Of a DNA stretch of 64,000 bases, positions 1 to 64,000 are shown piece by piece. The notes under the pieces were generated by a model, which worked only from the letters and a program-made list of their open reading frames with translations, ran no database searches and had not been told where the DNA came from. The translations under genes were made by a program, and so were the position numbers. The stretch's first letter is position 1; each line of letters begins with the position of its first letter. The stretch comes from Thermoplasmata archaeon (GTDB lineage Archaea > Thermoplasmatota > Thermoplasmata > Halarchaeoplasmatales > Halarchaeoplasmataceae): positions 6,954 through 70,953 of the forward strand of contig JBKHFH010000003.1 in NCBI GenBank assembly GCA_046540335.1. Reading direction: 5' to 3'.

Positions 1-94
1 AAAGATTATGATATAACGGTAATCTGCGAAACTCCTGAGCTTGACCGGGATAGCCTCAAGATGAAAGAGATTTTAGAAAGCTGAGCTGGGAAAA

Positions 95-2506
95 TCATCT
101 GGATTTTTCCAGCGACGAAACACCGTCTCTCTTTTCCACTCTATAGACCACATCCGCCAAGTTGACTATCTCGTTCTCATGAGAAACGATGATCACTTGG
201 TCCGCAGAAACTTTGTTTATCACGTCTTTCAGTCTCGTAAGCTGTTCCCTACTGAAGCCGGTCGTGGGCTCGTCTAAAACCAATAGATTGCTCTCAAGTC
301 CGAGTTCTTTTTTGATCATATTGTTGAAAGCCAGTCTATAAGCCAAAGCTACTGAAGTCCTTTCGCCCCCACTTAGATCATCCACCGTGGTCTCGTTGCC
401 CTGAACTGTTACAATGGGCGAAAACTTCTCGTCGAGCCTTGCACTCACATCCGGTTCGTCTAGAATCTCATCGAACCAGCCTCTGAAGAATCTACCGAAC
501 TTCGACCTTATCTGGCCTAAACGGTGCTCTTCTATGTTTTTTATAGTTTCTTTGAATTCATCAGAGATCCAAGTCTTGATATCTTTCAATTCCTCCGCTC
601 TTTCCTTGCTGTCCAGTCTCTCCTCGAGTTCAACTTTTTTCTCTTTTATCTCCGCTTCCAATCGCTCTATATCTGAGGAGAGGTTCTTTTTCTTTTCTAC
701 GAGCCGGCTTTCTTTCTGGATCAACTCTTCATATCTTTCTTTTACTTTTTCATGTTTTTCCTGTGAATAGTCTTCCTTCAGAGAGTCGAATTCTTCTTCA
801 AGATCCTTTTTATTTTCTTTTAATACCTCGAACTCCTCGCTCTTCTTGTTCTGTTTGCGCATCAATTCTCCCTTTTTCTTCAATCTCTCTTTTATCCCGA
901 TGAATTCCTCTTTAAATCTCTCGAGCTCGTTTTTTCTTTCTTTCATTTCCTTGATATCATCTTGGCCGTACTCGAATGACTTGATCTGGTTTTCTAATTC
1001 CTCGGTCTTGCTTTCAAGGTCCTCGACCCTTTCTTCGACTTCTTCTTTCTCTTCCAATTCTTTTTTCAGTCTCTTCTTCTCCTTTATTTTATAGTTAAGG
1101 TCCTCCTCTTTTTTTTCTATTTCCGAGATTTGTTCTGCTAATTCATCTAAATCTTTTTCTAAACCTTCTCTCTCTTCTTCAAGGGCCTTTTCTTCCTCAT
1201 TCAAAGATTCCTTTTCCTCTTCCAAATCTTTCAATATCTTCTCTACATGTTCGCTATCTAGAGGCTGTTTACACTTGGGGCACTGTTTCTCACCTTCTAG
1301 GCCAGATATTTCCTCCTCCTCGCTCTTGATATCTTTTATCTCCTTCTTTACCGCTCTGATATCCCCCCGTACCTCGCTCAATTTTTCTCTTATCTCCGTT
1401 TCTTCTTTTTTGAAATCTTCTAGATCTTCGATCTCCTCTTTTAAACCATCGATCTCATCTACTAATTCTTCCACTTCTTCTTCTTTATCTTCGAGTTCCC
1501 CCAATCTTTTCTTTTTGTTATCCAATCTTAGCTCAATATTATTCTTTTTACTCTCTTTCTTACTCTTCTTTTCCACGATGCTTCTAGCTTCTTCCAGCCT
1601 TTCTGCCATTTCGTCAAATTCCTTCTTCTTTTCTCTTATCTCATCCAACCTTTCTTCGTCTTCACTTATCCTCTCAAGATCCTCTTCGATCTCTTCAAGG
1701 TCCTTTTCAAGCGAACTCAACTTGTCATTTTTTCTTTGAATATCTCTCTGTAGTTCATCTATATCTTCCCTCAATTCCTCTAATTTTTCTCTTTTCACTT
1801 CGATATCCTTCTTTTCGTTCCTGCAGGATGTTAACTCTTCGAGAGTTCCTTTTTTTTCCTCTCTCTTCTCATCGAGTTCTTCCTCTCTCTCTTCTAATTC
1901 ATCTTCGACGTTCTCTATCTTCTCCGCTTTCACCTCCAACTTTCCTATCTCGTTCTTCAAACCGTCTCTCACTATCTTGGTATTTTCAGCGGCTCTTCTG
2001 TAGTCCTCTAAGTTGAATACTTTCCTTATGGATTCCAATCTCTCTTCTTCATTCATCGAGAGTATCTCTTTCATCCTTTCCTGCGGAGTATAGATACCCA
2101 TATGGAAGGTCTCGACCTTCCCGCTAGAAGATTCTCTGAGGCCTAAAAGTTCGTTCACCATCTCTCTCATCTCAGTCCAGGATAGTTCCATCCTCTTGCC
2201 GTCGGTCTCCATATAGGAGTCTTTACCCCATCCACTGCTCCTTTCTTTTACAGACCGGTAGGCAAGATATTCCTGTCCATCCACTTCAAATTCTAGTTCA
2301 ACGGTGGCTTTCTTCGCTCCATGTCTCAATATCTTGTCATAAAAATTCCGCTGTGTAGCCCCAAAAAGGACGAATTCTAAAGCATAGAGTATGGAAGACT
2401 TACCGGAACCGATATCCCCCTGAAATAGAAGGACTCCATCCTCAAATTCTATCTCCTGATGTTGGTAACTTCGGATGTTATCGATCACCATCCTGTTCAG
2501 TTTCAT
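95..2506 (-). CDS. rad50: DNA double-strand break repair ATPase Rad50 (SMC-like, long coiled coil with zinc hook)
   Basis: N-terminal Walker A GDIGSGKSS; roughly 600 aa of E/K-rich coiled coil; central CPKC zinc-hook motif; C-terminal ABC signature LSGGERTSVALAYRLAF and Walker B LLVLDEPTTGFS; overlaps mre11 by 4 bp (ATGA). Confidence 0.92.
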   Translation of the reverse strand: MKLNRMVIDNIRSYQHQEIEFEDGVLLFQGDIGSGKSSILYALEFVLFGATQRNFYDKILRHGAKKATVELEFEVDGQEYLAYRSVKERSSGWGKDSYMETDGKRMELSWTEMREMVNELLGLRESSSGKVETFHMGIYTPQERMKEILSMNEEERLESIRKVFNLEDYRRAAENTKIVRDGLKNEIGKLEVKAEKIENVEDELEEREEELDEKREEKKGTLEELTSCRNEKKDIEVKREKLEELREDIDELQRDIQRKNDKLSSLEKDLEEIEEDLERISEDEERLDEIREKKKEFDEMAERLEEARSIVEKKSKKESKKNNIELRLDNKKKRLGELEDKEEEVEELVDEIDGLKEEIEDLEDFKKEETEIREKLSEVRGDIRAVKKEIKDIKSEEEEISGLEGEKQCPKCKQPLDSEHVEKILKDLEEEKESLNEEEKALEEEREGLEKDLDELAEQISEIEKKEEDLNYKIKEKKRLKKELEEKEEVEERVEDLESKTEELENQIKSFEYGQDDIKEMKERKNELERFKEEFIGIKERLKKKGELMRKQNKKSEEFEVLKENKKDLEEEFDSLKEDYSQEKHEKVKERYEELIQKESRLVEKKKNLSSDIERLEAEIKEKKVELEERLDSKERAEELKDIKTWISDEFKETIKNIEEHRLGQIRSKFGRFFRGWFDEILDEPDVSARLDEKFSPIVTVQGNETTVDDLSGGERTSVALAYRLAFNNMIKKELGLESNLLVLDEPTTGFSREQLTRLKDVINKVSADQVIIVSHENEIVNLADVVYRVEKRDGVSSLEKSR

Positions 2507-3822
2507 CTAATACCGCCTCCAAAGTCCGTCAGAGATATCTGTCCGTCTTTCTGTTTCTCTCTTTCTTCTTTTGAATCTTCATCATCTGTATCTTCCTCAT
2601 GATCCTTGTCTTTCAAGTCTTCTCCGCTTTCCGAGCTGCTTTCATCATACTCATCTCTTTTCTTGATAAGTCCCCATGTTTCGCTCCAGATCCTGTTCTC
2701 GTAATCGGTAGTGGTTTCACCTTCTCTCTGCTGGTTTTTCAATACATTCAGCAGATCCTCTTGAAAAGATATGGAGAATACTCCAGAACTATCCGATTCT
2801 TCCAAAAGGCGGGATTCCATTTCTTCTTCCTTCCCCTCCTTTATATTCACCCTTTCGATCTCTTTACCCTCTAGTCCTCTCTGATTCAGATAAACGGTTT
2901 CAAAACCTCTTTGCTTTAGTGTACGGCGGAGTTCACTGAAGTCTATATCAGAGGGAGAACCACTGGAAAGTGTTCCTGATATTTTGAGCAGGAGTATGTC
3001 ACCCTGGAGATCTCTTTCCCTGAGTTCTTCCAACTCATCTCTCAGTTCATCTATCTTCAATCCTTCAGCGTCTATATGCTCCTTCCATATTTCCGGTTCC
3101 TTAAATGAGACGTATTCAGGTTCCCAATCCTCTACGATATAAAAGCCGCGCTGGTCTCTTTCAAGGTCTGTATAATCCGCTCCAAAAGTCGGACCTGGAT
3201 AGTATATACCTTTTCCCTCATCATATTCGATCTTCGCGTGGATGTGCCCGCCGGCATAATAAGTGAAGTCGTCTGGGAGAAGAGAAAGTGGAAGACTCCT
3301 ATCTTCGTGTATCTCTGCTGGCTTGAGTTCTGCAATAGGTGAATGAAAAACGAAAATACTCTCACCCTTTGCTTCAGGAAACTCTAGTTCCTCAAAATAA
3401 CTGATATCCGTCCTGTTCTTTCTGCCGCTCAATCCTGTTATAGAAACACCGGAGGGGTCTTCCTCGAATTCCAAAACGCCGTCTTCGTCAAGATATTTCA
3501 CCACTTTCTTGAAAACGCCGGCGCTCGCTAGAACATCTATCAAAGAGGCCCGAGATATCTTGTAATCGTGAGAGCCATAAACTGAATATATATTTATACC
3601 TAGTTTACGGGCCTCCATCAGCTTTTTAACAGCTCGGTCTACGATCTCCATATCCGGATGTGGGTTATGAAATAGATCGCCCGCTATGATTATGAAGTCG
3701 ACATCTCTCTGTTCGCTTATATCTATGGCTTTTTCAAAAGCCTTCAGATTGTAATCTCGGAGAACCTGGTCTCTAGAGAACGCGCCAAGATGACAATCAG
3801 CGATATGGGCGAACTTTACCAT
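2503..3822 (-). CDS. mre11: DNA repair nuclease Mre11 (calcineurin-like metallophosphoesterase)
   Basis: N-terminus MVKFAHIADCHLG ... IIIAGDLFH ... GSHD carries phosphoesterase motifs I-III; start/stop overlap with rad50 implies translational coupling. Confidence 0.9.
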   Translation of the reverse strand: MVKFAHIADCHLGAFSRDQVLRDYNLKAFEKAIDISEQRDVDFIIIAGDLFHNPHPDMEIVDRAVKKLMEARKLGINIYSVYGSHDYKISRASLIDVLASAGVFKKVVKYLDEDGVLEFEEDPSGVSITGLSGRKNRTDISYFEELEFPEAKGESIFVFHSPIAELKPAEIHEDRSLPLSLLPDDFTYYAGGHIHAKIEYDEGKGIYYPGPTFGADYTDLERDQRGFYIVEDWEPEYVSFKEPEIWKEHIDAEGLKIDELRDELEELRERDLQGDILLLKISGTLSSGSPSDIDFSELRRTLKQRGFETVYLNQRGLEGKEIERVNIKEGKEEEMESRLLEESDSSGVFSISFQEDLLNVLKNQQREGETTTDYENRIWSETWGLIKKRDEYDESSSESGEDLKDKDHEEDTDDEDSKEEREKQKDGQISLTDFGGGIR

Positions 3823-3925
3823 GCCGCTTCATAACTCACATATCGGTTTATAGTCTTTACCACAGGAGAGGGGAGCGAAAGTGGGGTGAAGGGATAATAC
3901 TAAATTATTCATCCCGAATAACCAT

Positions 3926-4858
3926 TTGATGTTTTGGCTCTCTTATCTTATAATTGCGATAATCTTCGCAGGGTTGATATACGCCTTCAGGTCCGATATG
4001 TACCTGACTCAGGTCTTGATAATAATCAATATGATCATATTTATCTTGATGCTCGCCGGTGAGATGTATCTTGCCGGAATTTATAATACGGTGATCCTAG
4101 ATTTGGCAGGACGAGCGATATTCGTAGGAGATCCTGAGCTATTGTTGGTTCGTGGACACACATTTTTAACGATGATGTTCATACATGGTGGGATAATGCA
4201 TATCTTCGGCAACATCATAATTCTCTTTTTCATAGGGATACCGTTAGAAGATAGAGTGGGAAAAAAGTGGACTTTCCTATTTTATATAATTGCAGGTTTG
4301 ATCGCCACGCTAGGGCAGTATCTTTTTACCTGGCTTCAGTTCGCTTTTGGTGGCGCACCTTTTGATGTGCTTACCACACCAAATCTAGGTGCATCAGGCG
4401 CAGTCTTCGGTATCATGGGGTCCCTAGTATTTCTCTTTCCAAGAGATAAGATAACAATGATAATCCCACCTCTTATCCTACCTAGAGTGAGGGTGGACCT
4501 AGCGGTCGGAGCTTTCATAATGATCCAGACCGGTATCGCTTTATTTACGGGATTAGGTAACACGGCTCACGCCGCACATTTTACCGGTTTAGCTGGTGGA
4601 ATAATCCTCGCATATTATGCAAAGAAGGCCGGTATAGTAGAAAAAGAGAAAGGCCCTATAAGGGATTACACAAAATTGAAAAAGTTAGTTGATAACGAAG
4701 AGAAAGAAAAAATTTATCAAAAAATCATAGATGCTGACGAGAGAGACGTGAAAGAGGCATGGTCGGATCATCTGATCAAAAAATCTCATTGCCCAAAATG
4801 CGGTAGAGATTTTAATAACGATGGGTGTGAATGCGGTTTCGAGGTATGGGAAGATTAA
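3926..4858 (+). CDS. Rhomboid-family intramembrane serine protease with C-terminal zinc ribbon
   Basis: Multi-TM protein with GASGAVFGIMG (GxSG catalytic Ser) and AHFTGLAGG (catalytic His helix); C-terminal CPKCG...CECG Cys4 ribbon. Confidence 0.8.
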   Translation: MMFWLSYLIIAIIFAGLIYAFRSDMYLTQVLIIINMIIFILMLAGEMYLAGIYNTVILDLAGRAIFVGDPELLLVRGHTFLTMMFIHGGIMHIFGNIIILFFIGIPLEDRVGKKWTFLFYIIAGLIATLGQYLFTWLQFAFGGAPFDVLTTPNLGASGAVFGIMGSLVFLFPRDKITMIIPPLILPRVRVDLAVGAFIMIQTGIALFTGLGNTAHAAHFTGLAGGIILAYYAKKAGIVEKEKGPIRDYTKLKKLVDNEEKEKIYQKIIDADERDVKEAWSDHLIKKSHCPKCGRDFNNDGCECGFEVWED

Positions 4859-4905
4859 TATACTTCTCATCCTAAAACACAGGTGATATAATAGGGTGTC
4901 AAAAG

Positions 4906-5499
4906 ATGAAAGTTCCCGATTCATACTATCTGCAGTGTCCTGTTTGCGAGAGAGAAACCCTTCATGAAATCCTAAAGGGCGAAATAGGGACCAAAGGCGA
5001 AGAAGTGACCATCGACGGAGTGGTGAAATGCGAAGAGTGCGGAAATACAAGACATAAAACTATCAGAGAAAAAAAAGCTATCGATGTCCCGATCGTGGTC
5101 AGCTGGAAAGGTGAATCCGAAAAGGATCACATCTCTCTTTATCCCGAGGAATGGGTGCATAAAGGTGACAACCTGATACTTGACGGGACCACCGTAAAGA
5201 TAACCTCGATAGAACAGGAAGAAGGCAGAACTGATTCATCCAAAGTTGAAGATATTAAGAACCTCTGGGCAAAAAAACATGAAAAGGTCAGGGTCAAATT
5301 CACCGTTCACAAGGGGAGGAGCAGCGCTTCAGAAGTCAGAGAGGTCGTGCCTGAAGAAGAGTTCTACGTCAATGATAGGGTAGAAATAGACGGGAACGAA
5401 GCTGTGATACACAAGATAATGACAGACGAAGAGGTAAAAACTAAGGGAAAAGCTATAGCAGAGAATATAAAAAGGATATATGCTAAGAGGATCAGATAA
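4906..5499 (+). CDS. Uncharacterized archaeal zinc-ribbon protein
   Basis: N-terminal CPVC...CEEC Cys4 ribbon followed by a beta-rich soluble domain; no catalytic motif recognised. Confidence 0.4.
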   Translation: MKVPDSYYLQCPVCERETLHEILKGEIGTKGEEVTIDGVVKCEECGNTRHKTIREKKAIDVPIVVSWKGESEKDHISLYPEEWVHKGDNLILDGTTVKITSIEQEEGRTDSSKVEDIKNLWAKKHEKVRVKFTVHKGRSSASEVREVVPEEEFYVNDRVEIDGNEAVIHKIMTDEEVKTKGKAIAENIKRIYAKRIR

Positions 5500-5507
5500 T
5501 CAAAGAC

Positions 5508-5566
5508 CAAAATTTTAAAATATTTCATCAGAAATCAATCAAGTCCTAAAAATAGTAAGAGGAGGT
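5508..5566 (+). promoter_or_regulatory. Predicted archaeal promoter (TATA-like AAATTTTAAAATATTT) and Shine-Dalgarno GAGGAGGT for albA
   Basis: AT-rich TATA-like element about 50-60 bp upstream of the ATG; perfect GAGGAGGT 8 bp before the start codon. Confidence 0.5.
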
Positions 5567-5573
5567 AAGACAT

Positions 5574-5852
5574 ATGGATGATGAAAACACAGTTTTTATC
5601 GGAAAGAAGGAAACCATGAACTATGTTATGGCAGTGGTCACCCAGTTCAAAGAGGGATCCGACGAAGTGATCATAAAGGCCCGTGGAAGAGCTATCAGTA
5701 AGGCAGTCGACGTGGCCGAGATAACTAAAAATAGGTTTCTCCCCGATGCTGATATAAAAGCTATAATAACTGAAACGGAAAAGATCCCGATCGACGAAGA
5801 AGAAGGTGAAACTACCAACGTATCTTCCATCGAGATCACCTTGGAATTATAA
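5574..5852 (+). CDS. albA: Chromatin/RNA-binding protein Alba (Sso10b family)
   Basis: 92 aa; [42 protein letters not shown] matches the Alba consensus; strong RBS. Confidence 0.9.
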
Positions 5853-5921
5853 CTTCGTCCCTTACCCTTTACTTTCTCCTTTCATCGATAATATTAAAAT
5901 AATGTCAACATATCCTTAAAT

Positions 5922-6236
5922 ATGTCAACAATTCAAGACCTGACCGAGGAGGCCAATGAGTTCAGGGATCAAAGAGGATGGAAGAAATACCACACTCCTA
6001 AAGATATTGCGATCTCTATATCGTTAGAAGCTTCCGAACTGCTTGAACTTTTTCAGTGGAAAGATGATTCACTTGAAAATGTAGAGAGAGACCATCTCAG
6101 TGAGGAAATGGCAGATATCTTTATCTATCTTCTTTTCCTTTCAGACGTGACCGATATAAACCTTGAAAAAGCGGTGAGAGACAAGTTAGAGAAGAATAAA
6201 AAGAAATATCCCTCTGATGAGGATCATTTTGACTAG
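5922..6236 (+). CDS. MazG-like nucleotide pyrophosphohydrolase domain protein
   Basis: EEA.E....W....KY..P...A.SLEASELLELFQW ... EEMADIFIYLL are typical MazG/NTP-PPase all-alpha motifs (E-x2-E, E-x2-D). Confidence 0.7.
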   Translation: MSTIQDLTEEANEFRDQRGWKKYHTPKDIAISISLEASELLELFQWKDDSLENVERDHLSEEMADIFIYLLFLSDVTDINLEKAVRDKLEKNKKKYPSDEDHFD

Positions 6237-6280
6237 GGTTAAAAAAATAAAAATATAAAAAGTGGTTTAGAAGAGCTTGT

Positions 6281-6847
6281 TTACTTATTCTGTATGAACT
6301 TCGATACGTACGGACTGACCCCTGGCTTGTCCCTTCTGTAGTGTCCAGACGGATTTCCGTTCAAAAGTTCCTCGAACCATGCTTCGTGTTCTGTCTCCTC
6401 GTGAAGGATCGCCGCTGATAACTCGTAGGTCCTTGGATCCTTTCCATGAGTCATCTTGCAGATCTGAGTGTAAACTCCCACAGCGCATCTTTCCGCACCC
6501 AGTAACACTTCTAATATGTTCTCCGTTGTAGGATCGTCGGGAAGTTTTGCATCTTCACATGCCGCTCTATTGGCAAATTCTCTGATATCATTAGGTATCT
6601 CCCCACCCAACTCATATATACGGGGCAATAGTGCTTCGAAGTGATTCCTGTCTTCTAGTCTTGCGTCTTCGGCTATCTCTTTGATACTTTCCCCTTCCAT
6701 ACCTGTGCAGTTGTTTCTAAGGACGGTGTAATAATAGTAAGTCGTGAATTCAGCTGCAGCTGCATCTACAAGCTTCTCTTTCAGTTCATCTACATCGATC
6801 CCCGCTTCTTCTATCAATTCTACATTTCTTCGCGAAATAGTTCTCAC
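6281..6847 (-). CDS. Ferritin-like diiron protein (Dps / bacterioferritin-like)
   Basis: Paired helical E...E-x-x-H motifs ([20 protein letters not shown]) and a YYYY helix, as in ferritin-like four-helix bundles. Confidence 0.5.
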
Positions 6848-7031
6848 CCAATTACCTAAATGTAATAGTATTAAATAAACTTTACGAATTAATTATTATT
6901 GTTTTCTTAAATAGAACAATATATTACGATATTCGAGCTTTTTTTTGCGATTTATTTGGAAACGTCTCAGTTGTGATCGGGATAGAATCCTTCAAAAAAT
7001 ATATCTAATCATTCTAGCATACGAATATCGT

Positions 7032-8144
7032 ATGTCTTCAGAAGAAAAAGAATGGCCTGACTTCAGATTCACCTTGGAGGAACTAGCAGGAGCAGTAGGA
7101 GATTACGGGACTCTTCTTCCTATAGTTTTAGGAGTCGCAGTAGTTACTGAGATGAACCTGGGCCATATCTTACTGTTCTTTTCTATATGGTACATCTTTA
7201 CAGGCCTTTACTACAGGAAGCCAGTACCCGTCGAACCCATGAAGGCTATAGGGGCGATAATCATAGCCGGTCAGTTCACCCAAACTGAGATAGCAGCTAC
7301 CGGTATAGTCTTAGGTCTCTTTTTCCTAATGTTAGGGTTTTTAGGAGGTATGAAGCTTATAGAAGAAAAGATACCGCAGAGCATCATCAGAGGAGTTCAA
7401 TTGGGACTCGCCCTTATACTCTTAGAGACATCTTTAGACTTTCTGATAACTGACTACACGATTTCTTTTTTCTCTATAGCGATTATAGTTTCATTTTTTG
7501 CCGTTAAACAATTCAAAGAAATACCCGATGTTTCTTCCTTGATAGTTTTAGCTTTAGGCTTCATCATAGGTGTCTCAACTCACGGTTTCCCCCCTATAGA
7601 ACTGATGCCGATTCCTTCAATTCTGATCCCTGATCTGCAGGATTTCTTCACAGGGACTTATCTTTTAGCGCTACCCCAGATCCCGCTCACCGTTACCAAC
7701 TCGATCCTTGCGACCTCTCTTTTGATGAGTGATCTATTCAGAAAAAAACTTGATCCCGACAAACTTTCCAAAACGATAGGATTGATGAACATAGTCTCGA
7801 CACCTCTCAGTGGCTTTCCGATGTGTCACGGATCAGGAGGTCTAGCAGCTCAATATAGGTATGGTGCTAGAACTGGGGGCTCTAACATCCTGAGTGGAGT
7901 TATACTTCTGTTTATAGCCTTCGGCTTTGCCAGTGCAGCGTTCGTTAATATTTTGCCCATGGCCATCTTTGGGGCGCTTCTAGTTTTCGTAGCAGTAGAG
8001 CTTGGAAAGCACTCTTTCAAAACTGAATCCTATCTGATCACGATCATCGTAGCAGTTTTATCTCTTTTAGCAAATATAACCATTGGATTCATCGCTGGTC
8101 TAGGGGTTTATTATCTCATAAAGATTTTAAGTAAGAGTGGATGA
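7032..8144 (+). CDS. MOT1-family (SulP-related) molybdate/tungstate permease
   Basis: About 10 TM protein with VPVEPMKAIGAIIIAGQF and SGFPMCHGSGGLAAQYRYGARTG, the two signature motifs I recall for MOT1 molybdate transporters (PxPVQPMKxIxAxA and FGxMPxCHGAGGLAxQYxFGxRTG). ORF track start 6945; M at 7032 chosen. Confidence 0.6.
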   Translation: MSSEEKEWPDFRFTLEELAGAVGDYGTLLPIVLGVAVVTEMNLGHILLFFSIWYIFTGLYYRKPVPVEPMKAIGAIIIAGQFTQTEIAATGIVLGLFFLMLGFLGGMKLIEEKIPQSIIRGVQLGLALILLETSLDFLITDYTISFFSIAIIVSFFAVKQFKEIPDVSSLIVLALGFIIGVSTHGFPPIELMPIPSILIPDLQDFFTGTYLLALPQIPLTVTNSILATSLLMSDLFRKKLDPDKLSKTIGLMNIVSTPLSGFPMCHGSGGLAAQYRYGARTGGSNILSGVILLFIAFGFASAAFVNILPMAIFGALLVFVAVELGKHSFKTESYLITIIVAVLSLLANITIGFIAGLGVYYLIKILSKSG

Positions 8145-8214
8145 TCCGGATACGCAAGATTTATTAATTCTTAATCCATGGCTGATTCCAGATAGAGTTA
8201 AAAAAGGTGAAATT

Positions 8215-10092
8215 ATGTCAGGACATTGGGGAAAATTGTTGAGGATAGATCTGGGCGACGGCAGTGCTCAGGAAGAAGAACTTTCTGAAGACTTCTTGAA
8301 GAAATTCATAGGAGGCGCCGGTTTTACTACGAAAATACTATATGATGAAGTTGGAGAGGACGTTGAGCCTCTCTCCGAAGAGAACAAGCTGATAATGGCA
8401 CCCGGCCTCTTGGTCGGTCCGAAAGTACCCACGGGATCAAAGACCGCCTTCGGATTCAAAAGTCCACTTACTGGCGGTTACGGTAAGTCCATCGTCGGGG
8501 GTAAATTGGGCGATGAGCTCAAGAAAGCTGGCTACGATGCTCTTATCATAGAAGGTAAAGCGGATGAACGTTCGGTAGTGATTATAGATGACGGAGAAGT
8601 GAAATTGGAAGAAGCCGAAGATATGTGGGGCAAAGATACCCATGAAGCTGGCGACGTGATAAAAGAAAAATACGATGATGTCGAGACCGCAGTTATCGGA
8701 CCCGCCGGTGAAGAACTCTCAAAGATCTCGCTCGTAGAATGTAATGAAAGACAGGCTGGAAGAGGCGGTATCGGTGCGGTCATGGGTTCTAAAAACTTGA
8801 AAGGTATAGGTATCAGAGGATCTAAAGATTATCCGATACATGACAAAGATAAATTGGACGAACTCATCTCCGAATACAGGAAAGAGACACAAGAACAAGG
8901 CAAAACCGATATGGAGTACGGTTCCGGAGAAGCTCTACACCCGCTGAACGTGGAGATAGGGGCTTTCCCGGTCAAGAACTGGGAAGCCGGGTATTTCAAA
9001 GAGGCTTATGAAGAACTGGAAGATCCAGAAGCTGGTAGGATAGATATAGATCCTAGGAAATGGACGGAGGAATATAGAGATGGTAGAAGACCCTGTCCTT
9101 ATTGTACAAAACCCTGCAGCCAGTACTTTAAAGCTGAAGATACGCCGTATGGCGATATAGGAATAGATGGACCAGAATACGAAACTCAATACTCATTAGG
9201 TGGAAACTGCGGTGTAGACGATGTTGAAGCAGTTGCAAAGGCTAACGAACTCTGTGATAAACTGGGCCTAGATACCATTTCAGCAGGAGTGACAATTGCA
9301 TGGGCTATGGAGGCCTATGAAAAGGGATTATTGGAGACTGACTTGGACCTAGAATTCGGGAACGCCGAAGCGATGATAGAAGCCGTTAGAAGGATGGGTA
9401 AGAAAGAAGGTGAACTCGGTGAAATGCTTTACAACGGTGTGAAAGAAGCCGCTAAGAAACTAGGTCAAGGTTCTGAAGAATTCGCTATCCACATGAAAGG
9501 TATGGAACCCCCGGGATACGAGGCTAGAGGTATGTTCGGAATGGGACTCGCTATGGGTGTTGCTCCTAGAGGGGGAGATCACCTCACTTCTTGCGCTTAC
9601 GCCTTGGACTACGGTGGTAGTTTCTGGTATTTTGACGACTACAAGAGAAGAGACGTGGTTTCTAAAGGATTCCCACTAAAGATGATGGAAGACCTGATGA
9701 TGATATTCGATATGACTGGGATATGCAAGTTCTCAAGAGGTATATATCTAGACAAAAATCAGGTCGGTTTGGTCAATGCGATCACAGGATGGGATGTGAC
9801 CAACGGAGAGTTATTGAGAGCTGGTGAGAGAGGCCATAACGTTGCGAAGGCTTACAATGTGAGAGAAGGATTCCAGAGAGAAGACGACTACCTGCCTGAA
9901 AGGGTATATAGAGAAGAGGTCCCCTATGGTCCAAACGAAGGAGCACGCATCAAACCAAGGGATTATGAGGAAGCATTGAACCGATACTATATGGCTAGAG
10001 GTTGGAGTCTCGAAGGCATTCCAACAAAAGGAAAACTTGAAGACCTAGACCTTACCGATGTTGCGGAAGAAGTAGGTGCTACAAAACAGTAA
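8215..10092 (+). CDS. aor: Tungsten-containing aldehyde:ferredoxin oxidoreductase (AOR family)
   Basis: N-terminus MSGHWGKLLRIDLG; KSPLTGGYG pterin-binding loop; 626 aa typical of AOR; Cys residues for the 4Fe-4S cluster; GGTGA RBS upstream of the internal ATG at 8215 (ORF track begins at 8137). Confidence 0.88.
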   Translation: MSGHWGKLLRIDLGDGSAQEEELSEDFLKKFIGGAGFTTKILYDEVGEDVEPLSEENKLIMAPGLLVGPKVPTGSKTAFGFKSPLTGGYGKSIVGGKLGDELKKAGYDALIIEGKADERSVVIIDDGEVKLEEAEDMWGKDTHEAGDVIKEKYDDVETAVIGPAGEELSKISLVECNERQAGRGGIGAVMGSKNLKGIGIRGSKDYPIHDKDKLDELISEYRKETQEQGKTDMEYGSGEALHPLNVEIGAFPVKNWEAGYFKEAYEELEDPEAGRIDIDPRKWTEEYRDGRRPCPYCTKPCSQYFKAEDTPYGDIGIDGPEYETQYSLGGNCGVDDVEAVAKANELCDKLGLDTISAGVTIAWAMEAYEKGLLETDLDLEFGNAEAMIEAVRRMGKKEGELGEMLYNGVKEAAKKLGQGSEEFAIHMKGMEPPGYEARGMFGMGLAMGVAPRGGDHLTSCAYALDYGGSFWYFDDYKRRDVVSKGFPLKMMEDLMMIFDMTGICKFSRGIYLDKNQVGLVNAITGWDVTNGELLRAGERGHNVAKAYNVREGFQREDDYLPERVYREEVPYGPNEGARIKPRDYEEALNRYYMARGWSLEGIPTKGKLEDLDLTDVAEEVGATKQ

Positions 10093-10108
10093 ACCTTTAC
10101 TAAAACAC

Positions 10109-10121
10109 CTTTTCTTTTTTT
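10109..10121. terminator. T-tract terminator between convergent aor and PiT genes
   Basis: TTTCTTTTTTTG run immediately after the aor stop, in a convergent intergenic region. Confidence 0.4.
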
Positions 10122-10147
10122 GCCATCCTCAAAATTTCTAAAAATAT

Positions 10148-11095
10148 TCATCCTACAACGTATTGAAAGATATTTCCAAGTGTATAAGTCAGACCAATAG
10201 CTACGAATATCGCTGATATCCAAGCTCCAGAGGTTAACACTATCTTTCTCTTCCCTACACTCCAGCCACTTATAACCATCCCACTTCCTATGATCGATGC
10301 AATTATGGCCTGGCCGAAAGAGATCGGAACGCCGATAAAAACTCCGATTTGAGCGAGGATCGCTGCCGTTGCTAAAGCCGAAACCGACCTTCTTGGCCCG
10401 AGATTGGAATATTCGAATGTAACAGCCTCGATTATTTTAGGGGACAAAACCCAAGCACCGATAAGAATCGAAAAACCTCCGAGAGGCAATAGCCAAAAAA
10501 GCTCAAATCCCATCCCCATCAAAGGGCCAACTGCCTTTCCTACGGAGTTTGCACCAGCGGTATAGGCCACGAAGAGTCCTAATAATAGGGTCGCATAGTG
10601 GATGGATTTCTTAGATCCTTCCTTGGAAACATACTTTTTAAGCAACCTGGCTATCGAATAGGCAATTATAACAGCCAAAATTGGCACAAGAGCCCAGTAA
10701 CCCACTATCTTTTGGATTGTTACCCATTCCACACTAACCCCAAAACTGAAGGCACTCCCGATAACCGATCCAACGACAGTAAAGGCAGTCGGCATAGGAT
10801 ACTTCGTTAAGACACTTATTATTACAAGTACAGGAGCCACGATCAGTATGCTAAGTGCCTGAAGTGGCTGTATATCTCCGAATATCATCTTGGAACCCAC
10901 TGTTGAGGCCACATTACCCCCTTGGACCACTGCTCCTAGACAGGCAGCTATACCTGCAAGCAGAGCTGATTTCAGGACCCCGATGTTTCTAGAAAAGGTA
11001 ACTGGACCAAAAGCCGGAGGAACAGCTGACGCGCCTATAGATATGCCCATGAAAACAGATGCGATGAATGTGAAAAATATTAGGAAGTCTATCAT
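10148..11095 (-). CDS. PiT-family inorganic phosphate (or sulfate) permease
   Basis: Polytopic membrane protein with two divergent copies of the PiT GANDVANAFG-like repeat (GISIGASAVPPAFGPV; AYTAGANSVGKAVGPLMG). Confidence 0.55.
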   Translation of the reverse strand: MIDFLIFFTFIASVFMGISIGASAVPPAFGPVTFSRNIGVLKSALLAGIAACLGAVVQGGNVASTVGSKMIFGDIQPLQALSILIVAPVLVIISVLTKYPMPTAFTVVGSVIGSAFSFGVSVEWVTIQKIVGYWALVPILAVIIAYSIARLLKKYVSKEGSKKSIHYATLLLGLFVAYTAGANSVGKAVGPLMGMGFELFWLLPLGGFSILIGAWVLSPKIIEAVTFEYSNLGPRRSVSALATAAILAQIGVFIGVPISFGQAIIASIIGSGMVISGWSVGKRKIVLTSGAWISAIFVAIGLTYTLGNIFQYVVG

Positions 11096-11847
11096 TTTCC
11101 CTTTTCCCTAAGACCTCTTTTGATGGTTTTCCTTAGTTCATCATCGGGTATATTAACGGTCAGTAGATAATGGTCATCATCCTTTTCTTCCAAGTTTATG
11201 GAAAGGTGCTCGGTGTCAAAATAGTAGGGATTGAGTTTCAGCATCACTTGTTCGTAAATTGCTTCCTCCATCTTTCGGAGCGATTCTATAGACTTGGAGC
11301 CGATCAGACGGTTAATACTTTTTGATGCGTCTTTCAATTCGGCTGATGGAGATTTATTTTCTTCTGTACCTTTGATTTCCTTCTTTTTATCAGGAGGGGC
11401 AGTATTTTCCTCAGTTCTATCGACATTTTTTTGAGATTTCTTTGACTTGTTGTTTATTAGATTATTCATACCTTTAGAAGCGTTGTCTTTCAATTCTACA
11501 ATAGCTGATTTTCCTTTGTCTTTAGCCCCATTTATGCCCTTTTTAACTTTCTTACCTGCTGATTTAAGTTCTTCGTTTGTTCCCTTGAAGTCCTTCTCTA
11601 CACCTTTCTTTTTGATCGCGGCTTGTTCGGCCGTTCTTTTAGAGAGATCTTTTTCATCTTCTTCTTCTCGAGGACGCCATTTGTTGTAACCTTCTATTGA
11701 ATCATCCATGTTTTCAGCTGTGTCTTCCTTCTCATAACTCTCTTTCAGTATCCTCTCTAAATCCCTTGCAAACCCACATATTTCCTCCCAGTTCCCTTCA
11801 ATCCTTATACCAGAATGTGTGGTTTTCTGCTTTTGTTTACTCATCAT
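11092..11847 (-). CDS. Lys/Glu-rich low-complexity hypothetical protein, translationally coupled to the PiT permease
   Basis: 251 aa, central K/E/N-rich disordered region, ordered C-terminal segment YFDTEHLSINLEEKDDDHYLLTVNIPD; 4-bp ATGA overlap with the downstream permease. Confidence 0.45.
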   Translation of the reverse strand: MMSKQKQKTTHSGIRIEGNWEEICGFARDLERILKESYEKEDTAENMDDSIEGYNKWRPREEEDEKDLSKRTAEQAAIKKKGVEKDFKGTNEELKSAGKKVKKGINGAKDKGKSAIVELKDNASKGMNNLINNKSKKSQKNVDRTEENTAPPDKKKEIKGTEENKSPSAELKDASKSINRLIGSKSIESLRKMEEAIYEQVMLKLNPYYFDTEHLSINLEEKDDDHYLLTVNIPDDELRKTIKRGLREKGK

Positions 11848-12020
11848 TGCTCAATGGTAAAATAATGTTATAAAAAGATTTCGATTTGTATTGGTTTATT
11901 AACCGAAAAGGGGGTCGAAAAATTTATCATATCTCGAAATGAATTTTACTAAGCACATCTAATAAACATGGTATCTCGCCACTAAAAAGTCACCCCAACA
12001 TCTTTTTATATCATCCATGT

Positions 12021-12048
12021 TTCAAATCATTGTGAATTTGAACCCAAG
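12021..12048 (+). promoter_or_regulatory. Inverted repeat (GTTTCAAAT-N7-ATTTGAAC) in the 5' region of the DRG GTPase gene
   Basis: 8 of 9 bp palindromic arms seen directly in the sequence 12 bp upstream of the ATG at 12060. Confidence 0.3.
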
Positions 12049-12059
12049 AAAAGGTAAAC

Positions 12060-13160
12060 ATGGCTGAAGATATCGAAGAGGAAATCAAGAAAATCGAGGA
12101 AGAGATCCGCGAAACCCCCTATAATAAATCCACGGAGCAGCATATAGGCCGTTTGAAGGCAAAGGTAGCTAAACTGAAGGAAAAAAAAGAGAAAAGGGAA
12201 AAAGGAAAATCGGAAAGTGGTGGAGGGTACGACATAAAGAAGGAAGGCGACGCGACGGTAGCTTTGGTAGGTCTCCCAAGCGTTGGTAAAAGTACACTTC
12301 TCAATAAACTCACAAATGCAGAAAGCAAAGTCGCGAACTATCATTTCACAACTCTAGACGTGATACCAGGGATAATGGAGCACAACGGGGCAGAAATACA
12401 ACTTTTAGATCTCCCCGGTCTTGTCGAGGGCGCTTCAAAAGGAAAAGGAAGAGGTAGAGAGATCTTATCGGTTATAAGGAACGTCGATCTGATAATAATC
12501 ATCGGAGACATATATAGAAGAGACATAAATAAGATCGAGGAAGAATTGCGCTCTCACGGCATAAGGCTGAATCAGGAACCTCCTGATATCAAGATAAAAG
12601 AAAAAGATAGGGACGGTATCAAGATAAACACCACCGTCGAACTAAACAACATAAGAAAAGAGACTATAATGGACATACTGAGAGAGTTCGACTATGTTAA
12701 TGCTGACGTAGTTATAAGAAGCGATATAGACGATCAAGAACTGATCGATTTTCTGAGTAACAACAGGGTCTATCTTCCATCTTTTCCGATAATTAACAAG
12801 ACAGACCTGATAGATGAGGAAGCTAAAAAAGATCTACAAGATGAATTAGGAGACCGCGAACCTCTGTTGATATCCGCCGAAGAAGGATTGGGCATTCAAG
12901 AAGTCAAGCAGAGGATCTTTGACGAGTTGGATTTCATCCGAGTGTTTCTCAGACCCCAGGGCGAGAAAGCTGACGATGAACCGATGGTGATCAAAAAAGG
13001 GAGTACTGTGGAAAACATATGTAAGAAACTGCATAGTGATTTTCTTGAAAATTTCAGATATGCAAGGATCTGGGGGCCCACCGCGAAGTTCCCGAAGCAA
13101 AAAGTAGGTCTAGATCATGAACTAGCGGAAGGAGATACCGTCAGGATCATCACCAAATAA
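12060..13160 (+). CDS. Developmentally regulated GTP-binding protein (DRG/Rbg1, Obg-like GTPase with C-terminal TGS domain)
   Basis: G1 GLPSVGKST, G2 FTTL, G3 DLPG; N-terminal K-rich helix ...HIGRLKAKVAKLKEK; C-terminal TGS-like domain (RIWGPTAKF ... GDTVRII). Confidence 0.85.
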   Translation: MAEDIEEEIKKIEEEIRETPYNKSTEQHIGRLKAKVAKLKEKKEKREKGKSESGGGYDIKKEGDATVALVGLPSVGKSTLLNKLTNAESKVANYHFTTLDVIPGIMEHNGAEIQLLDLPGLVEGASKGKGRGREILSVIRNVDLIIIIGDIYRRDINKIEEELRSHGIRLNQEPPDIKIKEKDRDGIKINTTVELNNIRKETIMDILREFDYVNADVVIRSDIDDQELIDFLSNNRVYLPSFPIINKTDLIDEEAKKDLQDELGDREPLLISAEEGLGIQEVKQRIFDELDFIRVFLRPQGEKADDEPMVIKKGSTVENICKKLHSDFLENFRYARIWGPTAKFPKQKVGLDHELAEGDTVRIITK

Positions 13161-13180
13161 GTTATATTGTACTTATTTTC

Positions 13181-13738
13181 TTGATAAACTTACCTATGAA
13201 AGAGATAATATCAAAAGCGATGAGCTCAGGGTTAGATTTTTCGCAGAAGGGTGTCCTGAAATCTTTCCTCTACAAAATGGATATCGACGAAGAGACCTAC
13301 GATCGCGTATATGTTCAGATCAAGAATAATGCGATGAAAGATAAAGTCTCGAAGATACCTTTTAAAGACAGGATGGTGATGGTGCCTCAGTGTTTGAGAG
13401 ATCCTGAAAATTGCGAAGCTGAATTGGGTGAATGGGGTCATGAGTGTAACAGATGCGGGAAATGCGATGTAGATAAAATCATGGAGATCGCAGAAGACCT
13501 CGGATACGGTGGTGTATATATCGTGCCGGGTTCCAGTATGGCCAAAAAACTACTGAAGAAGAAAAACTATGGGGCTGTGGTTGCTGTAGCTTGCCATTCG
13601 GAACTTGTAGAAGGTTTTGAAGCCGCACATGTTTTTAACGTGCTTGCTCAGGGCATACCTCTCAAAAAAGAAGGGTGTGTCAACACGGAGGCTGATCTTA
13701 GAGAAATCAAAGAAAAGCTGAGGATCCGGAAGGAGTAA
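13181..13738 (+). CDS. DUF116-family protein with conserved cysteine cluster
   Basis: PQCLRDPENC...CNRCGKC cysteine motif followed by VAVACHSELVEG, which matches my recollection of the DUF116 (PF01976) consensus. Confidence 0.45.
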   Translation: MINLPMKEIISKAMSSGLDFSQKGVLKSFLYKMDIDEETYDRVYVQIKNNAMKDKVSKIPFKDRMVMVPQCLRDPENCEAELGEWGHECNRCGKCDVDKIMEIAEDLGYGGVYIVPGSSMAKKLLKKKNYGAVVAVACHSELVEGFEAAHVFNVLAQGIPLKKEGCVNTEADLREIKEKLRIRKE

Positions 13739-13748
13739 ATATGATATT

Positions 13749-14462
13749 ATGATCCAAGAACTTCCCGTTATCAGCGTGGTCGGTGATTCCGACTCTGGTA
13801 AGACCGAGCTCATCTGTCAGTTGATCGAAGAGCTCAGAGGATCAGGCTATGATGTGGCGACGATAAAGCATACCAGAGGTGATTTCAGCATCGATACTGA
13901 AGATAAAGATACATGGAAACATTCTAAAGCCGGTGCGGAGCTAGTTGTCTTTTCCAGTCCAGAGGAATCCGACTTCTTATACCAACGCTCCTTAGAACTG
14001 GAAGAACTGGTATCACACATCGAAGAATTCGGGGATCATGACCTAGTGCTGGTAGAGGGTATGAAAGAAGAGGACATACCCAAGATAAGCGTTGGAGAAG
14101 GATTTGAAGATGAATCGGGGATGCATTATTCTGGAGATATGGAGACGATCCTAGATTATATAGAGAGAAAAATTGAATTGCATAATATACTCATAGAGCT
14201 GGCCGGTCAGGACTGCGGGGAGTGCGGATATCCGAGCTGTGAAGAGCTCGCAGAATCGATATTAGAAGGTGAAAATTCAATCGATGACTGTCAAAAACTC
14301 GAGAATACAGAAACTGTTAAACTTTGGATAAATGGAGAAAGTGTTTCTTTAGGGAGATTTCCTGCTAATATGGTCGAAAAGACTATCAGAGGGATGCTCA
14401 GTTCCCTAAAAGGCATCGAGGGCGACGAAAACGATATCGAGATCGAGATAGATGAGAGGTAG
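13749..14462 (+). CDS. mobB: Molybdopterin-guanine dinucleotide biosynthesis adaptor MobB fused to a C-terminal Fe-S cluster domain
   Basis: VISVVGDSDSGKTELICQLI P-loop ... ATIKHT ... LVLVEGMK are MobB hallmarks; C-terminal CGECGYPSCEEL...DDC resembles a PF04060-type Fe-S binding domain. Confidence 0.75.
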   Translation: MIQELPVISVVGDSDSGKTELICQLIEELRGSGYDVATIKHTRGDFSIDTEDKDTWKHSKAGAELVVFSSPEESDFLYQRSLELEELVSHIEEFGDHDLVLVEGMKEEDIPKISVGEGFEDESGMHYSGDMETILDYIERKIELHNILIELAGQDCGECGYPSCEELAESILEGENSIDDCQKLENTETVKLWINGESVSLGRFPANMVEKTIRGMLSSLKGIEGDENDIEIEIDER

Positions 14463-14469
14463 GTATAGA

Positions 14470-14943
14470 ATGGAAGTCATCGGGGTAAAGATATCTGAAA
14501 CGAAAGATTCTAAAGATATATTTGAAGATATAGAGTGCTTCAGAGAACAAACTGAAACTTTCGTACAGATCTTCGATCATTCAAAAGTTGTATCTAAAGA
14601 TCATCTTTTGTGGGCTCACCAAAAGGCTGAAGAGAATTTTGAAGAAAAAACAAATCGAGCCGATAATATCGAGATTGAAACTTTACTTTGGTCTTCAGGT
14701 GAGTGGCAGATCAAGGATGCGATCGATAAGATGGGGATCGAAGATAGGGACAGAAGAGCTGTTGTCCTTTTAGATTCAAGTCCGCAGAAATTCATCGATT
14801 TCATGAGTTGGGAAAGAGACGATTCCATATTGGAAGTTAGTGAGGAAAAACTGAAAGCATTTGGAATAGATGAGAAAGAGATCGAATCTGTGGATTCCCC
14901 TGAAGATCTCGTATTCGAAAAGATGGCTACATCCATACTGTGA
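14470..14943 (+). CDS. cgi121: KEOPS complex subunit Cgi121
   Basis: HLLWAHQKAE...IEIETLLWSSGEWQIKDAIDKMGI...VVLLDSS...ILEVSEEKLKAFGI aligns block by block with archaeal Cgi121 (HVLHAINQA / ILVRASGQRQIHEAIKIIG / VLEINEDK). Internal ATG at 14470 chosen; overlaps the mobB stop. Confidence 0.55.
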   Translation: MEVIGVKISETKDSKDIFEDIECFREQTETFVQIFDHSKVVSKDHLLWAHQKAEENFEEKTNRADNIEIETLLWSSGEWQIKDAIDKMGIEDRDRRAVVLLDSSPQKFIDFMSWERDDSILEVSEEKLKAFGIDEKEIESVDSPEDLVFEKMATSIL

Positions 14944-14969
14944 AAAAGGAAAAAAGAGAAAAAAGGTTT

Positions 14970-16079
14970 TTATTCTTCTACTTCTTCGAACCTATCTTCT
15001 AGATCGTCCATCACGTCTGGTAGGGTCGTGTATTCCATCTCTTCCAGAGGGAGTCTGTGAGGTTCGAACGGTCCGTGTCTCCTCATGTAATCAGCAGTCT
15101 CCGCGGACTTCTCTCTAACGGTGTCGAATGCGGGATCATCGAAAAGATCAGCGGGCTCGTCAAATTTACCGTTCTTCAGCTGTGTACCAAGTGCCATCAC
15201 CCTGGGCGGGCCATCGAATCTAGTGCACTGAGAGTCCTTTTCACCTACGGGCATTATAGGCCCGTTATGACTTCCTCTCATCCATCCAGAAACCAAGTAT
15301 GGATGAGCGAAAGGTTCTAGAACTTCTCCTAGAGCGGGGAGTCCGGACTGGGCTCTCACAACAGCTACCGGGTCGTCTTTGCCTACGTACTCTCCTGCTA
15401 CCTGGTACAATTTTTCTGTACTCACCGCAGCTACGGGTTCATCTTCCGGTAACTTGCTCTCTTTCTTCGGATAGACTTTCTTGATCACGAATCTTCCTTT
15501 AGCTCCTAGAAGTGCCAGCATATCGTATAGTTCTTCAGGGGTCTCCATCATTATCTTCTCGTTCTTTTTGATGTCCCATATCTCGAATCTGAAACCGATA
15601 TGGAGTGAAGGGTCTATAACCAGACCGGCAGTGTTGAATGGATCGGCAAAGATCTTGAATATAGGGTAATTGAACGCACCGGGCTCAGTCTTATCCATAA
15701 GGAAAGCTACTACAGGTTCCGCTTTTCTTGCCGTGAATTCCATCTCGGCTATCCCGGGACCCATACCTCTCACGTTTCCTGAGAACGCGTCGGAGAGAAG
15801 GTCCTGTCCAGCGCCGTAAAGCCCCAGTTCTTTAGCCTTTTCCGTTGCTTCCTGGAAAGTGTCCCAGGCGAGCGAATGTATCTCTTCTGAGTCTTCACCC
15901 TTTCTGTGGGTCATCAGAAGTTCAAGATCGTCCCCGCAGTGTGTCACGTAGTAATCTTCTAGAACATCTGAATACGCGAGTTTTTTCTCCGCCACTTCCA
16001 TCAGATCATCGTGTACTCTGGAATGTCCGGGGTATCCACCGACATCGGCCTTTATGATACTAAATGTTATCTTGCTCAT
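14970..16079 (-). CDS. fbp: Bifunctional fructose-1,6-bisphosphate aldolase/phosphatase (archaeal class V FBPase)
   Basis: MSKITFSIIKADVGGYPGHSRVH N-terminus and overall length (369 aa) are characteristic of FBPase V. Confidence 0.88.
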   Translation of the reverse strand: MSKITFSIIKADVGGYPGHSRVHDDLMEVAEKKLAYSDVLEDYYVTHCGDDLELLMTHRKGEDSEEIHSLAWDTFQEATEKAKELGLYGAGQDLLSDAFSGNVRGMGPGIAEMEFTARKAEPVVAFLMDKTEPGAFNYPIFKIFADPFNTAGLVIDPSLHIGFRFEIWDIKKNEKIMMETPEELYDMLALLGAKGRFVIKKVYPKKESKLPEDEPVAAVSTEKLYQVAGEYVGKDDPVAVVRAQSGLPALGEVLEPFAHPYLVSGWMRGSHNGPIMPVGEKDSQCTRFDGPPRVMALGTQLKNGKFDEPADLFDDPAFDTVREKSAETADYMRRHGPFEPHRLPLEEMEYTTLPDVMDDLEDRFEEVEE

Positions 16080-16183
16080 CTATACACCTCAATTGTCTCT
16101 ATAGAGACACTAAATAAAAGATTATCGATTTAGGCGGACCAAAAGTGAAAATGTTTTAAGGGAAAAACAGGATTTTAGAATAT

Positions 16184-16528
16184 ATGAACTCAGAATTTAT
16201 CGAAGACTACTCCTTCGGTAAGATAGTGATCGACGGTGAACGTTACACCGATGATGTGATTCTTCTAGGAGAAAAAGTGATAGATGGTTGGTGGAGGGAG
16301 AGAGGGCACAGAGTGAACAAAGATGATCTCGGTAAAATTGTGAGGTTCGATCCAGATATTTTGATAATAGGAACCGGTAGTTCAGGACGGATGAAGGTAC
16401 CTTCTAGTCTATCCAGTAAATTTGAGTTTGAAATGGAATCGTATCCGACTCGGCAGGCATGTGAGAGATATAATGAGTTACTGCAGCAAGATAAGAAGAT
16501 CGCTGGGGGTTTCCATCTGACATGTTGA
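16184..16528 (+). CDS. MTH938-like (DUF498) domain protein, tandem copy 1
   Basis: DILIIGTGSSGRMKV...GGFHLTC; MTH938 fold consensus (..lviGtG..g.l.v ... H.tC). Confidence 0.6.
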   Translation: MNSEFIEDYSFGKIVIDGERYTDDVILLGEKVIDGWWRERGHRVNKDDLGKIVRFDPDILIIGTGSSGRMKVPSSLSSKFEFEMESYPTRQACERYNELLQQDKKIAGGFHLTC

Positions 16529-16887
16529 AGATAGAGGGCACTGAATTTGGTGAAGTCACCGTGAACGGTGAAAAATACGATCATGATATCGTAGCATTTC
16601 CAAATGAGGTGATCGAGAGGAAAAAATGGATCACTAAAGATAAGCACGGAACCAGTCACAGGTTTACCAGGGATGAGATGGAAGAGTACATAGAGGGAGC
16701 GGGTCATGAGGCGATAGATGAAGTGATCGTTGGGACCGGTCAGTACGGTAAGTTGGGCTTGCTTCCGGAGACTAGAGAATACCTTGAACAAAAAGACATC
16801 TCCTATAAAGAGAAAAAGACGCCCGAACTTGTCGGTCGAGATATCGATGAAAGTGAAACTATGACGATAATCCACGTTACCTGCTAG
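16522..16887 (+). CDS. MTH938-like (DUF498) domain protein, tandem copy 2
   Basis: Paralogue of the preceding ORF (FGEVTVNGEKYDHD / VIVGTGQYGKLGL / IIHVTC); 7-bp overlap with copy 1. Confidence 0.6.
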   Translation: MLKIEGTEFGEVTVNGEKYDHDIVAFPNEVIERKKWITKDKHGTSHRFTRDEMEEYIEGAGHEAIDEVIVGTGQYGKLGLLPETREYLEQKDISYKEKKTPELVGRDIDESETMTIIHVTC

Positions 16888-18389
16888 ATCATACCGTGTT
16901 CTTCTACACCCTTTTCGACTTCGTTCAGAAATTCCTCCGTCCCTTCTGGTTTTTCCGTCACTGAGCTGACACTAACGAATATGATCAGGGTGATCAGCAG
17001 TCCCCAAAAAGAAGGCCACCACCCGAGCGGATAATAAGCCGGTCCAGCGATATACATAGATGTGGTGATGATCCCACCGACAACCATGCTCGATAAAGCC
17101 CCTTCGGTCGTCGAACCTTTCCAGAAGAACGAACCGATGATCGTAGGAGCCATCACCAGTAAGCCGCCTGAAGCCATGCTCGATAGAACCGCTATCATGT
17201 TCAATCTAAGGTTCGCGAAAAATATACAGCTCAGAAGTATAAGGATGATGATGATCTTACCGAAATAGACTTCTATCTTTTCAGAAATACCCGGTTTAAA
17301 ACCTTTAACAAGGTCTCTAGAGCCGAGTGAGCTGAGTGTGAGCGTTATAGAACTCAAAGTGGAAGTGGCGGCTGCAAATATGCTTACGAAAACGACCAAA
17401 GCTAGAACAACAGGCACGTTACCCAAGAGGACGGGCATCGCACTGTCGGGATCAGCTCCAACTTCAAGGCCGGTTCCAGCTATAGAGAAACCCAATAGCG
17501 TTGTTATCACCGTATAAACAAGGGCGAAAATCGAGAAATAGATTATCATCCTTTTTACGCTCTTCACAGAATCAGAAACGAACATCCTCTGAGATACCTG
17601 GGGATTGGTGAGAGCGAAGAAGGCCCAAGGTAAAGTAAGTCCTATGAACATGCTGAAATCCCAATTTAGTGTGAGAAGCTGAGAGTGTTCCGTAGTTATC
17701 TCAGTTACGAAACCGGCGGGTCCGCCGAAAAAGTGATAGAATACGAATATCACCAGAAGGATGCTGGCTCCCAGCATGATCAAGGCCTGAAAGGCGTCCG
17801 TCCAGGAGACCGACCTCATGCCCGCCCAGAACGCACTTATACCGCTGAAACCCGCGACGAGCAGAACGCCGATTAGGTACAGGCTGGAAATGGTGACTCC
17901 GAAGACCTCGAAAGCGGGAAGAGAAACTGATGCCATGCCTTCGATCAGGAAACCTATACCCATCATCTGGGCCGAAGCATAAGGGATGAGCATGGTGAGA
18001 CAGATGATCGATGAAACGATGCCGACCCACCTGCTGTTATACCTCTTAGCCATCAATTCCGGCGGTGTGATTATATCGTATTTCTTCCCAGCGATCCAAA
18101 ATCTTGGAGCGAATATTATCAATAATAGTATAGTAAAGACGATATATATCATCTCGAAACCTACAGCACCAACTCCCGTACTGTAGGTCAGACCCACTAG
18201 ACCAACCATCATGAACGCACTAAAAGTCGTCGCGCTGTAAGTCATGCCGGAGATGAAACCGCTCAGTTTCCTGTTCGCTAGGAAGAAATCAGGCATGCCT
18301 TCCCCGACATATTTTCTGGCCTTATATGCGATGACCACTCCCAGGAAAAACCATATCGCCAGTGCGATCGCTATATAGATCGGACTCAT
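16884..18389 (-). CDS. Sodium:solute symporter family (SSF/SSS) transporter
   Basis: 13-14 TM segments; N-terminal FLANRKLSGFISGMTYSATTFSAFMMVG matches the SSS signature region. Confidence 0.8.
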   Translation of the reverse strand: MSPIYIAIALAIWFFLGVVIAYKARKYVGEGMPDFFLANRKLSGFISGMTYSATTFSAFMMVGLVGLTYSTGVGAVGFEMIYIVFTILLLIIFAPRFWIAGKKYDIITPPELMAKRYNSRWVGIVSSIICLTMLIPYASAQMMGIGFLIEGMASVSLPAFEVFGVTISSLYLIGVLLVAGFSGISAFWAGMRSVSWTDAFQALIMLGASILLVIFVFYHFFGGPAGFVTEITTEHSQLLTLNWDFSMFIGLTLPWAFFALTNPQVSQRMFVSDSVKSVKRMIIYFSIFALVYTVITTLLGFSIAGTGLEVGADPDSAMPVLLGNVPVVLALVVFVSIFAAATSTLSSITLTLSSLGSRDLVKGFKPGISEKIEVYFGKIIIILILLSCIFFANLRLNMIAVLSSMASGGLLVMAPTIIGSFFWKGSTTEGALSSMVVGGIITTSMYIAGPAYYPLGWWPSFWGLLITLIIFVSVSSVTEKPEGTEEFLNEVEKGVEEHGMI

Positions 18390-18568
18390 CTGTTCTCACC
18401 CCAGTCTCTGAGGTGGATGAAACCGATCATTATGGTTATAAGAGCTAAAAGAGTCCAGTAGAGATAACTGGCCCAAAAACTCGCTATATCTCCTAGGAAA
18501 GTATAAGGTACTCCCACGCTCAATAAAGCCATGATCACCGCTATTATGCCCAGAGTCTTTATCTTCAC
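18386..18568 (-). CDS. Small two-TM membrane protein coupled to the SSS transporter (DUF3311-like accessory subunit)
   Basis: 60 aa, two hydrophobic helices; ATGA overlap with the downstream symporter, as for known symporter-associated small subunits. Confidence 0.5.
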   Translation of the reverse strand: MKIKTLGIIAVIMALLSVGVPYTFLGDIASFWASYLYWTLLALITIMIGFIHLRDWGENR

Positions 18569-18684
18569 TCTATCACTTATATTATGAATAGGACTAACCC
18601 CAATAATTATTTAAATATATTGATACCAAGGTCGAAGATACCTACTTGATGATAGGCAGAATCTTAAAATAATTTACATCACCA

Positions 18685-18918
18685 TTAGGTTCGTCTTCGA
18701 CCTTCTTTAGACAGGAGCGATACTACCTCGTCTACGTCGTACAATTTGAGATCCTCACGCTCTTCAGCAGCCTCGGCTACCTCACTCAGCACTTCGACGA
18801 TAGCGTCCCAGACCTGCCCGAGCGCGTCCAGCACCGTATCTATCGCTCCATTCATCTCTTCCTCCACTTGTACTTCGTTGCCGGCCTGGTCTTTGCTGGG
18901 CAGAAAGTATCGGTCCAA
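18685..18918 (-). CDS. Small highly acidic hypothetical protein in a local GC-rich island
   Basis: 77-aa ORF; local GC is about 55% versus about 42% window-wide; helical acidic sequence; no recognised domain. Confidence 0.3.
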   Translation of the reverse strand: MDRYFLPSKDQAGNEVQVEEEMNGAIDTVLDALGQVWDAIVEVLSEVAEAAEEREDLKLYDVDEVVSLLSKEGRRRT

Positions 18919-19087
18919 ATGTGACTAGATGAAATCATCTGAATTATCAACAAAAAGACATTCAAAGTCGCTCTTCTCGACATCCTCGGCCAACCTATTT
19001 CCTCTGGATTCTAGGTGTATAAATGATAGCGAATAAAATACTTTCGGACCCGATTAGCGATCATATATAGAATCCCTACATAATTGT

Positions 19088-19109
19088 TATATGAGACATA
19101 TAATCATTA
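19088..19109 (+). promoter_or_regulatory. Nested palindromes (TATATG-AGA-CATATA; ATAAT-C-ATTAT) upstream of the relB-like gene: putative operator/TATA
   Basis: Perfect 6-bp inverted repeat plus an overlapping 5-bp inverted repeat 13-34 bp upstream of the antitoxin ATG. Confidence 0.4.
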
Positions 19110-19121
19110 TATATTGGTAAG

Positions 19122-19319
19122 ATGTCAACAACGATCCAGATAGAGAAAGAAACGAGAGAAAGGCTGAAAAGATTTGGACATAAAGGAGAATCCTATGACG
19201 AGATAATAGAGCGGTTGATGAACTACTGCGACGAATTGGACATGGAGGAGTTCATAGAGGCAAGGTGGAAAAGACTCCAGGAAGAAAAAGATGAATATCT
19301 CTCAGTGGACGAGATATAG
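19122..19319 (+). CDS. RelB-like (archaeal aRelB-type) antitoxin
   Basis: 65 aa; IQIEKETRERLKRF..GESYDEIIERLMN resembles archaeal RelB antitoxins; the stop lies 1 bp before the toxin ORF. Confidence 0.55.
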   Translation: MSTTIQIEKETRERLKRFGHKGESYDEIIERLMNYCDELDMEEFIEARWKRLQEEKDEYLSVDEI

Positions 19320-19320
19320 A

Positions 19321-19627
19321 TGAAAGTAGTTATACATCCAAGGGTTCAGAAATACATTGAAAATGATAGAGAAATAAAAACTCCTTCCATCCTCAAAAAT
19401 AAAAAATTTTCTGCGGATAGTGGGAAAAAGAAAGACTGGTCAAACATCTAAAAAGATTGGCTGATGGTCCGTATAACAGTAGGAGTGGTGCCGATATCAA
19501 GAAATTAAAAGGAAAAAAACATGATATGTATAGATTGGGGATCGGGGGTCATCGATTCGAGTATTTTGTCGAAGAGGGAAAAGTCTGGATCGATGAAGCT
19601 TTTCAGAGAGGGAGAGGGTATAGATGA
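19321..19627 (+). pseudogene. RelE/ParE-family toxin gene disrupted by a +1 frameshift
   Basis: Frame 1 (19321-19455) encodes MKVVIHPRVQKYIENDREIKTPSILKNKKF...; frame 2 (to 19627) encodes ...IKKLKGKKHDMYRLGIGGHRFEYFVEEGKVWIDEAFQRGRGYR. Joined, these parallel archaeal RelE (MTYRVKIHKQVVKAL...VIKLEGTGDLDLYRARLGDYRVIYSVN...KPRGRAY). The frame switch lies in an A-rich stretch near 19420-19455. Confidence 0.55.
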
Positions 19628-19950
19628 GGTCATACTGCTTAGAAATTTTTTCTATGAACACATACCGGAATCTATATGTGACTGGATAAAGTCGTCTGTA
19701 TTGTCAAAAAAAGGAGTAGAAGCCTCACGCTTCACAACTCTCTCTGCCAATCTTCGGCCTCCGGAGTCATATTGATATTTCTTAATAGAATAAAATGATT
19801 ACGGAAAATATGCAGGGATTCTACCTTACTAACCAGGTAGTTCTATATGATCATCGAGAGCTGTTTTTACGAGGATAGGAACCAAAGACCCCAACACTCA
19901 TTTAATAACTGTGACTCAAGATACGGATTCGGTAAGTTCGAAAGGTCTTC

Positions 19951-20706
19951 CTAAGATTTAACGAAATGATTCCTCAGAGTCCCTATCCCTTCGATCTCTA
20001 TCTCCACCTCATCTCCGTCTTCTATCGGGCTTACTCCGGAAGGTGTTCCAGTAGAGATTATATCGCCTCTCTCCAGGGTTATGTAAGTCGTTATCTCCTC
20101 GATCAATTCGGGTACCGAGAAGGCGAGTTGATCTATCGTAGATCGTTGTTTGACTTCGCCATTAACCACCGCTTTTATCTCAGCGTCTTCAGGCACGTGA
20201 TTTTTCTCAGCAACTACAGGACCGATAGGAGCGGCCTTATCGAAGGCTTTACCTCTCACCCAGTTCTGCTCCACTCTCTGATCGTCTCTATTCGAAAGAT
20301 CGTTGACGCAGGTGAAACCCATCACGTGATCCATCGCTTCCGAACGATCGACACCTTTACATCTCTCTCCGATGACCACGCCCAGCTCGGCCTCATGGTC
20401 TATACGTTCTTTTCCCGCCAAAAGTTCGATGGTCTCCTGGTGAGACGCTACGGTATTAGGGGTCTTCAAAAACAACTTTGGTCTTTCGGGGATCTCTTTC
20501 CCAGTCTCCTCTGCATGATCCTGATAGTTCAATCCTATACATACGAGTTTGGACGGCTTCACCGGAGGGAGTATCTCCACTTCATCACATCTGTAGATGT
20601 TGTCCTCGTGCTCTATCTCGCCACCTTTCATCTCCCCGTGAAGTACCGAGCCGTCTTCATCTCTAAATCTGATCCGTCGCATGTATTTCGTAGTAGAGAA
20701 AATCAT
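19951..20706 (-). CDS. Fumarylacetoacetate hydrolase (FAH) family protein (2-keto-4-pentenoate hydratase / oxaloacetate decarboxylase-like)
   Basis: KLVCIGLNYQDHAEE ... PKLFLK ... DHEAELGVVIG are FAH-fold metal-binding motifs. Confidence 0.8.
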   Translation of the reverse strand: MIFSTTKYMRRIRFRDEDGSVLHGEMKGGEIEHEDNIYRCDEVEILPPVKPSKLVCIGLNYQDHAEETGKEIPERPKLFLKTPNTVASHQETIELLAGKERIDHEAELGVVIGERCKGVDRSEAMDHVMGFTCVNDLSNRDDQRVEQNWVRGKAFDKAAPIGPVVAEKNHVPEDAEIKAVVNGEVKQRSTIDQLAFSVPELIEEITTYITLERGDIISTGTPSGVSPIEDGDEVEIEIEGIGTLRNHFVKS

Positions 20707-20728
20707 ATAAATATTTCTTCACGAAAGA

Positions 20729-21355
20729 TCAGCCTTTTTCAGCTTCTACATAGTTGTTGCCGTTAGAGTGATAAGCCTCCAACACTTCAAGACCGCTTTT
20801 CTTGACGTCCTCTTCAAGCTCATCCAGCTTATAAAGGTGATAGAACCTGTCTACGATCTCACCGCCTTCTCGGTGCCAGGGAACTATCACCTCTCGCTCG
20901 TCTTCCCCTAAATCCCATCTATCGTTCTCTCTCGCCCAGCTCGAAACCAATATCTTCCCTCCTTCTTTCAGCACTCTCTTCGACTCTTTTAGGCTCTTGA
21001 CCCTTCCCTCCTTCAGATGATGGATCGTAGCGATATATATCGCATCATCGAAGCTTTCATCTTTGAACGGAATTGACTTGACTCCGGATCTTACCACCTC
21101 CGCCTCACCCCCGGTCTTTTTCCTGCAGATCTTGAGTAGCTCGCTTGAAGCGTCTACTCCATAAACTTTCAATCCGATGTCTAGAGCTCCAATCAGATGA
21201 CGACCGTTCCCGCATCCTATATCTAAAAGACTTCCTCCACATCCCTCGAAAAACTCGACGACCTCGTTCCAGGGCCGATTCCTCGTTTTGTCGAAGTGCT
21301 CGGCTATCGAATTGAAGGTCTCTGATGCCCTTCTAGCGTCTTCCATATTCACCAA
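20729..21355 (-). CDS. Class I SAM-dependent methyltransferase, Trm9-like tRNA methyltransferase
   Basis: Motif I LLDIGCGNGRHL; N-terminal HFDKTRNRPWNEV resembles the Trm9/ALKBH8 MTase HFS.TR..PWP motif. Confidence 0.5.
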   Translation of the reverse strand: MVNMEDARRASETFNSIAEHFDKTRNRPWNEVVEFFEGCGGSLLDIGCGNGRHLIGALDIGLKVYGVDASSELLKICRKKTGGEAEVVRSGVKSIPFKDESFDDAIYIATIHHLKEGRVKSLKESKRVLKEGGKILVSSWARENDRWDLGEDEREVIVPWHREGGEIVDRFYHLYKLDELEEDVKKSGLEVLEAYHSNGNNYVEAEKG

Positions 21356-21398
21356 AGAAAAAACATAAGTTTTATATTCTCCGGAAAGTTAAATCTAT

Positions 21399-22154
21399 TT
21401 GATGGTTGTTTTCAGAGTCGGTTTGTTAGTAGGGATATGCTCATTCCTCGGCCTCGTCACCTATCGAAGAGGGATGCTGAATGCCGACGGCTCGATAACC
21501 GCTTTCATCATCGGCCTTTTCATCGGTCTCCAGGCCGGTCTCACCCTGATCTTGCTTCTGCTGGTTTTTTTAGCGAGCGCTTTCCTAGCTACAAGATACA
21601 AGTTCGATTACAAAAAGGAAAGAGGTATAGAGGAGGGTTTCAAAGGGGAAAGAGGATGGACCAACGTTCTGGCTAACGGCATCGTACCCGTCTTTATACT
21701 CCTACTTTACAGCTCGGGCAATTTAATAGATTTCGGCTTTCTAGATACGCGCTTTACCATGTTTTTATTCGTACTAGCTGTCGCTGCTGCAGCTTCTGAC
21801 ACACTCGCATCCGAAATAGGTATGGCTTCAGAGAAAGTTTACCTCATAACCACGTTTGAAAAAGTGAAACCGGGTACCAACGGTGGGGTCTCTCTCTACG
21901 GGGAGTTCTGGGCGATGATAGGCTCCTTATATACCTTTTCAGTAGCACAGATGATGTTCTATCTATCGAATCAGCCTATCTTCTCCATCGAAATGCTTTT
22001 ATTCGGTGCTTTCATCGGTTTCTTAAGTTGTCAGATAGATAGCGTACTCGGAGCGACACTAGAGAGGAAAGGAGTACTCAATAAATCACTCGTCAATCTG
22101 TTCGCGATCGCTATATCTGTGACGATATATGGAGGTGTTATCCATGTCTGGTAA
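21399..22154 (+). CDS. DUF92 (TMEM19-like) integral membrane protein
   Basis: Polytopic; conserved KPGTNGGVSLYGE motif typical of the DUF92 family. Confidence 0.5.
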   Translation: MMVVFRVGLLVGICSFLGLVTYRRGMLNADGSITAFIIGLFIGLQAGLTLILLLLVFLASAFLATRYKFDYKKERGIEEGFKGERGWTNVLANGIVPVFILLLYSSGNLIDFGFLDTRFTMFLFVLAVAAAASDTLASEIGMASEKVYLITTFEKVKPGTNGGVSLYGEFWAMIGSLYTFSVAQMMFYLSNQPIFSIEMLLFGAFIGFLSCQIDSVLGATLERKGVLNKSLVNLFAIAISVTIYGGVIHVW

Positions 22155-23364
22155 GATGTTGATGTTTATATTAGACGGGGTTGGAGATAGATCTGTGGAA
22201 GCTTTAGACGGTAAAACTCCTCTTGAAGCGGCCGATACGCCAAATTTGGATTCTTTCGCGAAAGAAGGAGAGAACGGCATCATGGATACGATCGCACCCG
22301 GAATCAGGCCGGGAAGCGATACCGGTCATCTTTCTCTTTTAGGATACGATCCTTATGAGGTATACAGCGGAAGAGGTCCTTTCGAAGCTGCGGGAATAGG
22401 TATGGATCTCGAGCCTCAAGATGTTGCCTTCAGGTGTAATTTTGCGACCCTCGAAGACGGTAAAGTCGTGGACCGAAGAGCCGGGAGGATAAAGGAGGAT
22501 ACGGAGGAATTGTCTGAAGCTGTCAGGGATATCGATTTAGATGTAGACTTTGAATTTGAAAAGGCTGTAGAACACAGATGCGTTTTGGTCTTGAAAGGTG
22601 AAGGATTGGGGGGCGATGTTACCGACGTTGATCCACACCAAGCCGATGTAGAACCTCATAGAGCGTCACCTTTAGAAGATTCTGAAGAGAACGACAGGAC
22701 CGCTAAGATACTAAATGAGTTCGTGGATAAGACCATAGACGTTCTTTCTGACCATCCCGTCAACCAAAGAAGAAGAGAAGAGGGCAAACTCCAGGCTAAT
22801 GTGATCCTCCCTAGAGGAGGGGGCAAAGTTCCAGAGATGGAGGACATAAAATCAAAGCATGGATTGAACGCGGGAGCTATCTCAGGTATACCTCTAGTTA
22901 GAGGGGTTTGTTCATTGGCGGGGATGGATATACAGGTGGTAGATGAAGCCACCGGGGGACTCGACACCGATCCCACTTCTATAATGGAAGCCACCATAGA
23001 GTCTTTCGAAGATCACGATTTTATGATGGTCAATATCAAAGGCTGTGACCTCTCGGGTCACGACGGACTGCCAGAACAGAAAATAGAATTCATAGAAAAG
23101 ATAGATTCATCGATAGGCCGTCTCAAAGAGATAGACGATGTTTATATCGCAATAACTGGCGATCATTCAACACCCGTCACTATCAAAGAGCATAGCGGGG
23201 ATCCCCTTCCACTGACGATATGGGGCAATGATGTCAGAGTTGACGATGTCGAGGAGTTCAATGAAAAAGCTTGCAGTCAAGGCGGTATCAATAGAGTGAG
23301 AGGTAAAGATATACTTAATATCCTGAAGGATCTTGCGAATCGTACGGAAAAATTCGGCGCCTAG
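22144..23364 (+). CDS. apgM: 2,3-bisphosphoglycerate-independent phosphoglycerate mutase, archaeal type (ApgM)
   Basis: MSGKMLMFILDGVGDR N-terminus; metalloenzyme superfamily motifs (GDHSTP, alkaline-phosphatase-like core); about 407 aa. Confidence 0.85.
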   Translation: MSGKMLMFILDGVGDRSVEALDGKTPLEAADTPNLDSFAKEGENGIMDTIAPGIRPGSDTGHLSLLGYDPYEVYSGRGPFEAAGIGMDLEPQDVAFRCNFATLEDGKVVDRRAGRIKEDTEELSEAVRDIDLDVDFEFEKAVEHRCVLVLKGEGLGGDVTDVDPHQADVEPHRASPLEDSEENDRTAKILNEFVDKTIDVLSDHPVNQRRREEGKLQANVILPRGGGKVPEMEDIKSKHGLNAGAISGIPLVRGVCSLAGMDIQVVDEATGGLDTDPTSIMEATIESFEDHDFMMVNIKGCDLSGHDGLPEQKIEFIEKIDSSIGRLKEIDDVYIAITGDHSTPVTIKEHSGDPLPLTIWGNDVRVDDVEEFNEKACSQGGINRVRGKDILNILKDLANRTEKFGA

Positions 23365-23843
23365 CGCTTGTAACCTATAGTTTGAAGGAACTCCTTTCTC
23401 TCTTCCTTATCTTCTTCGTCTTCAACTCCCACAGTCGGGGATCCATCGATGACTCCCATTATCCCTCTCCCGCTCTCAGCATCAGCCACGACTACCTCTA
23501 CTGGATTGGCCGTAGCGCAGTATATCCTGCATACCTCGGGTACGTCTTTCAAAGCTTTCATCACATTTATCGGGAACGCATTTTCCATTAATACAATAAA
23601 GCTGTGTCCCGCGTTTATTTTCTCTGCATTCTCCACAGCAAGATACTCTAGATATTCATCAGTTCCATCGTATCTTATCAGTCTATCTCCAGATGCTTCA
23701 CAGAAAGCAAGTCCAAAATCCATCTCCGGTACTGAAGTGACCATCGCCTCATAGATATCTTCGACGGTCTTTATAAAATGACTTTGCCCTATGATCACAT
23801 TCATCTCCTCGTCTTTCTCAACTTCCACTCTTTCCAATTCCAT
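23361..23843 (-). CDS. Adenosine-specific kinase-like protein (PF04008/DUF355 family)
   Basis: NVIIGQSHFIKTVEDI...FGLAFCEASG...CATANPVEV resembles the archaeal adenosine-specific kinase family as I recall it. Confidence 0.4.
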   Translation of the reverse strand: MELERVEVEKDEEMNVIIGQSHFIKTVEDIYEAMVTSVPEMDFGLAFCEASGDRLIRYDGTDEYLEYLAVENAEKINAGHSFIVLMENAFPINVMKALKDVPEVCRIYCATANPVEVVVADAESGRGIMGVIDGSPTVGVEDEEDKEERKEFLQTIGYKR

Positions 23844-23901
23844 CTCACATCATCTCCGGACACTCATAATCAAAGTTCTAAATAGATTTAACGTAAAGAG
23901 G

Positions 23902-24882
23902 TTAGACGTCGGGTTCTCCCTCTTCATCGTACATCTCATCTTCGGGTTCTTTCACCCATCCGCACCGAATACATTCCTTTTTCCCTTCAAGTAGATGGCC
24001 ACACTCAGGACAGTTATCCTCGAGCTCTTCTTCTTTTTCCTCTAGACCTTCTGTACTCTCACTAATGCTCTTATCCATCCGTCTTTTCAACCACAGGATT
24101 CCGACTCCCAAAAAGAAGAACATCAAAGTAGATATACTCTGCTGAAAGGTGATTATGCCTAGAACGTCTCTTCTGTTCAGAGTGACAGGTCCGAATCCGA
24201 GAGACGTTCTTTCCCAGTCGTAGTCCTCTTCACCACTCATAGATATGTTTCTCTTCAATGAGAAGTAATGATTAAATAGCCTATCTGGAAGGTCAGTCAC
24301 AATCGTAAAAAATTCAACCGTGCCGTTTTTGTCGACATCAGAATCGACCCTTTCCATCATATAGCCATCAAAATCATCTCTCCTTAAACCTTCCACTTGG
24401 GTATAAGATAGATTGGCAAAAACTTTGTAATTTCCTTCAGTATGATTTTCCACGAATTCTTCGCTCAATTCAACAGTGAAATTGAACTTAGTTCCACCGT
24501 CCCCATAAACAGGTTCAACGGTTCCATTAACGAGTTTCCCCTCCGCTGAATCCACCTGTCTGGATGGCCGGCCATAGATGACCTCAGTTTGATAGAAAGC
24601 CATACTGAAAGCTATCAGGATTATCACCGTTAATCCCACAACGATCAATTTTCTGAGTTTATACTCATCATATAGCTTGTAAGGTATCAATATCGCCAAT
24701 ATCGGTATAACTAAATTCATCAGACAGGGGTTCATAAAGATAACCCAGAGGGAGGCGATGAATACCGTAAAGATATAGACTGGGATGGAGAGCCGAGACT
24801 CCCTCACCTCCTTGGTCTTCTCGTTTATCTTTTTTAGCACTCCATCAGACCCTTCATTTTCCATAATTAAACCTTTTATCAC
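23902..24882 (-). CDS. Membrane protein with extracytoplasmic domain and C-terminal cytoplasmic zinc ribbon
   Basis: Three TM helices at the N-terminus, a fourth TM late in the protein, then CPECGHLLEGKKECIRCG Cys4 ribbon and an acidic tail. Confidence 0.45.
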   Translation of the reverse strand: MIKGLIMENEGSDGVLKKINEKTKEVRESRLSIPVYIFTVFIASLWVIFMNPCLMNLVIPILAILIPYKLYDEYKLRKLIVVGLTVIILIAFSMAFYQTEVIYGRPSRQVDSAEGKLVNGTVEPVYGDGGTKFNFTVELSEEFVENHTEGNYKVFANLSYTQVEGLRRDDFDGYMMERVDSDVDKNGTVEFFTIVTDLPDRLFNHYFSLKRNISMSGEEDYDWERTSLGFGPVTLNRRDVLGIITFQQSISTLMFFFLGVGILWLKRRMDKSISESTEGLEEKEEELEDNCPECGHLLEGKKECIRCGWVKEPEDEMYDEEGEPDV

Positions 24883-24901
24883 TCATAATATTTTGAACTA
24901 A

Positions 24902-26248
24902 TTAATCTTTTTGAATAGTGACCCCATGTTTAATTCTTTGACCTGACTTGTAAATATATTCCACTAGATTGACACCGAACCGATAAGGGATGTGTTGATG
25001 GTTTGGTACATCTAAGATCAAAAAGTCCGCTTTTTTTCCTACTTCGATAGAACCTATATCATCTTTGTTCAGTGCTTTAGCCGCATTGAAAGTCGCCGCC
25101 GTCAGAGCTTCGCTGGGAGTCATCTTCATCTGTAAGCATGCAAGAGTTATCACGGACTGCATACTCTCGGTCCAGCAATTCGGATTGAGATCGGTAGCGA
25201 GAGCTATAGCCATGCCTTCCTCTATCATCTTCCTCGCTGGAGAATATTCATCTTCCATAAGCATGAACGGCGTTCCCGGTAAAAGTATACCGATTGTTCC
25301 ACTATCAGCTAACTTCTTTATATCTTCTGCACCGGTCTTGACTAGATGTTCTGCCGATATCGCACCGATATCTGAAGCCATGGAACTGCACCCGATATTT
25401 TCTATCTCGTCGGCGTGTACCCGTGGTCCTAAACCGCTTTCTTTCGCAGTCTCAAGCAGTTTCCTGCTTTCACTGGACGAAAAAACACCTTTTTCGCAGA
25501 ACACGTCGCAGTAGTCGGCGAGATCTCTCTTTATCACTTCGGGCAGGACTTCCTTGATGCAGAAGTCGATGTATTCTCCACTGTCCTCGAACTCTGGAGG
25601 TAGTGAATGCGCCCCAAGATAGGTAGGGACCAGATCAACAGGGTGCTCTTCGTCAAGTTCCTTTATAACCTCTAAAGATTTGATCTCATTTTCTTTGTCC
25701 AGACCATAACCGCTCTTGGCCTCTACGGTGGTCGTTCCGGACCTCATCATACCGTTCAATCTTTTTAAAGACTGCTCTTTCAATTTTTGTTTCGAGGCCC
25801 TCCTTGTAGCTTTTACGGTACTCAGTATGCCGCCGCCTTCTTCCAGTATCTGCATGTAACTCTTACCTTCTATCTTCATCTGAAGTTCTTCTTCTCTCGA
25901 ACCCGCATAGACCAGATGGGTATGAGGATCCACGAATCCTGGTATCAATGTCTTGCCTGAGGCATCGATCACTTTTTCAGCCTCGTATTCATCTCTCAAT
26001 CTCTTAGAATCGCCGACCTCCACTATATTCTCTCCTTTCACCGCCAATGCTCCGTTCTCGATCTTCCCGGTATCTCTCATCTCATCGCCCCTTCTAGCTC
26101 TATCCGGTCCTTGAAGGGTATGCACCTCAGATATGTCCTTGACCAAAATATCTACTTTGTTCAAATCATCACCTCTAATATACCTAGGTTCTTGAGTAAA
26201 AAGTAGCCGAAAACTATGAAACCTATCACTATAGCTATTGTAGCCCAT
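24902..26248 (-). CDS. hutI: Imidazolonepropionase-like amidohydrolase (HutI family)
   Basis: GFVDPHTHLVYAGSREEE and RVHADEIENIG match HutI metal-binding motifs; the true start is probably internal, as 448 aa is long for HutI. Confidence 0.65.
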   Translation of the reverse strand: MGYNSYSDRFHSFRLLFTQEPRYIRGDDLNKVDILVKDISEVHTLQGPDRARRGDEMRDTGKIENGALAVKGENIVEVGDSKRLRDEYEAEKVIDASGKTLIPGFVDPHTHLVYAGSREEELQMKIEGKSYMQILEEGGGILSTVKATRRASKQKLKEQSLKRLNGMMRSGTTTVEAKSGYGLDKENEIKSLEVIKELDEEHPVDLVPTYLGAHSLPPEFEDSGEYIDFCIKEVLPEVIKRDLADYCDVFCEKGVFSSSESRKLLETAKESGLGPRVHADEIENIGCSSMASDIGAISAEHLVKTGAEDIKKLADSGTIGILLPGTPFMLMEDEYSPARKMIEEGMAIALATDLNPNCWTESMQSVITLACLQMKMTPSEALTAATFNAAKALNKDDIGSIEVGKKADFLILDVPNHQHIPYRFGVNLVEYIYKSGQRIKHGVTIQKD

Positions 26249-26344
26249 ATCTGACCTATAGTGATCAGAAGATACAGTTTTGCTTTCTTTTCAGAAGTGT
26301 CAAAATATTTTTCTATCAATTTTTTCAGCCTATCACCGGCTGTT

Positions 26345-26974
26345 TCATGATTCTTCTTCCATCATACTTTTGATCTTCTTTCTTCTGAAAAAATCCTCCC
26401 TCTCTCTCTCCTCCAATTGTCTCTCTATATATTTTATAGTAGCTTCGAGTTTAGGGATGTAATTGTACTCTAAAGAATTAACTCTCCGCTTGGCCTTTTC
26501 GATCTCCTCCGATAATCTATTCAATTTCCCTTCGACCTCTGCAAGTTCTAAAGAGATCCGGATAGCGTCTCTAAAATTCTCAACGGTTTCGTCCAACCTT
26601 ACTGACGTGTCGGCATAGCCATAAAATTTTTCATCAGGGAATTTCGGATGCAATTCTGGAACACTCACCCCCATGATGTTGTCCGATTCGATCTCCACGC
26701 CACCCATCTTCTCTGCTCCTTCTGCAGCACTTTCGATGTCACTAGTCCCCATCACCATCTGTGCCTCGACAAGGCTATCAAAGCTCTCCTCCAGTGTTTT
26801 TTCCAATTTGTCTCTGAGATCCCTTCTCTTATCGACTATCTTGAAGAATTCATTGATGAGAGCGTCCTTTTTCTCGCTGAGAAGGTCGTGACCGTTCTCC
26901 GCCAGTACTTTTCTCTTTTTGATGCGGAGAAGTTCCATCCGGGTCGGTTTGACGTCCTCGAGTCTTTCTGCCAT
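26345..26974 (-). CDS. atpD: A/V-type ATP synthase subunit D
   Basis: MAERLEDVKPTRMELLRIKKRKVLAENGHDLLSEKKDALINEF matches the subunit D N-terminal consensus; 209 aa coiled-coil protein. Confidence 0.85.
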   Translation of the reverse strand: MAERLEDVKPTRMELLRIKKRKVLAENGHDLLSEKKDALINEFFKIVDKRRDLRDKLEKTLEESFDSLVEAQMVMGTSDIESAAEGAEKMGGVEIESDNIMGVSVPELHPKFPDEKFYGYADTSVRLDETVENFRDAIRISLELAEVEGKLNRLSEEIEKAKRRVNSLEYNYIPKLEATIKYIERQLEEREREDFFRRKKIKSMMEEES

Positions 26975-27021
26975 CGTACCAATTGAAGATAAAAAGATGT
27001 ATTATATATTTTCGCCCTTAC

Positions 27022-27522
27022 TCACATTTTCTCATTCAATATATCCAACACCTGGTCTGTCTCGGGCAGCATCTCCTTATTTTCAACTTCTCTCTCTATT
27101 TCATCCAAATCGATAAATTTCGCACTTTCGAACTCCTGGGTGGATAGTTCTATCTTTTTCGGGTCCACTTCGACCTCATAGAGCCGCACGTTCTCTTTTT
27201 CTTCTTCTAACTCTTTGGTGAATGAACCCATCTTTTCGTACCTACTTAGAACTCCGATCTCCTCTTTCATCTCTTTTTCTAAAGCTTCGTCATAGGTCAG
27301 GTCAGAAAGAACGTGGCCTCCAAGAACAATACTCCAGTGACCCGGAAAGAATCTCTTATCCTCGCTCCTACGGGTCATCAGAAGTTTCCCCTCTCGGTTA
27401 AAAACGAAGAACATGACACTCCTGTGCCTCAATCCCTTGTCATGTGCTTCTTTTCTACTCTTGACATCGATCACTTCGTCATCTTCATTCACTATGTCGA
27501 GTTTTTCGGTCATAAGCACCAA
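27022..27522 (-). CDS. NUDIX hydrolase
   Basis: Nudix box GGHVLSDLTYDEALEKEMKEEIGV (G-x5-E-x7-REuxEExGu). Confidence 0.85.
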   Translation of the reverse strand: MVLMTEKLDIVNEDDEVIDVKSRKEAHDKGLRHRSVMFFVFNREGKLLMTRRSEDKRFFPGHWSIVLGGHVLSDLTYDEALEKEMKEEIGVLSRYEKMGSFTKELEEEKENVRLYEVEVDPKKIELSTQEFESAKFIDLDEIEREVENKEMLPETDQVLDILNEKM

Positions 27523-27598
27523 TTAAAGGATAGTTATATCAAAATTGTTTGTATCTAAATGCAAATGTTTAAGTAATTCATTTTTATCGTTTTTGAAG

Positions 27599-28936
27599 AT
27601 GGCAGACAAAGAACAGGAACCATTCGGTATCAAGAGCGTTCTATCGGACCTAAAGATAGTATTAGAGTACAAAGAGCTTTTGATATTGGTCTTCGCGGTC
27701 TTCGTGAGTATGATAGGTTTCGGCCTTATCATGCCTTTCTTACCTATCTATGCAAGACAGTTCGGAGCTACAAAGACTCACGTAGGTTTGATGCTCGGTA
27801 TCTTCTCAATAGTGAAGATCATCATCGCTCCTATCGGGGGGAAAATCGCTGACGTCTATGGGAGAAAACCTGTGATGGTCGGCGGGATGTTCATGTATAT
27901 GGTGGTCATGGGGATGTTCGGTCTAGCTAGTACACTGCCAGAACTTTTTATATATAGAGCTAGCCAGGGAGCAGCCTCAGCTCTCGTTTGGCCGATAGCC
28001 ATGACTTATATCGGGGATGTGGTAAAAGAAAAAGATAGAGGCAAAGCCATGGGTCTATATTCGATGTCCTTCGCCACTGGTAACGCTTTCGGACCTTTGA
28101 TAGGAGGTCTCATCGCTACCTATTATTCTCTTTCTGTGCCGTTCTTCTTCACATCCGGATTAGCAGCGTTAAGTGGGGTTCTTTTGTTATTTGGTGTCAA
28201 GGAATCCTATGAAAGCTCTAAAGCTAGAGGTGACGAGAAAGAAGAATCCATTTCAATATCCGGTCTCAAACAGAAAAAGAGGAAGTACTCGATAAACATA
28301 TTCAAATGGGTATGGAATTACATAAAGAAGATAACTCCTTTCCCGAAGATATTCCTGGGGCTGACAGTCGGATCTTTCACTATCTTTTTTGGATTAGCGA
28401 TGGTTTGGTCGATGTTATCCATATTTGGAGACGAAATCCTAGGACTCAATGAATTTCATATATCTCTAGTTTTCACCCTTATAGGTGTAGTACAGGTCCT
28501 AGTGATGTTCCCCGCAGGTAGTTTATCCGACAGAATAGGAAGGAAAAAACTGATACTGGCGGGAGCAATCTTTTCTGCAATTTTCTCGGGAGTTATAGGC
28601 CTTTCGAACAGCTTCCTCTTCTTGATGGGGGCGGTGGGCATGTACACCGTAGGAAGAGCATTAGCAAGGCCCTCATTTCCGGCTTTTGTGTCTTCTCTCT
28701 CACCTATGAAACATCGAGGGAAGATGATGGGTGTTTACAACTTCGCTCAGAACGCCGCTTTCTTTCTAGGTTCCGCCCTGGGAGGCGGGATAGCTGATCT
28801 TTTGAATCTTAGGTGGCCTTTTTTCGGCGCGATGATAATCGGTCTCTTAGGTGTAGCTTTTATCTATTTCACGGTGAAAGACCCAGATAAAAAGGATTTG
28901 AAAGAATTGGACGATCAGGACAAACTTAACCATTAA
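27599..28936 (+). CDS. Major facilitator superfamily transporter
   Basis: 12 TM; MFS motif-A-like GKIADVYGRKP and DRIGRKK between TM2/3 and TM8/9; start set at the internal MADKEQE. Confidence 0.8.
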   Translation: MADKEQEPFGIKSVLSDLKIVLEYKELLILVFAVFVSMIGFGLIMPFLPIYARQFGATKTHVGLMLGIFSIVKIIIAPIGGKIADVYGRKPVMVGGMFMYMVVMGMFGLASTLPELFIYRASQGAASALVWPIAMTYIGDVVKEKDRGKAMGLYSMSFATGNAFGPLIGGLIATYYSLSVPFFFTSGLAALSGVLLLFGVKESYESSKARGDEKEESISISGLKQKKRKYSINIFKWVWNYIKKITPFPKIFLGLTVGSFTIFFGLAMVWSMLSIFGDEILGLNEFHISLVFTLIGVVQVLVMFPAGSLSDRIGRKKLILAGAIFSAIFSGVIGLSNSFLFLMGAVGMYTVGRALARPSFPAFVSSLSPMKHRGKMMGVYNFAQNAAFFLGSALGGGIADLLNLRWPFFGAMIIGLLGVAFIYFTVKDPDKKDLKELDDQDKLNH

Positions 28937-29360
28937 ACTTTCTCGCTCTCTCTTTTAGAATAGTATTTTATACCCGATTCTTCAAATTCGAGATATTCAA
29001 AGAAATCCATAGCCTCCGGATTATCTGGCTCTATCAAGGTCGCCCAGATCTTAAAGCCTTTTTCTTCGAACTTTCGCTCTAATTCCTCGACTAGGGCTCT
29101 TCCTATATCCCGACCTCTGTAGTCTTCATCTACTGCTAATCGATTGATCCACCCTTTTCTTCCATCGTCGGTCCCGAAGACTATGCCGACCAACTTTTCA
29201 TCTTCGTAGGCGCCTACCCAGTATTCAGGCTGTTCGTCGATCTCTCTCTCTCTATGCTCTCTCTTGTATCTCTTCCTTCCGGTTTGTAAGGAAGGCCACC
29301 TTCATCCCAGAGTTCTAAAATCCTTTCGTACTCTTCTATACTGGGTGTTCTGAGTTTCAT
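28933..29360 (-). pseudogene. GNAT-family N-acetyltransferase interrupted by a frameshift within a (TC)6 dinucleotide repeat
   Basis: N-terminal frame MKLRTPSIEEYERILELWDEGGLPYKPEGRDTRESIERE and C-terminal frame IDEQPEYWVGAYEDEKLVGIVFG...RGRDIGRALVEELE (GNAT motif A) are out of phase. Deleting one TC unit from the (TC)6 tract at 29241-29252 gives a continuous 137-aa GNAT. Confidence 0.6.
29241..29252. repeat. (TC)6 dinucleotide microsatellite inside the GNAT coding sequence
   Basis: tctctctctctc seen directly; it is the site of the frame change. Confidence 0.8.
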
Positions 29361-29414
29361 AGAGCAGTAAATCTAGAGATATTTTATATATCCTTCGTCT
29401 CTGTTTCAACGACC

Positions 29415-30641
29415 ATGACGGGAAAAAAAGTTACGATACCTCTGCTACACGACCATCACGCTCATTTGAGTGGAAAAGCGGCATACATCGACTGTGTGGA
29501 TCTATCAGATGTTGAAGACAAAAAAAGAGCGCTTTCGATGATAAAAGAAGGCTGCCCAGAAGACGAGATGAATGTGGTCAAGGGTTGGAACGATTCGAAA
29601 TTCACTCTAGACCAAAAGAGTATAAAGGAACTACCGCCGGTATTCATCTGGAACGTCTCTGGCCACGGACTCATATTCAACGAAAGAGCCGAGGAAAGAT
29701 TTAAAGAGAAATTTGAAAGATCTGAGATCATCGAGAAGATGAAAGATCCCGAGTGGGTGGAAAAGCACTTGATAGAACTTTCGAAACTCATGATGAAGAT
29801 AGAAGGTATCGATGAAAGAAAGCTGGATAGAACATATGATTTTCTCCTGGAAAGAGGTATTTACGAAGTCGATGACATGCTTCTACCATCGGAAGAAGTA
29901 CTGGATATGATAAAAGGGTCAGCGTATGAAGAAAGGTGGAAAATCTACGCCGATATCGATACCTATAGGGGTTTAAGCGATAAAGGAAAAAGGCAGGTGG
30001 AAGGGATCAAGCTCTTCGCCGACGGAGCATTGGGTACAAGAACCGCAGCGATCAGCGTGGAATATCTTGACGGGAGTGACGGTGTTCTTACACTGAAAAA
30101 AGACGAGCTAAAAAGATCCCTGAATGAGATAAAAAAAGACAAATTCTCCATCCACGCGATCGGAGACAGATCAATAGATATGATAGTAGAAGCCGTGAGT
30201 GAGATGGAAAAAGAAGGTTTACAGATACCTGACATAAGGATCGAACACGCACAGTTCATAGGCAAGAAAACCGCTGAACTAGCTAGCTCTCTGGATATGA
30301 CCCTAAGCATGCAGCCGAACTTCAGTATCGACTCAAAGAATTACTCTGACAGATTACCCGAAAATTATCTGAAGAAGAACAACCCGTTCAGGATGCTGAT
30401 CGATGAAGTGGGATTTGTCCCTGGCGAAGACCTTATCTTTGGTTCGGACGGACTGCCTTATGGAGTGAGCGAGGCGGTCAAGAATGCGCTGTACCCTTCT
30501 TATGAGGACCAGCGGTTGACCCTGGATGAACTCCGGAGGGGCTACTGCATCGATTCTGAAGCTCCAGGTAAAATAGAACTGAATATCGATGATAAAAAAG
30601 AAGAAGTCACCTTCGATCTAAAGGGTGTAGAGACAGCGTGA
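29415..30641 (+). CDS. Amidohydrolase-3 family metal-dependent hydrolase
   Basis: N-terminal IPLLHDHHAHL metal-binding HxH and IHAIGDRSID (Amidohydro_3 HAIGD motif). Confidence 0.6.
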   Translation: MTGKKVTIPLLHDHHAHLSGKAAYIDCVDLSDVEDKKRALSMIKEGCPEDEMNVVKGWNDSKFTLDQKSIKELPPVFIWNVSGHGLIFNERAEERFKEKFERSEIIEKMKDPEWVEKHLIELSKLMMKIEGIDERKLDRTYDFLLERGIYEVDDMLLPSEEVLDMIKGSAYEERWKIYADIDTYRGLSDKGKRQVEGIKLFADGALGTRTAAISVEYLDGSDGVLTLKKDELKRSLNEIKKDKFSIHAIGDRSIDMIVEAVSEMEKEGLQIPDIRIEHAQFIGKKTAELASSLDMTLSMQPNFSIDSKNYSDRLPENYLKKNNPFRMLIDEVGFVPGEDLIFGSDGLPYGVSEAVKNALYPSYEDQRLTLDELRRGYCIDSEAPGKIELNIDDKKEEVTFDLKGVETA

Positions 30642-30649
30642 TCAACAGC

Positions 30650-31273
30650 TCAACCTTTCCGGAGATGCGTAACATCTCCCGAGACGAACTTTTCACCGCT
30701 CTCTAGCACGAGTCTCCCTCTCTCATCTATATCTTCTACCGTGCCTTCAATTTGCCCATTCTGTGTTCTTATCTTGACCCGTTCTCCGATGGTTGAAGAA
30801 TAATTTTTGTAGGTGTTCAACAGATCCTCTATCCCATAAAAATTGGAGATGATATCTTTCATCAGTTTATCTAAAGAGTATTCGTTTCTGTTAATATCAT
30901 AGATGCATATACTATCGGATAAAGGAGCGGATTCAACATTGAGACCTATACCTACGATACCTCTTTCATACGCGATCTCTGTCAATATACCACATATCTT
31001 TCTCTCTTCTACCAAAACATCATTAGGCCATTTGAGTTCTGGCTCCATACACAATTTCTCCAATGTCTTTGCGACTGCGACCGAAGCTTTCAGAGGTAAA
31101 AGATCTTCTTTTTCAGTACATAAAGAAAAATAGAGGTTTCCGGGAGGTGATTCCCATGAACGATCTTTTCTTCCTTTTCCATCGGTCTGTCTTTCCGCTA
31201 GAACTACGAAATCATCGGTTTCTTCATCCAATAACTCCTTGGCTACCTCGTTGGTCGAACCCGCCTTTTCCAA
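30650..31273 (-). CDS. birA: Biotin--protein ligase (BirA catalytic domain, no DNA-binding domain)
   Basis: AERQTDGKGRKDRSWESPPGNLYFSL matches the BirA Q.aGRGR.GR.W.Sp.G.Ly.S biotin-binding loop. Confidence 0.85.
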   Translation of the reverse strand: MEKAGSTNEVAKELLDEETDDFVVLAERQTDGKGRKDRSWESPPGNLYFSLCTEKEDLLPLKASVAVAKTLEKLCMEPELKWPNDVLVEERKICGILTEIAYERGIVGIGLNVESAPLSDSICIYDINRNEYSLDKLMKDIISNFYGIEDLLNTYKNYSSTIGERVKIRTQNGQIEGTVEDIDERGRLVLESGEKFVSGDVTHLRKG

Positions 31274-31297
31274 TCTGTATACCTTTATGAGATCCCC

Positions 31298-31627
31298 TCA
31301 CATGAAGGTCGGAGGTGAACTTACGGTTACATAGGAGGCCTTTTCGCCTCCCACGTTTTCAGCGTGATGAGATACGTCAGATGGATGCCATAGAGTATCA
31401 CCTTCTTTCAACCTATGGACTTGATCACCTACAAAATAATCGATCTCTCCTTTCAAAACGAGATGGATCTCTTCACCTCTGTGACAGTACTCTTCAGATT
31501 CAGCACCGACTTCCAGTTCCGCGATTATTGCCTCCATCTCACTTGATTTCTGCATCAGCCGAAATATTTTTCCATCGACTTCCTCCCTCTCTTTTTCTTC
31601 TCCTTTTCTTACCAATTCACATTCCAT
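31298..31627 (-). CDS. Cupin-domain protein
   Basis: HRGEEIHLVLKGE...GDTLWHPSDVSHHAEN carries the two-motif cupin signature. Confidence 0.7.
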   Translation of the reverse strand: MECELVRKGEEKEREEVDGKIFRLMQKSSEMEAIIAELEVGAESEEYCHRGEEIHLVLKGEIDYFVGDQVHRLKEGDTLWHPSDVSHHAENVGGEKASYVTVSSPPTFM

Positions 31628-31631
31628 AATA

Positions 31632-32732
31632 TCACCCTACTAATCCTATCAAGATTCCAGCTGCGGTAGCGGAGCCGATCACTCCAGCGACGTTAGGTCC
31701 CATAGCGTGCATCAAAAGGTGGCTGCCCGCATTTTCCTCCTGTCCCATCTTTTGAACTACTCTCGAAGCCATGGGAACTGCGGAAACTCCAGCAGCTCCG
31801 ATCATGGGGTTGATCTTTCCTCCCGATATCTTGTAGAACAGCTGGCCGAAGAGTGTCCCACCGGCGGTCGCGGTTGCGAACGCGAAGATTCCCAATAATA
31901 GTATCTTTATGGTGGACAGTCTGATGAAAGTACCGCCAGTCATCAGAAAACCGACTCCTAATCCTAACATTATCGTAGCTATGTCCATGAGGGCATTACC
32001 GCCAGTATCGGACAGTCTGTCCATCACGCCCGAAGTCTGGAACAGATTGCCCAGCATCAGCATACCTATAAGTGGGAGCGCCGAGGGCACTATGAGGCCT
32101 ACAATGATGGTCACACCTACAGGGAAAATTATTTTTTCCAACTGACTGACTTCTCTCATCTTGCCCATCTCTATGCTACGCTGTTCTTCTGTCGTTAATG
32201 CCTTGATTATCGGCGGCTGGATTATAGGTACTAGAGCCATATAGCTGTAAGCTGAAACAGTCACCGCCGCGATTATCTCAGGTCTATCTCCTACGAGTTT
32301 TGTGGCCGCATAGATCGCCGTAGGTCCGTCCGCCCCACCGATGATGCCAATAGAGGATGCTGCGCTTAAATCAAAACCGATAAGAAAGGAAAGACCAAGA
32401 GCTAGAAAGATTCCAACCTGAGCCGCTGCCCCGAGCAAAAAGGTTTTGGGATTCGCCAAAAGAGGCGAAAAGTCGGTCATCGTTCCTATTCCTAAGAATA
32501 TTATCAATGGGATTATACCAGTGCCCACCCAATCATTGTATATAGTGTATAGTAGTCCAGTCTCTCCAGTTATACCGGTGAGCGGTAAATTCGCAAGGAC
32601 AACAGTAAAACCTATCGGCCCCAATAAAAGAGGCTCCATCTCTTTAGCTATACCCAGATAAACCAGCAGAAGACCGATAGCTATCATGAGGGCCTGTTGC
32701 CAGGTCATCGCAAAAAGGCCGACCTCGAACAT
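31632..32732 (-). CDS. oadB: Na+-translocating decarboxylase beta subunit (OadB/GcdB family)
   Basis: N-terminal ...LLLVYLGIAKEMEPLLLGPIGFTVVLANLP and overall polytopic topology are characteristic of the Na+-pumping decarboxylase beta subunit. Confidence 0.85.
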   Translation of the reverse strand: MFEVGLFAMTWQQALMIAIGLLLVYLGIAKEMEPLLLGPIGFTVVLANLPLTGITGETGLLYTIYNDWVGTGIIPLIIFLGIGTMTDFSPLLANPKTFLLGAAAQVGIFLALGLSFLIGFDLSAASSIGIIGGADGPTAIYAATKLVGDRPEIIAAVTVSAYSYMALVPIIQPPIIKALTTEEQRSIEMGKMREVSQLEKIIFPVGVTIIVGLIVPSALPLIGMLMLGNLFQTSGVMDRLSDTGGNALMDIATIMLGLGVGFLMTGGTFIRLSTIKILLLGIFAFATATAGGTLFGQLFYKISGGKINPMIGAAGVSAVPMASRVVQKMGQEENAGSHLLMHAMGPNVAGVIGSATAAGILIGLVG

Positions 32733-32909
32733 CTATTTTTCACCTCCGACCTGAATAGCTGCGACCATCGCCGCTACTTTTTCATCATCATCTTCTTCAA
32801 CAAAATATCTATCGATGAGCCAACCGAAAAAATACGTAACTAACGTTAGTATACTGAGGGTGAGAAAAACAACGCCTAGGCCGATAAGAATAACTTCTAA
32901 AGCGGTCAT
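32733..32909 (-). CDS. oadG: Oxaloacetate decarboxylase gamma subunit (small membrane anchor), not in the ORF track
   Basis: 58-aa ORF MTALEVILIGLGVVFLTLSILTLVTYFFGWLIDRYFVEEDDDEKVAAMVAAIQVGGEK: single TM with GLGVVFL and a C-terminal VAA..AAI motif like OadG; lies exactly between oadA and oadB. Confidence 0.65.
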   Translation of the reverse strand: MTALEVILIGLGVVFLTLSILTLVTYFFGWLIDRYFVEEDDDEKVAAMVAAIQVGGEK

Positions 32910-32911
32910 GA

Positions 32912-34723
32912 TTATCCTACCATGGTTGCTATAATATCATCTTCTTCTACGTCTTGACCTTTCTTCACGTGTATGTCCTTTATTTTACCATCAGTCGGTG
33001 CCGAAACATCGTTCTCCATCTTCATCGCTTCTAGGATCGCTACCGGTTCTCCCTCGCTGACACTGTCTCCAGGGCTGACCTTCAACTCAAGTATAGTCCC
33101 GAGCATCGGTGAATTTATCTCTATCTCTTCGCCACTCACCTCTTCCTGTCCTTCATCAGAAGTTCCGGACGGTTCTGGTTGTTGACCTTCGGGATACAGT
33201 ACGGAAATGTCGTATGTCTTTCCATTGACCCGAACTTTGTTCTTGTTTTTCATCACAACATCGTACTTCTGACCGTTGATCTCCACTTTCCCTTCCCACG
33301 GATAGCTTACCTGTCTGGAAGTTTTCTGTTCTTCTTTTTCCAATTCAGTTTCCAGTGGAAGATCTTCAGAGTAGAATTCTGCTTCGACTTCACCCTTCAG
33401 GAATTTGAGACCTATGTCAGGATAGATGGTGTAGGTCAAAACGTCCTCGGGTTTTTCCAGTAGGCCGTTGTCTTCCAGGAAGTCCTTGTTCTTTTCGAAC
33501 TGGGGCTCTAACAAGCTCGCGGGCCTCTCATCTATCACTTCGTCTTCCCAATCAGGGCCCAATATCTTTTCGTACATCTCTTCCGATATCTCTCCAGGGG
33601 GTCTCCCGTACATACCCCGGAAATACTCTTTGGTATCGTTGGTTATCTTTTCATAGCGGCCGAACTTCACGTTCATAACGGCCTGAACACCGACAACTTG
33701 AGAGGAAGGTGTGACGAGAGGTGGATGCCCGAATTCTTCTCTAACCTTCGGTACTTCTTTCAATACTTCTTCGTATTTATCCGCAGCACCTTGTTTTTCT
33801 AACTGGCTGACCAGATTGGAAAGCATACCGCCAGGGATCTGGTGTACAGTTACTGAGGGGTCTATCCTCAAAGCTTGATCTCGGTGAAGATGTCTATATT
33901 TTTCCCAGACCTCGTTGAAATATTCTCTTATCTCCATTAGGAGATCCATATCATAACCCGTGTCGTGTTCGGTGCCTTGTACCGCGGCCGTTACCGATTC
34001 TGTCGGGGGTTGTCCTGTCGCTCCTGTTAGAGAAGAAAAGGAAGTGTCCACGACATCGACACCAGCTTCGATAGCCTTCATGTAAGCCATACCGGTCATA
34101 CCGGACGTGTTGTGACTATGAAGATCTATAGGTATGTCGATTCCCGCGTCTTTACATCCTTTTATAATATCATAGGCTCGCGGAGGCGATATCATCCCCG
34201 CCATATCTTTGATACATAGAGAATCACACCCTATCTTTTCTAATTCTTTGAACTTTTCCACGTACTGCTCAACAGTATGTATCGGCGATATGGTATAACA
34301 GAGTGAACCTTGAACGTGAGCCCCTTCTTTATTGGCCTGTTCTATAGGGACCTTCATGTTCCTCAGATCGTTCAGCGCGTCGAAGATCCTGAAGCTGTCA
34401 CACCCGTTCTCATGAGCGTAGTGTATGAATTTTTTAACCACATCATCTGGAAAGTTCTTGTAAGCGACTATGTTCATAGCTCTTTCCAACATCTGGGTCC
34501 TGGTATTCGGCAGCGCATCGCTCAGTTTGTTCAACCTCTCCCACGGGTCCTCGTCCAAATATCTGATACAGGCGTCGAAGGTGGCTCCACCCCATATCTC
34601 CATAGAGTCGAAACCCACTTGGTCCATCTTGTCGCATATAGGCAGCATATCTTCCGTTCTCAACCTTGTAGCGAGAACGGACTGATGTGCATCTCGCAGA
34701 GTCTGATCATGAAGTTGTACCAT
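32912..34723 (-). CDS. oadA: Oxaloacetate decarboxylase alpha subunit (5S carboxyltransferase + biotin carboxyl carrier domain)
   Basis: N-terminal MVQLHDQTLRDAHQS (pyruvate carboxyltransferase TIM barrel) and C-terminal biotinyl domain with EAMKMEN biotinylation motif; adjacency to oadG/oadB argues for the membrane decarboxylase rather than PycB. Confidence 0.8.
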   Translation of the reverse strand: MVQLHDQTLRDAHQSVLATRLRTEDMLPICDKMDQVGFDSMEIWGGATFDACIRYLDEDPWERLNKLSDALPNTRTQMLERAMNIVAYKNFPDDVVKKFIHYAHENGCDSFRIFDALNDLRNMKVPIEQANKEGAHVQGSLCYTISPIHTVEQYVEKFKELEKIGCDSLCIKDMAGMISPPRAYDIIKGCKDAGIDIPIDLHSHNTSGMTGMAYMKAIEAGVDVVDTSFSSLTGATGQPPTESVTAAVQGTEHDTGYDMDLLMEIREYFNEVWEKYRHLHRDQALRIDPSVTVHQIPGGMLSNLVSQLEKQGAADKYEEVLKEVPKVREEFGHPPLVTPSSQVVGVQAVMNVKFGRYEKITNDTKEYFRGMYGRPPGEISEEMYEKILGPDWEDEVIDERPASLLEPQFEKNKDFLEDNGLLEKPEDVLTYTIYPDIGLKFLKGEVEAEFYSEDLPLETELEKEEQKTSRQVSYPWEGKVEINGQKYDVVMKNKNKVRVNGKTYDISVLYPEGQQPEPSGTSDEGQEEVSGEEIEINSPMLGTILELKVSPGDSVSEGEPVAILEAMKMENDVSAPTDGKIKDIHVKKGQDVEEDDIIATMVG

Positions 34724-35046
34724 ACTTTATCCTCCATCTAAATCCATAAATCAATTCCGAAACCTCTCTACTCGGACATATTGATTTGAGGAATCAATGT
34801 TATATAAAAAGTTTAGTGTAATTTTAGACGGCCTGAATTTCCTTCAACGCCTACCAAACTGACAGATATGATAATGAAAACACGTCGAAATGCTCTGATA
34901 TAATGTAGTTATTAAAGAACCACAAGAGCATCTGTTATTATTTTATAATAATATAATGATACTATATAATCGATCAGTTTACAAAAACTATAAATATTAC
35001 CTTCACCTATCATTACAACAAGAATATAACAACATAACATTGTATA

Positions 35047-37251
35047 GTGATGGTGAAAAATATGAAAAGTAACGAAAAAGTACTGAAGGTGGCTGAGGCA
35101 AGGTCTAGTGATGTAGGAAGAGGATTAGCAAGGATTGATCCAGAGGTCAAGGAAAAACTTAAGCTTAAAAGTGGAGATATAATTTTGATCCATGGAGAGG
35201 ACTTCACCGCTGCAAAAGTTTGGGCAGGCGACGAGGGCGACAGGAATACAGGCCTGATAAGGATAGACGGCCCTACTCGAAGAAACGCAGGAGTGAAGAT
35301 TGACGAAAAGGTAGGGATAGAAAAAGTAGAAACAGTTCCCGCTAAGAAAGTCACCTTTGCGCCTACTCAACCCGTCAAGTTGATGGGAGGGGAAGAATAT
35401 CTCAGAAAACAGGCTCTAAGAGATAGACCGATTACTAAAGGGGACTCAGTCACACTGAACATCATGGGTAACAAGATCGAGTTGGTTGTCAAGAATTTTA
35501 CCCCTTCAAAGAAAGCCGTCATAATTAAACCAGACACCACTCAAGTGAAAATATCCGATAAGCCGATAAGCAAAGAAGAGATCACTAAAGCTCCCCGTGT
35601 TTCATATGAGGACATCGGTGGCCTCGATCAGGAGGTAGAGAGAGTCAGAGAGATGGTAGAACTACCTTTGAGACATCCTGAACTTTTCGATAAGGTCGGA
35701 GTGGAAGCTCCAAAAGGAGTACTTTTACAAGGACCTCCGGGAACCGGTAAAACACTCATGGCCAAAGCTGTGGCGAGTGAAACCGACGCGAACTTCTTTA
35801 CCATAAGCGGTCCGGAGATAATGTCTAAATATTACGGTGAGAGCGAAGGGAAATTGAGAGAGATATTTGAGGAGGCGGAAGAGAACCAGCCTTCCATAAT
35901 TTTCATAGACGAATTGGACTCTATCGCTCCAAAAAGAGATGAAGTCTCTGGAGAGACCGAGAGAAGGGTGGTCGCTCAGCTTTTGTCCCTCATGGACGGA
36001 CTAAAAGCGAGAGGTAAAGTGATAGTGATCGGAGCCACCAACAGAGCTCATGCATTGGACCCCGCTCTGCGAAGACCAGGCAGATTCGATAGAGAGATCG
36101 AAATAGGTATGCCCGATAGAGGGGGTAGGAAGGAGATACTAGAGATACACACTAGAGGGATGCCTTTAGCGGAAGACATCGATCTAGAGGAATTAGCTGC
36201 TCACACACACGGCTTCGTCGGTGCAGATATAGAGGCTCTAGCGAAAGAATCAGCTATGAATGCCTTAAGAGATGTACTACCAGATATAGATCTTGAAGCG
36301 GAAAAGATACCTTCAGACGTATTGGAAGACCTAGAAGTAACATCTGAACACATCAACCATGCTCTGAGAGAGATGGAGCCATCAGCGATGAGAGAAGTCG
36401 TTATAGAAACACCAGATGTTACATGGGAAGACGTCGGTGGACTTGAAGAGGCAAAGCAGGAATTGAGAGAAACGGTTGAATGGCCTTTGCAATACGAAGA
36501 TCTATTCGACCACATGGACGCAGAAGTTCCAAAAGGTATACTTCTAAGAGGACCACCAGGTACTGGTAAGACCTTGATCGCCAAAGCGGTTGCTAATGAA
36601 AGCGATGCTAATTTCATCTCGGTGAAAGGACCAGAATTTTTCTCCAAGTGGGTCGGTGAAAGCGAAAAAGCAGTTAGGGAAACCTTTAGAAAGGCTAGAC
36701 AGGCAGCACCGACCATCATATTCTTCGATGAGATCGATGCGCTAGCTCCCGAAAGAGGTTCTAGTTCAGATTCAAACGTATCAGAAAGAGTTATATCACA
36801 ATTGCTCACCGAACTAGACGGCTTAGAGGCTCTACACGACGTGGTTGTTATAGGAGCTACCAACAGACCAGAATTGATCGATCCGGCTTTACTTAGACCC
36901 GGCAGATTCGACAGGAGTATACACGTAGGCTTGCCGGACGAGGAAACTAGAAAAGAGATATTCAAGATCCATATCCGAGATAGACCTGTAGATAGCGAGG
37001 TAAACTTCGATGATTTAGCAAAGAAAACTAGAGATATGAGCGGAGCCGATATAGCTTCGATATGCAATGAAGCGGTGATGCTATCTATCCGTGAATTTAT
37101 CCAGAGCGGAAAAGGTGAAGACGAAGATGAAATAGGAAAAGCCAAGGTGAAACAGGAGCATTTCGAACAAGCATATAAGAAAGTCAAAGAAAAAAAGGAA
37201 AGATCGGAGGAGAGAGATCAATTCACGGAAGGGCCCAGAGCATATCACTGA
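35047..37251 (+). CDS. cdc48: CDC48/VCP-like AAA+ ATPase (VAT)
   Basis: N-domain then two AAA modules, each with GPPGTGKT Walker A and DEID/DELD Walker B plus second region of homology. Confidence 0.92.
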
Positions 37252-37342
37252 TTGAAAAACCTTCCTATTAATTTTTTTATTTTTACTATTATTGAGCATT
37301 AGTTTTATTAGCGATCCTCTCATATACATCTCTGTGAGATGT

Positions 37343-38341
37343 ATGGGGATTTCATATCCTGAAGAGAGAACTGAAATAACTCTAGATTCCAATGAAAACC
37401 TGCTGATGCCAGAACGATACTACGAGGAGATAAAGGATGAGATGGATTTTGAATTTAGAAATTATCCATCCCCCACAGCTAAAGAATTGAAGAGAAATAT
37501 CGCCGACCATTATGGATTGAGCGAAGAACAGGTGACCGTAGGAAACGGATCTGACGCTATCCTGGATACCATCGTCAAGAGTTTCTCAACTGGTGAACAC
37601 GTCTTAGGGTACTTCACCCCTTCATACGAGATGTATCCCTTTTTTTCTTCCCGAAACCAAAGAAAGTCGATCGAGATCCCCTTGAACGGAGATTTCTCCC
37701 TGCCCTCGCTGGATAATTATCTGGAAGAAGTGGACGTCCTTATTATCTGTTCACCGAATAATCCCTCCGGTATCACCGTGGACCGGAAAAAAATAGAATC
37801 TATATTAGATGAAGATGTTCTGGTAGTGGTGGACGAAGCTTATGTGGAATATTCCGATCAAAATCTTCTCCCTTTACTCGATGAACACGATAATCTGTTT
37901 CTTGTAAGGACATTTTCAAAAGCATGGGGTCTGGCCGGTATAAGGGTGGGCTACGCCTTGAGTTCTGCAAGAAGAGGGATCGAACTACTTGAAGACATGC
38001 TGCCGTACAATGTCAACTCTCTTTCTATCGAGGCGGCTTTGTCTGCCATCGATAAAAAAGACATGATGAAAGAGGCTGTAGAAAGGACAATCCAGGAAAG
38101 AAACAGACTTTCCATGGAATTAGAAAACCTCGGCTTCAACCTTCTGCCTTCAGAAACCAATTTCGTATTTTGTAAAAAGCCTGGTTCCATCGAGACCTCA
38201 GATCTATACCGTGAATTACTTGAAAGAGGTATAAGAATAAGGAAATTCGACCACCCATCACTCGCTGACAACGTAAGGATCACTATCGGTGATGAAGAGG
38301 GTAATAACCGTCTTTTAGAGGCACTTGATGAGATCCTTTAA
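37343..38341 (+). CDS. hisC: Histidinol-phosphate aminotransferase-like class II PLP aminotransferase
   Basis: LDSNEN..., NYPSP, and PLP-lysine region FSKAWGLAGIRVGY match the HisC family; internal ATG at 37343 chosen. Confidence 0.75.
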   Translation: MGISYPEERTEITLDSNENLLMPERYYEEIKDEMDFEFRNYPSPTAKELKRNIADHYGLSEEQVTVGNGSDAILDTIVKSFSTGEHVLGYFTPSYEMYPFFSSRNQRKSIEIPLNGDFSLPSLDNYLEEVDVLIICSPNNPSGITVDRKKIESILDEDVLVVVDEAYVEYSDQNLLPLLDEHDNLFLVRTFSKAWGLAGIRVGYALSSARRGIELLEDMLPYNVNSLSIEAALSAIDKKDMMKEAVERTIQERNRLSMELENLGFNLLPSETNFVFCKKPGSIETSDLYRELLERGIRIRKFDHPSLADNVRITIGDEEGNNRLLEALDEIL

Positions 38342-38589
38342 ATTATCTCGAGAATATCTAATATCCTTCTCATGACTATACCCGTGAAGACAACGATACC
38401 AACTTGGATGAACACGTCAAGGCGGTAAGCTATCGATGGTCTTATATATACACTCGAGAGCTCTCTAGCTATCAAGATTCCGATGAGGATCATGATAACG
38501 AAAAGTTCAGTGCTATGAGTTCCGACTAGAAGGAGGACAATGCCGGTCCAGATCGCTATCAAAAGTGTTAATTTTTGAGAAAAAAGCAT
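38338..38589 (-). CDS. Small hydrophobic membrane protein
   Basis: 83 aa, three predicted TM helices; start overlaps the stop of the upstream 263-aa gene. Confidence 0.4.
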   Translation of the reverse strand: MLFSQKLTLLIAIWTGIVLLLVGTHSTELFVIMILIGILIARELSSVYIRPSIAYRLDVFIQVGIVVFTGIVMRRILDILEII

Positions 38590-39380
38590 CAGACCTCCTC
38601 CAATTCAAATTTTATATGTCTTCCTTGCACTTCGAAATCTACGACTTCGAGAGGCTGAGACAAAGACTCGGCAGCAGCAATCAAATAAGCGCTACAGATG
38701 GGACAACCGGTTCTTGTACATATATCAGTAGAAACGTTTCTAAGACTCTCACAATATTCAAGATATCTACCATGAGTGATCCTTACATTTATCTTTGAAT
38801 CTTTCTCTCTAAAGCTGAAAGATCTAGCGAGTCCCATACCTTCACTCAGATGACCCATGCATTCTCTTCCGCTCTCTAAACCTCCTCTCTCTATCCCATA
38901 TTCCAACCGATCTTTTGCTTCTCGCAGCAGCGGCAATCCGGGTGGATTGACCGAGATACCGACTTTTCCACTACCAGATGAAACGATGGTCATCTCATCG
39001 TAAAGATCTGGAAGATCTTTCAGTTCTCCCGCTGGAACATATACTCTTGATTCTGTAAGATTATCATTAGGAGGTACATGAACACCCTTATCCGCCACGT
39101 CTAAATCTGCGAGGATATCATGATAAGTGAGAACCCCACTTTTCAGCCCTGCTAAAGAAACATCCTCCTCTACGGTCGGGTAATTGATTATCAAGATGGT
39201 GAAAATCCCTATGAAGCCCGATGCCAACGCCGCATTGAGATGGTCAGTTTTAAAGAATAGATATATCGATATACATATGAATATGATCCCTGTAATCTTG
39301 GAACTGTACTCTGGTCTCAGGTACCTGGGTTTCTCCATATTCTTAAAGTAAAATAACCTATATATTAAAATTATCGACAA
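38589..39380 (-). CDS. Membrane-anchored hypothetical protein with C-terminal Cys-containing domain
   Basis: Two N-terminal TM helices then a 200-aa soluble domain (..ICTRTGCPICSAY..); no recognisable family. Confidence 0.45.
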   Translation of the reverse strand: MSIILIYRLFYFKNMEKPRYLRPEYSSKITGIIFICISIYLFFKTDHLNAALASGFIGIFTILIINYPTVEEDVSLAGLKSGVLTYHDILADLDVADKGVHVPPNDNLTESRVYVPAGELKDLPDLYDEMTIVSSGSGKVGISVNPPGLPLLREAKDRLEYGIERGGLESGRECMGHLSEGMGLARSFSFREKDSKINVRITHGRYLEYCESLRNVSTDICTRTGCPICSAYLIAAAESLSQPLEVVDFEVQGRHIKFELEEV

Positions 39381-39443
39381 ATGAATTTAGATTAAAAATA
39401 AAACCCTCAAATCGGCTTTGGTCCAAGAAAACATTTATAGATG

Positions 39444-39683
39444 TCACCATCTGTCATATCCATCGGTCTGGCCATCATCTCGATCCCTTCCTGACTGGAA
39501 GCTAGATCCCGGTGGTTTTGATAAAGCGGATTTCACCATCAATAAAGTGAATATAGAAAGTAGAAAAAACACAACTATACTTTTTTCTGGACCTATCTGT
39601 AAAAAACCTGAAAGATAGAGTATCCATAACAGAGCCAAGATGAAACCAGCTGCGAGATACATCTTCAATATATTAGGATGCAT
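39444..39683 (-). CDS. Small membrane protein
   Basis: 79 aa, two TM helices, charged tail. Confidence 0.3.
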   Translation of the reverse strand: MHPNILKMYLAAGFILALLWILYLSGFLQIGPEKSIVVFFLLSIFTLLMVKSALSKPPGSSFQSGRDRDDGQTDGYDRW

Positions 39684-39805
39684 CCTACCAAGCGTAATAT
39701 CCTACTCGGGAAGTAATAAATTTTTCTTAAAGTTGGTGATCTTTTGAGAGATGCTAAATCTGTGAATCTCTATCCCTGATTTATCAAAAAGTTCGGAAGA
39801 TGATA

Positions 39806-42800
39806 TCAAAGTTCATATTTATCTTCTCTTTTATTTATTTTTTCTCTACCGAGCTCTCTCTCCAGTTCACTCAAACTCTTACCTTCATCACTTATCTCTT
39901 TAGGTCTCCAGAAGATTTTATCAAAGAGGACTATGATAGCTATAGCGACTATCGTCGTGATGATCCACCAATTCTCTCTCAATCTCTCTGAAAAACTGTC
40001 TTTCTCGATTTTAATTTCCATACTATCCACTGCATTGTTGCCTGCCTCGTCCCAAACTCTGACTTCTATGGTGTGCTCACCCTCTTCAAGTCCGTCAAAA
40101 AGATATTTTGTTTCTTTCCCAACTTCGATCCACTCTCCTCCATCGATCCTTACTTCATACTTTTCTACACCTGACCCATCATCGTAGCCCTCCCAGCGGA
40201 CCCTAATGTTGTCCTCACTCAAGGACTCACCGTTTTTAGGTTCCAATATCTGAATGACTGGCTCAGTCACATCTACTGTGAATGTGACATTATCTTTTAC
40301 TACCTTTCCAGTCTCATCCGCTGCTCTAACATAAACCTCGTACTCGCCCTCTCTAAGATCTGTCAGATTATATTTTTGGCCTGTACCAGCTCTGTTCCAT
40401 CTACCGCCACGTATGCTCACAAAATGTTCCTCAGTATTTTGAGATGTCCACTCCACCGTGACATCGCGGCTGTTAATAGACGCAGCCTCATCTGGCCCCT
40501 TTATTTCCAACTCGACTTTCCTGACACTGAAGCCTACACTGTCATACTTGATATAACCCTCTCCGTCAACAGCCCGAACACTCAGCTTGTAATCACCATC
40601 CTTTAGATCGCTAAAGGTGTACTCTGTTTTGGTACCTACATCTCTCCATTCAGTGGACTCATTATCTCTTCCTTCAAGTCTTATCTCGCTGTATTCCATA
40701 TTTCTTGCCTTCCATTCCACCCTCACCTTTGATCTCCTTTCTATACTCGATGGCCTAGGAGCCTTTATCTCTACAAATACATCGGTTTCAACTTTGAATT
40801 CGACCGAATGGGATGCTGTCTCTTCATCATCTTCTACTATCACCTCAACAGTGTGATATCCATCATCTAAATCTTCAAAAGTATATTCACTCATACCTCT
40901 AACATCTATCCAAGCCCCTCCGTCTAATCTGATTTTCGCATCAACATTCCTTTTCCCACCTTTTAAAGCCCATCTTACATCAACTTCAGATGAGAAAATC
41001 ATGTCTTTATCTCTAGGGTCAATGATGGATACACTGAGTCCATCTACAGGGTCGGTATCTATCAAAGGATACCTGTCTTTGCTGCTATCCCCCATGATCT
41101 CATATGAAATATTCCAGAAGCCGGATTTTGGAGCTTCACCTGCTTCAGGATACCGTATGGCGTAGTTGGACCAATAATTACCCTCCATTTTATGATCCCA
41201 GATATTCCCACCTGTGTCATAAGCTAAACTCTGCTCTTCTAAGCGGGGGTGATCGGCTCTAGTGATATCATTGTGATATATCTTATTTTCATCTGAATTG
41301 ACGACATATAATCCATAAATATCGTTGTTGTAGAATTCATTACCGAAAATAATATTCTGCTCAGAGTATGAAAGGTATGCTCCGTGTATCTGATTATGAG
41401 AGATATTGTTCTCCGATATCGTGTTCTTGTCTGAATCAACCATGTACAACCCTAGATAGTTGTGTTTTATCCTATTGCCCTTTAGGACGTTTCGGTCAGA
41501 ATATCTAAGGGTGATACTCAGACTCTGATCAAATAGAGTATTGTTGACTATCTCGTTACCTTCCGAAAATCCAAGGGTCACACCCAACTTTCCGGACTCT
41601 ATTTCTTTATCCTTTATTACTAAATTGGTAGAGTTCGCTATGAGGATTTGACCAGCGTCTTCTTCAATGATAGCACCGTCTTCATCTACATCCCCATCGA
41701 TATTTTTAAGATAATATATCCGTTTTCCATTCGACAAAGTGTTGTTGTCAGGAATAAAGTGTGTGTTCCAGTATTCGATAGACCGACCTCTCAAATTAAT
41801 ACCTCCCTCATTGAATCTGTTATTGTAGATACTATGGTTTTGGGAAGTGAAGAGTGTTAGACCATAGCCCCCATTATCTGAAAAATTACTAGTGCTGACT
41901 CTGTTACTCTTTGAAGAGAAAAACATCATCCCCGTGCCCCGATTATGCATCATGTTGTTATTTAAAAATAAATTTTTTTCGGAAGACCTAATATAGGCTC
42001 CATAGACATTGTTAAAAGAATGGAGATAAGAAATTTCATTTTCTTCTGAATCATCCATATATATACCGAAGAATCTGTTTTTATATAAGCTCATTCCGTT
42101 GACTTGGTTCATATTAGACTCTTCAAATTTTAGCCCCCTACTGTTGAAAGAAGCATTGTTTTCCTTTAACAGGTTTTCATCAGAGTTCTCCAGTAAAATC
42201 CCTTCGTCGCTGTTGATAACGCTGTTACCTGTTATATCATTGTTGTTAGAATCATCTAAAAAAATCCCATGACCATAGACAGGATGATAGGACTTTCCAA
42301 CACTGTTGTTTTCAATAGTATTTCCTTCTGATGAAGACAGATGGATACCAACATGATTATTCAAAGCTCTATTATCTTCAATTGTATTTCCGCTGGAATT
42401 TTCTAATAAGATCCCACAAGAATTTAGCTCTATCTTATTATCTATGATCAATCCGTTTTTTGTATCAGCCAGATAGATACCACTAGTCCCTGATCGTGCA
42501 TCTCGGCTGCGGTTGGCATTATAGAGTCTATTATCCCTTATTATAAAATGTGAGTCTACATCCTCGATAAAAATGGGAGAAGATTTTTCACCACCGTCTA
42601 TAGCATAACCTTCAATGAGGAACGGGTCTTCTTCGGTACCACTCCCTAACCATCCGTTTTGTTCAACCTTTGTTTCAAATTCCTCATCATCCTTTATATG
42701 TATAGGATTTATCTCTGAATACTCGGAAACATCCTCATTATCTTCGGAGAGTCTAATAGATTGAGAATCAACCCGCCTAGAGGATTGAGTGTCTGTGGTT

Positions 42801-45154
42801 TTCAATTCTGAGCTTTTACTGTTGAAGACGGTGAGAGCATAGTCCTGATCTAAAGAGCCATCGTCGGTTCCATCTTCAGGTATGTTGAACCCCTCGACCT
42901 CAACGCTATATTTACCATCTTCTGTTTCTCCGGGTCGGATATAGACGTTCTCCACATTGTTTGCATCGTCCCATCCATCCCCGTTCCTATCGAAATCTTC
43001 TATCGCATTAGAACCGGATGGAGTCCAACTCTGGGAAAATGCATTACCTCTATACGTTTTTCCACTAGGAGAAGTAACTTTCAGGTTGAGATCATTTTTC
43101 AAGGCCACATGGTCTTCGGATTCAGCGTTTTTATCAGTCCAAGCAAGAGTTATCTTCAAAGGTTCTCCCCTATCATCACACTCAAATTCATACTTCTGGC
43201 TCTCTCCACTTTCAACCGTCCTTGATTGATCTTCAACGGAAAATGGTATAGGACTGTCTTTCGGATATTCGAGTTTAGATATATCAACCATGCCCCAGCC
43301 TTCGTCTTTATTTGGAATAGGTTGGCTTCTATATCCATCACCTTTCAGATCCTCAGCAGTATTTATCAGAAGGGCTTTCACCATCGCCGGACTCGGCCTC
43401 TCATTGAATTTTTCCTCATACCACTCCACTACGATCGAAGCGGCTCCGGCAACAGCGGGATTTGACATAGATGTTCCTGATTTCCAATCGTATGTCGGTC
43501 CATCAAAAATACTAGATGATCCTAAAGAAAGAACATTTTTCCCTGGAGCGACAACATCTGGCTTTACTCTGTTATCTTCCGTCCACCCGCGTGAACTGAA
43601 CCCAGCGATACTGGAAAGTTGATGGGAATTTCCACCTCCATAATCATTACCATCCGGCATATAGGTTTCTGTCGCGCCAACAGTGATGACATTCTTCGCA
43701 TTGCCTGGACTTCCAGTGGTTTGTTCTATCGGCCCCGAATTCCCGGCAGAGACCGTTATAACCATGGGCTCTGACCGATCTGTCTCTCTGTTAGCATCCC
43801 TCACAGCCTGATCGAAGACACTTTCTAGATCAGTGTACTTTCCACCTGTACTAGCTCCCCAAGAATTGGAATGGATATACGCATCGGACTCCTGCTTCGG
43901 TTTTTCAAAGATAGGATAAAAGTTATCATCTTGTAGTAGAAAAGTACCTGCATCGCTGAACATCTTTACCGAATAAAGTTCTGAATTATAGGCAAGACCC
44001 TGTCCCATCAGGTAATCTCCAAAACCAGGGTACTCTCCATCTTCTCCACTACCGTGATATGTATCACCTGCGGCAGAACCTGTCACGTGAGTACCATGCC
44101 CGTGGCCGTCTGCCCAATCTTCTTGATCCAGCTCTCCGAAAGCATATCCTCCCTTCACTCTCTCAGTTAAATCCGGATGGCCTGAATCACCTATGGTTCC
44201 GTCTCCAATACCCGTATCTGCTATGGCTATGGTGACTCCGTCCCCACTGTATCCCATCTGATTTATATATGCTCCAAAATCCCCGTATTTCCTGTAGGGT
44301 ACGTCAGGGTCCCCATAATCGTCCTCGATTAAATCTATCCCACCGCCGATCACCTGGCTTTCCACTTCGGAATGTAATTCAGGTTCGATCCTGTTTGAGA
44401 GACTATATAAATCATCAAGGTGAGCCCAGCGCTTTAACTCTTTGGTAGAACTAACATTCAATGTTAATTCTTTCCAACCGTTCTCTAGTTCTCTAGAGTT
44501 CAACACTGGTGTTTTAAGTGTATTTTCTCTGATCTGTCTTTCAGGATCGCTGACGAACTTAGCGTTCACAGTACCAGTATCTATATCCTCAGGTATCTTA
44601 TAAGCGGGATGATAAAGACCTATCCAATCAACGAAAGATTTATCCTTTACTCTCTCTGCCTGCTCAGGAGTCATCCTCACTTCATAGGCATAGTTTGGAA
44701 CATAGTTCAAAAACTCCACCCCCTGATCTTCAATTTCTCTTCTCCATTCAGGATCGATGGGACCCAGCATATGGATTAGATAGAGACCTTCCTGTCCGGA
44801 CTCGTACCCATCTATTTCCATATCAGGTGATATATCCGGTCCTTCTTCGATATCAAAGTTATATCCTCTGATGAATATCTCCTTCCTAGAGGGTAAATTA
44901 TTGATCTCAAAACCTCTCTCAATAAGACTCCGCTTTTCTTTTTCATCACCTCTAAGTAGAGCTTTTTGTTCGTAAGTTGCTATAACTTCCAAATCGCTCA
45001 ACCGATCTATACTCTCCCCATCATCAAAACTTACAAGAAATATGTCGTCCTTTTCAGAAGGAAAATGAGGGACCTCTATCACTACAAAAAAACCAGAAAT
45101 CATGACCAACAAAACGCATACATATGCTTTGATTCTATCTTTTTGTTTATCCAT
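39806..45154 (-). CDS. Giant membrane-anchored cell-surface protein: signal anchor, subtilisin-like S8 peptidase, parallel beta-helix repeats, four Ig/Fn3-like domains, C-terminal TM
   Basis: 1782 aa. S8 catalytic triad context ADTGI (Asp), HGTHVTGS (His), GTSMSNPAVAG (Ser) at about aa 310-570. More than 20 PbH1-type repeats (N.I..N....GI.L..S..N.I) at about aa 840-1360. Four ~90-aa repeats ending ...EYTF.DL.DG.Y...V.A.D. C-terminal hydrophobic helix WWIITTIVAIAIIVLF plus charged tail. Confidence 0.85.
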   Translation of the reverse strand: MDKQKDRIKAYVCVLLVMISGFFVVIEVPHFPSEKDDIFLVSFDDGESIDRLSDLEVIATYEQKALLRGDEKEKRSLIERGFEINNLPSRKEIFIRGYNFDIEEGPDISPDMEIDGYESGQEGLYLIHMLGPIDPEWRREIEDQGVEFLNYVPNYAYEVRMTPEQAERVKDKSFVDWIGLYHPAYKIPEDIDTGTVNAKFVSDPERQIRENTLKTPVLNSRELENGWKELTLNVSSTKELKRWAHLDDLYSLSNRIEPELHSEVESQVIGGGIDLIEDDYGDPDVPYRKYGDFGAYINQMGYSGDGVTIAIADTGIGDGTIGDSGHPDLTERVKGGYAFGELDQEDWADGHGHGTHVTGSAAGDTYHGSGEDGEYPGFGDYLMGQGLAYNSELYSVKMFSDAGTFLLQDDNFYPIFEKPKQESDAYIHSNSWGASTGGKYTDLESVFDQAVRDANRETDRSEPMVITVSAGNSGPIEQTTGSPGNAKNVITVGATETYMPDGNDYGGGNSHQLSSIAGFSSRGWTEDNRVKPDVVAPGKNVLSLGSSSIFDGPTYDWKSGTSMSNPAVAGAASIVVEWYEEKFNERPSPAMVKALLINTAEDLKGDGYRSQPIPNKDEGWGMVDISKLEYPKDSPIPFSVEDQSRTVESGESQKYEFECDDRGEPLKITLAWTDKNAESEDHVALKNDLNLKVTSPSGKTYRGNAFSQSWTPSGSNAIEDFDRNGDGWDDANNVENVYIRPGETEDGKYSVEVEGFNIPEDGTDDGSLDQDYALTVFNSKSSELKTTDTQSSRRVDSQSIRLSEDNEDVSEYSEINPIHIKDDEEFETKVEQNGWLGSGTEEDPFLIEGYAIDGGEKSSPIFIEDVDSHFIIRDNRLYNANRSRDARSGTSGIYLADTKNGLIIDNKIELNSCGILLENSSGNTIEDNRALNNHVGIHLSSSEGNTIENNSVGKSYHPVYGHGIFLDDSNNNDITGNSVINSDEGILLENSDENLLKENNASFNSRGLKFEESNMNQVNGMSLYKNRFFGIYMDDSEENEISYLHSFNNVYGAYIRSSEKNLFLNNNMMHNRGTGMMFFSSKSNRVSTSNFSDNGGYGLTLFTSQNHSIYNNRFNEGGINLRGRSIEYWNTHFIPDNNTLSNGKRIYYLKNIDGDVDEDGAIIEEDAGQILIANSTNLVIKDKEIESGKLGVTLGFSEGNEIVNNTLFDQSLSITLRYSDRNVLKGNRIKHNYLGLYMVDSDKNTISENNISHNQIHGAYLSYSEQNIIFGNEFYNNDIYGLYVVNSDENKIYHNDITRADHPRLEEQSLAYDTGGNIWDHKMEGNYWSNYAIRYPEAGEAPKSGFWNISYEIMGDSSKDRYPLIDTDPVDGLSVSIIDPRDKDMIFSSEVDVRWALKGGKRNVDAKIRLDGGAWIDVRGMSEYTFEDLDDGYHTVEVIVEDDEETASHSVEFKVETDVFVEIKAPRPSSIERRSKVRVEWKARNMEYSEIRLEGRDNESTEWRDVGTKTEYTFSDLKDGDYKLSVRAVDGEGYIKYDSVGFSVRKVELEIKGPDEAASINSRDVTVEWTSQNTEEHFVSIRGGRWNRAGTGQKYNLTDLREGEYEVYVRAADETGKVVKDNVTFTVDVTEPVIQILEPKNGESLSEDNIRVRWEGYDDGSGVEKYEVRIDGGEWIEVGKETKYLFDGLEEGEHTIEVRVWDEAGNNAVDSMEIKIEKDSFSERLRENWWIITTIVAIAIIVLFDKIFWRPKEISDEGKSLSELERELGREKINKREDKYEL

Positions 45155-45299
45155 ACTTCACTACCTGCGGACTGTCTTATAATGTAGTTGATTGAACTAT
45201 AGATATATTAAACCTTGGAAAACCGTACTCTATCCAAGGGAGAAAATAGAGGGGGCAAGATATAAATAATTAAAAATTAATATCTCCGCCGGGTTAGAT

Positions 45300-45749
45300 A
45301 TGAACAGAAAAACTGGATATGTTATTCTGGCCGTTGGGCTCGCTCTTTTGCTGTTCACCTTCTATTTGGCGATACAAGCTTTTCTAGGTGCAGAATATAT
45401 TCAAAATTTTGAGGACCTAGTAGTAACCAATCGAGAAGGTGTGGCAGCACTTGTAGATGTGCTGATATATGTGATCCCTATCCTCTTATTGGTTGTGATG
45501 GCTTCTATCGGAGGCAAAGTTATGCACTACGGGATCAAACTGATAAGAACTCCAGATCCTAAGACACTGGACGAAAAAAGGGAAGAAGAGAAAACAGCTC
45601 CTCCTAAAAGAGTTAAAAGGACCACATCCCCAAAAAATAAAACACCACCACCTCCACCCAAAACCGATCAAACGAAAGGTGGAGAAAAAGAGACACCGGA
45701 ACCTCCCGAACCTCCGGAACCTCAAAGTCCTTCAGAAACGGAGCAATAA
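45300..45749 (+). CDS. Membrane protein with proline-rich low-complexity C-terminal tail
   Basis: Two TM helices followed by ...KNKTPPPPPKTDQ...PEPPEPPEPQSP tail. Confidence 0.45.
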   Translation: MNRKTGYVILAVGLALLLFTFYLAIQAFLGAEYIQNFEDLVVTNREGVAALVDVLIYVIPILLLVVMASIGGKVMHYGIKLIRTPDPKTLDEKREEEKTAPPKRVKRTTSPKNKTPPPPPKTDQTKGGEKETPEPPEPPEPQSPSETEQ

Positions 45750-45927
45750 GATTACTCACTGAACCCAGAAAATCTTTCCTCTATTTTTCTTCAAACTAAA
45801 CTTTTTTTTTGGTTTACGATATTTTCAGGAACATAACATAACACATGTGATCTCTCCTAAAATAATCACTGTAAAATCCACTTGTAACTGATGACAAAAC
45901 TCAAATGCCACCTATCCTACATCTCTA

Positions 45928-48540
45928 ATGATGTCAGTTAAACCCGTAGATGCTTCTGAATCTTCCGATGATCTACCGAATGATTTCGAACCCTATGTGA
46001 AAGAATGGTTCAGTGATCAATTCGATTTATTGACTCCTCCGCAGAAATATTCTTTTGATCTGATCCATGAAAACAAAAATTCACTGATCTCTTCGCCAAC
46101 AGGTTCAGGTAAGACTCTCTCGGCCTTTTTATCCATACTGAATGAGCTCTTTTTGAAAGGAGACGAAGGGGAATTGGAAAATAAGGTATACTGCCTCTAC
46201 GTTTCTCCACTCAGAGCGCTAGGTAACGACATACAGAGAAACTTGAAGGAGCCTCTAGAAGGTATAAAGAAAAAAGCAGAAGAGATGGATATTGACATGC
46301 CCGGAGTCAGAAGCGCCGTCAGGACGGGCGACACCTCCTCCCAGAAAAGACAGAAAATGCTGAAGGAGACACCGCACATCTTGGTAACCACCCCTGAAAC
46401 TTTAGGTATAATTTTGAACGCCCCGAAATTCAAGAAAAAACTTCAGGACACTAATTACGTTATAGTGGATGAAATTCATTCACTATGTGATAACAAAAGA
46501 GGAGCTCATCTCTCATTATCACTGGAAAGACTTCAGGCCATGTGTGACCATGAGATAACTAGAATAGGCCTTTCGGCTACACAGGCCCCCATAGATGAGA
46601 TAGGAAGATTTCTCGTTGGATATGAGAACGGAAAACCTCGACCATGCAATATAGTCCAGGTCTCCTCTTCCAAAGATATGGATCTCAGAGTTTTATCTCC
46701 TGTGGACGATCTGATTCATACTCCAGGCGACATCGTGAACGACAAGATGTATGATAGGATCGACAGCCTCGTCAAAGACCATGTAACTACCTTGATATTT
46801 ACCAACACGAGAAGCGCTACTGAAAGAGTTGTCAACAATCTAAAAAATAAAGATCCGGATTTCTATCGAGGTGACATAGGAGCCCATCATTCCTCTATGA
46901 GCCGAGATAAAAGGCTGGATGTTGAAGAATCACTGAAGGCGGGTGAATTGAGCGTAGTGGTAACTTCCACATCTCTAGAGCTCGGTATAGATATCGGTTA
47001 TATCGACCTAGTACTGCAGCTTTCTTCTCCAAAAGGCGTTTCGCGAGCCATCCAGAGGATCGGTCGGTCGGGTCACAACGTAGATGAATACGCAAAGGGG
47101 AGGGTCCTAGTGATGGAAAGAGGTGACGCACTGGAGTGCACTGAGATGATGAGATGCGCAAAGAACGGAGAACTCGACAGGGTGCGTATACCAAAAAATT
47201 GCTTAGATGTACTATCACAGCACATTGTAGGTATGGGCTGCAATAAGAAGTGGAAAGTGGAGGAAGCCTTCGAAACTATCAAGAAAAGCTTCAACTTTAG
47301 AGATCTGAAGAGAGAAGATTACGAAAAGACATTGAAGTATGTGGCTGGAGATTATGTTTCATTAGAAAATCAACAGGTCTACGGGAAAATATGGATCGAT
47401 ACCGACGAGGAAGGGGACAAAGTCTTTGGACAGAGGGGTAAGATGACCAGAGTCATCTATATGACCAATATAGGTACGATCCCAGACGAAAGCGCCTACA
47501 GAGTCCATACTAGGGAAGGGCGATTCGTCGGTACACTCGATGAAGAATTCCTGGACAGACTGACTAAAGGTGATATATTCGTCCACGGTGGAGATACCTA
47601 CGAATTCCGCTACACTAGGGGGATGAAAGTTTATGTTGATGCTAGACCAGAAAAAGCCCCAACCGTACCGTCGTGGTTCTCCGAAATGCTCCCCCTCACA
47701 TACGATCTCGGAAAGAAAATAAGTAGGTTCAATCAAAAAGTAAAAGATATGATAGAGAGTGGTGAAGACCCTTCAGAGTGGATCAGAGATAATTATTATG
47801 TTGACGAAAATACCGTATCCTCGATAGTCTCATATTTGGATGAACAATATCGGTATGTAGATGCTGTACCGACCGATTCTCACTTATTGATCGAGAAAAA
47901 TATCGAAGGGAGTAAGATAAACCTGATCTTCCATACCATATTCGGCAGGGAAGTGAACGATGCTTTGTGTCGCATATTCGCGGACATCGCATCTGAGATT
48001 TTGGGTTCGAACGTTGGTATAGTGGTGGATGATCACGGGTTCGTTTTGATATGTCCCAACGAGCAGATACCAGTTGATAGGTTGATTCAGAGAGCTGTAG
48101 AGAGTGATATCAGGTCTGTATTGAAAAGCGCGGTAAGAAAAACTGAACTCATGAAAAGAAGGTTCAGACATGTCGCAGCTAGAGCTCTCATGATACTTAG
48201 GAATTACAAAGGTAAAAAGATGAGTGTCGGTAAGCAGCAGATGAAATCTCATTTCCTGCTCTCCGCCTGTGAGGATATAGATAAGGAATTTCCCATAGTG
48301 AAGGAGACCTACCGCGAGATAATTGAAGACTATATGGACATCGAGAACGCTTCCGATATAATCGAAGATCTTGACAGTGGAGATATGAGCTATGAAGTGG
48401 TGGAGACCGACGTACCTTCGCCTTTCGCTCACAATCTGGTGATCCAGAGTCAGGGCGATGTTCTAAAACTCGAGGATAAAAAAGAAAGACTTCAGAGCCT
48501 CCATCAGAAGGTGATGGATAAAGTCGAAGGTGAGAGCTGA
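45928..48540 (+). CDS. lhr: Lhr-like large ATP-dependent helicase (superfamily 2, Lhr-Core)
   Basis: Motif I PTGSGKTLSAF, motif II DEIH, motif VI QRIGRSGH, followed by the winged-helix and Lhr-specific C-terminal domains (870 aa). Confidence 0.85.
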   Translation: MMSVKPVDASESSDDLPNDFEPYVKEWFSDQFDLLTPPQKYSFDLIHENKNSLISSPTGSGKTLSAFLSILNELFLKGDEGELENKVYCLYVSPLRALGNDIQRNLKEPLEGIKKKAEEMDIDMPGVRSAVRTGDTSSQKRQKMLKETPHILVTTPETLGIILNAPKFKKKLQDTNYVIVDEIHSLCDNKRGAHLSLSLERLQAMCDHEITRIGLSATQAPIDEIGRFLVGYENGKPRPCNIVQVSSSKDMDLRVLSPVDDLIHTPGDIVNDKMYDRIDSLVKDHVTTLIFTNTRSATERVVNNLKNKDPDFYRGDIGAHHSSMSRDKRLDVEESLKAGELSVVVTSTSLELGIDIGYIDLVLQLSSPKGVSRAIQRIGRSGHNVDEYAKGRVLVMERGDALECTEMMRCAKNGELDRVRIPKNCLDVLSQHIVGMGCNKKWKVEEAFETIKKSFNFRDLKREDYEKTLKYVAGDYVSLENQQVYGKIWIDTDEEGDKVFGQRGKMTRVIYMTNIGTIPDESAYRVHTREGRFVGTLDEEFLDRLTKGDIFVHGGDTYEFRYTRGMKVYVDARPEKAPTVPSWFSEMLPLTYDLGKKISRFNQKVKDMIESGEDPSEWIRDNYYVDENTVSSIVSYLDEQYRYVDAVPTDSHLLIEKNIEGSKINLIFHTIFGREVNDALCRIFADIASEILGSNVGIVVDDHGFVLICPNEQIPVDRLIQRAVESDIRSVLKSAVRKTELMKRRFRHVAARALMILRNYKGKKMSVGKQQMKSHFLLSACEDIDKEFPIVKETYREIIEDYMDIENASDIIEDLDSGDMSYEVVETDVPSPFAHNLVIQSQGDVLKLEDKKERLQSLHQKVMDKVEGES

Positions 48541-49296
48541 ATGAAGATCTTCGAGAAATTCGAGATCGTCGATAATTATCCCGCTCTTTATTTAAAAGAG
48601 ATCAACGCGCTTATCATATCAGATCTTCACCTCGGCTTAGAAGCTCTGATGGCAGAATCTGGGCTCTATATGCCAAAATTTCAGCTCGAAGAGATGAAAA
48701 ACGATCTCGAAGAATTGAGCGAGAAAAGGGATTTTGAAAAACTGATGGTCTGCGGGGATATCAAGCACGAATTTTCTGAAACATCCTACCAGGAAAAGGT
48801 TGAAGTCGAAGAATTCCTCGAATTCTCCCAAAAATTGGCTAAAGATATATATCTAGTGAAGGGAAACCATGACAATTATCTGATATATCCCGTTAAGAAG
48901 TACGAAAATGTGGAGCTGGAAGAGTCATTTGTTTTTGATGGAGTGAATTTCATCCATGGTGACAAAAAAGTAGAAAGCATAAACGGTCCAGATGTAGAAT
49001 ATATTGTCATGGGCCATGAACATGCGGCTTTAAGTTTGACCGACGAGGTGGGGGCTAGGGAGAAAATACGGTGTTTCCTTTACGGCGAGATGAGAAACGG
49101 TAAAAAACTGATCGTCATGCCCGCCTTTTCTAGACTAGCCGAGGGTTCCCAGCTGAACCAGGTGAGAAAAAAAGACCTACTCTCCCCGGTGCTAAAGGAC
49201 ATGATCACCGTGGGAGAGATGAAAGCGATCGGTATAGACAAAGAAGCGGGGCTTTTCAAGTTCCCTGAGATCAAAAAGATCAGGTCCCTAGAATGA
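48541..49296 (+). CDS. Lhr-associated metallophosphoesterase (MPE)
   Basis: Calcineurin-like motifs ISDLHLG, GDIKHE, GNHDNY, GHEH; starts immediately after the lhr stop (TGA-ATG), matching the known Lhr-MPE operon arrangement. Confidence 0.75.
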   Translation: MKIFEKFEIVDNYPALYLKEINALIISDLHLGLEALMAESGLYMPKFQLEEMKNDLEELSEKRDFEKLMVCGDIKHEFSETSYQEKVEVEEFLEFSQKLAKDIYLVKGNHDNYLIYPVKKYENVELEESFVFDGVNFIHGDKKVESINGPDVEYIVMGHEHAALSLTDEVGAREKIRCFLYGEMRNGKKLIVMPAFSRLAEGSQLNQVRKKDLLSPVLKDMITVGEMKAIGIDKEAGLFKFPEIKKIRSLE

Positions 49297-49305
49297 TCGA
49301 GTGAT

Positions 49306-49860
49306 CTATCTCTTTATCCTAGATATGTTTTGAGATATGCAGAACTCTTCTCCCTTCACGTGTCCTAGTGATCCAAGCTCTTCTAGATTCAGTCTCCCGT
49401 TCCGTATTCCTTCCTTATCGGCATCGATATGTACAACTTCTCCGACCAACAGTACGTGATCTTCGACCTCGAACTCGTCATGAAACTCGCATTCTATATT
49501 GATAGCTGCTTCTTTCACTCCAGGTGATCTGACTTCTTTGGACTCCTTTTCGGTCAGACCTACCTCTTCGAATTCACTCTCCTCTCTAGGTATAGAAACC
49601 TCGGTCCTTACACCCTTTTCCGCCCAATGTTCCGTCACCGGGATCACGACAAATTCACCGGTATCTCTACAATTAGCTGTTGTATCTCTACTTTCTGCCG
49701 CGGCCACACCTATCATCGGTGGATTGAAAGAAAGCGGCGAAACAAAACTGTACGGAGCGATATTAGAATTGCCTTCAGAATCGATGGTAGAAACGCAAAC
49801 GGTCGGTCGGGGAGCTATAAACCCAAAATAATCCTTCGGTTTGATCTTATCTGACATCAT
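49306..49860 (-). CDS. Flavin reductase-like FMN-binding split-barrel protein
   Basis: ...RPTVCVSTIDSEGNSNIAPYSF matches the flavin reductase-like domain consensus. Confidence 0.7.
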   Translation of the reverse strand: MMSDKIKPKDYFGFIAPRPTVCVSTIDSEGNSNIAPYSFVSPLSFNPPMIGVAAAESRDTTANCRDTGEFVVIPVTEHWAEKGVRTEVSIPREESEFEEVGLTEKESKEVRSPGVKEAAINIECEFHDEFEVEDHVLLVGEVVHIDADKEGIRNGRLNLEELGSLGHVKGEEFCISQNISRIKR

Positions 49861-49907
49861 TATCCCGGTGTAAATACAAAAAGATGATACTTATCTTTTT
49901 CCGCTTA

Positions 49908-50483
49908 TCACTGCTCATTCAAAATACTTTCTAATAGCTCTCTAATCTCAGAGGTCTCAAGATTTACATCCTCAAGAGATAAAAATTCTGATAAGTCCTT
50001 TTCAGGATATTTTTCCTCATATTCGAGCGCTTGCAGGATCATCTCCGTTCTGTCTATATCTCTTGCCACCATCGCCTCTCGGCATTCTCCTCTTTCAAAT
50101 TCCTTCCAGAGAGCTAGAAGATCGAATCCGCCTTCAAAGCTTTTCGAGATCCCCCTGATAGCTTTCTCTTCTTTATCAAACTTTTCAGGTTCAGATATAT
50201 TATCTTCAGGGGTTTAATCCCCTATCACACTCTCTGCTATATCGTGAACCAGCAAAAGCTTCACCAGCTTGAAGCCATCTAGATCCCACTCCTCTCCCAG
50301 AATCAAAGCTATGAAGGCAGCTCGAAAAGAATGATCTGCCACGGATTCAGGTTCATCTATACCCGCCCTTTTCCATCCTTCTCTCACAGTGTTTTTCAAA
50401 ACTCCTGCTTTTCTGAACAGGTCCAAGTATCTCTCCATGGTCTCAGTAAATGTAAATCGATCGATATTAATAAACGTTAACAA
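49908..50483 (-). pseudogene. HD-domain phosphohydrolase (YfbR-like 5'-deoxynucleotidase family) with in-frame TAA stop
   Basis: Upstream part ...SVADHSFRAAFIA...LLLVHDIAESVIGD stops at a TAA (50211-50213). The same frame continues as TPEDNISEPEK...LALWKEFERGECREAMVARDIDRTEMILQALEYEEKYPEKDLSEFL, the expected continuation of YfbR-like proteins (HD..E...GDIPTP...W.EfE...s.EA..vK.lDklE...QA.eYe). Confidence 0.55.
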
Positions 50484-50543
50484 AGTTCACAAGAGATTAA
50501 AAATACAAAAAAAGAGTTTTGGAACTCTGGTGAATGATATAGT

Positions 50544-51110
50544 CTAGATGTCTATGTGGTCGCCGGGTCTCATTATCCTGTTAGTTATACCTTCCTCGTT
50601 CAATCTTTCTTTGAGACCCTCAGCGTCTTCCATGTCTTCTTCTGGATCGTAATGGAATGGAACTACAAGGTCAGGCCCCAATCTTTTGAAGGCCTCTATA
50701 TAATCGTCGTAATAGTCGGGAAAACATGCTGTAAACACTGCTTTAACTGGTTCAGCATCTGGAAAATAAGCTGAATCACCGGCGTGAAGTAGACCTTTGT
50801 ATAAATAACTTACAGATTCTTCAGAACCATAACAGTCGGATTCTAGGACTTCTATATCGTCGATCTGATCACCGGGTCTCACTGCAGTACCTTCGAGTTC
50901 GAATTTCTCCAAAGATAGAGCGGGGGCATACAATTCAGCTTCTTTTCCTATTTCTCGGTAATCTTCAGGTGAAAAATGATCGTCATGCTCGTGAGTCAAA
51001 AGCACTGTATCCGGTGTTTCTGAAGCTTCAACAGTTAAATTCGGATCGATCAAAATATGTTTGTCCCCAAAAACTTCCAAAGCCGCGTTACCCAGCCACC
51101 TAACTTTCAT
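50544..51110 (-). CDS. Metallo-beta-lactamase-fold hydrolase
   Basis: LLTHEHDDHF (HxHxDH) motif and downstream His/Asp ligands. Confidence 0.75.
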   Translation of the reverse strand: MKVRWLGNAALEVFGDKHILIDPNLTVEASETPDTVLLTHEHDDHFSPEDYREIGKEAELYAPALSLEKFELEGTAVRPGDQIDDIEVLESDCYGSEESVSYLYKGLLHAGDSAYFPDAEPVKAVFTACFPDYYDDYIEAFKRLGPDLVVPFHYDPEEDMEDAEGLKERLNEEGITNRIMRPGDHIDI

Positions 51111-51218
51111 GTTTTCACTTCCTTGTTAAAATAAACGCGAAAAAGGATAAAAGTTTTATTGAGTCAGTGCAGGAAAGCAACAAAACGATTAAATATAAAA
51201 GGTGTTGTAGTGTCAAAC

Positions 51219-51386
51219 ATGGCAAGACAACAAGGTGGTGGAGGTTTTCAATCCGCCGCAGGTCTTATGAGATACTTCGATGAAGAAGAGGACAAGGGTC
51301 CAAAGATAGATCCAAGGGCAGTGGTCGCTGGTATCATAATCATGATCATCGTGATAGAGGTTGCCCAGTGGCAGTGGCCTGTTTGA
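51219..51386 (+). CDS. secG: Preprotein translocase subunit Sec61-beta (archaeal SecG)
   Basis: MARQQGGGGFQSAAGLMRYFDEEEDKGPKIDPRAVVAGIIIMIIVIEV: the conserved S.AGLmRYf motif plus a single C-terminal TM; internal ATG with GGTG RBS chosen. Confidence 0.8.
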   Translation: MARQQGGGGFQSAAGLMRYFDEEEDKGPKIDPRAVVAGIIIMIIVIEVAQWQWPV

Positions 51387-51594
51387 ATAAATCGAAGTCT
51401 CATCCATCAAAACTGCTGATATTTCTACAAGTCTTCTAAAATACCTCTTGACCATGGACTTTTAGGAGCCTTCATTCTCTACCAATCCACATTGAGTACT
51501 CCGATAAGTGAAAACATATATATCTTGTCATCTACATGTCCAACTGAGGATAAGATCAAAGAAATCAACGATGGTGATATGAGGCGGTAAAGTT

Positions 51595-53235
51595 ATGGAA
51601 AGAACCACGAAAGTCCAAAGAATTAGAGAACTCATAAACATCCTCAGGAAACACGGATTGGAGAATTTCATCAAAGAGTTAGGGTTTGGAAGTTTCATTT
51701 CTAGGTCTACAATGGAGGAACGTCTTGAAGAAAAAATGGAAGACGTTAGTGCTCGGGAACTTAGGGAACTCTTTGAAGATCTTGGACCGGCCTTTATCAA
51801 GCTTGGACAGTTTTTAGGCATGAGACCAGATTTGGTACCGCCTCATTTTGCTAAAGAACTACAGAAACTTCATGACGAGGCTACAACGTTCTCCGGAGAA
51901 AAAGCTAGAGAGATCATAGAGAAAGAACTCAATTACAACATGGAAGAGATCTTTGAGGAATTCTACAATGAACCCATCGCTGCCGCGTCTATCGGACAAG
52001 TACATGAAGCGAGGCTGAAAACAGGTGAAGAGGTAGTAGTAAAGGTTCAACGCCCAGACATCGAGCAGAAAGTTAAGGCGGATTTAGAGCTCATCGAAAG
52101 ATTTACTGGTATCCTTGAGCAGGTGTACCCAGAAAGCGAGATGTATCAACCTCAAGAGATAACCCAAGAATTCAAAAAAATGTTGGAAAAGGAATTGGAC
52201 TATACTGTAGAAGCTAGAAATGCACAGCGGTTCTACAATGCCTTTGAGGAAGAGCCGAACATAAAGATACCGAAAGTTTATTGGGATTATCTCACCAAGA
52301 ACGTGTTGGTACTCGAGAACGTCGATGGAAAAAGTATGAGGACACTCATAGATGGTGATTATCCAGAAGATTTCAAAAAGAAAATCGCCAGAAATTTCGC
52401 CAGAAACATGATGAGACAATTCTTTATCCACGGCATTTTCCATGCAGACCCCTCCCCTGGAAATATCCACTTTTGTGAGGAAGACGGCTCCTTAGTCCTC
52501 CTCGATTTTGGAGCGATAGGGCGATTTAACGATAAGATGAGAAAAAACCTCATCGACATCTTCATCGCAATGTTCGAAGGCGACATAAATAAAGTAAAAG
52601 ATATTTTGCTGGAGATCGGAGAAGTACACGGAGATTTTGACGAGGAAGATCTTAAATGGGATATTGACAACGTTCTACAGCTATACAAAAATAAACCCGA
52701 TCTGATGCTGAAAGAGGGGATGGATAACGAGATCATGGACATCGTTAGAACTCACAATATAACTCTACCGGTGGATTTTCTGCTGATGGAGAGAGCTATA
52801 GCGGAAACGGAAGGTATCTGCACAGCTTTGAATCCAGAATTCGACTTTTTCAAAGCCTCTGAGCCGGTGATAGAAGAAGTGATCATAGAGAGATATCATC
52901 CCAAGAAACAGATAAAAAATGTTTTCAAATCTGTCAACAATTATCGGGAACTCTTCATGAATTTCCCGGATAGAGCAAATAACGTTCTTGCCAACCTGGA
53001 AAAGGGAGAACTCAAGATAGATATAGAGCTTCAGGGCCTGGAAGATATGGAAAAACGTCTGGATACTATTTCAAACAGATTGAGTTATACTATACTTGCG
53101 GCTTCCATTATAGTCGGATCAGCACTTATGGTACTCTCTGGGAAAGAAGCGGTATTCGGACCCTACATATTCCTTATCTCAATAGTTATCGGCATATTTC
53201 TAATAATTACGATCGTTAAACAAGGTGGTTACTGA
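51595..53235 (+). CDS. ABC1/UbiB-family atypical protein kinase with C-terminal TM helices
   Basis: N-terminal KxGQ-like region (FIKLGQFLGMRPDLVPP), AASIGQVHEARL lysine region, HADPSPGNI catalytic loop, DFG; two C-terminal TM helices. Confidence 0.85.
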   Translation: MERTTKVQRIRELINILRKHGLENFIKELGFGSFISRSTMEERLEEKMEDVSARELRELFEDLGPAFIKLGQFLGMRPDLVPPHFAKELQKLHDEATTFSGEKAREIIEKELNYNMEEIFEEFYNEPIAAASIGQVHEARLKTGEEVVVKVQRPDIEQKVKADLELIERFTGILEQVYPESEMYQPQEITQEFKKMLEKELDYTVEARNAQRFYNAFEEEPNIKIPKVYWDYLTKNVLVLENVDGKSMRTLIDGDYPEDFKKKIARNFARNMMRQFFIHGIFHADPSPGNIHFCEEDGSLVLLDFGAIGRFNDKMRKNLIDIFIAMFEGDINKVKDILLEIGEVHGDFDEEDLKWDIDNVLQLYKNKPDLMLKEGMDNEIMDIVRTHNITLPVDFLLMERAIAETEGICTALNPEFDFFKASEPVIEEVIIERYHPKKQIKNVFKSVNNYRELFMNFPDRANNVLANLEKGELKIDIELQGLEDMEKRLDTISNRLSYTILAASIIVGSALMVLSGKEAVFGPYIFLISIVIGIFLIITIVKQGGY

Positions 53236-53343
53236 GTCGAGTATATGATCAAAAATCAGGATCTACATTTTCGTTTTCATGCAAAGATTATAAATATGCT
53301 GAAAGTAGATTGTTCGAATAGAATCTGATTATCCAAATTTGAG

Positions 53344-54495
53344 GTGAAAAAATTGCAGTATAGAAAATTTGGAGAGATCGATTGGAAACCGTCGGCTCTA
53401 GGTTTTGGAGCTATGAGATTGCCGCATGAGGAAGATGATCGAGGCGCTATAAATGAAGATGAAGCTATAAAGATGATCAGGTGGGCGATCGACAACGGAG
53501 TGAACTATATCGATACCGCCTGGCCCTATCATGACGAAGAGAGCGAAAAGTTGGTCGGAAAAGCTTTGAAGGACGGTTACAGAGAAAAAGTGAAAATAGC
53601 GACAAAACTGCCTTCGTGGGAGGTGGAGGATTCTCAAGATCCTGACGAGTTATTGAACAAGCAGCTGGATAAACTCGATGTTGACAAGATAGATTTTTAT
53701 CTCCTCCATGCCCTGAGTAGAAATCACTGGGAAAATTACCAATCTTTAGATATCGATATATTTGATTGGATGAAGGAAAAGAGAGATGAAGGTAAGATAG
53801 ATTACCTCGGTTTCTCTTTCCATGACGATCTAGAAATCTTCAAAAAGATAGTGGATACTTATGACTGGGACTTCTGCCAGATACAATACAACTATTTGGA
53901 TCAGGAGTTTCAAGCGGGTCGAGAGGGTTTGAAGTACGCCGCTGATAAAGGACTCGGTGTCGTGATAATGGAACCACTTCGGGGAGGAAAATTGGCGAAG
54001 GAACCTCCTGAAGAGATCAAGGAAATTTGGAATGAAGCGGAAAAAGATAGAAATCCGGTGGAGTGGGCTCTGAAATGGTTATGGAATCAGCCAGAAGTCT
54101 CTCTAATTTTGAGCGGTATGAGTAATTTGGAACAGGTAAAGGAGAATGTCAAATACGCCTCCGAATCTGGTGTCGGTGTACTCTCTGAGAAAGATCTCGA
54201 ACTCATAGATAAAGCGGCTAAAACCTACAGAGAGATATCACCAGTTGAATGTACTGGATGCAACTACTGTGTTCCCTGTCCAAACGATGTTTCGATCCCT
54301 AGGAACTTCAGGATGTACAATCAAGCCGAGATATACGATGAATTCAAAAAACAGAAAGAGATCTGGGACGAAAACATGAAAGACGATTCGAAGGCGACGA
54401 ACTGCGTGAGGTGCGGCGAATGTATAGAGAAATGTCCTCAAAACCTCCCGATAATGGATCTACTAGAGGAAGTTTCAGAGTACTTTGAAGGATGA
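53344..54495 (+). CDS. Aldo/keto reductase fused to a C-terminal 2x[4Fe-4S] ferredoxin-like domain
   Basis: AKR motifs (GFGAMRL, IDTAWPYHDE, ...LLHA) and C-terminal CTGCNYCVPCP...CVRCGECIEKCP. Confidence 0.8.
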   Translation: MKKLQYRKFGEIDWKPSALGFGAMRLPHEEDDRGAINEDEAIKMIRWAIDNGVNYIDTAWPYHDEESEKLVGKALKDGYREKVKIATKLPSWEVEDSQDPDELLNKQLDKLDVDKIDFYLLHALSRNHWENYQSLDIDIFDWMKEKRDEGKIDYLGFSFHDDLEIFKKIVDTYDWDFCQIQYNYLDQEFQAGREGLKYAADKGLGVVIMEPLRGGKLAKEPPEEIKEIWNEAEKDRNPVEWALKWLWNQPEVSLILSGMSNLEQVKENVKYASESGVGVLSEKDLELIDKAAKTYREISPVECTGCNYCVPCPNDVSIPRNFRMYNQAEIYDEFKKQKEIWDENMKDDSKATNCVRCGECIEKCPQNLPIMDLLEEVSEYFEG

Positions 54496-54664
54496 TCTCA
54501 TTTTGATCTAAGGCTCTAAAAATCATTTCTCCATCTTCCCGTATCTTTAAAATGCCTTTTATAGATTCTAAAATTCGAGGCGATGGTTTTCTGAAATTAA
54601 ACTGTGATATAGAAAAGGAAAAAACATTATTAGTCTCAGCATCATATTATATTAAAAAGGTGAT

Positions 54665-55051
54665 ATGATGTTATCTTCACTTATGGAAAAGAAAATGAAG
54701 AAATTGAGAGGGGAAGTACTGATCGCTGTCATGGATGATGGAGAGGCTTTCCTGGGAAAACTGAGAGACTTCGATGAAGACACTTTGATCCTTAATGAGG
54801 TCTACGAAGGACCCAGTTCGGAGATAAAATGGGAAACTCTAGGAGAAGAGGATGACCAATCTCCTGAGATGGGTTATGGATTTGTAGATTGGGTAAGGGT
54901 AAACCTTGAAGAGGTCTATCTGAGAGTAAATCACGTCTCTAGGATCTGGCCCTGGGAACACATTGAAGGATATGAAAAAGAGCCAAATACTAAAAAGAGA
55001 AGGGCTACTTATACCAGAACACCTGCGATAGATATCCTTTCAGAAGATTAA
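54665..55051 (+). CDS. Sm-like-fold protein, paralogue A of a three-member local family
   Basis: LRGEVLIAVMDDGEAFLGKLRDFDEDTLILNEVYE (Sm1-like) ... GFVDWVRVNLEEVYLRVNHVSRIWPW; shares its architecture with the two ORFs below. Confidence 0.6.
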   Translation: MMLSSLMEKKMKKLRGEVLIAVMDDGEAFLGKLRDFDEDTLILNEVYEGPSSEIKWETLGEEDDQSPEMGYGFVDWVRVNLEEVYLRVNHVSRIWPWEHIEGYEKEPNTKKRRATYTRTPAIDILSED

Positions 55052-55182
55052 AGAAATACGATTACCGATAAAGTCTTTTATTCTCTCTCAGCTTGATCAG
55101 GCTTAAAACCAAAATCCTATTATTAAAGTAGGATAAAGAATAAAAAAGAAAAGGTGAACATAGGTCATTTTAGTGATTTGAT

Positions 55183-55629
55183 TCAACCGGGGTGGGTTCC
55201 CGGGATGTCCCCTATACTAGATGCTCTCTCCTCTGGTACTTTATCTCTTTTCGTGTAAACAGGTTTCCTAGATTCATCTGATCTCGGCGTCTGCTTCCCT
55301 TTTTCCTTTTTTTTCCATCGCCATATCCGTGTAACATGTGCAGTTTGGATGTACGCCTCTTCTAGATTTACTTTTGTCCAATCGATAAAACCGAATTTCT
55401 CTTTCTGCTCAATTTTTTCTCTTCCTCCCCCTGATTCCGAAGATATCCCTTTCCAATCGATCTCATTGGATGGTGATTGATAAACATTTTTAAGGACCAA
55501 CGTGTGTTTATCGTATTCTCCTAGCTCTCCAAGAAAGGCTAGCCCGTCGTCCATCACAATTAGTATGTCATCACCTTTAAGTTCTTTCAATTTTTTCTCC
55601 AATAACTCATCAAACATATTTCCCTTCAC
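55183..55629 (-). CDS. Sm-like-fold protein, paralogue B
   Basis: LLEKKLKELKGDDILIVMDDGLAFLGELGEYDKHTLVLKNVYQ ... FGFIDWTKVNLEEAYIQTAHVTRIWRW plus a basic K/R tail. Confidence 0.6.
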   Translation of the reverse strand: MKGNMFDELLEKKLKELKGDDILIVMDDGLAFLGELGEYDKHTLVLKNVYQSPSNEIDWKGISSESGGGREKIEQKEKFGFIDWTKVNLEEAYIQTAHVTRIWRWKKKEKGKQTPRSDESRKPVYTKRDKVPEERASSIGDIPGTHPG

Positions 55630-55803
55630 CCTAACATATGATACGATTATCCCGTTATAATAACTTATCCCAGGTAGAAATGAAAGCGGGGGATAAAATA
55701 CTTCAAGCCTTTAATACAACCGAGTTATATAGAGTAAACTCGAAAGAGAGCCAACGATCATCTGGAAATGAAAGATTTATCTCCTTATCTTATCAGCAGA
55801 TAT

Positions 55804-56190
55804 CTATAGATATTCTTTTTCATAATAGATAGGCCTGGTTCGACCTTTTTCGCCTTTTTTTGCTTCATTAGGTAGCTCTTCCTTTTTGGTCCAAGGCCAA
55901 ATTCTCGAGATATGATCGATTCGGACATACACTTCTTCCAGATTCACCTCGGTCCAAGTGGCAAATCCTGCCCTTTTATCTTTCTTGTCAGCACCTCTTT
56001 GCATTTCCGCTGGTGATATCTCCTTCCAATCTATATCCTTAAATTTGGACTGTAAAACCTTTTTCAGGACTAAAATGTTCCTATCGTACTCTTTAAGTTC
56101 TCCAACAAATCCAAGGCCATCGTCCATCATCACCAAAATATCCTCATTTTTTAAACCGCTGAGTTTTTTCTCCAATAATTCAACCGACAT
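55804..56190 (-). CDS. Sm-like-fold protein, paralogue C
   Basis: LLEKKLSGLKNEDILVMMDDGLGFVGELKEYDRNILVLKKVLQ ... GFATWTEVNLEEVYVRIDHISRIWPW plus a basic tail. Confidence 0.6.
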   Translation of the reverse strand: MSVELLEKKLSGLKNEDILVMMDDGLGFVGELKEYDRNILVLKKVLQSKFKDIDWKEISPAEMQRGADKKDKRAGFATWTEVNLEEVYVRIDHISRIWPWTKKEELPNEAKKGEKGRTRPIYYEKEYL

Positions 56191-56233
56191 CTTTTCTCCT
56201 CTTTCAAAGTGTTTTCACATAATTAATTATTTT

Positions 56234-56244
56234 GGGGGGGGGGG
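56234..56244. repeat. G11 homopolymer tract (C11 on the coding strand of the flanking genes)
   Basis: tttggggggggggaccc seen directly; lies 44 bp upstream of the paralogue C start, in a 42% GC genome. Confidence 0.8.
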
Positions 56245-56370
56245 ACCCTCAAAAACTCTCCGCAGCTATAATACCGAAACCTATAGCCTTTTCTTCTAGA
56301 GTATCCATATCTTTAACAAGTGAAAGAGCCGGCTCTTTTCCCTCGATAGCAATTACGACTTCCAATATCT

Positions 56371-57567
56371 CTAACTTAACGGAGTCTTTTTAGATTTTTC
56401 AGCCAGCTCTCTCGCTTTCAGGGCGTGATCTTCAGCTCTCTGAAGTTTTCCATCTTTGAGATATGATAAACTTATCTCTTTGTTTGTTATTGACTTTATC
56501 TCTTCGTTTTCCATGAAACCCAGATATTCATGAACTCTTTCGTACTCTCCTTTCTCTAGCAGATTCTTTATTAGTTCTTTATAAATTTGGTCCCTCTCCC
56601 ATCTGTCTTCTATAGTTTCGACCAACTTCAAAGCTTGATCAACTAAAGCCTTGTGGATAAGATCAGTTGCTATAATTCTAATCAAAGTATCTCTGATGTC
56701 ATCACTTTCGATGTCTCCAACTATTTTCAGTGCATTTTCCCATAATCCTTCATCTGATAGCGCTATACCTAATTCCATCAAATAGATGTCGCCTGCTCCA
56801 CTTTGATTTATCTCCTCGATTAGGGTTTTAGCTTTTTCAGTTTCCCCGAGTCTTAAAAAAGTCTTTCCAATGATACATTTTATCCATTTCTCATCCTCTC
56901 TAGTATTAAAATCACTTGTCAGTGCAAGTGCATATCGGCATAGTTCTTCGACCTCGTCATCACCCATTCTGGCTTTCATCTCCGCTACTAAAGTTAAAGG
57001 TACTATGTTTTTCCCATCTTTAGACAGATTTAAAGCGGGTCGGAGAGCCCGTTCTAGATTCTTTTTTGCCCTCTCAACAAGTCCAAGATCAAGCTGCTCT
57101 TCAGCCACAGAGATGAAAATATCGACTAACTTTTGATCGTCTTTTATTTTCTCAGCCTCCTTTAACCCATATCCAAAGATTTCCTGATATTTACTTTCGA
57201 ATTCATGCTTTAAAAATGTAGACGCCAATCGAGATAATGTCTTTACTTTTTCAGATGTTACTTTCACCTGAAAGGCGGAATCTAGAGCTTCATCGCCAAA
57301 TTTCTTCGCTAGATAGATCAGATCGTTCTCCAAAAATACATCGATAACCTCGTTAATCACTAGAGCTCTGCTGTTGGATGAAGGAAGTGAGTTCAATGTA
57401 TCTATACTTTTCTGGAGAGTAGTTGCGGTTAGTGAATTTCCACCTTCTCTTCTCATCTCATCGATGATCTCGCCTAAAGTTTTAGGGTCATCATTGAGTA
57501 TTTCAAAACGCCGTCCCATGGTCAATCTTTTACTATATGAAAGGTAATTAATGTCAGTTTCTATCAC
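56371..57567 (-). CDS. All-alpha helical-repeat (TPR/HEAT-like) hypothetical protein
   Basis: 398 aa of repeated amphipathic helix pairs; no catalytic motifs. Confidence 0.5.
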   Translation of the reverse strand: MIETDINYLSYSKRLTMGRRFEILNDDPKTLGEIIDEMRREGGNSLTATTLQKSIDTLNSLPSSNSRALVINEVIDVFLENDLIYLAKKFGDEALDSAFQVKVTSEKVKTLSRLASTFLKHEFESKYQEIFGYGLKEAEKIKDDQKLVDIFISVAEEQLDLGLVERAKKNLERALRPALNLSKDGKNIVPLTLVAEMKARMGDDEVEELCRYALALTSDFNTREDEKWIKCIIGKTFLRLGETEKAKTLIEEINQSGAGDIYLMELGIALSDEGLWENALKIVGDIESDDIRDTLIRIIATDLIHKALVDQALKLVETIEDRWERDQIYKELIKNLLEKGEYERVHEYLGFMENEEIKSITNKEISLSYLKDGKLQRAEDHALKARELAEKSKKTPLS

Positions 57568-57621
57568 AAAATTCCAATTGAACAGTTAAGTTTATTAAAT
57601 GACTCTTCATTTGCCTCCAAT

Positions 57622-59118
57622 ATGTCAACTTACGAAGACCTTCTCGAAATTTCTGAGCAGTTAAGAAACATCCAGCGCTCACTTTACCTTCTAGCCTGGG
57701 ATGAACGAACGTATATGCCCGAGGGAGCCATCGAAGGGCGCTCTGAGAGCAAAGCCCATCTCTCACAGCTGTATCACAAAAAATTAACTTCGGAGAAAAC
57801 GAAAAAGATAATAGATGAGCTGAACAAAGAGTCCACTCAAGCGGAAATGGACGAAGTGCAAAGAGCCGCGGTCAGGGAAATGACTAGAGATTTCCAGAGA
57901 AGATACAAAGTACCGGAAGAACTGATAAAGAAGATGTCTAAAATTTCAACTAAAGCTCAGTCCGCTTGGGAAAAAGCCCGTGAGAAATCGGATTTCGAGC
58001 TTTTCTTGCCTCATTTAGAGAAGCAGATAGAAGTTAAGAAAGAGGTGGCGGAATACATCGGTTATGAGAATGAACCATACGATGCGCATATCGAGGAGTT
58101 CGAACCGGGATTCACGGCCGAGAAGATAGATAAAATCTTTGAACCCATGAAAGAGGAACTCAGCTCGATGGCCAGTGAAATATTTTCTAAAGAGTTAACA
58201 CCTGGTGAAGATGTCTTTGAGGGTAAAAAATTTGATGTTGAAAAACAGAAAAAAATCGGTAGAGAGATAGCTGACGAGTTCGGTTATGATTTTGAGCACG
58301 GAAGATTGGATGATGCTGTCCATCCATTCACGATAGGGATGGACGACGATGTGAGGATAACCAACAGGTATAACGAAGAAAACCTCAACTCGCTCTTCAG
58401 TCTTATGCATGAGACCGGTCATGCCCTCTATGAGCAGGGACTACCATCAGAATGGTACGGACATCCTTTAGGGCGAAGGATATCTAGCGGATATCACGAA
58501 TCCCAATCTAGGATGTGGGAAAACTTCGTAGGGAGAAGTAAAGAATTTTTGAATTACCTGTTCCCGAAACTGTGTGATGAGTTCCCGAAGTTGGATGAAT
58601 ATTCTAAAGAAGATTTCTACAATAGGGTCAATCGAGTTGAACCAACCTTCATAAGGGTGGACGCTGACGAAGTCACCTATAATCTCCATATAGCTCTACG
58701 TTTCGATCTAGAACTGGGGCTTTTCAGAGGAGAAATGGAACCCGAGGAAACTAAGACTGTGTGGGAAAACAAGATGGAAGAATATCTTGATATAGTTCCA
58801 GAAGATCCCGCGAACGGAGTTCTTCAAGACATACACTGGTCCAGCGGGCAGTTCGGCTACTTCCCGAGTTACGCTCTAGGAAACCTCTTCGCGGCTCAGA
58901 TATACCACACCGCGGAAGATGAAATAGATGGTCTAAAGGATAAAATATCACAGGGCGAATTCCAACCGTTGAGAGAATGGTTGAAAGAAAATATTCACCA
59001 GCAAGGCAGGATGTACAAATCTGAGGAAATGACCAAAAGACTGACCGGTGAAGGATTGAACGAAAAGTACCACATAAATCATCTCAAAGAGAAGTTTGGA
59101 CCGATATACGAACTGTAA
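57622..59118 (+). CDS. M32 carboxypeptidase (Taq carboxypeptidase family)
   Basis: HETGHALYEQG (HExxH), HESQSRMWEN, and IHWS.G.FGYFPSY motifs diagnostic of the M32 family. Confidence 0.88.
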   Translation: MSTYEDLLEISEQLRNIQRSLYLLAWDERTYMPEGAIEGRSESKAHLSQLYHKKLTSEKTKKIIDELNKESTQAEMDEVQRAAVREMTRDFQRRYKVPEELIKKMSKISTKAQSAWEKAREKSDFELFLPHLEKQIEVKKEVAEYIGYENEPYDAHIEEFEPGFTAEKIDKIFEPMKEELSSMASEIFSKELTPGEDVFEGKKFDVEKQKKIGREIADEFGYDFEHGRLDDAVHPFTIGMDDDVRITNRYNEENLNSLFSLMHETGHALYEQGLPSEWYGHPLGRRISSGYHESQSRMWENFVGRSKEFLNYLFPKLCDEFPKLDEYSKEDFYNRVNRVEPTFIRVDADEVTYNLHIALRFDLELGLFRGEMEPEETKTVWENKMEEYLDIVPEDPANGVLQDIHWSSGQFGYFPSYALGNLFAAQIYHTAEDEIDGLKDKISQGEFQPLREWLKENIHQQGRMYKSEEMTKRLTGEGLNEKYHINHLKEKFGPIYEL

Positions 59119-59128
59119 AAACCCTTTT

Positions 59129-59533
59129 CTATTTTTTTGAAATCTTTCTTCTGCTGAGTTCATCTGCTCTTTTGTTCTTTTCTCTATCTATACATTCAAA
59201 AGAAATATTCATGTCGCCTGCCACTTTAGAAGCTTTTTTCCATAAGTCAAAGAGACTATCGGTATCCACGCTCGATTCACCGATCATCTGTCTTATGACC
59301 AGTCTAGAATCACCTCTACATATGATAGGTTCGTCTGGATAATTGGATTTGAGATATTTCAGACCTATTATCAGGGCCAGATACTCAGCTCTATTGTTTG
59401 TCATATCGTCCATATTTTTCATCTGTCCAACTAATTCATCGATTATCTTATCGTCTCTTTTTATTACTACACCATACCCCCCAGTGCCTCCCGGGTTTTT
59501 CGTACAGGACCCATCAAATTCCATTATCAACAT
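59129..59533 (-). CDS. rnhA: Ribonuclease HI
   Basis: FDGSCTKNPGGTGGYGVVI, TNNRAEYLALIIGL, RGDSRLVI, KNKRADELS carry the RNase H type 1 DEDD catalytic motifs. Confidence 0.85.
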   Translation of the reverse strand: MLIMEFDGSCTKNPGGTGGYGVVIKRDDKIIDELVGQMKNMDDMTNNRAEYLALIIGLKYLKSNYPDEPIICRGDSRLVIRQMIGESSVDTDSLFDLWKKASKVAGDMNISFECIDREKNKRADELSRRKISKK

Positions 59534-59539
59534 ATCTGA

Positions 59540-59821
59540 TCACTTCTTCCTATCGAAGTACCATTTATAGAGTAAAGCCATATCTCTAGGGAATAATGCC
59601 AGGCGATCACCGTCCTGGACTTCTCTTTCAGGATGTGAATATTCTCTATTCAAGAATATATGGCTCACATCACTTTCATCCAGACCGAGATGTTCTAAAA
59701 TATCAGAGATCCGTCCTAAGCTTTTTTCTTCTATCTCTTTTTTGTCGATCGAGCCTGTTTCGACTTTAGTTTCGTCAGCTTTAGATTTAAGTTTACCGTA
59801 CAATTTTATATTTATACCCAT
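59540..59821 (-). CDS. ThiS/MoaD-like beta-grasp protein with C-terminal extension (no terminal GG)
   Basis: IKLYGKLK...VQDGDRLALFP beta-grasp pattern followed by RDMALLYKWYFDRKK; adjacent to a bona fide MoaD/SAMP gene. Confidence 0.4.
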   Translation of the reverse strand: MGINIKLYGKLKSKADETKVETGSIDKKEIEEKSLGRISDILEHLGLDESDVSHIFLNREYSHPEREVQDGDRLALFPRDMALLYKWYFDRKK

Positions 59822-59836
59822 TTTTTCAACCCTATC

Positions 59837-60115
59837 TTAGCCACCACCGATCGGCGGAAATACTGATATTTTATCTCCTTCTTTTAACTCAGTTTCTAGG
59901 CCGTTCAAGTAAGTTATATTTCTACCGTCCTTAATGACTGTTACGTTATCACTGAGCTCATTTTGGTCGCGATCCTTGAATATCAGATCATCTAACCTAG
60001 GATTTTTGTCAATCAGTTCTTTAAGAGCATCTTTGACCTTTTCAGCAGAAACGTGCAATTCCTTTTGACCGGCTTTTTCAGCCAAATTTGCAAACAGTTT
60101 TATTTTGACAGACAT
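59837..60115 (-). CDS. MoaD/SAMP-type small ubiquitin-like sulfur-carrier / modifier protein
   Basis: 92 aa, beta-grasp pattern, ends ...KEGDKISVFPPIGGG with the diglycine terminus. Confidence 0.7.
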   Translation of the reverse strand: MSVKIKLFANLAEKAGQKELHVSAEKVKDALKELIDKNPRLDDLIFKDRDQNELSDNVTVIKDGRNITYLNGLETELKEGDKISVFPPIGGG

Positions 60116-60141
60116 GGTAAATAAAAGCGGAAGAAGAGTTT

Positions 60142-61866
60142 TTAGTCCTCTCTAAAGACATTATCCAATTCTTCATCGGAAACATCGAACACTGTGTTGT
60201 GTGGCGGAAGTTCTTCTTTTTTCATAAACTCGGGCATCCTGTCGTCTTCTTTAGAGAAGCCCGCTGCTTTGTTAAACTCTCTCTCCATCTTTAGGATATC
60301 CATGCCCATCTCCATGACTTCTTCTGTGGAATAGTCGGTTCCCAAGACTCCATTTACAGTTTCTATCATCCCTTCCATTCCTTCGTTTATATCCATAGTT
60401 GCGAACGCGATGAATAAACAGTAGCCAGCTGTATCGATCATCGCGGTAGCCTGCTGAAGTGATTTAGAAAGATCCGCCTTTTCAGTATCCATCGGATCGG
60501 CTTCTCCACCGACGCCCATTATTTCTGGGGCGATAGCGTAACCAGCGGTGTGGTCCGCGCCCATCGGCGTAGTCGCATAAGTCACACCTATACCTTTTAT
60601 AGCTCTCGGATCATAAGCTGGCATGGCCTGACCCTTCACTGTTGGAATCCGGTTGACCCCGAACGCTTCTCCTGTGAATTCTGCTCCGTTCGCCAGTATT
60701 CTACCTAACGGCGTTTTATCGTAAATCTCGTCCATCAATTCTAAGGCTTTTTCACCGTCACCGAAATCTAAGAGACCGCCTTCCATCGCAACAGCTAAAG
60801 TATTTCCCGCCTCTATAGTATCTAGACCTAGATCGTTGCACGCACGGTTAAGTTCTCCTATAGTGTCTAAATCATAGATACCGCAGTTCGGACCTAGAGA
60901 CCAAACTGACTCGTATTCAAGAACCCCAACAGGATCTTCACCGCCTTCTTTCGTCCATATCTCCGAACACTGTATTATACAGCTAGGGCTGCACTTGTGC
61001 GGTCTTACACCGCCTCTCTCTTCGATAAGTTCTGCTTTCCTCTCACCGGAGACCTGCGATGATCTCTCGTCGCTGCCCTCTGAGAAATTCCTTTGGGGGA
61101 GGGCGCCGCTCTCGTTTATTATGTTTATAAGAACTGAAGTTCCGTAAGAATTCAATGCGCCGTCTTTTTTAGTGACGTCGTGTTCCATAAGAGCATTGGC
61201 CAATTTTTTTCGACCCTGATCGAATGTCTCTTTGTCCTTTATCTCTTTCTTGTTTTCATCTGTGTTAGCTGCGACAATAAATTTCAGACCTCGTGAAGCC
61301 ATCACAGCTCCTAGTCCTCCTCTGCCTGAATATCTGCTCGATCTTCCTTCCGGATCAGTGAATGCGATGCCGGCGTTTGAAGCATTCAGTTCGGCCGCAA
61401 TACCTGCTCCAGCTATCTCTATATCTTCTTCGAACTGTTCATGTAGTTCGACATAGGCGTCGTACAGTCCTTTTCCGACCCATTCGTCAGCCTCTATCAG
61501 TTCTTCCTTTCCATCTCCAACTTTTAAGAGATAGTACTTGTCTTTTTCCGGCTTACCTTCAACTATTATGGCTTTGATCCCGTTCCGGGCTAGATTCCGG
61601 GCGAATGGTGTTCCGGCATTAGATTCTTTTATTCCTCCTGTAAGAGGGGATTTACCTCCTGCTGAAAGTCTTCCTGAATTTGGTGCGCCGGTTCCCGTTA
61701 CTATCCCTGGTGCAAGAACTAGTTTATTGTTCGGTCCTAACGGATGTGCGTTGGGTGGGACCTCCTCTGATACTATAGTCGAGGTAAGGCCTCTTCCTCC
61801 TAATTTTTCATAATCCTCAGGGACTTCTTCTTCTTTAATCTCCAGGTTCTCCATATCGACTCTCAA
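60142..61866 (-). CDS. Aldehyde:ferredoxin oxidoreductase family tungsto/molybdopterin enzyme, second paralogue (FOR/GAPOR-like)
   Basis: GKSPLTGGIKESNAG pterin loop; N-terminal domain plus two pterin-binding domains; clearly divergent from the first aor (574 aa). Confidence 0.8.
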   Translation of the reverse strand: MRVDMENLEIKEEEVPEDYEKLGGRGLTSTIVSEEVPPNAHPLGPNNKLVLAPGIVTGTGAPNSGRLSAGGKSPLTGGIKESNAGTPFARNLARNGIKAIIVEGKPEKDKYYLLKVGDGKEELIEADEWVGKGLYDAYVELHEQFEEDIEIAGAGIAAELNASNAGIAFTDPEGRSSRYSGRGGLGAVMASRGLKFIVAANTDENKKEIKDKETFDQGRKKLANALMEHDVTKKDGALNSYGTSVLINIINESGALPQRNFSEGSDERSSQVSGERKAELIEERGGVRPHKCSPSCIIQCSEIWTKEGGEDPVGVLEYESVWSLGPNCGIYDLDTIGELNRACNDLGLDTIEAGNTLAVAMEGGLLDFGDGEKALELMDEIYDKTPLGRILANGAEFTGEAFGVNRIPTVKGQAMPAYDPRAIKGIGVTYATTPMGADHTAGYAIAPEIMGVGGEADPMDTEKADLSKSLQQATAMIDTAGYCLFIAFATMDINEGMEGMIETVNGVLGTDYSTEEVMEMGMDILKMEREFNKAAGFSKEDDRMPEFMKKEELPPHNTVFDVSDEELDNVFRED

Positions 61867-62986
61867 TATTTTTTCGGCTATTTTACCACCCGTCTTTTGG
61901 TATGGAATTATTAGCTATATATCTTTTGGATTTTTTCTTTTTCCTTTCTATATATACTCTTAATCCCGCTCTTTTACTCCTATCAATTACGTGCTTTTGG
62001 AAAGAACTTCTTCCGACGTAATCAGAAAATCAAAAACACATGTGTTGGTCGAAAAAGTGAAGAAGGTATCTAGACCTAAGAACATCCGTGACAAAGTCAG
62101 CTCGATTGGATTTTTAAAAGGAAAAACGCAGTACTGCTATCTGTGATCAAAGAGAGCGGAGTATCACGATTTATAACTAAATTGGCGAGAGCTAAAGGAG
62201 CTAGTCTGATCCTTATGCCCAAGAGAGGAAAAGGAGGTCTTATAGAATATCTTTGATATCACCGTTTATTTGGAGGTCTAGAATAGCCCATCTTCTTTAA
62301 TCTGATAAGACTCTTTATCAGTTTTCTAGTAACGTTGACTATCCTTTTCCTGCATCTTCTTTCGTAACAATCGGTCCTGTTAGTTTCATCGTACTCCATA
62401 TCCTGACTCCTCTTGTAGAATTTTATGTTGTTGTGCGTGTCTCTCAAATGCATGTTCAATGAAAGTAGTTCTTCAACGAGTTCAGGTTCAAAGTGTTCTG
62501 AATAACGAGTGTTAAATAAACTCTACAGGTCCTCTGCCTTCTCATAGAGGTGATCATCTTATCACCTGTCCAAAAATTCGTCTTTCATCAAATCGAGTAT
62601 TTCTTTATCGTTCTTCTCTAAAATTTTCTAGAAAAATCGATCTTCCTGTAAGTGTATAGAACCCTCTATATTGTCATTCATCTTTTTAGAGCAAGCTATA
62701 TCGGGTTGGAAATCGAATAATTTTCTAAGAACATCATCTCTTAGACTATGGACAGTCCTTCCCAAAGTGTACTCGATTTCCTCTTTTACGAGGCTCCATC
62801 TCTTCCTTTTTTGATTTCAATAGAAGCTGATATCTATGATAACTATAGTCAAAAAGACACCTAGAAGTGCTATAGTGATATCGATCTCGAAGTCTGCGTG
62901 ATATCCCAAAAGACACCTCCCACGATAATAGCAAAAACGATCATGAAGTAAGGGCCGAATGGTCTTCCCTTAATCCAAGACATCTT

Positions 62987-63313
62987 TCAACCTTGTTCTT
63001 CCTCTTCAGGTTTTTTAGCTTTCACGAACTCATGACGTTCTTTGTAAGCGGAGACGACCATCATGGAATTTGAATTCTCAACACCTTCGATATCAGGAAG
63101 TTCCAATGTTAGAAATCTCTTCATGTGGTCGTAGCTCTCGAAAGAGGCTTTTACAATGAAATCGAAATTCCCAGTGAGAAAGAGCACGTCTTCGATAAAT
63201 TTGTATTCTGAAAGTGTTTTACCGATCTCATCGGCCAAATCAGTGTCTGCTTTTATAGATATAAGAGCTTTGACGCCTTTTTGTTTTCTAGAAGAGTTCT
63301 TCTTTTTAGCCAT
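62987..63313 (-). CDS. Stand-alone Lrp/AsnC-type RAM (ligand-binding) domain protein with basic N-terminal tail
   Basis: KALISIKADTD...IEDVLFLTGNFDFIVKASFESYDHMKRFLTLELPDIEGVENSNSMMVV matches RAM-domain beta-alpha-beta-beta-alpha-beta consensus; no HTH. Confidence 0.55.
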   Translation of the reverse strand: MAKKKNSSRKQKGVKALISIKADTDLADEIGKTLSEYKFIEDVLFLTGNFDFIVKASFESYDHMKRFLTLELPDIEGVENSNSMMVVSAYKERHEFVKAKKPEEEEQG

Positions 63314-63381
63314 CTAAATCTATTAGTTTATATAAAGTATAAAAAGATTTTCTATGGTTAGTTTTCACCGCTCTCCAGATG

Positions 63382-63699
63382 TCAAAGCTTTTCTATCTCT
63401 TCCTTCCAGCTGTCAACCTCTTCGTCCTTCTGATCAGCGTCTTCATCAGCGATCTTTTCCTCTAGTTCACTCTCTACTAGACCGGGTACATTTTCAGATT
63501 CATTGTCTTCGTATTGGTCTGGATCCGCGATAAGGGTCCCGCATACTGAACATTCCTCTACACCGACAGATACTTTTTCATCACATTCCGGACAAATCTT
63601 CATGCTGCTCGGTCTCGGGAAAAAATCATAGTCTCTTCTGACAAGTTCGATCTGAGCCGCTAAAGAGAAAATTACAAGAGCTAAAAGGCCGAGCATCAA
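63382..63699 (-). CDS. Single-TM membrane protein with cytoplasmic Cys4 zinc ribbon and acidic tail
   Basis: N-terminal TM MMLGLLALVIFSLAAQI then CPECDEKV...CSVCG. Confidence 0.4.
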   Translation of the reverse strand: MMLGLLALVIFSLAAQIELVRRDYDFFPRPSSMKICPECDEKVSVGVEECSVCGTLIADPDQYEDNESENVPGLVESELEEKIADEDADQKDEEVDSWKEEIEKL

Positions 63700-64000
63700 T
63701 AATCCACTTCGTCAAGACTATGGAGAAGCTCTTCAATACCTAGAAGATCCCGACAGATACTACTGTCCAGAGTGCGATGAACTCAAATGAGATTTCATTT
63801 GATATATTTGAATATGTCTTCCAGACCCTACTTTTTTTGGACCTATCTCCTTTTATCTCATACAGGAATGTCACTATCTTCGAAGAGCAGGAAGGCAAAT
63901 ACAGATATTATCAAAGTCACGCTCAAAAGTAGTAGGAGATTCAATGGATGAACTACACCGTCCAAAAGCACAGAGTTGTAATCCCAATAATGGGATATAG

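Follow-up and report, generated by a model that had tools for sequence, protein, structure and literature searches.

Surveys of molybdenum and tungsten (Mo/W) utilization recognize only three prokaryotic uptake systems, all of them ABC transporters, and treat MOT1 as exclusive to eukaryotes (PMC6147048, 2018; PMC13144720, 2026). The 2018 census listed 13 archaeal and 278 bacterial genomes of Mo/W users lacking a known transporter (PMC6147048, Tables S4 and S5), 7 of the 13 archaea being Thermoplasmatales or Methanomassiliicoccales and 92 of the 278 bacteria Bacteroidetes. The eukaryotic MOT1 proteins characterized so far transport molybdate with nanomolar affinity, are blocked by tungstate but not by sulfate, and bear two signatures, PXPVQPMKX(I/L)(A/G)AXA and FGXMPXCHG(S/A)GGLAXQ(Y/H)XFG(A/G)RXG, whose definitions we took from a 2023 review (PMC10385300). 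Bacterial relatives are also on record: the Caldithrix PF16983 gene Cabys_2008 belongs to a locus for Moco biosynthesis and has a Moco riboswitch 1130 nt ahead of it (PMC5317091), and the sulfate-reducer homologues Desulfobacula TOL2_16610 and Desulfobacterium HRM2_13280 were interpreted as carriers of molybdate (PMC5840216).

We analyzed a 64-kb stretch of DNA (hereafter, the window) from the MAG of a halophilic member of the Thermoplasmatota, in which a permease gene precedes a gene of the AOR family. The genes considered here are the following:

6281..6847, minus strand: ferritin-like protein (PF00210), divergent from the permease, syntenic
6945-8144, plus strand: ORF holding the permease, in which the ATG at 7032 gives a protein of 370 aa
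7032..8144, plus strand: MOT1-family permease (PF16983), a STAS-less carrier of the SulP/SLC26 fold with 14 predicted TM helices
8215..10092, plus strand: AOR family, aldehyde:ferredoxin oxidoreductase (AFOR_N and AFOR_C), pterin cofactor, 625 aa counted from the ATG at 8215
10148..11095, minus strand: PiT/PHO4-family anion permease (PF01384, E = 4e-36), convergent with the AOR, syntenic
11092..11847, minus strand: DUF5828 protein (PF19146), sharing 4 bp with the PiT gene, syntenic
13181..13738, plus strand: DUF116 protein (PF01976, E = 4e-45), with 10 bp between it and the MobB-FeS gene that follows
13749..14462, plus strand: MobB-FeS fusion (PF03205 and PF04060), pterin-cofactor maturation accessory
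59540..60115, minus strand: two ThiS/MoaD-like small proteins (PF02597, E = 1.6e-14 and 6e-7), downstream of the second AOR
60142..61866, minus strand: second AOR-family gene (AFOR_N and AFOR_C)

The permease and the AOR share a strand and are separated by 70 bp, exactly as the initial annotation had placed them. The ferritin-like gene, for which we know of no role in Mo/W metabolism, is kept immediately upstream at 90-94% identity in related loci (L005-L008 and L092-L098). The PiT/PHO4 gene is syntenic in L005, L007, L009 and L092-L097, and its best NCBIfam match, to the PiT-type sulfate permease CysP, is weak (94 bits against a cut-off of 400). Within the window, tblastn found no match to WtpA, WtpB, WtpC, ModA, MoSto or TrmO at E <= 1e-3, Pfam revealed no ABC transporter or sulfate-assimilation gene among 28 further proteins, and Rfam gave no match.

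The profile searches place the permease in the MOT1 family, in line with the assignment originally proposed for it. It matches PF16983 (MFS_MOT1) over two stretches (E = 2.1e-52; 176.6 bits, cut-off 30), and all of its close homologues carry the same domain. The match to PF00916 (Sulfate_transp) is weak, at 35 bits; the sulP model TIGR00815 reaches 24.3 bits where its cut-off is 380; and Pfam detects no STAS domain in the protein, which stops after the last TM helix. The permease thus shows neither the full-length TIGR00815 match nor the STAS domain of a canonical SulP/SLC26 sulfate permease. The start at 7032 agrees with the N-termini of homologues, and an NCBI protein from a MAG, named “putative sulfate/molybdate transporter” (P0001), is 100% identical to the 370-aa product. 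In a search of 1.84 billion proteins, the permease matched proteins of Chlorokybus, Micractinium and Asimina that bear the exact published MOT1 motifs (E = 1e-41 to 1e-43, 36-37% identity), and a pairwise BLASTP with the Chlorokybus MOT1-type protein gave E = 2e-51 and 31% identity. The permease is an uncharacterized new member of a known family and not a new kind of system.

Two strings singled out in the initial annotation as MOT1 signatures, PVEPMKAIGAIIIAGQF (residues 66-82) and FPMCHGSGGLAAQYRYGARTG (residues 262-282), do occur in the translation. They overlap two motifs that retain the core of the eukaryotic signatures but reproduce the published patterns only approximately:

7221..7262, plus strand: signature motif PVPVEPMKAIGAII, residues 64-77, approximating the first published pattern
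7806..7877, plus strand: signature motif LSGFPMCHGSGGLAAQYRYGARTG, residues 259-282, approximating the second published pattern

The first agrees with its pattern at 12 of 14 positions, with 2 substitutions; the replacement of Q by E in PVEPMK is found in 48/48 homologues compared and in all prokaryotic homologues examined. The second agrees at 20 of 24 positions, with 4 substitutions (F to L, G to S, M to F and F to Y), and keeps the core PxCHG[SA]GGLAxQYxxG[AG]RxG; among prokaryotic homologues, a core PMCHG[SA]GGLAxQYR[FY]GARTG is nearly invariant whatever the genomic context. A search for residues separating homologues in Mo/W contexts from those in sulfur contexts yielded none, the signature regions being essentially identical, and they thus offer no marker of specificity.

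Within the SulP/SLC26 superfamily, the MOT1 family forms a branch devoid of the STAS domain, whose 14 TM helices are arranged as a 7+7 inverted repeat. An AF2 model of the permease (pLDDT 77) contains helices only, and its top Foldseek matches are the transmembrane domains of SLC26Dg, SLC26A11, SULTR4;1 and BicA, with a probability of 1.0 and a TM-score of about 0.72; carriers of bicarbonate, of chloride, of phosphate and of the fumarate type are among its structural neighbours. In sequence, phmmer found no PDB chain matching the permease at E <= 0.01, and BLASTP of the N-terminal against the C-terminal half gave nothing significant, both halves being seen by the Pfam profile only. In SLC26-type transporters, TM3 and TM10 form the anion-binding place. 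In the model, PVPVEPMKAIGAII stands just ahead of a short helix at residues 71-80 and LSGFPMCHGSGGLAAQYRYGARTG spans another at 269-276, and these two helices would correspond to TM3 and TM10 of the SLC26 fold.

The gene downstream matches AFOR_N (E = 3.5e-72) and AFOR_C (E = 5e-114), both over their full length. Its best solved relatives include the Pyrococcus furiosus AOR (1aor, E = 2e-108), FOR, 8c0z and Haloferax WOR83 (9q1t); the depositors named 8c0z a “tungsten-containing” AOR and 9q1t “tungsten-dependent,” and we take the remaining top matches to bind tungsten as well. By its closest solved relatives, the enzyme is thus predicted to be of the tungsten type. The window holds further elements of a pterin-cofactor pathway that had been pointed out before and that the profiles confirm: the MobB-FeS fusion, which scores 118 bits with the NCBIfam model mobB (TIGR00176, cut-off 76), and the MoaD-like genes, which prove to be of the ThiS/MoaD family and of which the first (59837-60115) encodes a protein ending in GG. 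These small genes lie directly downstream of the second AOR-family gene, which is absent from the initial annotation.

We then considered the pairing of the permease with the AOR in related genomes. Some 17 related loci (L004, L005, L007, L008, L009, L011, L014, L092-L098 and L101-L102) keep this arrangement, with permease identities of 67-79%; in L009, the permease has an AOR on both sides. The adjacency is missing in close relatives or sister lineages (L010, L012, L013 and L099), and in the Thermoplasmatota it is confined to one halophilic subclade. A “WtpC” match near the permease of the Thermoplasmata locus L012 turned out to be a generic ABC-2 exporter ATPase and was discarded as a Mo/W link. 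In three Atribacteria-like contigs (L121, L125 and L131), genes for DASS, a MOT1-like protein, TauE and an AOR of 633 aa share a single strand; the AOR adjacency arose independently in two unrelated lineages. The conserved MOT1-AOR linkage that the initial annotation proposed to look for thus exists, with the reservation that a single subclade accounts for it in the Thermoplasmatota.

An operon of the two genes is less well supported, given the elements found upstream of each gene:

6991..7006, plus strand: A/T element TTCAAAAAATATATCT resembling a promoter, some 30 nt ahead of the permease start codon, from alignment
8152..8169, plus strand: BRE/TATA-like element ACGCAAGATTTATTAATT, in the gap that separates the permease stop from the AOR start, from conservation

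The first aligns with a conserved element, TCAAAAGATTTAT, in five related loci and may function as a promoter. For the second, a core of ~19 nt (ACnCAAGATTTATTArT, 17 invariant columns) is preserved in six loci while the flanking intergenic DNA has diverged, and a Shine-Dalgarno sequence also lies inside the gap in these six loci. Such conservation implies that the AOR probably has a promoter of its own, leaving co-transcription with the permease unsupported; a gene of the ArsR family separates the two in L011 and L014. Permease and AOR are therefore linked by location, which falls short of showing an operon. A regulatory motif shared by the two promoter-like elements was considered and rejected, since the window as a whole shows no enrichment of it, and the element is treated as an ordinary promoter.

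Based on these observations, we propose that the permease is a MOT1 secondary carrier for the uptake of tungstate and/or molybdate, feeding the pterin cofactor of the adjacent and the second AOR, a reading to which we give a probability of roughly 0.55. The permease would most likely import tetrahedral group-6 oxyanions, with the two signatures (PVPVEPMK... and ...PMCHGSGGLAAQYRYGARTG), at the short helices assigned to TM3 and TM10, lying at the anion-binding place. The imported oxyanion would enter pterin-cofactor synthesis, for which MobB-FeS and MoaD-like genes are present in the same window, and the metal would end up in the two AORs. We infer Mo/W uptake because of the 31-37% identity to eukaryotic MOT1 proteins, the adjacency of the AOR, the Methanomicrobiales loci described below and what has been published about Caldithrix and the sulfate reducers; a preference for Mo/W over sulfate, an inward direction, a coupling ion and a functional link to the AOR all belong to this proposal. 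The sulfur-gene neighbours of some homologues, the restriction of the adjacency to one subclade, the promoter-like element of the AOR and the inexact eukaryotic signatures argue against it. We also count against it that no Moco riboswitch was detected upstream of bacterial homologues at Rfam gathering thresholds (12 loci, 144 kb), where the only match was a tRNA.

The sulfur-gene contexts bear on a different possibility, namely that the permease carries sulfate or, with broad and low affinity, sulfate, molybdate, tungstate and oxyanions like them, for general anion nutrition, the position of the AOR being meaningless. Homologues of about 58% identity with identical signature residues occur near DASS, TauE, PAPS reductase, ATP sulfurylase and sulfatase genes; in L030, L089 and L090, DASS and TauE adjoin the homologue and the three others lie within 6 kb, as fits sulfate. 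TauE is also the commonest neighbour family in 22 other loci, but with just 4 of 110 proteins, and for many further homologues the neighbours are uninformative. The NCBI name of the protein, the weak PF00916 match and the separate promoter-like element of the AOR point the same way, and since the signature residues are the same in all contexts, one broad specificity could serve them all. However, characterized MOT1 proteins are not inhibited by sulfate, the family lacks the STAS domain described as needed for sulfate transport by SULTR proteins (PMC9147641), and the TIGR00815 score is far below its cut-off. Moreover, an AOR lies just downstream in three DASS/TauE locus variants, which weakens a “sulfur” reading of that context, and AOR adjacency recurs in two unrelated lineages. 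In view of this evidence and of the Mo/W islands of methanogens, we regard a general sulfate or oxyanion carrier as unlikely.

These islands were found in Methanomicrobiales: in 41/49 loci, a Mo/W ABC binding protein, a permease or a MoSto homologue is encoded no more than 5 kb from the MOT1 homologue. In the typical layout, modA, a trmO-like gene, modB and modC are divergent and about 260-300 bp upstream, while wtpC, wtpB and wtpA follow downstream; WtpA scores 420 bits against a cut-off of 355 and ModA 82 against 62.5. At 1-4 kb upstream there are also homologues of the molybdenum-storage protein, matching 2ogx_B with E = 9e-55. The island survives rearrangements in Methanoculleus, Methanofollis and Methanoregula, and such an association with Mo/W transport and storage lends support to a function of the prokaryotic family in Mo/W metabolism. 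The species genomes with a homologue include named strains, Methanoculleus palmolei DSM 4273 among them, which makes it likely that hosts are available in culture. As the methanogen carrier coexists with Wtp and Mod ABC systems, it would provide an additional route and not necessarily an alternative one; thus, of the alternative supply route originally suggested, the Mo/W context stands, whereas its status as an alternative does not necessarily hold in methanogens.

The same proximity to high-affinity importers and MoSto-like storage proteins would also suit an exporter, or a facilitator working in both directions, that guards the cell against too much molybdate or tungstate, for instance by keeping molybdate from a tungsten enzyme in anion-rich brines. 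The hypersaline or soda-lake sediment from which the DNA originates is compatible with this idea, as are the ArsR-family regulators adjoining the homologue in L011, L014, L015, L049 and L086 and the plant MOT1 paralogues that shift molybdate between compartments instead of into the cell (PMC9147641). CrMOT1 and AtMOT1.1 nevertheless mediate uptake (PMC9147641, PMC10385300), and the gene occurs in phyla often without known importers, so import fits better, and we consider a homeostatic role improbable. It is very improbable that the permease transports some other anion, for example bicarbonate, selenate or an organic acid connected with the substrates or products of the AOR, and that its likeness to MOT1 reflects ancestry only: SulP/SLC26 proteins do carry many anions, the structural neighbours are varied, the AOR makes carboxylates and the DASS carriers of the Atribacteria-like loci often move them, yet the two binding-site signatures common to eukaryotic MOT1 are nearly invariant, and the Mo/W ABC and MoSto context is unconnected to such substrates.

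Returning to a MOT1 carrier of tungstate or molybdate, its position beside an AOR suggests, from sequence, an ABC-independent prokaryotic route to these metals. MOT1-like genes occur in phyla rich in Mo/W users without a known transporter, and the contexts assembled here make it testable that a MOT1-type carrier fills part of this gap and can serve tungsten enzymes. More broadly, and with somewhat less than even confidence, prokaryotic MOT1-like carriers may constitute a fourth, ATP-independent tungstate/molybdate uptake system beside ModABC, WtpABC and TupABC, which would here bring tungstate to the AOR, would be the metal source for many Thermoplasmatota, Bacteroidota and other transporter-less Mo/W users, and would be the prokaryotic root of eukaryotic MOT1. 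If so, metal-use reconstructions and ancestral-state analyses that ignore the MOT1-like family need correcting, and the origin of the plant and algal molybdate transporters shifts into prokaryotes; if the carrier is a general sulfate/oxyanion permease, the finding is an ordinary one.

Compared with known systems, the permease shares its predicted fold, with the 7+7 inverted repeat, with the SulP/SLC26 proteins SLC26Dg, BicA, AtSULTR4;1 and SLC26A11, but has no STAS domain and only 13-19% identity to them. WtpABC, TupABC and ModABC have the same presumed task of supplying Mo/W oxyanions for pterin cofactors and are unrelated to it, relying on a binding protein and ATP where the permease is a secondary carrier made of one polypeptide. 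PerO of Rhodobacter capsulatus, a non-ABC permease reportedly importing molybdate and other oxyanions (in work attributed to Gisin, 2010), sets a precedent for a secondary permease that in a bacterium supplies molybdate or tungstate alongside ModABC; it is of a different family and is not known to be homologous to MOT1. The Caldithrix, Desulfobacula and Desulfobacterium homologues belong to the same family, and molybdate transport was likewise deduced for them from homology and context; those bacterial genes are tied to Moco biosynthesis or unlinked. In the literature searched, we found neither the AOR pairing nor the archaeal Mo/W/MoSto island nor the implication of tungstate. Also among the closest known systems are the eukaryotic MOT1 proteins (Chlamydomonas MOT1, Arabidopsis MOT1.1/SULTR5;2 and Neurospora MOT-1), which share PF16983, the core motifs, the lack of a STAS domain and 31-37% identity over the full length. 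The archaeal permease is shorter (370 aa versus about 450-540), without the long central loop and tails; it has Glu for the Gln of PVQPMK and LSGFPMCHG for FGxMPxCHG; and it neighbours an AOR predicted to be of the tungsten type, whereas eukaryotic MOT1 belongs to the physiology of nitrate reductase.

The likeliest start of the forward-strand open reading frame at 6945-8144 is the ATG at 7032, which agrees with the N-termini of 14 homologues and gives a 370-aa permease that is a 100% match to an NCBI MAG protein annotated as “putative sulfate/molybdate transporter” (P0001, assembly GCA_046538555.1). The initial annotation assigned this protein to the MOT1 family from two motif strings, both of which we found in the translation, at residues 66-82 and 262-282. 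A Pfam search upholds the assignment, with MFS_MOT1 (PF16983) matching in two stretches at E=2.1e-52 and 176.6 bits against a cut-off of 30. The possibility that the protein is best matched as a SulP transporter with a STAS domain can be set aside, given this strong MFS_MOT1 match and the absence of STAS from the Pfam search of the 370-aa protein; the same search gave a weak match to PF00916, and the NCBIfam sulP model scored 24 bits against a cut-off of 380.

Using phmmer on 1.84 billion representative proteins, we found 2471 relatives at E≤1e-3, 367 of them at E≤1e-30. Within this set, the exact published eukaryotic signatures are carried by longer relatives (446-618 aa) from Chlorokybus, Micractinium, the plant Asimina and other eukaryotes, at 33-37% identity and E=1e-40 to 1e-45; in pairwise BLASTP, the Chlorokybus protein aligned with the permease over its full length (31% identity, E=2e-51). 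The permease departs from the two published eukaryotic MOT1 signatures by 4 and 2 substitutions while retaining the core residues, and a Gln to Glu change (PVEPMK) is present in all prokaryotic homologues compared. One MOT1-type homologue from Asimina triloba (P0233, NCBI KAL6010679.1) is named “TATA-binding protein-associated factor mot1,” an annotation error arising from a clash of gene symbols.

The AlphaFold model of the permease has 14 helices (pLDDT 77, pTM 0.77), and its Foldseek neighbors are the transmembrane domains of SLC26Dg, SLC26A11, AtSULTR4;1 and BicA, with a TM-score of ~0.72 and 13-19% identity. In SLC26-type transporters, TM3 and TM10 form the anion-binding region. The two signatures fall at two short helices of the model, 71-80 and 269-276, which we infer to be TM3 and TM10. 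A sequence search with the permease matched no MOT1 structure in the PDB. Since the family profile, the eukaryotic homology, the signature core and the SLC26-type fold agree, membership of the permease in the MOT1 family is well supported.

As initially described, the permease lies 70 bp upstream of an aldehyde:ferredoxin oxidoreductase (AOR) gene on the same strand. This gene (8215-10092, forward strand) encodes 625 aa with AFOR_N and AFOR_C domains (Pfam); its best solved relative is the P. furiosus AOR (E=2e-108), followed by FOR, 8c0z (a “tungsten-containing” AOR), Haloferax WOR83 (“tungsten-dependent”) and WOR5. The pterin-cofactor genes previously listed, a MobB-FeS fusion at 13749-14462 and two small ThiS/MoaD-like genes, were also recovered. 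The window further holds the following features:

10148-11847, minus strand: PiT/PHO4-family permease and DUF5828 gene, overlapping by 4 bp and convergent with the AOR gene
59540-60115, minus strand: the two ThiS/MoaD-like genes, downstream of the second AOR-family gene; the first ends in GG
60142-61866, minus strand: second AOR-family gene, 574 aa, missing from the initial annotation

The best NCBIfam match of the PiT/PHO4 permease is weak and is to the PiT-type sulfate permease CysP, not PitA. The PiT/DUF5828 pair shows synteny with the AOR cluster, which places a putative oxyanion carrier on either side of the AOR. The MobB-FeS fusion is preceded, at a distance of 10 bp, by a DUF116 gene with which it may form a functional pair (13181-14462). 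Elsewhere, an aldo/keto reductase fused to a 4Fe-4S dicluster domain (53344-54495) is located 45 kb away from the permease-AOR pair, and its homologue in the related locus L008 (14624-15775) is four genes from that pair. A 1782-aa protein (39806-45154, minus strand) combines a subtilase (S8) with NosD/beta-helix repeats and Ig-like domains; it is likely a protease that is secreted or sits on the cell surface.

We aligned the intergenic permease-AOR regions of six loci. Directly past the permease stop codon lies a core, ACnCAAGATTTATTArT, with 17 invariant columns, and AAAAAGGTG is conserved ahead of the AOR ATG, while outside these elements the intergenic DNA is poorly conserved, and longer in three of the six loci. 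A similar element, TCAAAAGATTTAT, is found ~30 nt upstream of the permease ATG. The conserved elements resemble archaeal BRE/TATA promoters, and with such an element between the two genes the AOR probably has its own promoter.

The closest relatives come from MAGs of hypersaline and soda-lake sediments, labelled Thermoplasmata, Thermoplasmatota or Candidatus Natronoplasma; these lineages fall within the proposed halophilic order Ca. Halarchaeoplasmatales, for which a salt-in strategy is proposed (PMC11332174, PMC11287216). We surveyed the best 80 of 433 species genomes encoding a permease relative, and among these the permease-AOR order is restricted to a single halophilic Thermoplasmatota subclade (loci L004, L005, L007, L008, L009, L011 and L014), while soda-lake metagenome contigs (L092-L098, L101-L102) also carry the pair. 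The conserved gene order is ferritin-like, permease, AOR, PiT-like permease and DUF5828. A MOT1-AOR linkage in archaea is conserved in this subclade; the sister lineages (L010, L012, L013 and L099) lack the adjacent AOR. In L009 (7960-13068), AOR paralogues lie on both sides of the permease and are 63% identical (to each other's family), and in L011 and L014 (L014:11118-11438) the permease and AOR are separated by the gene for an ArsR-family regulator. Three other loci (L015, L049, L086) have an ArsR-type gene next to the permease.

A second linkage was found in an unrelated lineage, on Atribacteria-like marine-sediment contigs (L121, L125 at 310-6354, and L131), where DASS-family, MOT1-like, TauE-family and 633-aa AOR genes are all on one strand; in sister Atribacteria-like variants (L089, L128), GntR and proline racemase genes occupy the place where AOR would be. 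AOR genes number a few per genome; that two unrelated lineages each have one at most two genes from the permease is therefore unlikely to reflect chance, as a rough judgement without a statistic. When window 6281-10092 was compared with a Ca. Natronoplasma MAG (L007:9248-13108), the two AOR genes were 93.6% identical in DNA sequence, the ferritin-like genes 80.6% and the permease genes 66.9%. Such mosaic divergence suggests recent AOR exchange or permease allele replacement, with breakpoints at the permease-AOR junction.

Among methanogens, 49 Methanomicrobiales loci were compared (Methanoculleus, Methanofollis, Methanoregula and relatives), and 41 of them encode a Mo/W ABC binding protein, a permease or a homologue of the molybdenum storage protein (MoSto) at most 5 kb from the MOT1-like gene; most of the others have short flanks, or a WtpA recognized by clustering only. 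These genes form a compact Mo/W island (L024-L083, e.g. L072:7211-14164; L036; L051) of MoSto alpha/beta homologues, a small gene, modA/trmO-like/modB/modC, the MOT1-like gene and wtpCBA. Usually, modA, trmO-like, modB and modC are divergent ~260-300 bp upstream of the MOT1-like gene and wtpC, wtpB and wtpA follow downstream (WtpA, 420 bits against a cut-off of 355; ModA, 82 against 62.5), the MoSto homologues lying 1-4 kb upstream (E=9e-55 to MoSto beta, 2ogx_B). In Methanoregula, the MOT1-like gene is between wtpB and wtpA. That the association outlasted rearrangement argues for a Mo/W role of the archaeal family, in agreement with published observations: a Caldithrix PF16983 gene is located in a Moco-biosynthesis locus, 1130 nt downstream of a Moco riboswitch (PMC5317091), and homologues of sulfate reducers, one of them found in the membrane proteome, were interpreted as molybdate carriers (PMC5840216). 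A tRNA-methyltransferase-like protein recurs beside the Mo/W transport genes: the TrmO-like (PF01980) gene is inside the Methanomicrobiales modA-modB-modC operons (L051:8118-8660) and directly 3′ of the MOT1-like gene on a halophilic Thermoplasmata contig (L012:7951-8487).

The permease may instead carry sulfate or a broad range of oxyanions. DASS and TauE genes adjoin the homologue in L090 and in Atribacteria-like loci, L030 and L089 among them, with genes for PAPS reductase, ATP sulfurylase or sulfatase no more than 6 kb away. The signature regions are alike across all genomic contexts compared, Mo/W and sulfur included, so the whole family probably has one substrate range. Three of the DASS/TauE loci also hold an AOR, which makes it less likely that this context concerns sulfur alone. 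Many homologues have uninformative neighbors; in 22 other loci the commonest neighbor family is TauE, yet it accounts for 4 of 110 proteins, and no Moco riboswitch was found in the 12 bacterial loci searched. Weighing these contexts, we slightly favor import of a Mo/W oxyanion by the permease, feeding the AOR, with a probability of roughly 0.55.

Databases and a few genome papers already record the MOT1 family, its presence in bacteria and its predicted function, whereas major surveys call MOT1 absent from prokaryotes or a eukaryotic innovation (PMC6147048; PMC13144720). In the literature searched, we found no description of the AOR pairing, of the Methanomicrobiales Mo/W/MoSto island context, of methanogen MoSto homologues in such an island, or of the tungstate implication. 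The MOT1-like carrier of methanogens accompanies ABC systems; the 64-kb window contains no WtpA, WtpB, WtpC or ModA homologues, and the further window proteins scanned included no ABC or sulfate-assimilation genes. In one published census, Mo/W users without a known transporter comprise 13 archaea, including 4 Thermoplasmatales and 3 Methanomassiliicoccales, and 278 bacteria, including 92 Bacteroidetes and 7 Spirochaetes (PMC6147048, Tables S4 and S5). MOT1-like genes occur in these phyla in our survey, a suggestive lead that such carriers may account for part of the transporter gap.

What the first reader, a model, noticed from the sequence alone, without database searches (positions are those of the whole stretch)
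19088..19627. relBE-like toxin-antitoxin pair in which the RelE toxin is split by a +1 frameshift
An intact 65-aa RelB-like antitoxin (GESYDEIIERLMN) is followed 1 bp later by a RelE-like gene whose N-terminal half (MKVVIHPRVQKYIEN...) and C-terminal half (...DMYRLGIGGHRFEYFVEEGKVWIDEAFQRGRGYR) lie in different frames. The switch falls in an A-rich run. The antitoxin is retained together with its palindromic operator while the toxin is inactivated. Alternatively this is a programmed frameshift site or an assembly error in a homopolymer. It also marks a small accessory islet (19.0-19.9 kb) with a nearby GC-anomalous ORF.
Basis: partly seen in the sequence, partly recalled or inferred. Interest (0 to 1): 0.6.

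Follow-up and report, generated by a model that had tools for sequence, protein, structure and literature searches.

The report
Broken RelE-like toxin, intact antitoxin
This is a small archaeal toxin-antitoxin cassette whose toxin gene is broken by a real one-base deletion next to an 18-codon insertion while the antitoxin stays intact, which is ordinary decay of a selfish gene pair.

Summary
The two-frame toxin is real. Window 18900-19960 is 100% identical in three independent assemblies, and the 43-aa truncated product is called on six contigs from at least four sequencing runs.

The toxin belongs to an 84-aa archaeal RelE-like family. Its profile hits P. horikoshii aRelE and M. jannaschii RelE3 at E=1e-4, and a model of the nearest relative matches 1WMI_A best.

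The antitoxin (19122-19319) is Pfam DUF7557 with a ribbon-helix-helix-like N-terminus. It is not RelB by homology.

- A 54-nt in-frame insertion (19365-19418, 18 codons) sits between strand 1 and helix 1. A Thermoplasmatota relative shares it and keeps it in frame. All four substitutions between the two copies are synonymous.
- The frame break is one missing base (the T of a GGT/GAT codon, 19422-19424) just 5' of the A5 run. The run itself has normal length. This is a deletion that a -1 slip would correct, not a +1 slip.

The window copy also carries R->G at a position that is basic in 56 of 57 relatives.

The cassette sits in a 1.4-kb low-GC islet at a site that is empty or holds nadA-nadC in syntenic relatives.

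Best reading: a recently inactivated toxin with a retained, autoregulated antitoxin. Corrective -1 slippage on G_AAA_AAG is not excluded but has no support.

The parts
19087..19112 (+). Putative promoter/operator: two overlapping palindromes, TTATATG-AGA-CATATAA (19087-19103) and ATATAAT-C-ATTATAT (19098-19112), 10-35 nt upstream of the antitoxin ATG.
   Evidence: The proximal palindrome is kept in L001 as ACATAAT-A-ATTATGT, a symmetric double change. L002 has ATATAAC-C-ATTATAT. Protein binding is inferred and was not tested.
19122..19319 (+). Intact antitoxin gene (65 aa). The N-terminal residues 3-36 are ribbon-helix-helix-like and the C-terminus is acidic.
   Evidence: Pfam DUF7557, E=6.7e-14, 51.5 bits against a cut-off of 25. 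VapB_antitox is weak at 23.3 bits, below its cut-off. NCBIfam BfmA/BtgA N-terminal domain scores 25.5 bits against a cut-off of 24. It is 96% identical in DNA to L002, with one amino-acid difference. The same gene precedes the toxin in L001, L002-L006 and L013.
19320..19451 (+). Toxin 5' ORF (frame 1, 43 codons plus TAA): strand 1 (MKVVIHPRVQKYIEN), the 18-aa insertion, then out-of-frame residues.
   Evidence: The exact 43-aa product is called on 6 contigs.
19365..19418 (+). 54-nt in-frame insertion (DREIKTPSILKNKKFSAD) relative to the 84-aa family. It begins with GATAG, and GATAG also spans its 3' junction.
   Evidence: Alignment A1. The same insertion is in frame in L001/P0001. The 4 substitutions against L001 are all synonymous in frame 1 and none is synonymous in the other two frames (p about 0.002-0.01). 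It is modelled as a disordered loop with pLDDT below 50. There is no second copy anywhere searched.
19422..19424 (+). Site of the 1-nt deletion that breaks the frame. The window has GGG where L002 has GGTG and L001 has GATG.
   Evidence: The A5 run that follows has the same length in all three sequences.
19424..19430 (+). G_AAA_AAG (codons in the 0 frame). This is the only slippery-like motif inside the 28-nt stretch open in both frames (19421-19448).
   Evidence: Read from the sequence. The first position does not fit X_XXY_YYZ. No significant downstream structure was found (z=+1.1). The A-rich run encodes the family-wide EKER motif.
19424..19627 (+). Toxin 3' part (frame 3, 67 codons plus TGA): helix 1 and the four-stranded sheet of the RelE fold. 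It has no start codon of its own in a good context.
   Evidence: Changes on the window branch are D->G in the DDP motif, R->G in RLRVG (R/K in 56 of 57 relatives), D/E->G and R->Q, against about 9 synonymous changes.
18914..19050 (+). Left copy of a ~137-nt direct repeat that flanks the cassette.
   Evidence: (D1 and D5, both with spacing 757). The same arrangement is present in L002.
19671..19807 (+). Right copy of the flanking direct repeat. On the minus strand it holds a 32-aa remnant of the small ORF 'X' (19652-19750).
18569..19950 (.). The accessory islet (1382 nt) between the small membrane subunit/SSF transporter genes and the FAA-hydrolase gene.
   Evidence: The gene order methyltransferase-FAA-gap-small60-SSF is conserved in soda-lake relatives. 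The gap is 36-60 nt in L018, L035 and L052. It is about 2 kb and holds nadA-nadC-like ORFs in L016, and has the same size in L014, L015 and L019. The islet is 39.7% GC and the neighbouring genes are 48%.

Best explanation
This is a chromosomal type II toxin-antitoxin cassette in a probable Thermoplasmatota archaeon from hypersaline or soda-lake samples. It pairs a DUF7557 ribbon-helix-helix-type antitoxin with an archaeal RelE-like toxin, normally an 84-aa protein expected to cleave mRNA on the ribosome.

The window's allele belongs to a rare sub-lineage that acquired an in-frame 18-codon loop insertion between strand 1 and helix 1. That insertion was translated and kept under purifying selection.

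Later the window's lineage lost one base (the T of the Gly codon, 19422-19424), 4-5 nt after the insertion. Translation from ATG 19320 therefore stops at 19449 after 43 codons. The product has strand 1 and the loop but lacks helix 1 and the whole sheet, so no toxin is made.

The antitoxin gene keeps its reading frame, its sequence and its palindromic promoter/operator. It presumably still represses its own promoter, and it could neutralise related incoming toxins.

Shown: frames, insertion, deletion, reproducibility, family and fold, islet. Inferred: loss of toxicity, operator binding, any anti-addiction role.
For: - Frames and stops.
- The family is 84 aa long and uninterrupted in 50+ relatives.
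- The DNA alignment places the 54-nt insertion and the single missing base.
- The allele is identical in 3 assemblies, and its 43-aa product is on 6 contigs from at least 4 runs.
- RelE assignment: the family profile hits 3BPQ_B and 1WMI_A at E=1e-4. The model of P0001 matches 1WMI_A best, with TM 0.68/0.74.
- The antitoxin is conserved, with 1 amino-acid difference from L002 in 65 residues, and matches DUF7557.
- R->G falls at a position that is R/K in 56 of 57 relatives, and D->G at one that is D in 49 of 57.
- A second gene of the islet (X) carries an in-frame TAG, which fits a decaying islet.
- Orphan antitoxins left by degrading toxin-antitoxin pairs are common in bacteria (PMC7192599, read).
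Against: - Changes on the window branch in the toxin 3' part are mostly synonymous: 4 non-synonymous of 13, P about 0.001 against neutrality. The reading frame was therefore under constraint for most of that branch. The break must be recent, or the gene is still expressed in some way.
- Most invariant residues of the family are still present.
- A slippery-like G_AAA_AAG lies exactly in the stretch open in both frames.
- No expression or toxicity data exist.
Confidence: 0.8

Rival explanations
1. The toxin is still made at a low level by -1 ribosomal frameshifting on G_AAA_AAG (19424-19430). This would give a 102-aa protein (...SADSGKK/ERLVKHL...), so the frameshift would act as a translational attenuator of toxin dose. 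It could be programmed or just leaky.
For: - A -1 shift is the direction needed.
- A_AAG-type Lys codons are known shift-prone sites in bacteria (my own knowledge).
- The one validated archaeal -1 case, S. solfataricus fucA1, uses A_AAA_AAT in a 40-nt overlap (PMC8211752).
- The 0-frame stop follows 6 codons later.
- The 3' part shows dN/dS well below 1 on the window branch.
Against: - The heptamer is imperfect, with G in place of A at the first position.
- No stimulatory structure lies downstream (z=+1.1, 178 of 200 shuffles fold as well).
- The A-rich run is simply the family-wide EKER codons, present in all in-frame relatives.
- The frameshift is seen in one clonal allele only. The closest insert-bearing relative (L001) and the closest overall relative (L002) are in frame.
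- R->G at a nearly invariant basic residue.
Confidence: 0.07
2. The toxin was already non-toxic or re-purposed once the 18-aa loop insertion arrived. The later frameshift then removed a protein with some other role, and the antitoxin is kept for regulation only.
For: - The insertion lies in the N-terminal region and is modelled as disordered.
- It is rare, found in one protein cluster plus the window.
- L001 additionally lacks the 4 residues KYIE at the end of strand 1.
Against: - The insertion is under purifying selection, with 4 of 4 substitutions synonymous.
- The rest of P0001 keeps the family's invariant residues and a confident RelE fold.
- The antitoxin is conserved next to it in L001, as expected if the toxin there is still dangerous.
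Confidence: 0.08
3. Sequencing or assembly error: the true genome has a continuous toxin ORF.
For: The region is A-rich and raw reads could not be inspected here.
Against: - Three independent assemblies are 100% identical over 839-1061 nt.
- Six contigs from at least 4 runs call the same 43-aa product.
- The missing base is a T between Gs, and the A5 run has normal length.
Confidence: 0.02
4. The 54-nt insert is a mobile or spliced element (a MITE, an archaeal bulge-helix-bulge intron, or a recombination scar). Its removal at the RNA or DNA level would restore the toxin.
For: - The insert begins with GATAG and is followed by GATAG.
- Its 5' end resembles the cassette-boundary repeat: 19021-19042 against 19361-19382, 18 of 22 positions (D4).
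- Another family member has an unrelated 57-nt insertion (L013), and another is truncated at the same site (L011).
Against: - No other copy exists in the window, the fetched loci, the 596-Gb genome collection or the metagenome collection.
- Both flanks are purine-rich and cannot pair, and the fold is not significant.
- Removing the 54 nt still leaves the 1-nt deletion.
- Synonymous-only divergence shows that the insert is translated.
- By my own rough estimate, an 18-of-22 match is about what chance gives in 1.1 kb of AT-rich DNA.
Confidence: 0.02

Closest known systems
Pyrococcus horikoshii aRelE-aRelB (PDB 1WMI) and Methanocaldococcus jannaschii RelBE3 (PDB 3BPQ)
   Same: The toxin family has the same size (84-90 aa) and fold. 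The profile hits both at E=1e-4. The best structural match is 1WMI_A with TM 0.68/0.74. The toxin gene directly follows a small antitoxin gene.
   Different: - Sequence identity is only about 18-24%.
- The antitoxin here is DUF7557, with a ribbon-helix-helix-like N-terminus. It has no detectable similarity to any solved chain, aRelB and RelB3 included.
- The window's toxin carries an 18-aa loop insertion and is frameshifted.
The 84-aa archaeal 'RelE/ParE family toxin' cluster with a DUF7557 partner (e.g. P0002 in GCA_905333785.1; P0009 'Candidatus Saliniplasma sp.')
   Same: Direct homologues, 56-73% identical in protein for most of the family. The gene pair, the adjacent stop and start codons, the upstream palindromes and the flanking repeats are the same.
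   Different: They are uninterrupted. They lack the insertion and keep R in RLRVG.
P0001 (98 aa) of Thermoplasmatota MAG NA-30cm_bin.11, contig JAZKSH010000047.1 (L001)
   Same: It has the same 18-aa insertion at the same site, with identical amino acids.
   Different: - It is in frame.
- It lacks the 12 nt that encode KYIE.
- Its genomic context is different (UbiA / NTP-transferase genes).
- The rest of the cassette is only 82-84% identical.
Orphan antitoxins and degraded toxin-antitoxin loci in bacterial populations (e.g. Klebsiella, PMC7192599)
   Same: The antitoxin is retained next to a disrupted toxin in the original context. Proposed roles are anti-addiction or regulation.
   Different: This one is archaeal. 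It is a single locus with no population survey, and no function was tested.
Sulfolobus solfataricus fucA1 programmed -1 frameshift (A_AAA_AAT)
   Same: Two ORFs are offset by -1 with a short overlap that holds an A-rich heptamer (PMC8211752).
   Different: There the site is a perfect heptamer flanked by a stem-loop and rare codons, and it is experimentally validated. Here the heptamer is imperfect, there is no structure and no conservation.

Membership tests
RelE/ParE superfamily toxin (Pfam PF05016; archaeal RelE type) | Profile match above the curated threshold | tested here: inconclusive
   The window C-half and the repaired ORF score 15.2-15.4 bits (E about 0.03) against a cut-off of 23, and the N-half has no hit. 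At family level, a profile of 35 homologues hits 3BPQ_B and 1WMI_A at E=1e-4. Two homologues carry precomputed PF05016 hits, and NCBI names several of them RelE/ParE.
RelE/ParE superfamily toxin (Pfam PF05016; archaeal RelE type) | RelE fold (N-terminal strand, helix, antiparallel sheet) | tested here: met
   Tested on the closest homologue, P0001 (82% identical to the repaired window ORF). AF2 gives pLDDT 82-90 outside the insert. The best PDB match is 1WMI_A, followed by RelE3, YoeB and Mtb RelE.
RelE/ParE superfamily toxin (Pfam PF05016; archaeal RelE type) | Complete, translatable ORF | tested here: not met
   A 1-nt deletion gives a stop after 43 codons. It is reproducible.
RelE/ParE superfamily toxin (Pfam PF05016; archaeal RelE type) | Conserved basic residues of the active site / RNA-binding face | tested here: inconclusive
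   The residues aligned with aRelE R40, R58, R65 and R85 are present. The residue aligned with aRelE R60 (R/K in 56 of 57 family members) is Gly in the window. Which of these residues matter for activity is recalled from memory (Takagi et al. 2005) and was not checked here.
RelE/ParE superfamily toxin (Pfam PF05016; archaeal RelE type) | Ribosome-dependent mRNA cleavage and growth arrest, relieved by the partner | not testable with these tools
RelB antitoxin families (e.g. Pfam RelB; aRelB of 1WMI; RelB3 of 3BPQ) | Sequence or profile similarity to RelB | tested here: not met
   No RelB profile appears among the Pfam hits at E<=10. No PDB chain, aRelB and RelB3 included, is hit at a meaningful E-value (best 0.67, unrelated).
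DUF7557 (Pfam PF24434), putative ribbon-helix-helix antitoxin | Profile match above the threshold, and a position directly upstream of the toxin | tested here: met
   51.5 bits against a cut-off of 25. A DUF7557 gene directly precedes the toxin in L001, L002-L006, L013 and the window.
Programmed -1 ribosomal frameshift site | X_XXY_YYZ heptamer in the 0 frame inside the overlap | tested here: inconclusive
   Only G_AAA_AAG (19424-19430) is present. Its first position does not fit.
Programmed -1 ribosomal frameshift site | Stimulatory structure 5-9 nt downstream | tested here: not met
   The fold of 19335-19460 gives z=+1.1, with no stable hairpin after the site.
Programmed -1 ribosomal frameshift site | The frameshift is conserved among homologues | tested here: not met
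   All 57 database homologues are single ORFs. L001 and L002 are in frame at this site.
Archaeal bulge-helix-bulge intron / MITE | Pairing of the two junctions into a bulge-helix-bulge motif, or multiple copies in genomes | tested here: not met
   No pairing or significant fold. The only copies are this locus and L001.

The most novel reading that the evidence does not exclude
The one-base deletion does not kill the toxin but places it under -1 ribosomal frameshifting at G_AAA_AAG. A small, tunable fraction of ribosomes would then make a full-length, insertion-bearing RelE-like toxin. This would be a second archaeal -1 recoding case and, as far as I know, the first toxin dosed this way.
Probability: 0.06. 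Interest if true: 0.7.

Novelty: new member of a known kind. Interest (0 to 1): 0.25.

Why it matters
On its own this matters little, because toxin genes of chromosomal toxin-antitoxin pairs decay often and orphan antitoxins are common.

Three by-products are useful:
1. DUF7557, listed in Pfam as of unknown function, is consistently the upstream partner of an archaeal RelE-like toxin. It can be annotated as a putative ribbon-helix-helix antitoxin.
2. A rare toxin sub-lineage tolerates an 18-aa loop insertion that is under purifying selection.
3. The locus gives a dated example of cassette gain and decay at a variable chromosomal site in soda-lake Thermoplasmatota.

Gene callers also mis-annotate the locus. 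They call a 43-aa ORF and a spurious overlapping 84-aa ORF (19521-19775).

Tried and rejected
- Pfam and NCBIfam on the two halves alone gave nothing above threshold. Family-level profile and structure searches were needed.
- Insert as a repeated element. There is no second copy in the window at up to 3 mismatches or by blastn-short against all loci. The 26-nt core found only L001's contig in genome contigs and nothing in metagenome contigs.
- Insert as an intron or structured RNA. The fold is not significant, and Rfam at E<=1 over 18300-20300 finds nothing.
- tRNA as an integration target. There is none in 12000-26000.
- Other copies of the toxin or antitoxin in the window that the antitoxin might serve. 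There are none.
- The antitoxin against the PDB by sequence gave no meaningful hit.
- Literature on DUF7557: no papers.
- A paper to cite for the aRelE catalytic residues was not found in the library, so that point rests on memory.
- An integron-like reading of the flanking repeats. No integrase was seen and no GTTRRRY-type core was recognisable by eye. This was not pursued.

Full report
**What is in the sequence**

An intact 65-codon ORF runs from 19122 to 19319. Its TAG is immediately followed by an ATG at 19320. From that ATG, frame 1 reads MKVVIHPRVQKYIENDREIKTPSILKNKKFSADSGKKKDWSNI and stops at TAA 19449-19451. Frame 3 is open from 19421, after a TAG at 19418. It reads WEKERLVKHLKRLADGPYNSRSGADIKKLKGKKHDMYRLGIGGHRFEYFVEEGKVWIDEAFQRGRGYR up to TGA 19625-19627.

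The offset runs from frame 1 to frame 3. This corresponds to one missing base, and a -1 ribosomal slip (not +1) would be needed to read through.

**What the genes are**

The antitoxin matches Pfam DUF7557 (E=6.7e-14, 51.5 bits, cut-off 25). It has a sub-threshold match to the archaeal VapB_antitox family. It also matches the ribbon-helix-helix-type N-terminal domain of BfmA/BtgA in NCBIfam (25.5 bits, cut-off 24). No RelB family is hit, and no solved structure is hit by sequence.

The toxin halves alone give only a sub-threshold ParE_toxin (PF05016) hit, at 15 bits and E about 0.03. A database search with the repaired ORF found 57 homologues, nearly all 81-87 aa and most exactly 84 aa. They come from Thermoplasmatota, Methanosarcinales and Aenigmarchaeota genomes assembled from metagenomes, and several are named RelE/ParE family toxins by NCBI.

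A profile of 35 of them hits M. jannaschii RelE3 (3BPQ_B) and P. horikoshii aRelE (1WMI_A), each at E=1e-4. An AlphaFold model of the nearest homologue, P0001, is confident outside the insertion. Its best PDB match is 1WMI_A (TM 0.68/0.74), followed by RelE3, YoeB and mycobacterial RelE toxins. 'RelE-like toxin' is thus supported at family level, and 'RelB-like antitoxin' is not.

In every locus fetched (L001, L002-L006, L013) a DUF7557 gene directly precedes the toxin.

**How the toxin is broken**

I aligned the window against the canonical cassette L002 (P0002, 84 aa) and against L001 (P0001, 98 aa). This shows two separate lesions.

- *Insertion.* A 54-nt insertion (19365-19418, DREIKTPSILKNKKFSAD) sits between ...YIEN and SGEKER..., that is, between strand 1 and helix 1. 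L001 has the same insertion, in frame.
- *Deletion.* A single base is missing 4-5 nt downstream. L002 reads GGTGAAAAAG and L001 reads GATGAAAAAG, while the window reads GG-GAAAAAG. The A5 run has the same length in all three. The lesion is therefore not a homopolymer-A miscount.

The four substitutions between the window and L001 inside the insertion are all third-position and synonymous in frame 1. None is synonymous in the other two frames (p about 0.002-0.01). The insertion was therefore translated and kept under purifying selection. In the model it is a disordered loop, residues 11-28 with pLDDT below 50.

It is not a repeated element. There is no second copy in the window or in any fetched locus. 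A scan of 596 Gb of genomes found only L001's contig, and the metagenome collection gave nothing. It is not a structured RNA or an intron either. The fold has z=+1.1, and Rfam finds nothing.

**Is the break real?**

Yes.
- Three Logan assemblies of different runs (L007, L008, L009) are 100% identical to the window over 839-1061 nt.
- The exact 43-aa truncated product is called on six contigs, in the same genomic context.
- No intact copy of this allele is in the protein database. The best hit is P0001, at 82% identity.

**Signs of decay and signs of constraint**

I polarised the changes using L001 and L002. The window branch of the toxin 3' part has four amino-acid changes:
- D->G in the DDP motif (D in 49 of 57 relatives);
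- R->G in RLRVG (R/K in 56 of 57, aligned with aRelE R60);
- D/E->G;
- R->Q.

These stand against about nine synonymous changes. The antitoxin has at most one amino-acid change.

Four of thirteen is far fewer non-synonymous changes than neutrality predicts (P about 0.001). The toxin frame was therefore constrained for most of the branch, and the deletion is probably recent. This is the main point that keeps a recoding reading alive.

**The recoding rival**

Only 19421-19448 is open in both frames. It contains G_AAA_AAG (19424-19430), an imperfect version of the X_XXY_YYZ heptamer. The single validated archaeal case, S. solfataricus fucA1, uses A_AAA_AAT with a flanking stem-loop (PMC8211752).

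Several observations count against this rival. There is no downstream structure. The A-rich run is simply the codons of the family-wide EKER motif. The frameshift is not conserved in any homologue. I give it about 6-7%.

**Operator**

Two overlapping palindromes lie 10-35 nt upstream of the antitoxin ATG:
- TTATATG-AGA-CATATAA (19087-19103);
- ATATAAT-C-ATTATAT (19098-19112).

L001 keeps the proximal one as ACATAAT-A-ATTATGT, which is a symmetric double change. L002 has ATATAAC-C-ATTATAT. This fits binding by a dimeric ribbon-helix-helix protein over a TATA-like promoter. Binding itself is inferred.

**The islet**

The gene order methyltransferase, FAA-hydrolase, gap, small membrane protein, SSF transporter is conserved in related soda-lake contigs (FAA-hydrolase 72-87% identical).
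- The gap is 36-60 nt in L018, L035 and L052.
- The gap is about 2 kb in L014, L015, L016 and L019. In L016 it holds two ORFs that look like nadA and nadC by eye. Those ORFs were not profile-scanned.
- The gap is 1382 nt in the window, which carries the small ORF X plus the cassette.

GC content is 39.7% for the islet, 48% for the neighbouring genes, 42.5% for the whole window and 53.8% for the 77-aa ORF. The 'accessory islet with a GC-anomalous ORF' is therefore confirmed.

The cassette is bracketed by a ~137-nt direct repeat (18914-19050 and 19671-19807). L002 has the same arrangement.

**Verdict**

This is an ordinary, recently decayed archaeal RelE-type toxin-antitoxin cassette with a retained DUF7557 antitoxin. 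Four details need correcting: the sign of the shift, its cause and position, the missed insertion, and the antitoxin family. The assembly-error alternative is rejected.

Noticed in passing
window 18914-19050 and 19671-19807; L002 2793-2921 and ~3490-3627, plus motif copies at L002 878-893 and 2642-2657: A ~137-nt direct repeat brackets the toxin-antitoxin cassette (757-nt spacing, 45-nt core 78% identical). Its 3' part (AATAAAATACTTTCGG-like) recurs between small cassettes in L002, whose neighbourhood is rich in toxin-antitoxin pairs (PIN, VapB/PIN, UPF0175/DUF3368) plus a GNAT gene. It could be a shared promoter region or a recombination site. No integrase was seen.
   Followed up: partly
window 18685-18993 (minus strand); stop codon at 18925-18927: The 77-aa GC-rich ORF (53.8% GC) continues upstream in frame into a homologue of the N-terminus of a small acidic ORF 'X' (L003 2672-2872). 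The two parts are separated by an in-frame TAG (LAEDVEKSDFECLFVDNSDDFI*SHLDRYFLPS...). A 32-aa remnant of the same N-terminus lies at 19652-19750 (minus strand). X has no Pfam match.
   Followed up: partly
L013 3116-3172 (P0047, GCA_964454575.1): Another member of the toxin family carries a different in-frame 57-nt insertion (NAVQSEPIPLIFHLSQEMK) between DIK and KLKG. Short insertions of about 55 nt have thus arisen at least twice in this family.
   Followed up: no
L011 1-230 (P0036): A 5'-truncated toxin copy whose homology starts exactly at the SGEK site where the window's insertion sits. Upstream is unrelated GC-rich sequence. This may be coincidence, a chimeric contig or a recombination hot spot.
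   Followed up: no
window 19122-19627 compared with L002 and L001: Mosaic similarity. The antitoxin is 96% identical to L002 but the toxin 3' part only 88.7%. The toxin 5' end plus insertion is about 91% identical to L001, whose flanking parts are 82-84% identical. The allele closest overall (L002) lacks the insertion. This suggests short-tract gene conversion or a precise loss, and remains unresolved.
   Followed up: partly
window 19361-19382 compared with 19021-19042: The 5' end of the insertion matches the cassette-boundary repeat at 18 of 22 positions (AAATGATAG.GAA.TAAAA.CT). By my rough estimate this is about what chance gives in AT-rich DNA.
   Followed up: partly
window 19521-19775 (+): An 84-aa ORF is called as a gene in the public Logan assemblies (L007, L008, L094). 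It overlaps the toxin C-terminal coding region in another frame and has no Pfam hit. It is most likely a gene-calling artefact caused by the frameshift.
   Followed up: partly
L014, L015, L016, L019 compared with L018, L035, L052 (the FAA-hydrolase to SSF gap): The same intergenic site is empty in some soda-lake relatives. In others it holds a ~2-kb segment with ORFs that look like nadA and nadC (read by eye in L016 only). It is a variable site in this lineage.
   Followed up: partly

What the first reader, a model, noticed from the sequence alone, without database searches (positions are those of the whole stretch)
28933..29360. GNAT acetyltransferase frameshifted exactly at a (TC)6 dinucleotide repeat: candidate slipped-strand switch
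Removing one TC unit from the tract at 29241-29252 fuses MKLRTPSIEEYERILELWDE... to ...IDEQPEYWVGAYEDEKLVGIVFG...RGRDIGRALVEEL into a canonical 137-aa GNAT. Simple-sequence tracts inside coding regions are the classic substrate for reversible on/off phase variation. Such switches are rarely described in archaea.
Basis: seen in the sequence. Interest (0 to 1): 0.6.

Follow-up and report, generated by a model that had tools for sequence, protein, structure and literature searches.

The report
Frameshifted acetyltransferase allele at short repeat
A small acetyltransferase gene of an uncultured salt-lake archaeon is broken by one extra copy of a two-base repeat; a sister strain carries the intact gene, so this is a real but ordinary loss-of-function variant and not a demonstrated genetic switch.

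Summary
On the minus strand, 28933-29360 encodes a GNAT acetyltransferase whose frame breaks inside the 13-nt tract A(GA)6, which is (TC)6T on the plus strand at 29241-29253. Deleting one unit gives an intact 141-aa protein, not 137 aa.

The frameshift is probably not an assembly error. The (AG)6 allele recurs in two other NCBI MAGs and in a Logan assembly of SRR19844286. The exact intact 141-aa protein, with (AG)5, occurs in Logan assemblies of SRR21542051 and SRR21542052.

Tract state follows lineage. The intact haplotype differs from the window by 33 SNPs over 12.7 kb. No assembled sample holds both alleles. No other tract length was found in about 15 billion proteins.

Seventeen orthologue loci from other Thermoplasmatota species lack the repeat. 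It is simply the codons ATA-GAG-AGA-GAG-ATC (I-E-R-E-I), and its length is near chance expectation. The two other indels seen between the haplotypes also sit in simple repeats.

Best reading: a slipped-strand gain of one repeat unit produced a null allele that segregates between strains. It could revert in principle, but nothing shows it is an evolved on/off switch. This is a known kind of event and of low interest.

The parts
28933..29360 (-). GNAT (YpeA/RimI-like) acetyltransferase gene, present here as the frameshifted (AG)6 allele. The intact allele would be 426 nt and 141 aa.
   Evidence: The identical intact protein P0122 is found in L001 and L002.
29241..29253 (-). Coding-strand tract A(GA)6, which is (TC)6T on the plus strand. 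It is the site of the +2 nt (one-unit) insertion relative to the in-frame (AG)5A allele. In the intact allele the tract is the codons ATA GAG AGA GAG ATC (I-E-R-E-I).
29214..29360 (-). N-terminal fragment ORF of 48 aa (P0121). The first 39 residues are authentic GNAT sequence, followed by 9 out-of-frame residues and a stop.
28933..29241 (-). C-terminal remainder of the GNAT in frame +2. NCBI annotates it as a 102-aa protein (P0051) from a non-canonical ATC start. The first conventional start, TTG at 29193, gives 86 aa (P0123). This part holds the acetyl-CoA motif R-D-I-G-R-A.
29361..29414 (-). Short divergent intergenic region shared with the Amidohydro_3 gene. It contains an AT-rich TATATAAAAT element about 20-30 nt upstream of the GNAT ATG, which I infer to be an archaeal TATA box. 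The haplotype SNP at 29378 lies between this element and the ATG.
   Evidence: Sequence; SNP. The promoter role is inferred, not tested.

Best explanation
This is a real, naturally occurring null allele of a conserved small GNAT acetyltransferase in one strain lineage of an uncultured haloalkaliphilic Thermoplasmata archaeon. The ancestral in-frame gene carries an 11-nt AG tract that arose by ordinary codon choice for Ile-Glu-Arg-Glu-Ile (ATA GAG AGA GAG ATC) in a Glu-rich proteome that prefers AGA for Arg. Replication slippage added one AG unit. The reading frame then shifts after codon 39, translation stops 9 codons later, and the acetyl-CoA-binding two-thirds of the enzyme is not made. The allele is stably inherited in its lineage, while a sister lineage about 0.3% diverged keeps the intact gene. 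The mutation could revert by the same slippage. However, the locus does not show the features of an evolved contingency (phase-variation) locus. Shown here: the frameshift, its position in the repeat, both alleles in public data, the link between allele and lineage, and the absence of the repeat in orthologues. Inferred: slippage as the mechanism, loss of function, and a low switching rate.
For: 1. Both alleles exist. (AG)6A is in the window, L003/L006 (Logan SRR19844286, a contig seen in 2 samples), L004 (GCA_046539565.1) and L005 (GCA_046538555.1). (AG)5A is in L001 (SRR21542052) and L002 (SRR21542051), with identical flanks. The (AG)5 product is residue-for-residue the predicted fusion.
2. 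The in-frame (AG)5 register is ancestral. All orthologues are 141-143 aa with the same spacing between GRD and QPEY, and YpeA aligns across the junction.
3. Allele follows lineage. L003 and L004 are 100% identical to the window over 11.8 and 7.4 kb. L001 and L002 share 31 SNPs against it. The 2-nt tract difference is the only indel in 12.7 kb.
4. The repeat is not conserved. The 17 orthologue loci have at most GAGAGAGA at that site.
5. The tract is near chance level. For (TC)6, 0.07 are expected per 64 kb and 6 of 100 shuffles contain one. The probability of this tract given IEREI and local codon usage is 3.6%. The window's ORFs contain 11 ERE motifs in about 18,000 codons, Glu makes up 10.5% of residues, and AGA makes up 54% of Arg codons.
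6. The other two indels found between the same haplotypes also lie in simple repeats: A5/A6 at 56386-56390 and C11/CCGC6 at 56234-56244. This marks SSR slippage as the general indel source here rather than something special to this gene.
7. The gene is otherwise conserved and syntenic, with GNAT convergent to an MFS gene followed by NUDIX, across species. The window is 89% coding with no other obviously broken gene. This points to a recent isolated lesion rather than genome decay.
8. SSR-associated indel polymorphism in coding regions among strains is widespread in prokaryotes, including an archaeon (PMC3315296).
Against: The gene carries no other lesion or SNP in the broken lineage. That is what a reversible switch would also show, although at this level of divergence only about 0.4-1.3 SNPs would be expected in 428 bp. 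Read-level heterogeneity could not be examined, and assemblers report only the majority allele. A low-frequency mixed population in each sample is therefore not excluded. Only two lineages are available, so homoplasy could not really be tested. The hap A assemblies may derive from overlapping read sets, which makes them fewer independent observations than they appear.
Confidence: 0.8

Rival explanations
1. It is a genuine phase-variable (contingency) locus. The AG tract slips at high frequency in both directions, switching the GNAT on and off within populations as bet-hedging.
For: The frameshift lies exactly in the longest dinucleotide repeat of the window. Two tract lengths differing by one unit exist among strains that are 99.7% identical. 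There is no secondary decay of the broken copy. Coding dinucleotide repeats of comparable type drive on/off switching in Helicobacter pylori SabA (abstract of PMC2715451, listed; the repeat details are from my own knowledge).
Against: Tract state is perfectly tied to haplotype. No sample's assembly contains both alleles. No other tract length exists in the public collection. The repeat is absent from 17 orthologue loci. The tract is short and near chance level. The gene class is atypical, since known loci mostly encode surface structures or R-M systems (PMC11868660). Dimeric SSRs of this length have low variability compared with homopolymers (PMC3315296).
Confidence: 0.1
2. It is a sequencing or assembly artefact. 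The true tract is (AG)5 and the gene is intact in this organism.
For: Simple repeats are error-prone for some platforms. The hap A assemblies are 100% identical and may come from the same or sibling read sets. Hap A also carries a second truncating indel in a homopolymer.
Against: The same (AG)6 is recovered by different pipelines, namely three NCBI MAGs and the Logan k-mer assembly, and in at least two runs. Contig sizes and exact identity between pipelines fit accurate short reads, which do not give majority-level errors at a 12-nt dinucleotide repeat or an A5 run (my own knowledge). The MAG L029 differs from the window by 7 SNPs elsewhere, so the assemblies are not mere copies of each other.
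Confidence: 0.04
3. Recoding rescues the (AG)6 allele. Ribosomes shifting by +2/-1, or RNA polymerase slipping on the AG repeat, would produce full-length GNAT.
For: The required shift is -1 (equivalent to +2). In a dinucleotide repeat, a tRNA reading GAG or AGA can re-pair perfectly two bases away. The -1 frame is open from about codon 19, so a shift anywhere in the tract would work.
Against: There is no X XXY YYZ slippery heptamer (sequence). There is no downstream stimulatory structure: the 113 nt from the tract onward fold worse than shuffles (z +1.32). The tract and the shifted arrangement are absent from all orthologues, so there is no conserved recoding signal. An in-frame allele exists in the sister strain.
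Confidence: 0.03
4. It is a functional split enzyme. The 48-aa N-terminal piece and the 86/102-aa C-terminal piece are both made and assemble into an active GNAT.
For: NCBI annotates both pieces as proteins in three MAGs. The C-terminal piece keeps the acetyl-CoA motif.
Against: The C-terminal piece has no conventional start at the break. There is only an ATC, or a TTG 16 codons further in that would remove part of the core sheet. The N-terminal piece ends in 9 out-of-frame residues. No orthologue is split.
Confidence: 0.02

Closest known systems
SSR-associated frameshift polymorphism in prokaryotic coding regions (Lin & Kussell 2012, PMC3315296)
   Same: An indel of one repeat unit lies inside a short coding microsatellite, differs between closely related strains of one species and causes a frameshift. 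That survey included an archaeon (Sulfolobus islandicus) and found indels at 0.1-7% of coding SSR loci.
   Different: Nothing essential differs. This is one more case, in an uncultured Thermoplasmata lineage, seen through metagenome assemblies rather than isolate genomes.
Dinucleotide-repeat phase variation of Helicobacter pylori outer-membrane protein genes (for example SabA, PMC2715451)
   Same: A two-base repeat in the 5' third of a coding sequence sets the reading frame by its unit number. Strains differ in on/off status.
   Different: In H. pylori the repeat is conserved across strains, takes many lengths, varies within populations and controls a surface adhesin (abstract of PMC2715451, listed; other details are from my own knowledge). 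Here the repeat is species-specific, only two lengths are seen, each is tied to a lineage, and the product is a cytoplasmic-type GNAT.
YpeA-type small GNAT N-acetyltransferases (PDB 2pdo, 4qus; NCBIfam NF002959)
   Same: The size is the same (141 vs 144 aa). The alignment is end to end (residues 2-136, E 3e-11) and includes the R-x-x-G-x-A acetyl-CoA motif.
   Different: The NCBIfam score (80 bits) is below the equivalog cut-off (124 bits), so this is a relative and not a YpeA orthologue. Its substrate was not identified here.

Membership tests
GNAT acetyltransferase superfamily (Pfam PF00583) | Domain match above the curated threshold over most of the domain | tested here: met
   The repaired 141-aa protein scores 65.7 bits against a cut-off of 20.7, covering profile positions 16-114 of 116.
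GNAT acetyltransferase superfamily (Pfam PF00583) | Acetyl-CoA binding motif A, (Q/R)-x-x-G-x-(G/A) | tested here: met
   R-D-I-G-R-A lies in ...YRGRDIGRALVEEL... It aligns to RGRGIANAL of YpeA and sits in the out-of-frame C-terminal part of the window allele.
GNAT acetyltransferase superfamily (Pfam PF00583) | Uninterrupted reading frame giving the complete fold | tested here: not met
   The window allele stops after 48 codons. It is met only in the (AG)5 allele of L001 and L002.
SSR contingency locus (slipped-strand phase variation) | A repeat tract whose unit number sets the reading frame (or promoter spacing) of the gene | tested here: met
   (AG)5 is in frame; (AG)6 shifts the frame by +2 nt.
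SSR contingency locus (slipped-strand phase variation) | Tract length polymorphic among closely related strains | tested here: met
   Assemblies that are 99.6-100% identical carry 5 or 6 units. Only two states are seen.
SSR contingency locus (slipped-strand phase variation) | High-frequency reversible switching, meaning mixed tract lengths within one population or clone | not testable with these tools
   This needs raw reads or a culture. At contig level no sample yields both alleles, and products of 2, 3, 4, 7, 8 or 9 units are absent from the collection.
SSR contingency locus (slipped-strand phase variation) | Tract state independent of strain phylogeny (recurrent switching) | tested here: not met
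   All (AG)6 copies belong to haplotype A and both (AG)5 copies to haplotype B, which has 31 shared SNPs. Only two lineages are available, so the test is weak.
SSR contingency locus (slipped-strand phase variation) | Repeat maintained by selection, meaning conserved in relatives or longer than composition predicts | tested here: not met
   The repeat is absent from 17 orthologue loci. 6 of 100 shuffles give a (TC)6. The probability from codon usage is 3.6% per IEREI motif.
Programmed -1 ribosomal frameshift site | Slippery heptamer X XXY YYZ followed by a stable downstream structure | tested here: not met
   There is no such heptamer in A GAG AGA GAG AGA UCG. The downstream fold has z +1.32, and 187 of 200 shuffles fold at least as well.

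The most novel reading that the evidence does not exclude
The AG tract is a working slipped-strand on/off switch for a cytoplasmic acetyltransferase in a free-living haloalkaliphilic archaeon, and the C11 promoter-proximal tract and the A5/A6 tract in the same window are further switches. That would make this lineage an archaeon with multiple SSR contingency loci. A recent review of phase variation still treats mapping such loci across archaea as future work (PMC11868660).
Probability: 0.08. Interest if true: 0.6.

Novelty: new member of a known kind. Interest (0 to 1): 0.2.

Why it matters
As it stands, the main value is for annotation and population genetics. The two ORFs annotated in three MAGs (48 aa hypothetical plus 102 aa GNAT) are one gene broken by a one-unit repeat gain, and the intact allele exists in a sister strain. 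It also shows that all three indels seen between two co-specific archaeal haplotypes lie in simple repeats. Read-level data showing within-sample mixing would make it one of very few candidate SSR phase-variable genes in archaea, but current evidence points away from that.

Tried and rejected
1. I scanned JGI metagenome contigs for the exact flanks with a variable-length gap. There were 0 hits, so this gave no extra tract-length data.
2. I scanned GTDB species representatives with the repaired protein. The window's own species was absent and only orthologues at 78% identity or less were returned. They were used to show the repeat is not conserved.
3. I looked up the neighbouring NUDIX and Amidohydro_3 proteins to find more samples spanning the gene. 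One new sample (SRR29060559) appeared, but its 1.5-kb contig stops short of the GNAT.
4. I made exact look-ups of the products expected for 2, 3, 4, 7, 8 and 9 repeat units. None exists in the collection.
5. An apparent split of the neighbouring Amidohydro_1 gene in MAG contig L026 (52 + 420 aa) looked like a second frameshift. The DNA is 100% identical to the window, and Logan's gene calls give one 448-aa gene, so it is a gene-calling difference only.
6. I considered a recoding signal. There is no slippery heptamer and no downstream structure.
7. A literature search for the run and assembly accessions found nothing, so sample origin and sequencing platform remain unknown.
8. tRNA and Rfam scans of the window found nothing.

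Full report
**Observation**

The gene lies on the minus strand of 28933-29360. The coding strand reads ...GAG AGC ATA GAG AGA GAG AGA TCG ACG..., a 13-nt alternating tract A(GA)6. On the plus strand this is (TC)6 at 29241-29252 plus T at 29253.

- Frame 0 gives a 48-aa ORF (29214-29360). The rest of the protein is open in frame +2 down to 28933.
- Removing one repeat unit produces a single ORF of 141 aa.
- The repaired protein matches Pfam Acetyltransf_1 (E 5.7e-18).
- It aligns end to end across the junction to the solved GNAT YpeA (2pdo, E 3e-11).
- It scores below the cut-off for the NCBIfam GNAT equivalog NF002959 (80 vs 124 bits).
- It carries the acetyl-CoA motif R-D-I-G-R-A in the part that is out of frame in the window.

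**Artefact or real**

These include Ca. Natronoplasma, Ca. Saliniplasma and T1Sed10.

The search also found one 90%-identity cluster holding four products of this same gene:

| Product | Length | Sources |
|---|---|---|
| P0121, N-terminal piece | 48 aa | three NCBI MAGs plus Logan |
| P0051, C-terminal piece | 102 aa | three NCBI MAGs |
| P0123, C-terminal piece | 86 aa | Logan |
| P0122, intact | 141 aa | two Logan assemblies |

P0122 is residue-for-residue the predicted fusion.

Fetching the DNA gave these tract states, with identical flanks:

- (AG)6A: the window, L003/L006 (SRR19844286, a contig seen in two samples), L004 (GCA_046539565.1) and L005 (GCA_046538555.1).
- (AG)5A: L001 (SRR21542052) and L002 (SRR21542051).

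The broken allele is therefore reproduced by different assembly pipelines and runs, and the intact allele exists in nature. An assembly error is unlikely. I could not see reads or platform metadata, and a literature search for the accessions found nothing.

**Switch or lineage marker**

- L003 and L004 are 100% identical to the window over 11.8 and 7.4 kb. L005 differs at 3 positions.
- L001 and L002 differ from the window at 33 and 32 positions, 31 of them shared.
- The 2-nt tract difference is the only indel in 12.7 kb.
- No SNP lies inside the GNAT coding sequence. One lies 18 nt upstream of the ATG, at 29378.

Tract state thus coincides with two strain lineages about 0.3% apart, and one mutation on one branch explains everything.

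- No sample's assembly yielded both alleles.
- Exact look-ups of the products expected for 2, 3, 4, 7, 8 and 9 units found none among about 15 billion proteins.
- A variable-gap scan of JGI metagenome contigs found no further copies.
- Look-ups through neighbouring genes added no sample that spans the gene.

**Origin of the tract**

In 17 orthologue loci from other species (66-84% amino-acid identity), the same position encodes I-x-x-E-L/I with varied codons. The longest AG run there is 8 nt. All orthologues share the (AG)5 register, so the in-frame allele is ancestral and (AG)6 is a derived gain of one unit.

The 11-nt ancestral tract is simply ATA GAG AGA GAG ATC.

- In the window's ORFs, Glu is 10.5% of residues, AGA is 54% of Arg codons and GAG is 37% of Glu codons.
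- ERE occurs 11 times in about 18,000 codons.
- The chance that IEREI is spelled as this tract is 3.6%.
- A (TC)6 is expected 0.07 times per window and appears in 6 of 100 shuffles.

The repeat therefore needs no selective explanation.

**Context**

- The window is 89% coding with no other obviously broken gene.
- An apparent split of a neighbouring amidohydrolase in one MAG is only a gene-calling difference on identical DNA.
- The GNAT is convergent with an MFS transporter gene, with stop codons overlapping. It is divergent from an Amidohydro_3 gene.
- GNAT-MFS-NUDIX synteny is conserved across species. The gene is therefore normally maintained, and the lesion is recent.

While following a G11 run, I found that the only other indels between the two haplotypes also sit in simple repeats:

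- C11 versus CCGCCCCCC next to a TATA-like element at 56234-56244.
- A5 versus A6 at 56386-56390, which truncates the 398-aa ORF in the window haplotype by 35 codons.

All three indels seen in the roughly 15 kb compared are repeat-associated. This matches the general picture of SSR-driven indel polymorphism in prokaryotic coding regions, an archaeon included (PMC3315296).

**Alternatives**

- Recoding is unsupported. There is no X XXY YYZ heptamer. The 113 nt from the tract onward fold worse than shuffled sequence (z +1.32). No orthologue shares the arrangement.
- A functional split enzyme is unlikely. The C-terminal piece lacks a conventional start at the break, and the N-terminal piece ends in out-of-frame residues.
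- True phase variation cannot be excluded without reads, because assemblies show only majority alleles.

Every feature I could test goes against a dedicated switch:

- The repeat is not conserved in relatives.
- Its length is not beyond chance.
- Only two lengths are seen.
- Tract state is not independent of phylogeny.
- The gene class is atypical. Known loci mostly encode surface structures or R-M systems (PMC11868660).

**Verdict**

The slipped-strand origin is well supported, and the "switch" is not. The best reading, at about 0.8 confidence, is a strain-level loss-of-function allele created by a one-unit gain in a chance coding microsatellite.

It is a new instance of a known kind of event and of low general interest. 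It is useful mainly for correcting the annotation: the two ORFs are one frameshifted gene. The residual novel reading is an archaeal lineage with several SSR contingency loci. I give it about 8%, and it is directly testable by counting tract lengths in the reads of the five named runs.

Noticed in passing
window 56234-56244 (C11 on the minus strand): This is the longest homopolymer in the window (G11; 0 of 100 shuffles produce one). It lies immediately 5' of a TATA-like AAAATAATTAATTA, 44 nt upstream of the ATG of the 128-aa ORF 55804-56190(-). The sister haplotype (L030 GCA_048620615.1, L031, L032) has CCGCCCCCC there, which is 2 nt shorter and interrupted. One Logan contig (L034, SRR19844287) begins exactly at the tract. 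It is a better a priori candidate for length-dependent promoter modulation than the (TC)6 tract.
   Followed up: partly
window 56386-56390 (A5 on the minus strand), inside ORF 56371-57567(-): This is a second frameshift polymorphism between the same two haplotypes. The window has A5 and the 398-aa TPR-like ORF ends ...KSKKTPLS*. Haplotype B has A6 and reads on for 35 more plausible codons (...KSKKDSVKLEILEVVIAIEGKEPALSLVKDMDTLEEKAIGFGIIAAESF*). The window's lineage thus carries two SSR-associated truncations within 64 kb.
   Followed up: partly
window 31049-31529: There is a cluster of 20 SNPs in 480 bp between the two haplotypes, covering the 5' part of the biotin-protein ligase gene and upstream. 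The flanks have about 1 SNP per kb. The Logan contig L003 ends exactly at 31048, which suggests a strain-variable or recombined segment that breaks assemblies.
   Followed up: no
L005 1-267 (GCA_046538555.1 contig JBKHIR010000150.1), joining at window about 30381: The first 267 nt of this MAG contig do not match the window. They encode an OmpH-like fragment, and the Amidohydro_3 gene is cut to 324 aa, with 3 SNPs just inside the join. This is probably a chimeric contig end or a rearrangement.
   Followed up: no
window 28933-28936: The GNAT gene (minus strand) and the MFS transporter gene (plus strand) converge and overlap by 4 nt at their stop codons. The same convergent arrangement is seen in orthologous loci of other species (L021-L023).
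   Followed up: partly
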